Shown in pieces: positions 1-33,050 of a stretch of 33,050 bases of DNA. The number at the start of each line of letters is the position of its first letter. Positions within the stretch are counted from its first letter, which is position 1. Made by a program: the position numbers and the translations under genes. Below the pieces are notes generated by a model. It saw only the letters and a list, made by a program, of their open reading frames with translations, was not told where the DNA came from and ran no database searches. Source of the DNA: Nemertoderma westbladi (taxonomy: Eukaryota > Animalia > Xenacoelomorpha); NCBI GenBank assembly GCA_032718475.1, contig JAUCBJ010000170.1, forward strand, positions 1 through 33,050, given 5' to 3'.

Positions 1-42
1 TATTGTGTTTACCTTTTAGTTAATATATTATTATGTATATTG

Positions 43-1628
43 CGATATCTCCTTTGCAGAAGTGAAGGCTGCTGTAAAGAGCATTAAGACCAATCGTGCC
101 AGTGGAGTAGATGGTGTTCCCCCTGAGGTCTTTAAAATACCTGAGTGTTTAAAGCTCATCTATCCTATCATAGTAGACATGTACCGAACAACAAGAGTCC
201 CACAAGAAATGAAAACAAATATGTTGGTGCCAGTTCCCAAGAAGGGCAACTAACACTCTATGGTTCTTTTCGGGGAATCTCATTGATCTCGATTGCTGCA
301 AAGCTATACAATAGGATTCTATTAAATCGCATCAGGGATCCCATTGAGAGACTGCTCCGTGGAAATCAGAATGGGTTCCGTAAAGGTCGTGGGACCATGG
401 AGCCCATTTTGGCACTTAGAAGGATAATTGAAGAGTTATCAAAAAAGAAAGACAGGCATCTGGCTGTTATCTTTGTTGACTTCTTCAAGGCCTTTGTTTC
501 AGTCTCTCGCTCACGTATGTTCAGCATACTTTCATTATATGGGATTCCTGATGAAATTATTGCAGCAATCAGATCAGTATACGATGGTTCGACAACATTT
601 GTGTCTACTGTTGACGGTGACACAGAACCATTTGAAGTGTTATGGGGCGTCCTCCAAGGAGACACACTTGCACCATTCTTGTTCATTATTGTGGTTGACT
701 ATGTTCTGCGCATGTCCTTAGATCATTATAATGATGATGGGGTGATGATAACTCCACCTACTGGCTCCAGAAGTCGAGGAAATCCTGCCAAGTACCTAAC
801 TCATCTAGACTTTGCTGATGACTTAGGAGTACTCTCAGAATCATTAGAGGGAGCCCAACGGCTCCTCAGCTCATTAGAACATGCTGCTTCTAGTGTTGGT
901 CTTTTTATTAACTCCAGAAAGACCAAAATTCTGACAGTTAACTTTGAAAGTCCTCAGCAAGTCTCTGATCGGATGAGCATAAGCTCAAAGGATGGTATGC
1001 TTGAGCATGTGGACGACTTCTGTTACCTGGGATCATGGATCCAGAAGTCAGGTGAGGACCTTCGAATACGTAAGGGAAAGGCATGGGCAGTCTTGAATAG
1101 TCTTTCCAGGATTTGGAAGTCACCGAGAATTAATCGGAAACTTAAGGTCCTATTATTTAGAGCAGCAGTAGTTCCAGTACTCCTCTACGGGAGTCCATGC
1201 TGGGCTCTAACTGCTGAGGACACCAAATCTCTGGATGGCACATTCACAAGAATGCTACGCCGGGTTCATTGTGTCAAGTACAATGCACACATCTCCAACC
1301 AGACACTATATAACATTGGAGGTGTCTCATTGGTTCCCCCAAGCTTGACACTAGAACAAAATCGCCTCCGCTTTGCAGGACATTGCTTTCGCCGTGAGGA
1401 CCAGCCAGTGCATAATCTTGTACTTTGGCAGCCTCATGGAGTGAATAAGCATGGTGGACAGCCCATGACTTTCTTGAGATGCATCTTAAAGGACACTGGC
1501 CTTAAAGATGCGGATGATCTAGCAAATGTCATGGGTGATAGGGAGTTGTGGCGGTGCAATTTTGTTGACAAGCCGGCACAGCATTCTTAAAAATGCAGCT
1601 GCAATGCAGCATGCCGATCCTAGCTAGC
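43..1628 (+). mobile_element. 5'-truncated non-LTR retrotransposon (LINE), RTE-like clade, copy 1
   Basis: RT ORF remnant, ~30-nt 3' UTR ending in a short tandem tail (cc-tagc-tagc), and an 11-bp direct repeat TATGTATATTG at 32-42 and 1629-1639 (TSD). Short 3' UTR, simple-repeat tail and C-terminal motifs (LLYGSPCW, RLRFAGH, DRELWR) fit RTE-like LINEs. Same family as 19471-20889. Confidence 0.9.
44..1590 (+). pseudogene. LINE reverse transcriptase, truncated (no endonuclease) and frameshifted near 250
   Basis: Motifs EVKAAVKSIKTNRASGVDG, FRGISL, QNGFR, FVDFFKAF, GVLQGDTLAPFLF, FADD, FCYLGS. ORFs 62..253 and 145..1590 join through a 1-nt loss near 250 (copy 2 has aacctaac, here aactaac). KAFDSV of copy 2 is KAFVSV here. 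Confidence 0.9.
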
Positions 1629-3189
1629 TATGTATATTGTTACGATATATGGCATTGTGTGCTAAAACAACCCATCATACAGTATAGAATAATGAGATAA
1701 GTTGTATTGATGTACAGCCGTAATTAGGTAGGGTAAATAAAATACACAAGTTCATTTTGGGTTTAGCTAGGAAGACCGCATTTAGCTTGAGTGGCCTTAG
1801 CTTATTACACTAGTGCTACCCCAGTGCTACAAACGCCACTAACACTGTTAATGTTATTGGCGGTTTACTGTTGCTAACGCTGCTTTATGTTGTGTTGTTT
1901 AGAAAGTGCCTGATTCTCGATTGTGATGTTTAGATAGGCGCTATTCTCTTGATTGTTTCTATTTCTAAATTTATGCTTGTTAATTGCTGTTAGGTCAAAT
2001 AATACAGTATTTAGGCTGTTGCTAGTATAACTCAGTAGCGTAATTAATTAGTAATACGAATTCTGGAATACTTAGTAATTAGTATGCAACTCTATATATC
2101 TGAGACACCGTAATTTACTTTAGCACTTAGAATAAAATTAAGAGTTTGTACGCTGCATAGCGGAGAATAGTTTGGGTAAATTACATTTAGAAATACTTTA
2201 GGATATTCGACGCTAGGCAGTTATTTGAAAGTAGCGGGTCAGCAGTTTTACAGTGGTAGCGAGGGTAGCGCAGTAGTAATTTCGCTGAGTTAAATAAGCG
2301 CAAGGTCAAAGTTTCGACATTAGGGCAATTAATATACCATCTTTTTGCATATTAAAATATTCTCACATTCGACATTGTTCAGCCTGGCAAACTGCCTGTA
2401 TTTCTCTGTGAAAAGTGAACGCCGAGTGCTAAGTCACCCGCACTAAGTAGCTTGGGAAGTCAAATCAGATTTATTGTTTTGGTTATTCTGTTTGGCTTAT
2501 AAATTGTGATGGGATCGTTGAGTTGTCAGTGAGATCCCGACCGGGTTAGATTGTACGCATCACTTTATTGCTGGGCTGCTGGTATAATGTCTTTGGCCAA
2601 AGGCCGATGGGAAAATAACCTAGTTAGTTTCTCAGTATTAATAATGTCAGCAATAATAGCACAGTCGGAATAATACAGATATTATGAGTTAATCACACAA
2701 CACTATAGTAACAGCAAATTATATATAAATGACGGTCAAAAACTATGCCAGTCTGCAACCGTGAGAAAATCAACTGACTGGTAATCAGTAATTAGAGTAA
2801 CTATATAATTGATATATATTGGTTTCAGCCCTACACTACTGTGTGGCCTTTGGTACCCAATGGATGCGTTCCTATCCTCCCAATCTACTTCGTTGCCAGC
2901 TATTGGCTTAACTATTAATTCTCGCCTCGCCACTCCCTATTGGTGTTACCCCCTGCTGCTAGCCTCACTAGCTGGTTTGTCCCTTTGAGGTGGTTTGACC
3001 TCTCACCTCTCTCTGTGGCTTAGGGCATGTGTCCCCCCCCCCCCCCCAGTTGGTTATGAGGCAAGATTATTATTTGTAATCTCCCATCGCCAACTATATT
3101 GGTAAAATGCCACTGGTCCCATTTTCGGTGGGTGGTGTAGGGAATTGAATCCGCTTACATAAATTAGAACGATTAGCTTGATGTTTTAG

Positions 3190-3242
3190 AGTTTGATTAA
3201 ATTAGTTTCATTTGAAAATACGAACATATCAAAAGGAAGAAT
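3190..3242 (+). pseudogene. First piece of a putative host exon split by the P and BEL insertions (other pieces 6926-6965 and 16600-16633)
   Basis: Removing both elements and one TSD each gives a 127-nt segment from acceptor TTTTAG (ends 3189) to donor A|GTATGT (GT at 16634), open for 42 codons: SLIKLVSFENTNISKGRILFEISLTEYASLLGSLTYNKHPLF. No family recognised. Confidence 0.45.
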
Positions 3243-3379
3243 CATGGAATACTAAATATACACGGAACCAGATAGATGTCCGATTTCACAAGTCATTCTT
3301 AATCTATTGTACTCGATGCATGAATAAAAATTTTGAAAAAAAAATTGGTGGTCATCGATCTCGTTGCCATGGCAACAGA
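3243..3379. repeat. Left terminal inverted repeat of the P element (137 bp)
   Basis: Reverse complement of 6771-6918 except for a few substitutions and a ~11-bp deletion (tttattgctt present only in the right TIR). Confidence 0.93.
3363..3376. promoter_or_regulatory. Perfect RFX X-box palindrome GTTGCCATGGCAAC at the inner end of the TIR
   Basis: Exact 14-bp palindrome matching the RFX consensus, ~260 bp upstream of the transposase ATG; the right TIR has GTTGTCATGGCAAC (6774-6787). Function not shown. Confidence 0.45.
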
Positions 3380-3637
3380 GATTAAATTGTTGCGTGCATC
3401 ACTATCTAAATCGCTATATCGTCAACACTACTTGGCTAAGTAATTCCATAGTAACTGTGATAGAACGCATTACTGTAGTTCTAGAAGGCCTTGGTTGTAC
3501 AATACAATTTCACAGGGTTAAACAACACGACAGTGCGAAATCAGATTAGAACATACAGTACTGTATACCACACCTCTATAGCTAAAGTTAAAACACACCT
3601 TGTCCTACCTACAGTACAGTATATAAATTAATAACGA

Positions 3638-6592
3638 ATGCCTCGTGTTTGTTGTGTACCTAATTGTGGGGTGAGGGCCGGGCCTAGTGCTACGGTATAC
3701 TGTATACCCAAGGACACATCAACTAGGGACAAGTGGCTTAAAGCAGTGAGAAAGCCAGGGGTTTTTTCCTGCGACAGTTTTGGTGTCTGTTGCAGACATT
3801 TTTCATAAAGCGACTTCATTGCTAAGCCATTTAAAAGAAAAGAGCTGAGAGATTCCGCTGTGCCATCATTATGTCTACCAGGATCAGAGAAAAGTGAAAC
3901 AAAATTGCGACAACTATGGAGAAACGGGAAGCCTGGAAGGATCTCATTTCCACTGTCCAAGTTCGCTCGACCTAGTAGTAGTAGTAAGTACGATAAGGCG
4001 AGCCTTAGTATACTGGTATCATTAGGCAACGGTGTCTGTCTGGTTAATTTTTGAGAGCCTTCTGCTCGGCTGCTATTGATGCTTATTCAATTCAATTCAA
4101 TTCAAAGTAATCGTTTGTAAGTTGTACCATCTGTCTCAGATCAATGCACCAGTCTGCCGCTAGGGGGCACTAACGATCTGAATGTTTTTCTTAATATGGA
4201 ATTTTAAAAAATGTAGTATACTGCTTACTAGTAATCCTTCTTATTCTCCACGGTCTGTCTGCGGGGTGAGCCTGTCTGTCTGTCTACGCGTTTGAAACCT
4301 TGATAGAGTATATATAGAGTATATAGAATATAGACCAATATTTCTCATTTTGCAGACTTGGGATTCTCAAGCTATAAACAAATGGTTTAGAGAGGATGAA
4401 GTGTTTAACAATCGGAATGTAAGCATATTTTGGTATGGCAAAGAAGGAGCTATGTGTATTTCGGAAACATTCCCAGAGGCACCTGAATGTAGCTACATAA
4501 TCAATGTATCGCATGATGTCTTTGATGTTTACCGTAATGGGAGTACAATTCCATTATCAAATTTCAGTTTTTTGGATAGAAGGCTCTACGGATTTGAAAA
4601 ACTCAAATGCAAGAGTGTGTTATACAGACTGATGAATGAAATAAAAAACTACCAAGATCCAAAGTATGATAACGAAATCATCCGCTTCCTTGTGAGAAAC
4701 AAGCATTGCCGTCGGGTTTTAAGTTTCGAACCTTCATTGATTAAGAAAGCACTTTTTTAGATATAGAAGTAAGACAGCCTACGAGGAACTCTTGTCTGTC
4801 TTTCCTCAGTTCCATAGTCTATCTGTTTTGGAGAAAATAACTAAAGGATCCATCGATTCATACAAACTTCTCCAGAAAATGAAGATGGACAAAAACGTTG
4901 TTGTGTATTTAGACGAAATTCACTTGCATAAAGAGGCGGTTTTTGCACAAGTGTTACAGAATCAGATATAGGATCTTTGAATAGTTTTATGGTTAGAGGT
5001 CTGAGTCATGGGCAACCATTAGTAGTGAAATCTGTACCCACTGCAACCGCTATGACAGGACGGGAGATCATTAGTAACTTAGAAGTTTGCAGCAACCTAT
5101 GATCAGTCCAAACATCGCCACGAGTGGTGAAAAGTGATAATTCACCAACAAACGCTAATGCTATATTTAAGCATTTTGACAATTCAGAAATTTTACAAGG
5201 TATCATTCCGCTCTTCGATTATAACCATCTATTAAAGAATACCAGGAATAATTGGTTCAAACTAGGCATCTTTGTTTTACCACAGTTCAGTTGGCAGTTT
5301 AAGAATGATATGATTGAACTTTCACCAGGTAGTGAAGCAAAGGTTAGTGATGTGGCCGAAGTTTATTGTTTGGACACTTCTCATAATACTACCGCTCATT
5401 TACGACGAGCACCCAAGCTAACATTCTCGACATTACATGTCCAGAAGAAAAAACAAAACACTCAGCTTATGCTAAATCTTTACAGCGATTGTACAGAGAG
5501 TGCTCTGAGATATTATATTGACAGAAACAGTCCGACAGCAAATTTTGTGCGATTGATGAGGTTATTTTGGGCATTTATGAACACCAAAACTAGGAATCCG
5601 AAGACATCCACTATGTATACTGAGACATACCACAAAGACCAGATTGAGAGACGAAGTTTCTTGAAATACTTTGGTGATTGGGTGGAGGCATGGCGAGATT
5701 TGGGAAAGCCAGGTCTATCACCTCAAACCTTTAACGCCCTCCTATTGACTGTGCGCAATGCAGAGAAAGTGTTTAAACTCGAGTTTGAGGAACTGGGATA
5801 CAGCTTGTTAACACTCATGTCCTTGGAGACTATGCATTGGAGTTGCATTACTCTAAATATAGACAAATGTCTGGTGGCCGGTTTCTAATTGCTCTTCGTG
5901 ACGCACTAAACTCCAATAAAATGTTATCAATATGACTAATCATAAATGAAGACCTCGAAGTATCCGACTTTCTGTTGAAGAAAGATTACTACAATGAAGC
6001 CGTGTTGTTATTCGATGAAGTGTCTGAAATTGTGGATGAAGATGAGTTTCGTTGTCTAACTGTCAATGAAGAATCTCTAGATATTGTTGAATACATCTCA
6101 GGATGGATTGTGAAAACAGTAGGGCTCAATTGCCTACACTGTAATTTAAACGGTACAAATGACATCATTAGCGATTCTAAAAGAAGTGGGTCTACATCTA
6201 ATGAGTCATCTCGCCACTTTCTACATGATATAAATCGCGGTGGTTTAACCATTCCACATCAAAATCTTGTCAACTTCGTTTGTAATTGCATCGGTAACCT
6301 AGAACTAGCATATAAATTCCTGCAAAAAAATATTAAAGATGACAAATTCATATCAGCCGAAGTTCTCTTTCAGTACCTACAAATGCTTCCAGTAGATTCT
6401 TTGCATTCAAGATCAATAATATGCGATATTCACTCCAGTTATTCCTCCAAATTTTTATGCAAAATTATCAACGTGTTTCTGAAGGCACAGAGAAATCACT
6501 TGGCTGAGCTAATAGCTGAGAAAGAAAGCTACAAGACTGGGTTGGACGGTTTTAAGGCGCCTCAGCGAAACAAGGGAAGGAAATTGATCTGA
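3638..6592 (+). pseudogene. THAP-domain P-element transposase pseudogene
   Basis: From ATG 3638: MPRVCCVPNC...IPKD...KWLKAV...VCCRHFS*SDF...LRDSAVPSL (C2CH THAP with AVP box; in-frame TAA at 3806-3808). Later fragments across frameshifts: RYRSKTAYEELL, VVYLDEIHL, KSDNSPTN, FDYNHLLKNTRNNW, GDYALELHYSKYRQMSGG, YISGWIVK..CLHC..NRGGLTIP. Possible intron 3984-4355 (GTAAGT...TTTTGCAG), but its phases do not match without another frameshift. Confidence 0.9.
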
Positions 6593-6770
6593 AGTGCCGG
6601 TTGGAGGAATAAGAAAAATAATGCTGGGTTACAGAGCAGATCAGGCAACTTATTGATGAAACGGAAGCTATAGTGTATGTATATCGCTTTAAGCTTTGAA
6701 CAAATTTGGAAGCAATATTTACCGTATTTTCACTTATCGTAGTTGAAATAAAGGCAAAAAATGAAAAATG

Positions 6771-6918
6771 TCTGTTGTCATGGCAACGAGATCGATGACC
6801 ACCAATTTTTTTTTCAAAATTTGTATTCATGCATCGAGTACAATAGATTAAAGCAATAAAAAGAATGACTCGTGAAATCGGACATCTATCTGGTTCCGTG
6901 TATATTTAGTATTCCATG
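6771..6918. repeat. Right terminal inverted repeat of the P element (148 bp)
   Basis: Inverted copy of 3243-3379, followed by TSD GAAGAAT. Confidence 0.93.
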
Positions 6919-6965
6919 GAAGAATCCTCTTTGAGATTTCTTTAACAGAATATGCCTCTCTGCTG

Positions 6966-7619
6966 TGTCCCGGCTAAACAGTGGGAAAGCGGTTTGGGTC
7001 GCTTTTGGTTATTTTATGAGGCTTTGCCGGTAAAACCTTCATTTGGCGGCTGTAATACTAACGCCCGTCAGCCCGTATTCTACCGTGCTGGCGCGCTTGG
7101 CGTAATTTCATCACCTGAGCATGTAAACGTTAATTGCCAATGGCCCTTAAAATAAATATTCTTTATTATAAAACCTTCAGTTTATTTATTTCCTAAATCA
7201 GGCATGTCACTAAATGCGATATGAGCCAAAAACGGATGACAATAAGAGTGTAGTGGTGAAAATGGAACGCACACGCACAGTTCAAAAGAAATACTGGCGT
7301 TTATACAGCCGCATAGACGGGTGTCTAAGAGACTGCTAGAAACAGATAAAGGATAAAGTAGCTACTGACAGATGCAGTCAGTAGCTGGTGGGCACAGAGC
7401 AGAAAGTCTGATGTCCGTGTGATTCTATTCATCAGAATGAATGAATGAATGAATGAAATAGCAGTACGTCCAGTATTTATAGGTGACAGAGTGAAGAATG
7501 TATCAAATTATTAGTGTTGGCGGGAAATTTGAATGTTAATGAAGATAATGATAATGAATGAAATATCTAAGATATTTTTTACGTTTTTTGAGGGGGTAAG
7601 GACGCCGAAAGCCGTGACA
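6966..7619 (-). repeat. 3' LTR (654 bp)
   Basis: Direct repeat of 15935-16594. By eye only three differences: aataagagtg vs aataatcatgcagtg, gacaga vs gacaaga, gaagataa vs gaagttaa. Confidence 0.97.
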
Positions 7620-7627
7620 GTCCCCCC
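7620..7627 (-). other. Polypurine tract (plus-strand primer)
   Basis: Minus strand reads GGGGGGAC immediately before the TG of the 3' LTR. Confidence 0.8.
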
Positions 7628-7704
7628 AAATTATTGCAACAACAGCAATAATTTGTCAATATAAAATTTATAATTAATTGAGATTATTTATATGTCCAGA
7701 GGGG

Positions 7705-7950
7705 GGGTTAAATGTATGAATGCGTGGAATCCCGCTTTAACCTGGGACCACTATACAGTACAGATGTTGTTAGTGGGACATAGGGGATCATTAAATGGTT
7801 GATTTTGTGGAATCCCGCTTTTACCTGGGTACACTTACTGTACAAGATGATTATATTAGTAAGACAGGGAATAGGTTATATGAGTGATGTTGTGGAATCC
7901 CTCTTTTACCAGGGTACACATACTGTACGCTATGATTATGTTATTAAGGG
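7705..7950. repeat. Three diverged ~84-bp tandem units in the BEL 3' UTR
   Basis: Core GTGGAATCCC(G/T)CTTT(A/T)ACC(T/A)GGG starts at 7724, 7807 and 7892 (periods 83 and 85). Confidence 0.85.
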
Positions 7951-8602
7951 ATTATTTGTATACATTATTTTTTTTTTTTAGATTATATATAGTCATATAT
8001 ATATATACATTTAAGTAAATATGTATATATTATTATAATTGTCTCAGATTTTTATTTTTATTTATTTATTATTTTGATCAATGAACTTGATCCACGAGGC
8101 GATAATGAAAGAAAGGATTTGTTAGAAGTTATGAAATTAAAGAAGTATATGAATGAATTATACAAGAGAAAAATGAGTTTACACACTGCACTAAATATAT
8201 ATACCGGTATGAGATATTTTATAGATAAGCAATGTAGAAGTAATACACCTCCAAAATAAATTTGAAACTTTAACAACTAAAAACTATGTAGTAGACACAA
8301 CCACGTGAGTTTGTGCATATATGTACTGTACTACATATATGCGAAGTACAAGTACAATAGGACATTTAACTTCGTTAATTTACATAATAGGTATGTATGT
8401 ATGTACGGTAATACAGCATGCGGTTCATAAGACAATATAATTAAGTTATTTGGAAGTTACATAGAAGTTATAGCTGTAATTTATTGAAATAAATCGAAAC
8501 GAATTTAACTAAAAATCTCCAAAATATGTGGGTCGACAATATATATAGAAAGAATTTATGTAAAATATGTCATGGATGAGAGGTACTAAAGAGGTGCTGG
8601 AG

Positions 8603-11600
8603 TCAGGTTGCTTCCTCCAAAAGACACATCTTTCTAACTGGTCTTTTGTAGACACCAACAGGAGTTTTAACTTCGGCAGATCGAACCAATCCGGATTTAT
8701 CTGGGAATGTCTTTACGATTCTACCCCACCGCCATGAGTTTCGAGGTAGAACATCTTCATGAAGAAGGACAACGTCATCGACCTGGAGATTTCCACGTTT
8801 TCGATGCCACTTGTGGCGAATCTGGAGCGTGCTGACGTACTCCCTGAGCCACTTGTTCCAGAAGTGGTTCGATATAAGTTGTGCCTGCCTCCAGGTCCGG
8901 CGAGAGTAGGTGTCACTGTCGTCAAATGGTCCGGGAGGGTAGTTATAGGCGGGACGTTGGATAAGTAAGTGGTTGGGTGTCAAGACGTCGTCAGAAGTAG
9001 GGTCGTCAGTTACAGTACAGAGGGGCCTACTATTTACAATAGATTCAGCCTCGGCTAAAGTGGTTAAAAGTACATCATCTGTAACTAGTGCACCTTGCAG
9101 TAGGCCGTACAGAATTTCTTTAGTCATTTTAACCAATCTCTCATAAACTCCACCCATATGGGGTGCCCCTGGAGGAATATAACGCCATGTTACTCCTAAT
9201 GGTTTTAAATCAGAAATGAAATTTTCGGACCAGAGTTCAATGTTTTGTTTCATTTCTGAGTCGGCACCAACAAAGTTGGATCCATTATCAGACAATATCT
9301 CCTTAGGAGTACCTCGACCTGCAATATGACGCCTGAATGAGTTGATGAAGGCATCTGCTGATGCATCAGCAGCAATATCTAAAGATATGGCACGAGAGTT
9401 TAGACATGTATAAAGAATGCCATAACGCTTTATAGTAGAAGTACTACGAGTTTTACGATACTTGACTCGTAAAGGGCCAAACATGTCTACAGCAGAATAA
9501 GTAAATGGAGGAACATATGGAGTAAGTCTAGACTTAGGTAGTGGTGCCATGAGCTGTTCCATCCTACGAGCATGTTTCTTACGACAAAGAAAACATTTAC
9601 TGATTACAGAACGGGATAATGACTGGAGTCCGATTATCCAGAATTGTTGACGAATTGTGATAGTGACCTGGTCACGTCCGGAATGGCCAGATTTTACATG
9701 AGTGCTCCAAACCAATATTTTTGCAAGGGGGTGTGATTTCGAAAGAATGATGGGATAGGCAGCATCAAATGAAACTGGCGCAGATGCAATGCGACTGCCA
9801 AGTCTGACAATGCCATCATCGAATATCTTAGGGCAAAGCCGTGACAATGGGCTGGAAATGTGCACTGGTGAGGAATTGCGAAGACATTTCAGCTCTGTAG
9901 GGTAAAGCTGAGATTGTGCAAAACGCACAATGCACATACCTGCTCGTTGTATCTCTTCAATAGAAACCATAGTTCCTTTTAAAGATAGAACGGAATCGGG
10001 TGAGGTAAAGGAATTACAAAGACGGATAAGCCAAGCTATGATTCTTCGTAACTTATTCCATGATGATGAGTGATTTAGCAAGAGAGTTAAGCCATCGGCT
10101 GAAAACTTTAACTCAGGGTCTGGGGCTACGGTAAGTGAATACACCTGCTCTGAAGCTAATTCAATGCAAGAAGTAGGGACAAATTCTGGGAAGTTATCAA
10201 CTCTCTCACTGAGAAATTCTGGACCATGCCACCAACGAGTAGAATCAATAAGGGCACGAGCAGACAGTCCACGGCTCACATCATCAGCTGGATTGGATAT
10301 ACCAGGAACATGATGCCACTGGTCTAACTCTGAAACGCGAAGAATTGAGGCCACCCTGTTTGCCACATAGCATTTAAACTGGGTGGTTGTGTTATGAAGA
10401 TAAGATAGAACAACTGTAGAGTCTGTCCAGAAATGCGTTTGGGATATTGAGAGGCCAAGTTCAGTTACCATATTAGTGCTAACACCTGTTGCTAATTTAG
10501 CAGCCTGCAATTCCAAACAAGGAGTGCTTTGCGTAGATTTAATGGGAACCATTCTACTCTTAGAAAACAGAAGAGTTACATCAACTGACTCTGGAGATAC
10601 AACTCTTAGATAACTTACACAGCCGTAGGCAACCTTAGAAGCATCCGAGAAGTTGTGTATCTCATAGTACAAAATGTCTTCAGGAGGTGATGAACCAAGG
10701 TAAACTCTTGGTATTGTCATTTCTGACAGAAGATAAATCTCACTAGACCATTTTGACCATGGTTGTCTGAGTTTATTGGGGAGTTCATCGTCCCACTTTA
10801 ACCCTTCCTTCCAAATGTTTTGGATAAGCAAACGACCAGCAACAATGAAAGGGGATATGAGGTTAAGTGGGTCATAGATTGAGCTAAGGAGAGCTAAACA
10901 TCCACGTTTAGTGTTAGGGACCTGTTTCTCCTTATAAAGAAATGTGAAAATGTCAGATTCTGTATTCCAGATTACACCGAGAGCACGTGTAACTGGAAGT
11001 TCATCCATGTCAAGATTTATTGATGGCATGGCTAGTTTGGCTTGCGGGATATGTAGTAGAAATTCCCGCGAGTTGGATATGAATTTCCGGAGAGGAAAGC
11101 TACCATGTTCTAGACAACTTATAACCCCTAAAGCGATGCGGATAGCATCTTTGATTGAATGGCAAGACTTTAAGATGTCATCAACATACATGGCTTTAAG
11201 AATGGCCATGATAATGTCAGCATCATAAAGGTGGGCATGGTCAAGAGCGCAATGTCTAACACCATAAGTTGCAGTGCACGAAGAGCAACGAGCACCAAAA
11301 ATGTGCACCAACATTGCATAAGTATCAATAGTACTGGCACCAGGAGATTGCCAAAGAAACCGCAGGCTGTCAGAATCTTGTGGTGTGACCTTCACCTGAT
11401 GGAACATGCTTTCTATGTCTGCGATGAAAGCAATAGCACCAATACGAAATCGCAATAATACCCCGACTATGGAACAGCAAAAGCCGGGACCATCCATGAG
11501 TTGATTATTTAAAGAAACACCTTTGTATAGAGCAGAGCCATCATTAACAATTCGAATGTGTCCTGGTTTGTTAACATTTTCAACGAAATGATGGGGAAGA

Positions 11601-14600
11601 TAGAATGTTTGAGGACCATCAGGAATATCAGCTTCTGTAAGTTTACGAGCAATCCCCTTAGAAATGTACTGGTCAATATTGTCCTGATAAAGCTGATATT
11701 TGTCAGGCTTATCCTTTAATCGCTTCAAAAGACTAAGAACACGGGACATAGCTAAGGGGTAATTATTGACAAGCTTAGGGGGATATTGCTTCCAAAGCAT
11801 TCCGATTTGGTAGCGATGATCAATAAGTTTGGTTGATTCTTTGAGCATCTCTAGTGCTTTGAGTTCGTCCCTAGAATAAGCTTTGTCTTCATCATTTTCC
11901 ATAAGAAAATCAGATGAGGTAGTTGTACCGAATTTATCTAGTCCTAAGAATTGATTAAGTTGTAGTTCCAGTTCCTTACTGAGTAGAGTTGTTTCCTTTG
12001 CAACTATGTGATGGACACTAACACTGGGAAGATGGGAAACATTTCCCACAGGGCCAATTACACACCAACCAAAGGGAGTATGGATAGCAGAAGGTTCTGA
12101 GTTAGGATGTTCAGGCCACTTATGCTTATCGCGAAACAAAGCCTGGGGGTAATTTGCACCTATGAGGACAGTGATGGATGGAATGTCCACTTTGGGATGA
12201 GCCAATTCCAAAGAGAGGGGGAAAAGATGAGGAAAAGTTTGCAGGTCAATGTGCTTGCTGTCATGAAGAAACTCACGCTTAATATTTGAAGTTACATAGA
12301 CCTTGTCGAACCTCATAACTAAGTTTGGATCAGTATCTAACTTGCCAGGAACAGGAGTTACTGAACATGATACCTCCCCGACTGAGACAGGTTTATCAAT
12401 ATCTAACAATGTACTCAATCGTAATGATGTTTGACGTGGGATTATACCAACATGGTCAATGACAGATTTGTCAATGAAAGATGAAGTAGAACCGTCATCC
12501 AATAAGGCAAATGTAGAAACACTGTCCTTGTCGAAAGAAAGCCTAATTGGAACAACCGAAAGCCAGACAGAGGGGGTCTGTTTCGAAAAAAGGACCTCCG
12601 AGTCAACAATGGATGACATACCAACCTGTTCTGATTCTTCTGATGCTATAGATCCTTGTACAAAGTTTGAATCTGTAGTGATTTTCTTAGCAGGTGATTT
12701 GCTAGTTTCCTTTGAAGTAGTGCTATTCTTATTCATAGAACTTGAAGAAGAATTGCTGGACTTTGTCTTTGCAGCATCAGGATTATGAAGGCTTGTATGG
12801 TGTCGTTTGGAACATCCAGGAGTCCTACAATGGTATTTAGAGGTACAAGTTGAAGGGCTATGGTCATAATAAAGACAATTATAACACAATTTCTTATCCT
12901 GAACAACTTTCTTTCTGTCAGCAAGAGATAATTCAAGATATTCTGGACATGAAGAAATACCATGATCTAAACCATTACACTTCATGCATTTCCTTGTGGA
13001 TGTTTTTATGGTATCTATATTAAGGGTAGTGACCTTAGGTTTTGGTTCAGTAGGTGCTAGCGACCTTTGACTTGGTTGATTTTGTGCAGTAGAAGTAGAC
13101 GAGTATGTGGACGAGTGGGAACTATGGGGAACATACACAGGGTCATTGATGACCTCTGCTTCTTCATCTACGAATGCTGCTAGTACTTGGAGGGTAGGTT
13201 CATGGTTACCATGGGAGCGTCGATAACTACGAGCATGGCGGCACCACCTACGATGGATGTCTGGTGGGAGATTGGATGCAACTTGTTTGAGATTGGCTGA
13301 AGAGTTCATCTCATTGCTATCTGATAGTTGCTGAAGAACTGCAACATTAGACATAATATTATCAGCATAATTACGGAGTCGTTCTCTACGCTGGGTTGCT
13401 GATCCACCTAAATCTGTCTTGACAGTAAGTTTATCAAGAATAGTTTGGATAATAACACTAGGGTGGCCATATCTGTTATGAAGGGCCATCCAAGCACTGG
13501 AGTATCCGTTAGGAAGACCACTATACATTTCAATAAGGGTATGAGCCTTGCCTGTGGTATACTGCAAGAGATAATTCAACTTATCATATTCATCAAGAGG
13601 TTTGGAATCTATCTGAGCTCTGAAAGTTGCCAAGAAAGAAATATAGTTGGCAGGATTTCCATCAAAGGACTTTGGTTGAGGAGGTGGAAGAGAAAGCTTA
13701 GTGTTAAGTTTGTCCAAAGTATCAAGAGTCTTTGAAAATATTCCATCAACAGAGGAAGAATTTATGTTTGAGAAATTTGGATTGATATAACTGCTACCAC
13801 TGGGAGGAAGACCGGTAGAAGGACATCCATAGCCCCCTTGACTATGGAAGGGATGATTTGGCTGAGAAGGTCCCCCCATGGCGATATGTGGGGACATACT
13901 ATAAATACCTATATCCCCAGTAGGCTGGCCTGAGAAAGAATTGTATCCACTTATTGGGTTGGATGGATGAGAGTGGTTGCCACGACCTACATTATGATTG
14001 ATATGGTAACTAGATAATAATTCAGTAGTCAATGGTGTTGTAATTGACATATTGCTACTGGTATTACTATTATTAACACTAGGTCTAGGATAACTATCTA
14101 CATTAGGGACAATCCTAGTACTATAAGCGTTACTAAGGCTAGGAAGGCTATATATAGATTGCTGTGTAAAATAAGGTGTAGGCACTACAGTTACAGGGGT
14201 ATTAATATCAGTATGCTTACCAACTATAATAGGCCTATTACTAATAGCTAAACTTGGCAGTGGCAGAATTGGTGATAAACAGGGGGTAGAAGCGGGATTA
14301 AACATTATATTAGGCATGCTGGGGCCAGTGTTAATTGCCGAAAAATTGTTTTCAGTTTTAAGCCCCGCCGGCTGAATAAAGGGGTTTGGAATTGCAGGTT
14401 TCTCTTTGAAGTCTACTAGATCTCGTTCAGCCATTTCCTGCTCGGCTTGTTCCAATTTTAATTTAGATAAATCTAATTTGTCTTTGGCCTCTAATTCAGC
14501 ACGTCTTATATTTTGTTTGGCCTCTAGTTCAGCAATTGCATGTTCTTGCTTAAGCCTGTTATACCTCTGGGTAGCTGTAGAAGATACATGAGAACTGTTT

Positions 14601-15532
14601 GAATGTACACTATCAGCCATAGAATGTGTACGTGTTCTATGTCTACTAGGCTGTAATGGTGATTGGTTAGATTCAAACGCATTCTGAGAAACAGAATAAG
14701 GATTTGAACCACTACTAATATTAGTATTTTGAATGACAGGCCTACCTGTTTGTACGTTAGTGGTACTAGGCCTAGGCGGGTTATTTATACCGGTACCTGG
14801 GATGATTTGCGGTGCAGTGCCAGATATAGCAGGCTGCCAAGACAAGAAACCGGGTTCGTGTATATATGGTTTGAATTCCTGAAATTTGGACATAATTTCG
14901 GTATTCACTATGACACACTGAGCACGCAAATATTCCGCAGGTTCGGGCATATTGATGTCGTTATATATATCAGCGTTTGATTGAAAGGAAGACAACATTT
15001 TATTATAGCTGTCCAGACAAGAAGAAAATAAACTTTGTACGATATTGGAATCCATTTCAGCACCAGAAATTTGAGCTTTCTGTTTAAGTGAAATAAATTC
15101 ATTAAATGTTTTAGAAAATTTTGATTTATAACCCCTGATGGTACCTTTTATTGTCTGTAAATTGGGCACCACCAGTAAGCTTTTGTCCTGCATTTTTGCA
15201 TTACCGGAAGTAGGCCCCCCACCGGTACCGGAAGTAGGCCTACCGGTCCCGGAAGTAGGCACACCGGTAGCAGAAACCCTTTGGCGTACCGGTACAGTGT
15301 CGGAGGTAGGCCTAACTACAGGATTTCTTTGCCTACCGCTACCTGTTGGGTTTGTCGGTCTACTGTCGTCATTGTCAGAGTGAATGTTAATGGCAGTGGA
15401 GTGGAGCTGGAGATGGTCGGTTGTACTTACACCTATTCTCGCCGGATCCGGATCATGATAGGCTTGGCTGTCGTCGATGATACCGTTTTCCGAACCGTCC
15501 GAAATGTTCGGATTGACCAGAGTTTCATCCAT
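8603..15532 (-). CDS. gag-pol: BEL/Pao gag-pol polyprotein (2309 aa from first ATG)
   Basis: Uninterrupted ORF; the track start at 15571 is a GTG and the first ATG is at 15532. Capsid-like FDGNPANYISF; knuckles CMKC..H..C, CYNC..H..C, CRTPGC..HHTSLH; protease ALLDDGSTSSF; RT YLPHH, ADIESMFHQV, YVDD (11177-11188); RNase H FSDAS, ELQAA, WTDS, NPAD; integrase HH-CC, VDMFGP, SDNGSNF, GGVYERLV. Confidence 0.97.
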   Translation of the reverse strand: MDETLVNPNISDGSENGIIDDSQAYHDPDPARIGVSTTDHLQLHSTAINIHSDNDDSRPTNPTGSGRQRNPVVRPTSDTVPVRQRVSATGVPTSGTGRPTSGTGGGPTSGNAKMQDKSLLVVPNLQTIKGTIRGYKSKFSKTFNEFISLKQKAQISGAEMDSNIVQSLFSSCLDSYNKMLSSFQSNADIYNDINMPEPAEYLRAQCVIVNTEIMSKFQEFKPYIHEPGFLSWQPAISGTAPQIIPGTGINNPPRPSTTNVQTGRPVIQNTNISSGSNPYSVSQNAFESNQSPLQPSRHRTRTHSMADSVHSNSSHVSSTATQRYNRLKQEHAIAELEAKQNIRRAELEAKDKLDLSKLKLEQAEQEMAERDLVDFKEKPAIPNPFIQPAGLKTENNFSAINTGPSMPNIMFNPASTPCLSPILPLPSLAISNRPIIVGKHTDINTPVTVVPTPYFTQQSIYSLPSLSNAYSTRIVPNVDSYPRPSVNNSNTSSNMSITTPLTTELLSSYHINHNVGRGNHSHPSNPISGYNSFSGQPTGDIGIYSMSPHIAMGGPSQPNHPFHSQGGYGCPSTGLPPSGSSYINPNFSNINSSSVDGIFSKTLDTLDKLNTKLSLPPPQPKSFDGNPANYISFLATFRAQIDSKPLDEYDKLNYLLQYTTGKAHTLIEMYSGLPNGYSSAWMALHNRYGHPSVIIQTILDKLTVKTDLGGSATQRRERLRNYADNIMSNVAVLQQLSDSNEMNSSANLKQVASNLPPDIHRRWCRHARSYRRSHGNHEPTLQVLAAFVDEEAEVINDPVYVPHSSHSSTYSSTSTAQNQPSQRSLAPTEPKPKVTTLNIDTIKTSTRKCMKCNGLDHGISSCPEYLELSLADRKKVVQDKKLCYNCLYYDHSPSTCTSKYHCRTPGCSKRHHTSLHNPDAAKTKSSNSSSSSMNKNSTTSKETSKSPAKKITTDSNFVQGSIASEESEQVGMSSIVDSEVLFSKQTPSVWLSVVPIRLSFDKDSVSTFALLDDGSTSSFIDKSVIDHVGIIPRQTSLRLSTLLDIDKPVSVGEVSCSVTPVPGKLDTDPNLVMRFDKVYVTSNIKREFLHDSKHIDLQTFPHLFPLSLELAHPKVDIPSITVLIGANYPQALFRDKHKWPEHPNSEPSAIHTPFGWCVIGPVGNVSHLPSVSVHHIVAKETTLLSKELELQLNQFLGLDKFGTTTSSDFLMENDEDKAYSRDELKALEMLKESTKLIDHRYQIGMLWKQYPPKLVNNYPLAMSRVLSLLKRLKDKPDKYQLYQDNIDQYISKGIARKLTEADIPDGPQTFYLPHHFVENVNKPGHIRIVNDGSALYKGVSLNNQLMDGPGFCCSIVGVLLRFRIGAIAFIADIESMFHQVKVTPQDSDSLRFLWQSPGASTIDTYAMLVHIFGARCSSCTATYGVRHCALDHAHLYDADIIMAILKAMYVDDILKSCHSIKDAIRIALGVISCLEHGSFPLRKFISNSREFLLHIPQAKLAMPSINLDMDELPVTRALGVIWNTESDIFTFLYKEKQVPNTKRGCLALLSSIYDPLNLISPFIVAGRLLIQNIWKEGLKWDDELPNKLRQPWSKWSSEIYLLSEMTIPRVYLGSSPPEDILYYEIHNFSDASKVAYGCVSYLRVVSPESVDVTLLFSKSRMVPIKSTQSTPCLELQAAKLATGVSTNMVTELGLSISQTHFWTDSTVVLSYLHNTTTQFKCYVANRVASILRVSELDQWHHVPGISNPADDVSRGLSARALIDSTRWWHGPEFLSERVDNFPEFVPTSCIELASEQVYSLTVAPDPELKFSADGLTLLLNHSSSWNKLRRIIAWLIRLCNSFTSPDSVLSLKGTMVSIEEIQRAGMCIVRFAQSQLYPTELKCLRNSSPVHISSPLSRLCPKIFDDGIVRLGSRIASAPVSFDAAYPIILSKSHPLAKILVWSTHVKSGHSGRDQVTITIRQQFWIIGLQSLSRSVISKCFLCRKKHARRMEQLMAPLPKSRLTPYVPPFTYSAVDMFGPLRVKYRKTRSTSTIKRYGILYTCLNSRAISLDIAADASADAFINSFRRHIAGRGTPKEILSDNGSNFVGADSEMKQNIELWSENFISDLKPLGVTWRYIPPGAPHMGGVYERLVKMTKEILYGLLQGALVTDDVLLTTLAEAESIVNSRPLCTVTDDPTSDDVLTPNHLLIQRPAYNYPPGPFDDSDTYSRRTWRQAQLISNHFWNKWLREYVSTLQIRHKWHRKRGNLQVDDVVLLHEDVLPRNSWRWGRIVKTFPDKSGLVRSAEVKTPVGVYKRPVRKMCLLEEAT

Positions 15533-15915
15533 GATGTTAATTATAGACGCGCCCGCGTCCGTAAATACCACGATATACGCAGGCCTGTTCGCCTACCTAC
15601 TGACCTACCACTACCACTGCTGCTGCTACCAGACAGCCTACTTTAGGCCTAATTTACTGAACCTGCTGTCAATGCCCGAATGCTGCAATCAGGCAATGTC
15701 AGCTGGCGGTAAGGTGGTAACAGACTGGCAGAGCCGTTAGGGCTTGTGAAGGAGAACAGAAAAAAGCATAGGCCCAGGCCTATGTGCATGTGCAACAAGC
15801 ATAAATTGCAGTCAGTACGGCTACAGCCAGACAGCAGTAAAAGCGCAGTATTTCTTTTTTAATACCGATACGTTATTAATAAAGAAAATGATTTAGAAAT
15901 TTGAGAATTTATAAT

Positions 15916-15929
15916 TATTTCTTTTGAAC
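15916..15929 (-). other. Non-tRNA primer-binding-site candidate complementary to the element's own LTR
   Basis: RNA-sense GUUCAAAAGAAAUA begins 5 nt inside the 5' LTR boundary, has no TGG start, and is the exact complement of LTR 16254-16267 (RNA-sense UAUUUCUUUUGAAC). Confidence 0.65.
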
Positions 15930-16447
15930 AAAACTGTCCCGGCTAAACAGTGGGAAAGCGGTTTGGGTCGCTTTTGGTTATTTTATGAGGCTTTGCCGGT
16001 AAAACCTTCATTTGGCGGCTGTAATACTAACGCCCGTCAGCCCGTATTCTACCGTGCTGGCGCGCTTGGCGTAATTTCATCACCTGAGCATGTAAACGTT
16101 AATTGCCAATGGCCCTTAAAATAAATATTCTTTATTATAAAACCTTCAGTTTATTTATTTCCTAAATCAGGCATGTCACTAAATGCGATATGAGCCAAAA
16201 ACGGATGACAATAATCATGCAGTGTAGTGGTGAAAATGGAACGCACACGCACAGTTCAAAAGAAATACTGGCGTTTATACAGCCGCATAGACGGGTGTCT
16301 AAGAGACTGCTAGAAACAGATAAAGGATAAAGTAGCTACTGACAGATGCAGTCAGTAGCTGGTGGGCACAGAGCAGAAAGTCTGATGTCCGTGTGATTCT
16401 ATTCATCAGAATGAATGAATGAATGAATGAAATAGCAGTACGTCCAG

Positions 16448-16455
16448 TATTTATA
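16448..16455 (-). promoter_or_regulatory. LTR TATA box
   Basis: Minus strand CCTATAAATA with TCATTC repeats ~20-40 nt downstream; same site at 7474-7481 in the 3' LTR. Confidence 0.65.
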
Positions 16456-16493
16456 GGTGACAAGAGTGAAGAATGTATCAAATTATTAGTGTT

Positions 16494-16508
16494 GGCGGGA
16501 AATTTGAA
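16494..16508 (+). promoter_or_regulatory. E2F / CDE-CHR-like element in LTR U3
   Basis: GGCGG-GAAA-TTTGAA has the CDE + 4 nt + CHR spacing and overlaps the E2F site TTTCCCGCC; ~40 bp upstream of the TATA; also at 7519-7533. Confidence 0.45.
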
Positions 16509-17629
16509 TGTTAATGAAGTTAATGATAATGAATGAAATATCTAAGATATTTTTTACGTTTTTTGAGGGGGTAAGGACGCCGAAAGCCGTGACATGCTGG
16601 GATCTTTAACATATAACAAGCACCCCTTATTCAGTATGTCTGTCGTTACCTTTAATTTATAATCTTATGAAGTAGAACTGAATTATACGATACTTGTGAC
16701 AATCGGTTTGTGTTTAACATGTATTATTTAATTGATATATATTTATGTAATAATTAGTGAATATTACTCATCAATATAGAATAGAGTAGACTGACATACC
16801 TGCTGCTGGTGCTTCTTCATTCATCGTTAATTAATTAAGTAGAAACCAATGTGTCTTGCAGCATTAATCAATTTGTCAATTTAAAATACCAGGATATTAT
16901 TATTAGGCCAGTGTTGATTGATATTAACATTCACGAGGCCATTTCTTCTCAAATAAACTATTTATTTCAACTATTATTAAATAGAATACTATATAAACAT
17001 CATTTGTAAAACTAAACAAATAAAAAACTCCTACAGATAAGGAATTAATTTGGTGTGTGAGCTTTGAAATTGGAATTAAGGAAGACTTTATTGAGATGCT
17101 GGTTGATTTGCATAAAGAAACAAGTATATAGGCAGATACTCCCATACATGTAGACATACATATATACAAGTAGCACATATAATTCAATAATAAATTATAA
17201 ATTATACATAAACAAGTATATCAAAATGGAATACGACTGTTACATAATCTAGGTATCTCTAATAATAATCTTATAAAGATATACAATTTCATAAACGAAA
17301 TATTTCTGAGCAATATATATATATATATAAACAATATAATTTCGCGTTTAGAAAATTGTATATTAAATCTATAAATATGTACAGTAGGCTTACATACCAA
17401 CAAGTTAATATAATAAATATACACATTTGTGTCAGATAAATAATTAATAATTAATTAATAATAATTAATAATTAATAAAGAACAAGTATAATAATTAATG
17501 TGGACGTGTAAATAAGGAATGATAGCTCTTCCTCCTTGTGCTAAATTTTTTGCGTTTTTTTTCCTTTGTATATATATTTAGCAGCATTTTAAGAAAACCC
17601 GTAATTTAACCTGGAATCTATGTGGAATC

Positions 17630-17820
17630 AATACACCATGTCTTGGAATCTGGAATATGGAATCTATACACCATCTCCAGTGATATGGACCCCCCCCCCA
17701 CACACAAATTGTTCTACCTATCTTCATGAGATTGCATCAAATTTGAAACAGAGTTAGTTTCACCTACCTGGATGAGTCAGAATTTTATTTTTTGCTTTTA
17801 TTCTTTAGCTACAAGTGTTT
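17630..17820. repeat. Left arm of a diverged inverted repeat pair (partner 21116-21293)
   Basis: Blocks aatacaccat, caaattgttctac, atgagatt, aaatttgaaaca, gtttcacctacct, tcagaatttt, tttagctacaagtgttt recur in order as reverse complements at 21116-21293. Confidence 0.75.
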
Positions 17821-18473
17821 GAAAAAGTGTCTCCATCAATATTATACCAGTTACACCGCAGCTAAATATTTTTCAATTTTATATTGATTTGTTGGTAGCA
17901 ATGGAAAGCTGGCCATGCAAGGATTCCATATATGTAAAAATATTTGGTTTGGGAATTGCTGAGGTATGGGCATTCGAAAGTTGCATGTATTTACTTCAAC
18001 TGCAGGCCATTTTATTACATTTATTGAATACACCATATTCTGGAACATGTTGTTTATCTCATAAGTAGCTGGGCAACAGTTAATGCCTATATAATTTGAA
18101 TTCATGTCACCTGTTCCAGCTCTGTTTGGATCTGCTACCAGTCAAACAATGGACCCTCTACTGCTCCTTCCTCTCCAACACGGTGGCGTGGACTGGGGAT
18201 CAGTGATCCCCTTATTCGTTGTGGAACCTCACACCTTGCATCATAATTGGACACACCAAACATTGAGGAGTCCATTCATCTCGTGTTCTCACTGCTCAAC
18301 TGATGGTGTGTGTGTGTGGGGGGGGGGGGGGGGGGGGGTGGAAGCTCAGATGTTAATTAAACACCTTTTGTGTCAAAGCGGGTGGGGATGAGGCAGCGTG
18401 GGTTGGGGGTTGTGTTGGGTGCTGTGAGGTGGCGATTGCACTTTGCGCTGTTGTGGGCTGCTTCACTGTGTCT

Positions 18474-19470
18474 CAGGGGTGGAAGGATACCATGGAGGAG
18501 ACTCGGTTTTGGAGACGGAGCGGGTGTGCGGGGGTGGAAGGAGACCATGGAGGAGTCTCGCTTTCGGAGATGGTGTGGATGTATGGGGCAGAAGGAGACC
18601 ATGGAGGAGTCTCTGTTTCGGAAATGGAGCGTGTGTGTGGGGGCAGAATGAGACCATGGAGGAGTCTCGGTTTCGGAGATGGTGCGTGTGTGCAGGGGTG
18701 GAAGGAAATCATGGTGGAGTCTCGGTTTTGGAGACGGAGTGGTTGTGCGGGGGCAGAAGGAGACCATGGAGGAGTCTGGGTTTCGGTGACAGTGCGTATG
18801 TGCAGGGGTGGAAGGATACCATGGATGAGTCTCGGTTTCGGAGATGAAGCGGGTGTGCAGGGTGGAAGGAGACCATGGAGGAGTCTCGGTTTCGGAGATG
18901 GAGTGGGTGTACAGGGTGGAAGGAGACCATGGAGGAGTCTCGGTTTCGGAAATGGAGCGTGTGTGTGGGGGCAGAAGGAGACCATGGAGGAGTCTCGGTT
19001 TCGGAGATGGTGCGTGTGTGCAGGGGTGGAAGGAGATCATGGAGGAGACTCGGTTTTGGAGATGGAGCGGGTGTGCGGGGGTGGAAGGAGACCATGGATG
19101 AGTCTCGCTTTCGGAGATGGTGTGGGTGTACGGGGCAGAAGGAGACCATGGAGGAGTCTCGGTTTCGGAGATGGTGCGTGTGTGCAGGGGTGGAAGGAGA
19201 TCATGGAGGAGTCTTGGTTTTGGAGACGGAGCGGGTATGTGGGGGTGAAAGGAGACCATGGAGGAGTCTCGGTTTCGGAAATGGAGCGTGTGTGTGGCGG
19301 CAGAAGGAGACCATGGAGGAGTCTCGGTTTCGGAGATGGTACATGTGTGCAGGGGTGGGAGGTGATCATGGAGGAGTCTCGGTTTTGGAGACGGACTGGG
19401 TGTGCGGGGGTGGAAGGAGACCATGGAAGAGTCTCGGTTTCGGAGACGGAGCGGGTGCGTGGGGTTTTAC
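18474..19470. repeat. G-rich minisatellite, 18 units of ~55 bp
   Basis: Consensus GGGGTGGAAGGAGACCATGGAGGAGTCTCGGTTTCGGAGATGGTGCGTGTGTGCA; CATGG recurs every 54-55 bp from 18491 to 19422. Confidence 0.95.
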
Positions 19471-20889
19471 TGCTACTACTAGGATCAGCATGCCGCATTG
19501 CAGCTGCATTTTTAAGAATGCTGTGCCGGCTTGTCGACAAAATTGCGCCACCACAACTCCCTATCACCCATGACATTTGCTAGATCATCCGCATCTTCAA
19601 GGCCAGTATCCTTTAAGATGCGTCTCAAGAAAGTCATGGACTGTCCACCATGCTTATTCACTCCATGAGGCTGCCAAAGTACACGATTATGCACTGGCTG
19701 GTCCTCACGGCGAAAGCAATGTCCTGCAAAGCGGAGGCGATTTTGTTCTAGTGTCAAGCTTGGGGGAACCAATGAGATACCTCCAATGTTATATAGTGTC
19801 TGGTTGGAGATGTGTGCATTGTACTTGACACAACGAACCCGGCGTAGCATTCTTGTGAATGTGCCATCCAGAGATTTGATGTCCTCAGCAGTTAGAGCCC
19901 AGCATGGATTCCCATAGAGGAGTACTGGAACTGCTGCTCTTAACGACTCGTAAGAGCTGCTCGGACCTTAAGTTTCTGATTAATTCTCGGTGACTTCCAA
20001 ATCCTGGAAAGCCTATTCAAGGCTGCCCATGCCTTTCCCTTACGTATTCGAAGGTCCTCACCTGACTTCCGGATCCATGATTCCAGGTAACAGAAGTCGT
20101 CCACATGCTCAAGCATACCATCCTTTGAGCTTATGCTCATCCGATCAGAGACTTGCTGAGGACTTTCAAAGTTAACTGTCAAAATTTTGGTCTTTCTGGA
20201 GTTAATAAAAAGACCAACACTAGAAGCAGCATGTTCTAATGAGCTGAGGAGCCGTTGGGCTCCCTCTAGTGATTCTGAGAGTACTCCTAAGTCATCAGCA
20301 AAGTCTAGATCAGTTAGGTACTTGGCAGGATTTCCTCGACTTCTGGAGCCAGTAGGTGGAGTTATCATCACCCCATCATCATTATGATGATCTAAGGACA
20401 TGCGTAGAACATAGTCAACCACAATTATGAACAAGAATGGTGCAAGTGTGTCTCCCTGGAGGACGCCCCATAACACTTCAAATGGTTCTGTGTCACCGTC
20501 AACAGTAGACACAAATGTTGTCGAACCATCGTATACTAATCTGATTGCTGCAATGATTTCATCAGGAATCCCATATAATGAAAGTATGCTGAACATACGT
20601 GAGCGAGAGACTGAATCAAAGGCCTTGAAGAAGTCAACAAAGATAACAGCCAGATGCCTGTCTTTCTTTTTTGATAACTCTTCAATTATCCTTCTAAGTG
20701 CCAAAATGGGCTCCATGGTCCCACGCACGACCTTAACGGAACCCATTCTGATTTCCATGGAGCAGTCTCTCAATGGGATCCCTGATGCGATTTAATATAA
20801 TTCTATTGTATAGCTTTGCAGCAATTGAGATCAATGAGATTCCCCGAAAAGAACCATAGAGTGTTAGGTTGGCCTTCTTGGGAACTGGC
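19471..20889 (-). mobile_element. 5'-truncated RTE-like LINE, copy 2 (disrupted RT)
   Basis: Near-identical to 229-1628; tail CC(TAG)3CA; lesions are a 4-bp CGTG duplication near 20725 and a replaced segment at ~19936-19965; flanked by an 87-bp duplication. Confidence 0.92.
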
Positions 20890-20891
20890 CG

Positions 20892-20978
20892 TTTGGAGAC
20901 GGAGTGGGTGTGCGGGGGTGGAAGAAGACCATGGAGGAGTCTCGGTTTCTGAGACGGAGTGGGTGCGTGGGGTTTTAC
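20892..20978. repeat. 87-bp target-site duplication of LINE copy 2 (partner 19384-19470)
   Basis: Both copies run TTTGGAGACGG...GGGGTTTTAC and include the unique array end; 5 mismatches by eye. Confidence 0.85.
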
Positions 20979-21115
20979 CCTGAAATGTATTAGGACTTCA
21001 AAAATATCTGGGGAACTAATTAATTCTAGGCTACTCTCTTGGAGAAATTGTTTAGTCATTATTATTATTATTAATCAATTGTACAAATGTAACTATATAT
21101 ATTGATTTAATTTAA

Positions 21116-21293
21116 AAACACTTGTAGCTAAATCATAAAAGCAATAATAAAAATTCTGAGTAACCTACTAAGAAGGAGGTAGGTGAAACTGTTTTGTTTC
21201 AAATTTCATGTAATCTCATTAAGAATTGTAGAACAATTTGAGGAGGGTGCTTGACACTGAATTACGACACTATATTCCAAGTGATGGTGTATT
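21116..21293. repeat. Right arm of a diverged inverted repeat pair (partner 17630-17820)
   Basis: Reverse-complement similarity to 17630-17820 with indels. Confidence 0.75.
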
Positions 21294-23249
21294 CTGGTAG
21301 TTCTCCATATTTTGATTGTGATTACAGATACGAAATTAATAAATGAGCGGCTTCTTTGGCAATCGCTTCCAGAAGTCATTCATCGATGTCAGTCATTATG
21401 TCAGTCATTAGGCTGGCAGACACAATTAAAGCTATGACTTTCAAGGCAGCGCATCACTACTATGAGGATCGTAAGTATGATCTTAAATAAGATCGTAAAT
21501 AAGATCTCATGTATGAGGAGTGGGGTAAGAGAAGTTCAACATGGGAATTTTGTACCCATGATATTCACCGTGTTTGGGATATGACACCATCTGCCAGCCA
21601 TTTCGTCCTACTGAGCCAGAGATCCAACAGCCACCGGATAAACACGCTGTCATGACCTACTGCAGTACGTCATGCTGCTGTAATTGAATTCTAAAATCCA
21701 ACAAATCGGGTAATTGTTGTTAGTATAGTTAGATATCCAGACCATTTTTTGATTTTTAAAAATAGTTATTCAAAAAATAATACAAATTAAAATTACAGTT
21801 GTGCTAGCGTGTTTCAAAAAGAGGATTTTTCAAGTATTTGCTTTTAATTAAAATTATAAACAAATTAAATATCTGAAAATCGAATCTGTATTGCTTTGAA
21901 TACCAGTATATTTTTTACTAGCATGTAAAATGCGGGAGCCAGTTGACGAAACTCCCGACTGACTGGGTGTTATTAGTGTTAGATTTCTTATGGACTGAAC
22001 ATAGATGGCTGTTGTGGGACCGAGACATAGGTCTTTGGGTTCAGTGTTAATTAATCGGTGATGCTGAGTTCCACAAAAGTTGTTTTTTAAGAATCTTAAG
22101 AATTTTAAGTTTCAAAGAAATTTGGTCCAAGATTGAGGGGGACTAAGTAGCATTTTTAGTGGAATCTTTAATTCCGCCTCCAGTCGCTAGGGGGAGGCTA
22201 TAAATTAAATTTTCAAATTTTCCTATAGAGGCTTTTGTGCAGTATCATTTAGTGTATAGACGGGAAGGATTGTGATACACACCTTTGTGTTGAGCATTTT
22301 TTATGTTTTGTTTTTTGTTTATTTTGTTTTTGTTTATTTTTGATGGCCCTAGTGGCTAAGTACTAATTGTAGGGCCTAGTGTCCTGAATGTATATATTTT
22401 TTTGTTTTTTTTGTTGTGGGGTGTCAGTCTCTAGTGTTTGCTATAGTGATCATGTCTAAACATGACCGATGAGGCTGTTTGTGATTAATAAGGATGTGCA
22501 ACTGTCCATGTATGTCATTGATTGTCTGGCCAACCACAATATTATGGAGCCTCTCCTGATTAATTAATACCAAATGCAGCAATCATTATTTACTATTATT
22601 ATGCTCGCTCCATGAGCCTCATTTTTTCATTGGTTGGATATTTTGTTCTCATTCAATTTATATAAAGGCAGGCAGGTTTAGTAAAAATAAACCTAAGCAA
22701 CTGGATTGAATTATAATTTGCTTCAAACCGGAATGAGGTAGAAAGTGTCTATAGAGTAATATAAAGTTTCGGGAAGTATTGTTCTCACTGTGGTGGATCA
22801 TCATGTTATGCTATGTTCTGCACAGCATAAACAATCACGATCATAGTACAACTTACACTTGTGCATAAATTACTGAAATATAATGGAAATTGTAATGTAC
22901 CGGTAGTACAAAGCAAACAAAGGCCCACACAACTAGGATATATAGTCAGCTGTCTCTACAAACTAACACCATACAATATTGCGGTAAGTATATACTGTAT
23001 ATACAACATAAATTTGAATATGACATACTGTACCTTTAAAGGTAGATAAACCTTTAAGTACACCATTTTGGTCCAAAATATGTCGAAATTATTTTTATGA
23101 TCTATTATAATGCACGATTAAATAGTGTTTCCAAATCTTAAAACCGCTATTTAATAGCTCTTATGTTTTTAAGATATCACAATTTCCATTTAGGGAGACC
23201 TATTGAAATTACTATTACTATGTGTATAATGAAAGGTCGATTATCTCCA

Positions 23250-25247
23250 AATATTTTTTTTATGAAATTGTCAACTTCAAAACCCTACTACTTCTACAAT
23301 TTTTGAGCAATTAGTCTGAAAATTATGTGGGTGTATATATAGCCATCCTGCATGAAAGTATCAAACAACTTTTTGAAATTTTTTGTTAATAAAACTTAAT
23401 ACTATTTATAACAAACCTAAAAAATTAGCATAAATTTGCAGCTAAATGTGCAGATTTATTTTCACAAAATTTCGCCTGATAGTTACATTGCCCATCTTTT
23501 ATCTATCATATAAAAAAAACTTTCATGTGATTAGATTCAAAACTGTAAAAGCCTTAGGGTTTTAAGCGCACCCAAGTTTTTTTTAATGTTAACTAGTATT
23601 AACTAATATTAAATAGCGAAAAATAATTTTTTTTTAATCATGTAGAATAGCATCTTAGGTACTTCAATTCCAAATTATAGCCAAAACCAAACAATTTTGA
23701 AACGCTGAGAGTGATAAATCGAAGAGTTGTCCGAAAATTGTGTAGAAACTAATTTACATTCAGCGAGCAATGTTTAATAGTTATATCAGTATCGTTTGCC
23801 AATTAGTGATTAATATGGTATGCGCAATGTTTAAGGAATACCTTCCATAACCTAACAGATAAATAATTGTTTGAATTTTAATGCACTGCAAAGCATATCA
23901 GTCAGACAAGATTCAAAGGTTATTTGTATAATCATGAAACTTATTTACAAGATCAATAACAATTACGTGATATATATAGCATTACTGATAATGACTAACC
24001 TTGCTTAGAAACATAATCACAAACCTAGACACTTCTGATCTCACTTCAGAAAGGACAATGTGTTTAAAGAATAAAGTGATGGACGATTCGCCTTAAATTT
24101 TCTCCCAACATTGCTACTCCACGAGCTCAGATTGAAAAAATAGAAGACCAGCTTAAACGTACTTCCACTTACCTCTCACGTACTGATACATAAAGAGATA
24201 AACAGTCTAAATAGAAAGAACTCACCTGATTTGAAATCCCTGGTGATATAACACTATAGATAATGCTCCTGCAAAAATAAGCCTTCTTAGCACTTCTAAA
24301 AATCTTTAATGGAAACATACTAACCTCATACTTTATCAATCCAAGTGCTTTTACCCATTCACACAGATTTGGGTATACGAAGTGTTGGAATGGACTTGGT
24401 TATTGGCTTAGTGATTGAATGAATGTAGCGCTTGGCGCGATTTTTGAATTACTGGCAGACTGGCTGGCGTAGCTTTGCACCAAGCCAAAATACAGTAACT
24501 ACTTGAGTACAACAGTCTTTCTTAAGTTCAATGGTTCAAAGGGTTACCGAAATTGAGACATCAGAAAAACAATCCATTCCTCATAGTGTGGTGAAATTAG
24601 ATAAGTCTACAACCAAAGTATTGTATTTAATAGTAGCTGCTTGGTTGATCCAATCGACGAAAATAGTAAGAATATTTCCTTCAGGACTATTCTATTCGGA
24701 TATGTTTTGGTTTAGTTTGTATTCTATTTCTGCACACCAAGGTTCTTTAAAGTTCCATGCAGTTATATGTTTCATATGTTAAAGATTCATGCAGCAACTA
24801 TGTCACAGGAACCAGAAGTAATTGATTCTCATTATGAATAGTCTCCAACTCAAGTGAACATTTCATTAATTTATTTAGGGGGGGGGGGGGGGGGGGGGGT
24901 AGCACTCCCAAATTGAACCTCACATTTTTGTGTCTCTGGACATTAAAATTGGGTGAATTTTTTTGTGCTACTATACATCGTCTGGACTGTGTAAGAATAA
25001 CCAAACCAAGTATTTTTAAAAATGGCCCATAAGTGGCTCGGTAATGGCCAAAAGTGCCTTTTTGCGCCAATGGCTATTTCTGCACCAATATTTGTTGAAA
25101 TTTGTCGAAATTTGGAATATAAGTTCAGAAGAACCCTGCATCCAATTCTTCTGAACAAATTTTGCCTCAAATGCTCAAATTTCAACAAATTAAAAATCTA
25201 AAAATGAAACAAATTCACACTCATTTCAGATAAAATTGGAGGAGAAA
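23250..25247. repeat. ~2-kb duplicated block, copy A
   Basis: Colinear and nearly identical to 30848-33050; lacks ~240 bp found in copy B (~31988-32229) and has ~45 extra bp near 23577-23625. Confidence 0.93.
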
Positions 25248-25485
25248 TAAATAGCCTTTTCCCTGAAAAAACGTCATTTTGAGATATGGGTGTTTAAAGT
25301 TTTAGGAACAATTCAATCCTTCCTGCTATTTTAGATATACCATTTTTCTATGTTCAACAATATCTTTGTCAAAAATAAATGACATTCAACGAAATTTTTC
25401 ATGCTTGCTAAACAGATAACTAGTAAATCAACATTTTAGCAATTTTATTCACATTTGTACCGTAACTGCCACTACACATTAAAAT

Positions 25486-25705
25486 CGAGGGCAGAAAATA
25501 TAAAGCGAGGGCATAAAATATAAAGCGAGGTCAGAAAATATAAAGCGAGGGCAGAAAATATAAAGCGAGGGCAGAAAATATAAAGCGAGAGCAGAAAATA
25601 TATAGCGAGGGCAGAAAATATAAAACAAGGGCAGAAAATATAAAGACAGGGCAGAAAATATAAAACAAGGGCAGAAAATATAAAACAAGTGCAGAAAATA
25701 TAAAG
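25486..25705. repeat. 20-bp tandem array, 11 units
   Basis: Unit CGAGGGCAGAAAATATAAAG drifting to CAAGGGCAGAAAATATAAAA, in exact 20-bp phase. Confidence 0.95.
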
Positions 25706-27959
25706 ACTGAAAGACAGGGAAGAAAATGTTATGAAGGCCAATGAAGGCCAATGTACAGATATACTGTACATTCTACTGTCTGACTGTATAATTGACCGCT
25801 ACCGGCAGACCGGTACAGTTGTATGAGTACCATGGTTCCGGTTGGTTTAACAAACTTTTAACAACTTATTGACGCCGAAGTGATCAGGTTGCAAGGACTA
25901 ATGTGTTTCATGGCCTCCACCTGCAGTAGACCTACAGTGCTGCAGTAACAGTACATACAGTGTGCTACAGTACTGGTACTGTACTGTAGTACCATACTGG
26001 TGCAGTGTTGACCGTTGGACCATTTTCTGCATTTGTTTTACCATTTTCTGCATTTGTTTTACCGTTTTATGTTATCAAACCCAGAAACTGCTTGTGCTTA
26101 CCTTATTGTTCAGTTGTTGTCTTTTACTATGTTGTAAGTTTACTATGACTACTGGACTACTGACTGTCTGACCATATGGTTTCCCTCAATTGGTGAAGTG
26201 ATCGTTAATTGTTTTGGGGTTTTTGTTTTGTTTTGTGTTACTTATATCACATCACATCATATCATATCATATCACATCAACTTATATCTGTATATGAATC
26301 TGAATATATCTGAATCTGTATTATGTGGAGGCCCCCAAATACGTTAATCCCAATCCCGTAGTACCAGTTTGCCGGTACCTGAATGTGCATATCTGCATAT
26401 GACCACTACAGGGGGGGGGGGGGGGGGGGGGTAACTGCTCCATAATGAAACCAAGGTTTCTGCATGGTTCAGCGGGGGTGGGGGGGGGGGGGGGTAGTAA
26501 TATTTGTGCTCAACTAAATTTTTTTTTATTTATTTATTATATCTACTGTACTTACACATGTCTTATTTCCGGTATTACATACATAGGAGTAACATAGTTG
26601 CTCCTGTACACTGACGCTATTGTTCCAAATAATCATTTAGTGTGTATACATTGAATGCCCAGTGCAATTTTTTATCATAAATTCTCTGCGTGGGATAAAT
26701 ATTTCTCCATTTGACGCAACACCGCCGCGGCCGCTATGAGGGAGGTGAATACCGCGGCCGCTCCTAAAGCCGCAGGCCATCGCTAACTATATAGGTTAAC
26801 TTGGGATTCTGGGGGACTTTTCGATGAAGGAACTGACCAATTTTTTTTATTTTCGCACCAGGGGAGCGGCTCGGAATTCTAAGATATTAGCAACTCTAAC
26901 ATTAGCAAATCTATCCCCTCGACGGACACGGCAGACAAAAAACCGTCATTTTTTCGACTTTTTTAAAAATTTTTTGAAAGGCGCTCTACAGTGGCTCGAA
27001 AAAACCCTAGGTTATTGCTTAGCCGACGCCGGGATACGATAGAAGGGATTAATTGGTGAATTCGTTTTTTTTTTCAAAAAAGATTAGCACGCCTTTTTCC
27101 CGAAATTGTCCGTCAAAGTTGAAAAAACGGACAAAATGACTTTGCGGGATCCGCTATAACTCGGCTAATATTAATCGTACGGGGACGAAAGTACCGCGGT
27201 TGGAAAGGGGAAGAGTGGTACTACCTTCGTATCGAATGGGGGTAAGATATTTATTAAAATTTCGGGTGGAAAAAGGGGCCGTAAATTTGTACGTTTTTGT
27301 CCGTCTTTTTTGGAACACTTATTTCCGAAATGTTTAATTCGACAACGCGGGTAGGAATCCACTAATTCTTTTATGAAACTCGTAGAAGACCATTGGGGCT
27401 ACGTTCCTATCGAATGGAGGTACAAAAAATATGTCAGCAATAGGGGCCAAAAAGGGCCAGAATTTGTAATATTCTAGTAGTATTTTTTAGTAGTAGTTTT
27501 TTCGAATATTTTTTTAATTTTTAACTTTAGTTGGTTAAGGTACATTCTATGCGGTCAATATCGATACGGGGAATTCAAATATGCTATAGGTTTTGCTCCA
27601 AGGATGATAATAAAAAAATGAGGGCCAAAATTATAATTTCGCGCTTCAAACTCGCTTTGCGGGAAATCGTCTAGCTCGAAAACTACTTAACTTACGGGAG
27701 ATTTGTTTACACAGACTTATAGTGCGTTAAATTATCTATCTAACAGCGTTAATTACAGCGCCGGAGGTATTATTAAACTGGAGCGGCAGACGATCGTGTG
27801 AAATATAATATTTATAAAAAGGGACGAAAAATTTTTTTTTTTTACAAATCGCTACTCCATTATAGTTTAGCGTATTGCGCCAAAAGTACCTGTAAAAGGT
27901 ATCAAATTAACTCCGCTATCTTTTATTTTAACATATATAATTAAAATTACGAATTTTAA

Positions 27960-29378
27960 CCCTATTACCACTGGGGTGTTTTGACCATTAGCACCACTGG
28001 GGGGGGGGCCGATTCGGCCCACCCACTATATTTTTGTATTCGTCCAATGAAATCCTACAAAATTTGGGCTGTTGGTGAAACAACTATAGATGAACACTAC
28101 CAAACCTTAAAAAGTTAAAATTTCATAAGCAGGGACTCATAATTTTGATGAAAAATAAAAGTAGTCCCAGGACAAAATTAAAAAATTTTTCGTTTTCTAA
28201 AAACTTATAGTGTGGCAGTGTTGGCTAGATTTAGTAGGTTTTTCAAGACGCTGAATCGAATGTGATTATATTCCACTTCCAAAAATTGAAGTGGATGCTA
28301 TTTTTCGTGCACCTAAGAAGTGGGCGTGGCACTTCAAATTTTGAAAAATTAGATATTCAGAAAATGCCCCTAATTTTTTTATTTCAACGCATCTTTATGG
28401 GTTTTCTGGGCCGCTGAATCGATTGAAAGTAATATAGAAGCCTGAAGACTGAGTGGTTCGCCATTTTTGGTGCACCAAAAATAGGGCGTGGCACTTCAAA
28501 TTTTGAAAAATATGAGATTCGGAAAATACACTAAAGTTTTGATTTGCAAAGCATTTTTATAGGTTTTCTGGAGCGCTGAATCGATTGAAAGTAGTATAGA
28601 AGCCTGAAGACTTAGAAGTTAGCCATTTTTTGAAATCAAAACTTTAGTGTTTTTTCCGAATAAAGTAACTTTGAAAATTTGAAGTGCCACGCCCTAATTT
28701 TGGTGCACCGAAAATTACGTACACAAAGGATTTGAGGCTTCTATATTACTTTCAATCGATTCAGCGCTCCATAAAACCTATAAAATTAATTTGAAATCAA
28801 AACTTTAGTGAATTTTCCGAATCTCGTATTTTTCAAAATTTGAAGTGCCACGCCCTAATTTTGGTGCACCAAAAATGGCGAACCACTAAGTCTTCAGGCT
28901 TCTATATTACTTTCAATCGATTCAGCGCTCCAGAAAACCTATAAAAATGCTTCGAAATCAGAACTTTAGTAAATTTTCCGAATAAAATAATTTTGAAATT
29001 TTAAAGTGCCACGCCCTAAATTTGGTGCTCCAAAAATGACGTACCACTACACTTACATGCTTGTGTAGAGCATTAGAGTGATCCAAACCAATAAAAATAA
29101 ATAAAAATAGCCCAAACATAAATAATTACTAAATCACGAATGATTTTGTAAAATTCGAAAATTTCAAAAATTTTGGTGCTGGAGACCAAATTTTGAGGTG
29201 GCACCCACATCGAAAAGTAGAAATCCAATTGCAACGGCGTTTTTTGCAAAAGATGCAGCATTAAATTTGGCTAATTCTCACAAAAAATTGGGCCGGTACG
29301 TAATGTGGTTGCATAGTTACAGCAACTAAAAACTAGGAAGGGGCCGATTCGGCCCCCCCCCCCCCAGTGGTAATAGGG
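27960..29378. mobile_element. Non-autonomous piggyBac-type DNA transposon (~1.4 kb)
   Basis: TTAA at 27956-27959 and 29379-29382; TIR CCCTATTACCACTGGGG at both ends; subterminal palindrome GGGCCGATTCGGCCC near both ends; no transposase ORF. Confidence 0.85.
28237..29041. repeat. ~161-bp units, ~2.5 forward then ~2.5 inverted (foldback), centre near 28630
   Basis: cgctgaatcgattgaaagta and gggcgtggcacttcaaa recur forward (28237-28630) and as tactttcaatcgattcagcg and tttgaagtgccacgccc in reverse (28631-29041). Confidence 0.9.
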
Positions 29379-30511
29379 TTAAGGGTCGAAAAATATCGCG
29401 TTATTTTGGCCCTTTATTTTAATTTTTTTGGGGCCAATAATAACCCCTTCTCAAAAGATTAAGAAAAAAATTACGGCAAAGAATATACCAATTTTATCGA
29501 ATTTGGACCACCAGAACTGAAGTTAGAGCGATTTTAGTGAAAAAATAAAAATATTTTTTTTTTGCAAAAAATTAAGAATGGTCAATATTGGATTTCAAAC
29601 ACGCGAACGTAGGTTTCATTAACGTGATTGATAACCACTAGACTATCTGACCAAGAGAATTTGAAATTTTCGAGTGACTATTTTTAAACTTCAATAACTA
29701 CAGGTTCTACAGGGCCGTTTAATCTGAAACTTTTTTCATTGGATAGAGGATAGATTGTAGTGTGTGAAATAGGATAAAACTTGGGAAAAGACTTATGTGC
29801 ACTTAGTGCAAAATGCACTTAAATAGTGAACATTTTTTCGATATTTCAAACACTATTATTTCCAGTTCTATTCATTGTAGAATGTTATTTTTTGGATTAA
29901 AATGTAGTTTTGAATGATTTCTAACTATAATCGTAACATTTGTTTAATTTTTTATATCTATAAAGTGACTTAAAATGTCCATGAATATGGTCCAAAATCG
30001 CAAATATCGAGATTTATTAAATTGGATTTTTGACACTTTTAGCGACTGACACTTGATCATACACCATCGTAGATCGGTAGAGGATAAACATAAGTTTGTT
30101 AAATAAGAGCCACCATTACGATCTGCTAAAGTGCACTTGTACAAATAAGTGTGCAAAAGTGCAAATTTTTTAATAAGGTCAAATTATATAGTATTGGGTT
30201 CTTTTCTTTGCATATACTTTATTTTCATATTGATATGTTGTTTGAACCTTACTGAGCGCATTAGGGGATATGCGTACAAATAACCGGCCCTTATGAGGCT
30301 TCGATTGGGTAAATTAATAAAACATAAGGTTGTATAGTATAATATTCTAAAAACCAGTGTGATATTAATTGCACTTTAAATAATAAATAAAGATCAAATA
30401 ACAAATGGACCACACAATTAAAAACTCGCACAATTTTGTACTTTTTATATCGCTTAAAATTAATTCAACAGTGGATATTTGGGGGAAGGGGGAAGTTACA
30501 GTGTGCATTCG

Positions 30512-30558
30512 GGGGAAGTTTGGTGAACTGCATTTATGCAGTGAATCCAAACTTCCCC
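30512..30558. repeat. Short inverted repeat / hairpin
   Basis: GGGGAAGTTTGG...ACTGCAT-TT-ATGCAGT...CCAAACTTCCCC (12-bp outer and 7-bp inner stems). Confidence 0.7.
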
Positions 30559-30847
30559 ATTTGATATATCATATACTTAAGACATACTAGGGTGACGGGG
30601 AAATATTTGTTACTGTCACACTTTGCTTCCATTTATCCTATCCTTTATTATTACCCCAGTCAGATAAGAGATAATAAATCAGTAAAAACTAAACTAAACT
30701 GTCTTTCATGCAAAAAAATTTCTAACTAAAGACGGGTGAATGACCATGACCATGGAAATAATTTTAAATATAATTGTATATCAACTATTTGGGGAGGCTT
30801 CCAAGGTAAACCCGAAAACAATTATTTTGTTACATATATATATATAT

Positions 30848-33050
30848 AATATTTTTTTTATGAAATTGTCAACTTCAAAACCCTACTACTTCTACAATTT
30901 TTGAGCAATTAATCTGAAAATTATGTGGGTGTATATATAGCCATCCTGCATGAAAGTATCAGACAACTTTTTGAAATTTTTTGTTAATAAAACTTAATAC
31001 TATTTATAATAAACCTAAAATATTAGCATAAATTTGCAGCTAAATGTGCAGATTTATTTTCACAAAATTTCGCCTGATAGTTATGTTGCCCCATCTTTTA
31101 TCTATCATATAAAAAACTTTCATGTGTATAGATTCAAAACTGTTAAAGCCTTAGGGTTTTAAGCGCACCCAATAATTTTTTTTAAAATCATGTAGAATAG
31201 CATCTTAGGTACTTCAATTCCAAATTATAACCAAAACCAAACAATTTTGAAACGCTGAGAGTGATAAATCGAAGAGTTGTCCGAAAATTGTGTAGAAACT
31301 AATTTACATTCAGCGAGCAATGTTTAATAGTTATATCAGTATCGTTTGCCAATTAGTGATTAATATGGTATGCGCAATGTTTAAGGAATACCCTCCATAA
31401 CCTAACAGATAAATAATTGTTTGAATTTTAATGCACTGCAAAGCACATCAGTCAGACAAGATTCAAAGGTTATTTGTATAATCATGAAACTTATTTCCAA
31501 GATCAATAACAATTACGTGATAACTTATATAGCATTACTGATAATGACTAACCTTGCTTAGAAACATAATCACAAACCTAGACACTTCTGATCTCACTTC
31601 AGAAAGGACAATCAATGTGTTAATGATACCAGAATAAAGTGATGGACGATTCGCCTTAAATTTTCTCCCAACATTGCTACTCCACGAGCTCAGATTGAAA
31701 AAATAGAAGACCAGCTTAAACGTACTTCCACTTACCTCTCACGTACTGATACATAAAGAGATAAACAGTCTAAATAGAAAGAACTCACCTGATTTGAAAT
31801 CCCTGGTGATAGAACACTATAGATAATGCTCCTGCAAAAATAAGCCTTCTTAGCACTTCTAAAAATCTTTAATGGAAACATACTAACCTCATACTTTATC
31901 AATCCAAGTGCTTTTACCCATTCACACAGAATTTGGGTATACGAAGTGTTGGAATGGGCTTGGTTATTGGCTTAGTGATTGAATGTATAGAATGTAATTG
32001 ATCTTCGATGGACAATTTATCAGAGCTCATAAATCCATACGTCATATGCAATGTATATCCTCTTAATGAATTAGAAACGGTTGAAACAAGGGTCCCCAAA
32101 TGCCAAGTAAGACCCGGATAAGGTGTTTAAGGGGTTGAAGGGTGTCAATGTTGTGCAATGAATGTGCAGTGCAGCGCCGGGGCAGCCAGCGCAGCGTAGC
32201 ATCGGCAATGATAACTGGACAGAGATACTGCGCTTGGCGCGATTTTTGAATTACTGGCAGACTGGCGTAGCTTTGCACCAAGCCAAAATACAGTAACTAC
32301 TTGAGTACAACAGTCTTTCTTAAGTTCAATGGTTCAAAGGGTTACCGAAATTGAGACATCAGAAAAACAATCCATTCCTCATAGTGTGGTGAAATTAGAT
32401 AAGTCTACAACCAAAGTATTGTATTTAATAGTAGCTGCTTGGTTGATCCAATCGACGAAAATAGTAAGAATATTTCCTTCAGGACTATTCTATTCGGATA
32501 TGTTTTGGTTTAGTTTGTATTCTATTTCTGCACACCAAGGTTCTTTAAAGTTCCATGCAGTTATATGTTTCATATGTTAAAGATTCATGCAGCAACTATG
32601 TCACAGGAACCAGAAGTAATTGATTCTCTTTATGAATAGTCTCCAACTCAAGTGAACATTTCATTAATTTATTTAAGGGGGGGGGGGGGGGGGGGGGGGG
32701 GGGTACCACTCCCAAATTGAACCTCACATTTTTGTGTCTCTGGACATTAAAATTGGGTGAATTTTTTGTGCTACTATACATCGTCTGGACTGTGTAAGAA
32801 TAACCAAACCAAGTATTTTTAAAAATGGCCCATAAGTGGCTCGGTAATGGCCAAAAGTGCCTTTTTGCGCCAATGGCTATTTCTGCACCAATATTTGTTG
32901 AAATTTGTCGAAATTTGGAATATAAGTTCAGAAGAACCCTGCATCCAATTCTTCTGAACAAATTTTGCCTCAAATGCTCAAATTTCAACAAATTAAAAAT
33001 CTAAAAATGAAACAAATTCACACTCATTTCAGATAAAATTGGCGGAGAAA
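30848..33050. repeat. ~2.2-kb duplicated block, copy B (runs off the window)
   Basis: Begins right after a (TA)n tract; direct repeat of 23250-25247. Confidence 0.93.

Follow-up and report, generated by a model that had tools for sequence, protein, structure and literature searches.

The window, the whole 33,050-nucleotide stretch of Nemertoderma westbladi DNA analysed here, contains an intact BEL/Pao LTR retrotransposon on the minus strand (16594-6966), which consists of the following parts:

15935..16594, minus strand: 5' LTR, 660 bp, TG...CA, delimited by the repeat pair, the target duplication and the breakpoints of other insertions
6966..7619, minus strand: 3' LTR, 654 bp
6961..6965, no strand: left copy of the target-site duplication TGCTG, 5 bp
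16595..16599, no strand: right copy of the target-site duplication, TGCTG
7621..7627, minus strand: polypurine tract, one base ahead of the 3' LTR
8603..15532, minus strand: single uninterrupted Gag-Pol ORF, 2309 aa counted from the first ATG

The two LTRs share 98.8% identity (blastn); a single substitution, a gap of 1 nt and some 5 nt of further gap set them apart. Domains identified in the Gag-Pol ORF include DUF1759, Peptidase_A17 (E 2e-43) and DUF5641, with Integrase_H2C2 slightly below the cut-off, and a Pfam domain search of the element gave no chromodomain match. The ORF contains YVDD, which we take to be the RT motif, and presumed RNase H and integrase motifs. Pao-type domains, the PR-RT-RH-IN motif order, TG...CA LTRs, a target duplication and a polypurine tract are thus all features that the element shares with BEL/Pao. 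Homologues with these Pao-type domains numbered 1490, the named ones at 39-46% identity coming from sea anemones, corals, sea urchins, molluscs and fish. The viral contigs searched held no relatives of the element, and a PDB sequence search with the RT-RH stretch returned 0 matches. The 1-kb 3' non-coding region ahead of the polypurine tract includes three imperfect 73-nt repeats at 7708-7948, spaced at 83-85.

The family is present in four public DNA sequencing runs. A contig in run X2 joins position 6960 directly to 16595 and represents the empty allele, and contigs from other insertions end exactly at 15935 and 16594; from this it follows that the element is young, is present in multiple copies and has secure LTR ends. 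An earlier sequence-only reading, which had called the element intact and young, agrees with the uninterrupted ORF and the polymorphic insertion.

Several other repeats occur in the window. The BEL element is inserted about 40 bp from the end of a 3.7-kb element (3243-6918) with terminal inverted repeats of about 140 bp starting CATGG and a 7-bp flanking direct repeat; this is likely a decayed P-element-type DNA transposon, and its ORF at 5103-5885 has a weak match to a TNP-like GTP-binding domain (E 0.0025). A LINE-like RT fragment with RVT_1 matches is present in two inverted copies (96%), at 229-1623 and 19479-20889, and the second adjoins a G-rich array in which a 55-bp unit is repeated in tandem about 19 times (18419-19470). 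A 2-kb dispersed duplication (23250-25247 and 30848-33050, 93-98%), a 20-bp tandem array (25446-25725) and inverted 161-bp units (28290-29111) were also identified.

Primer-binding site and its complement in the LTR

Members of Belpaoviridae are described by the ICTV as primed by host tRNA-Arg or tRNA-Gly at an 18-nt complementary site (PMC8742986). No such site for a tRNA-Arg or tRNA-Gly 3' end was found in the element. The first TGG lies 105 nt past the 5' LTR, and consequently no intact tRNA 3' end can pair at the primer site. Membership in BEL/Pao is unaffected because it rests on the polyprotein, and the sequence-only description of a BEL/Pao element that lacks a tRNA primer site is upheld on both counts. 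ARAGORN found no tRNA in the whole window, and Rfam over 15500-16700 gave nothing relevant and one chance-level match.

Instead, a stretch shortly after the 5' LTR exactly complements 14 nt of the LTR itself:

15916..15929, minus strand: predicted primer-binding site, exact complement of LTR 16267-16254, without TGG
15930..15934, minus strand: spacer between the LTR end and the primer-binding site, 5 nt
16254..16267, minus strand: predicted 3' segment of the self-primer, ending in AC, with the inferred cut between 16254 and 16253
7280..7293, minus strand: copy of the segment in the 3' LTR, same 14-mer

This complementarity had been noticed from the sequence alone and is borne out by searching the window, where the 14-mer occurs exactly three times (15916-15929 on the minus strand, 16254-16267 and 7280-7293 on the plus strand) against a chance expectation of 0.06 with one mismatch allowed. 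When the first 30 nt after the LTR were used as query, a match of at least 14 nt arose in one of 3000 dinucleotide shuffles of the LTR, and other 30-mers sampled along the internal region matched the LTR over 10 nt at best. A further pairing proposed in the earlier reading, between UGU in the LTR and the LTR-terminal ACA, does not hold: it needs a shifted register that is about 6 kcal/mol worse, and the pair probability at the LTR end is about 0. We also considered whether the match might be extended by an intron within the LTR of the window element, and rejected this, as that LTR has no GTAAG, GTGAG or GTATG donor and no junction match of at least 6 nt.

Among the variants compared in public-run contigs (40 of 50 substitutions and 12 of 21 indels), none falls in the primer site, the LTR segment or the second leader site described below, and several fall in 15859-15906, which is a weak contrast.

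Transcript start, second leader site and predicted folds

Motifs in the LTR and a second leader site point to a transcript start about 157 nt upstream of the segment:

16448..16455, minus strand: predicted TATA box TATAAATA, motif match
16421..16426, minus strand: predicted initiator, A at 16424, 31 nt from the TATA box; in a (CATT)n run, which makes the match weak evidence
16131..16159, minus strand: predicted poly(A) signals AATAAA, at 16159, 16155 and 16136
15834..15858, minus strand: second leader site, degenerate complement of LTR 16283-16258, 22 of 26 columns, 13 nt perfect

The segment accordingly lies between the TATA box at 16455 and the AATAAA signals, as the sequence-only reading had placed it, and transcription is inferred to start near 16424. 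A TATAAA at 16279 is a less likely promoter than the box at 16455 and would put the start downstream of the segment.

The score of the second site was equalled by three of 500 shuffles under strict scoring. The site has 10 nt in common with the primer site; beyond these it goes on complementing LTR bases that precede the segment, whereas the primer site does not. It cannot prime because the part holding the primer's 3' end is absent. It may lengthen the main helix or compete with it (constrained folds, -164.4 versus -161.9 kcal/mol), or it may be a relic of over-long primer copying. Since the second site complements the LTR up to 16283, the transcript should start upstream of that position if the site arose or was kept at the RNA level. 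It therefore suggests that the primer would be cut from inside the transcript and not from its 5' end. The earlier reading had left two options, a start at the adjacent CCAGT or a cut inside the leader, and the latter appears to fit better, given that the complement reaches bases upstream of CCAGT.

The first option corresponds to a Tf1-like arrangement, in which transcription would start at CCAGT just upstream and the RNA would supply its first 16 nt as the primer. The helix probability is near 1 when the transcript begins at 16269 and the leader is ended at 15900, the initiator match at 16424 sits in a microsatellite, and one relative (L007) has a TATA-like motif about 35 nt ahead of its donor. 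However, no TATA box lies about 30 nt upstream of 16269 while a canonical one occurs at 16455, the second site complements bases up to 16283, and extending the leader to 15780 drops the helix probability from 16269 to 0.01. We regard this arrangement as very unlikely.

For an internal cut, the segment pairs most probably through the primer helix in predicted folds, with a probability of 0.36 from the 16424 start and 0.86 from a 16290 start, and this helix is absent from the minimum-energy fold of the full predicted leader. Tf1 is described as needing two further duplexes flanking the primer helix (bioRxiv 10.1101/2022.12.06.519325, accessible text). Such duplexes reached p<=0.05 in only two and one of 19 elements, respectively, in a crude duplex-energy test against shuffles, and gave p = 0.24 and 0.82 in the window. 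The flanking duplexes of Tf1 thus find no support here as a means of specifying the cut. An 8-bp AT-only duplex (15915-15908 with 16141-16134) and a U5 hairpin (15951-15933) were also tried, and both were no better than shuffles.

Own-LTR matches among relatives

Relatives were collected with an alignment of 32 Pol proteins as query, which yielded 78 metagenome loci from the best 80 of 592, and were supplemented by 12 loci in host-derived contigs of bacterial bins and 15 more bin regions. The bins concerned (L079-L090, G001-G010) are bacterial genome bins containing animal BEL/Pao contigs, with 13 matches in G001 alone, which represents host contamination. Most loci were dropped because they were too short to span an LTR together with its primer site. 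The first set comprised 17 non-tRNA elements. Scanning 32 further loci contributed seven with plausible LTR ends, and two were found by eye, giving 26 elements, namely the window element and 25 relatives. Six elements (five tRNA-type, one other) served as controls. The scan left L071 ambiguous, and L010, L011 and L028 were excluded for incomplete LTRs.

A primer-site match of 10-16 nt to the element's own LTR was identified in 23 of the 26 non-tRNA elements, a count that, like the AC rule below, is inflated by the placing of the LTR end in 18 of the 25 relatives by eye or scan at CA followed by a GT-like start. The background was 18 of 650 cross-pairs, four of them between sister families, and four of 226 shifted windows, and none of the six controls exceeded 6 nt. 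The first set had given 10-14-nt own-LTR matches in 16 of 17 elements versus six of 272 cross-pairs and none of the six controls. Where two clean LTR copies fix the LTR ends (seven elements), the window element and five of six relatives pass, these five reaching 11-12 nt. The three misses are L084, which has well-defined LTRs and one mismatch in 11 (8 nt perfect), L030, whose second exon lies outside the contig, and L086, whose LTR piece was chosen too short in the final set and which matches over 11 nt in an open scan. The open scan also returned matches of 10-14 nt distant from any recognisable LTR end at about eight loci (e.g., L001 and L006). Loss of the complementarity in relatives had been named as the outcome that would speak against self-priming, and the opposite was found: these elements match their own LTR and rarely another's, which supports the interpretation of probable self-priming. 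The spacer measures 0-8 nt in the relatives and 2-9 nt between LTR and TGG in tRNA-primed ones; judged from these elements, a spacer ahead of the primer site is normal for BEL.

A tree of RT-RH sequences (67 rows: 20 self-matching, 11 tRNA-primed and 36 unlabelled; quick method, unrooted, named clade references absent) has one branch that splits all self-matching from all tRNA-primed rows with SH-aLRT 95, although several tRNA rows are near-copies, and none of 500 label shuffles scored as low. The window element falls on the self-matching side, nearest to L007 at 46% identity, on a long branch (1.15).

Only four matches are contiguous (the window element, L013, L074 and L076). The other 19 of 23 arise only across a predicted GT-AG junction that removes 33 to several hundred nt from the LTR. 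A strong donor (GTAAG, GTGAG or GTATG) is present in 15 of these 19; the donors of L083 and L012 are doubtful, and the far side in L080 is only 2 nt. Three pairs of elements show compensated differences: between L119 and L120 two bases before the donor differ, as do both paired primer-site bases, and compensation is seen at two positions between L007 and L032 and at one between L065 and L068. The LTR side of the match ends in AC in 22 of 23 cases (three with one extra matching base), subject to the inflation noted above. In most relatives, the matching stretch would thus exist only after removal of a predicted LTR intron, and the window element is likely an intron-less form.

The complement of an exon junction needs spliced RNA, and an inversion at the DNA level therefore cannot produce such a match. 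Spliced RNA would need to have served either as the selected partner or as the template for the junction complements. The product of plus-strand synthesis normally terminates with a copy of the primer site (PMC7175516, accessible text), and a self-primer would for this reason rewrite the primer site in each cycle.

These data bear on whether the match arose by chance or by local DNA inversion, the true tRNA site having been lost and the family mobilised otherwise. The stretch is AT-rich, and the second leader site shows that inverted copies of the LTR stretch can arise here. Against this stand the shuffle result, the intact ORF and polymorphic insertion of the element, and clade-wide, family-specific matches across splice junctions; the explanation is largely refuted by the own-versus-other LTR tests, and we consider it exceedingly improbable.

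Alternatively, the pairing might be structural, acting in poly(A) suppression in the 5' LTR, in packaging or in dimerisation, with priming by a host RNA such as a tRNA fragment. The second site gives an alternative helix of similar predicted energy, and half-tRNA primers are known in copia lineages according to the accessible text of PMC6317226. We nevertheless judge such a role quite unlikely: the match lies 0-8 nt from the LTR end, differs per family, follows the element's own LTR and is missing from elements that have a tRNA site, and a host primer would need to differ for every family. Very probably, the primer is element RNA in some form.

Other features of the relatives were observed in passing. 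A tRNA-Arg-type BEL element (L063:3318-3862) has an LTR that also contains intron-like GT-AG segments, and LTR introns may therefore predate the primer switch. The predicted LTR introns of L065 (7152-7184) and L068 are merely 33 and 37 nt long and would need a host with very short introns. In another BEL family (L073:145 onward and L066), CT-rich bases come after the LTR end and then TGGTAGC, a tRNA-like site that is neither Arg nor Gly. A run X2 contig on 15934-16563 represents a diverged sister LTR family that aligns at 16253-16388, stopping at the predicted cut site, with no alignment at 16055-16252.

Proposed mechanism and comparison with known systems

On the observed anatomy, complementarity and family-specific conservation we base a model whose transcript start, splicing, cut, primer, course of reverse transcription and jump we infer from sequence. 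The element is likely to prime minus-strand DNA synthesis with its own RNA by fold-back and internal cutting, a reading in which we place fairly good confidence. A transcript from about 16424 would pair 16267-16254 with 15929-15916, and a cut directly after the terminal AC (16254), made by the element's RNase H by analogy with Tf1, would free a 3' end for reverse transcriptase. The primer would be an internal piece about 170 nt long, unlike the first 11 nt in Tf1. Reverse transcriptase would proceed through the 5-nt spacer and U5 and on through about 140 nt of R, up to the cut, and the cDNA would jump to the 3' LTR copy, the source of all sequence upstream of the cut. Plus-strand synthesis would copy the primer end back into the primer site, keeping the pair matched, and intron-less members would arise through splicing of the 3' LTR copy.

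In the relatives, the intron is retained in both LTRs. The 3' LTR copy must consequently escape splicing, which a pure fold-back model leaves unexplained. Intron retention in both LTRs would be accounted for by a primer acting in trans, in the form of a short transcript of the LTR alone. This transcript, terminated at the poly(A) signal in a 5' or solo LTR and spliced in most relatives, would be cut at AC and pair with the full-length RNA at its primer site. Consistent with such a transcript, a poly(A) hexamer lies 1-94 nt past the primer end in 12 of 19 elements, and flanking fold-back duplexes were not found in the 19 elements. Predicted folds, on the other hand, favour the 14-bp helix within one molecule, and Tf1, the sole tested case, acts in cis according to the accessible text of PMC7175516. 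A trans primer seems to us unlikely, and fold-back within one RNA remains the preferred reading.

A broader proposal, on which we are evenly divided, is that a broad BEL/Pao lineage in aquatic animals swapped tRNA priming once for a primer of element RNA assembled by the spliceosome across an LTR intron and cut internally at AC without a pretzel fold. The window element would then descend from this lineage as an intact member without the intron, and its second leader site would be left over from plus-strand synthesis that ran on too far along the long primer. If true, replication would be tied to host splicing, control via tRNA supply would be bypassed, and it would be explained why primer-site finders miss such elements. 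Being intact and intron-less, the window element would be the simplest member in which to seek the cut and the primer.

Similar to Belpaoviridae in general (PMC8742986), the element has LTRs within 0.2-1.2 kb, a single gag-pol ORF, the PR-RT-RH-IN order, a polypurine tract and an animal host; the 18-nt tRNA site and tRNA priming described there are lacking in the element and its clade. No report of self-priming in BEL/Pao was found in the searchable literature, though subscription papers (including the original Suzu description) and Repbase or GyDB notes could mention it, and a term look-up in the main text of four BEL/Pao surveys (PMC554778, PMC3118150, PMC6238403 and PMC8556966) found PBS, tRNA and priming unmentioned.

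Outside BEL/Pao, the accessible text on fungal GalEa copia elements (PMC5445492) describes a Conserved Hairpin Site and likewise no tRNA primer site, but the hairpin lies inside the leader and the authors found no LTR complement. The accessible parts of PMC6317226 and PMC4600332 describe self-priming in the Tf1/sushi group and predict it in Tcn1 and TAR. For the plant lineages Tcn1 (gypsy) and TAR/Houba/Osr-1 (copia), the in-silico criterion was a match of at least 10 nt starting 0-5 nt after the LTR, which also describes the window element, and both cases are sequence-based (PMC6317226). These lineages belong to other superfamilies and hosts, and a splice-built primer is unmentioned in the accessible part of that source.

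The closest likeness is to the Tf1/sushi group of Ty3/gypsy chromoviruses, including Tf1/Tf2 of Schizosaccharomyces pombe, Tj1 and Tosmo1-3. As far as the accessible texts go (PMC7175516, PMC4600332, bioRxiv 10.1101/2022.12.06.519325), these elements also have no tRNA site, a primer site that complements their own LTR RNA, and a cut that is needed to free the 3' end, made in Tf1 by RNase H between bases 11 and 12 (PMC7175516). Unlike them, the window element belongs to a different superfamily, with Pao-type domains, and its primer is predicted to be internal and not the first 11 nt, with a spacer of 0-8 nt in its clade. The two flank duplexes of the three-duplex pretzel do not outperform shuffles in 17 and 18 of the 19 elements, the window included, and the match in most BEL relatives spans a predicted splice junction. 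The proposed mechanism would work like Tf1 self-priming, yet outside the Tf1/sushi group. Tf1 is the only case in which self-priming has been demonstrated, a few gypsy and copia lineages are predicted to use it, and BEL/Pao is listed as tRNA-primed; if the model is true, this BEL clade would extend self-priming to a third LTR superfamily with a different architecture, in which the primer is internal, the pretzel is missing, and the primer sequence of most members exists only after splicing.
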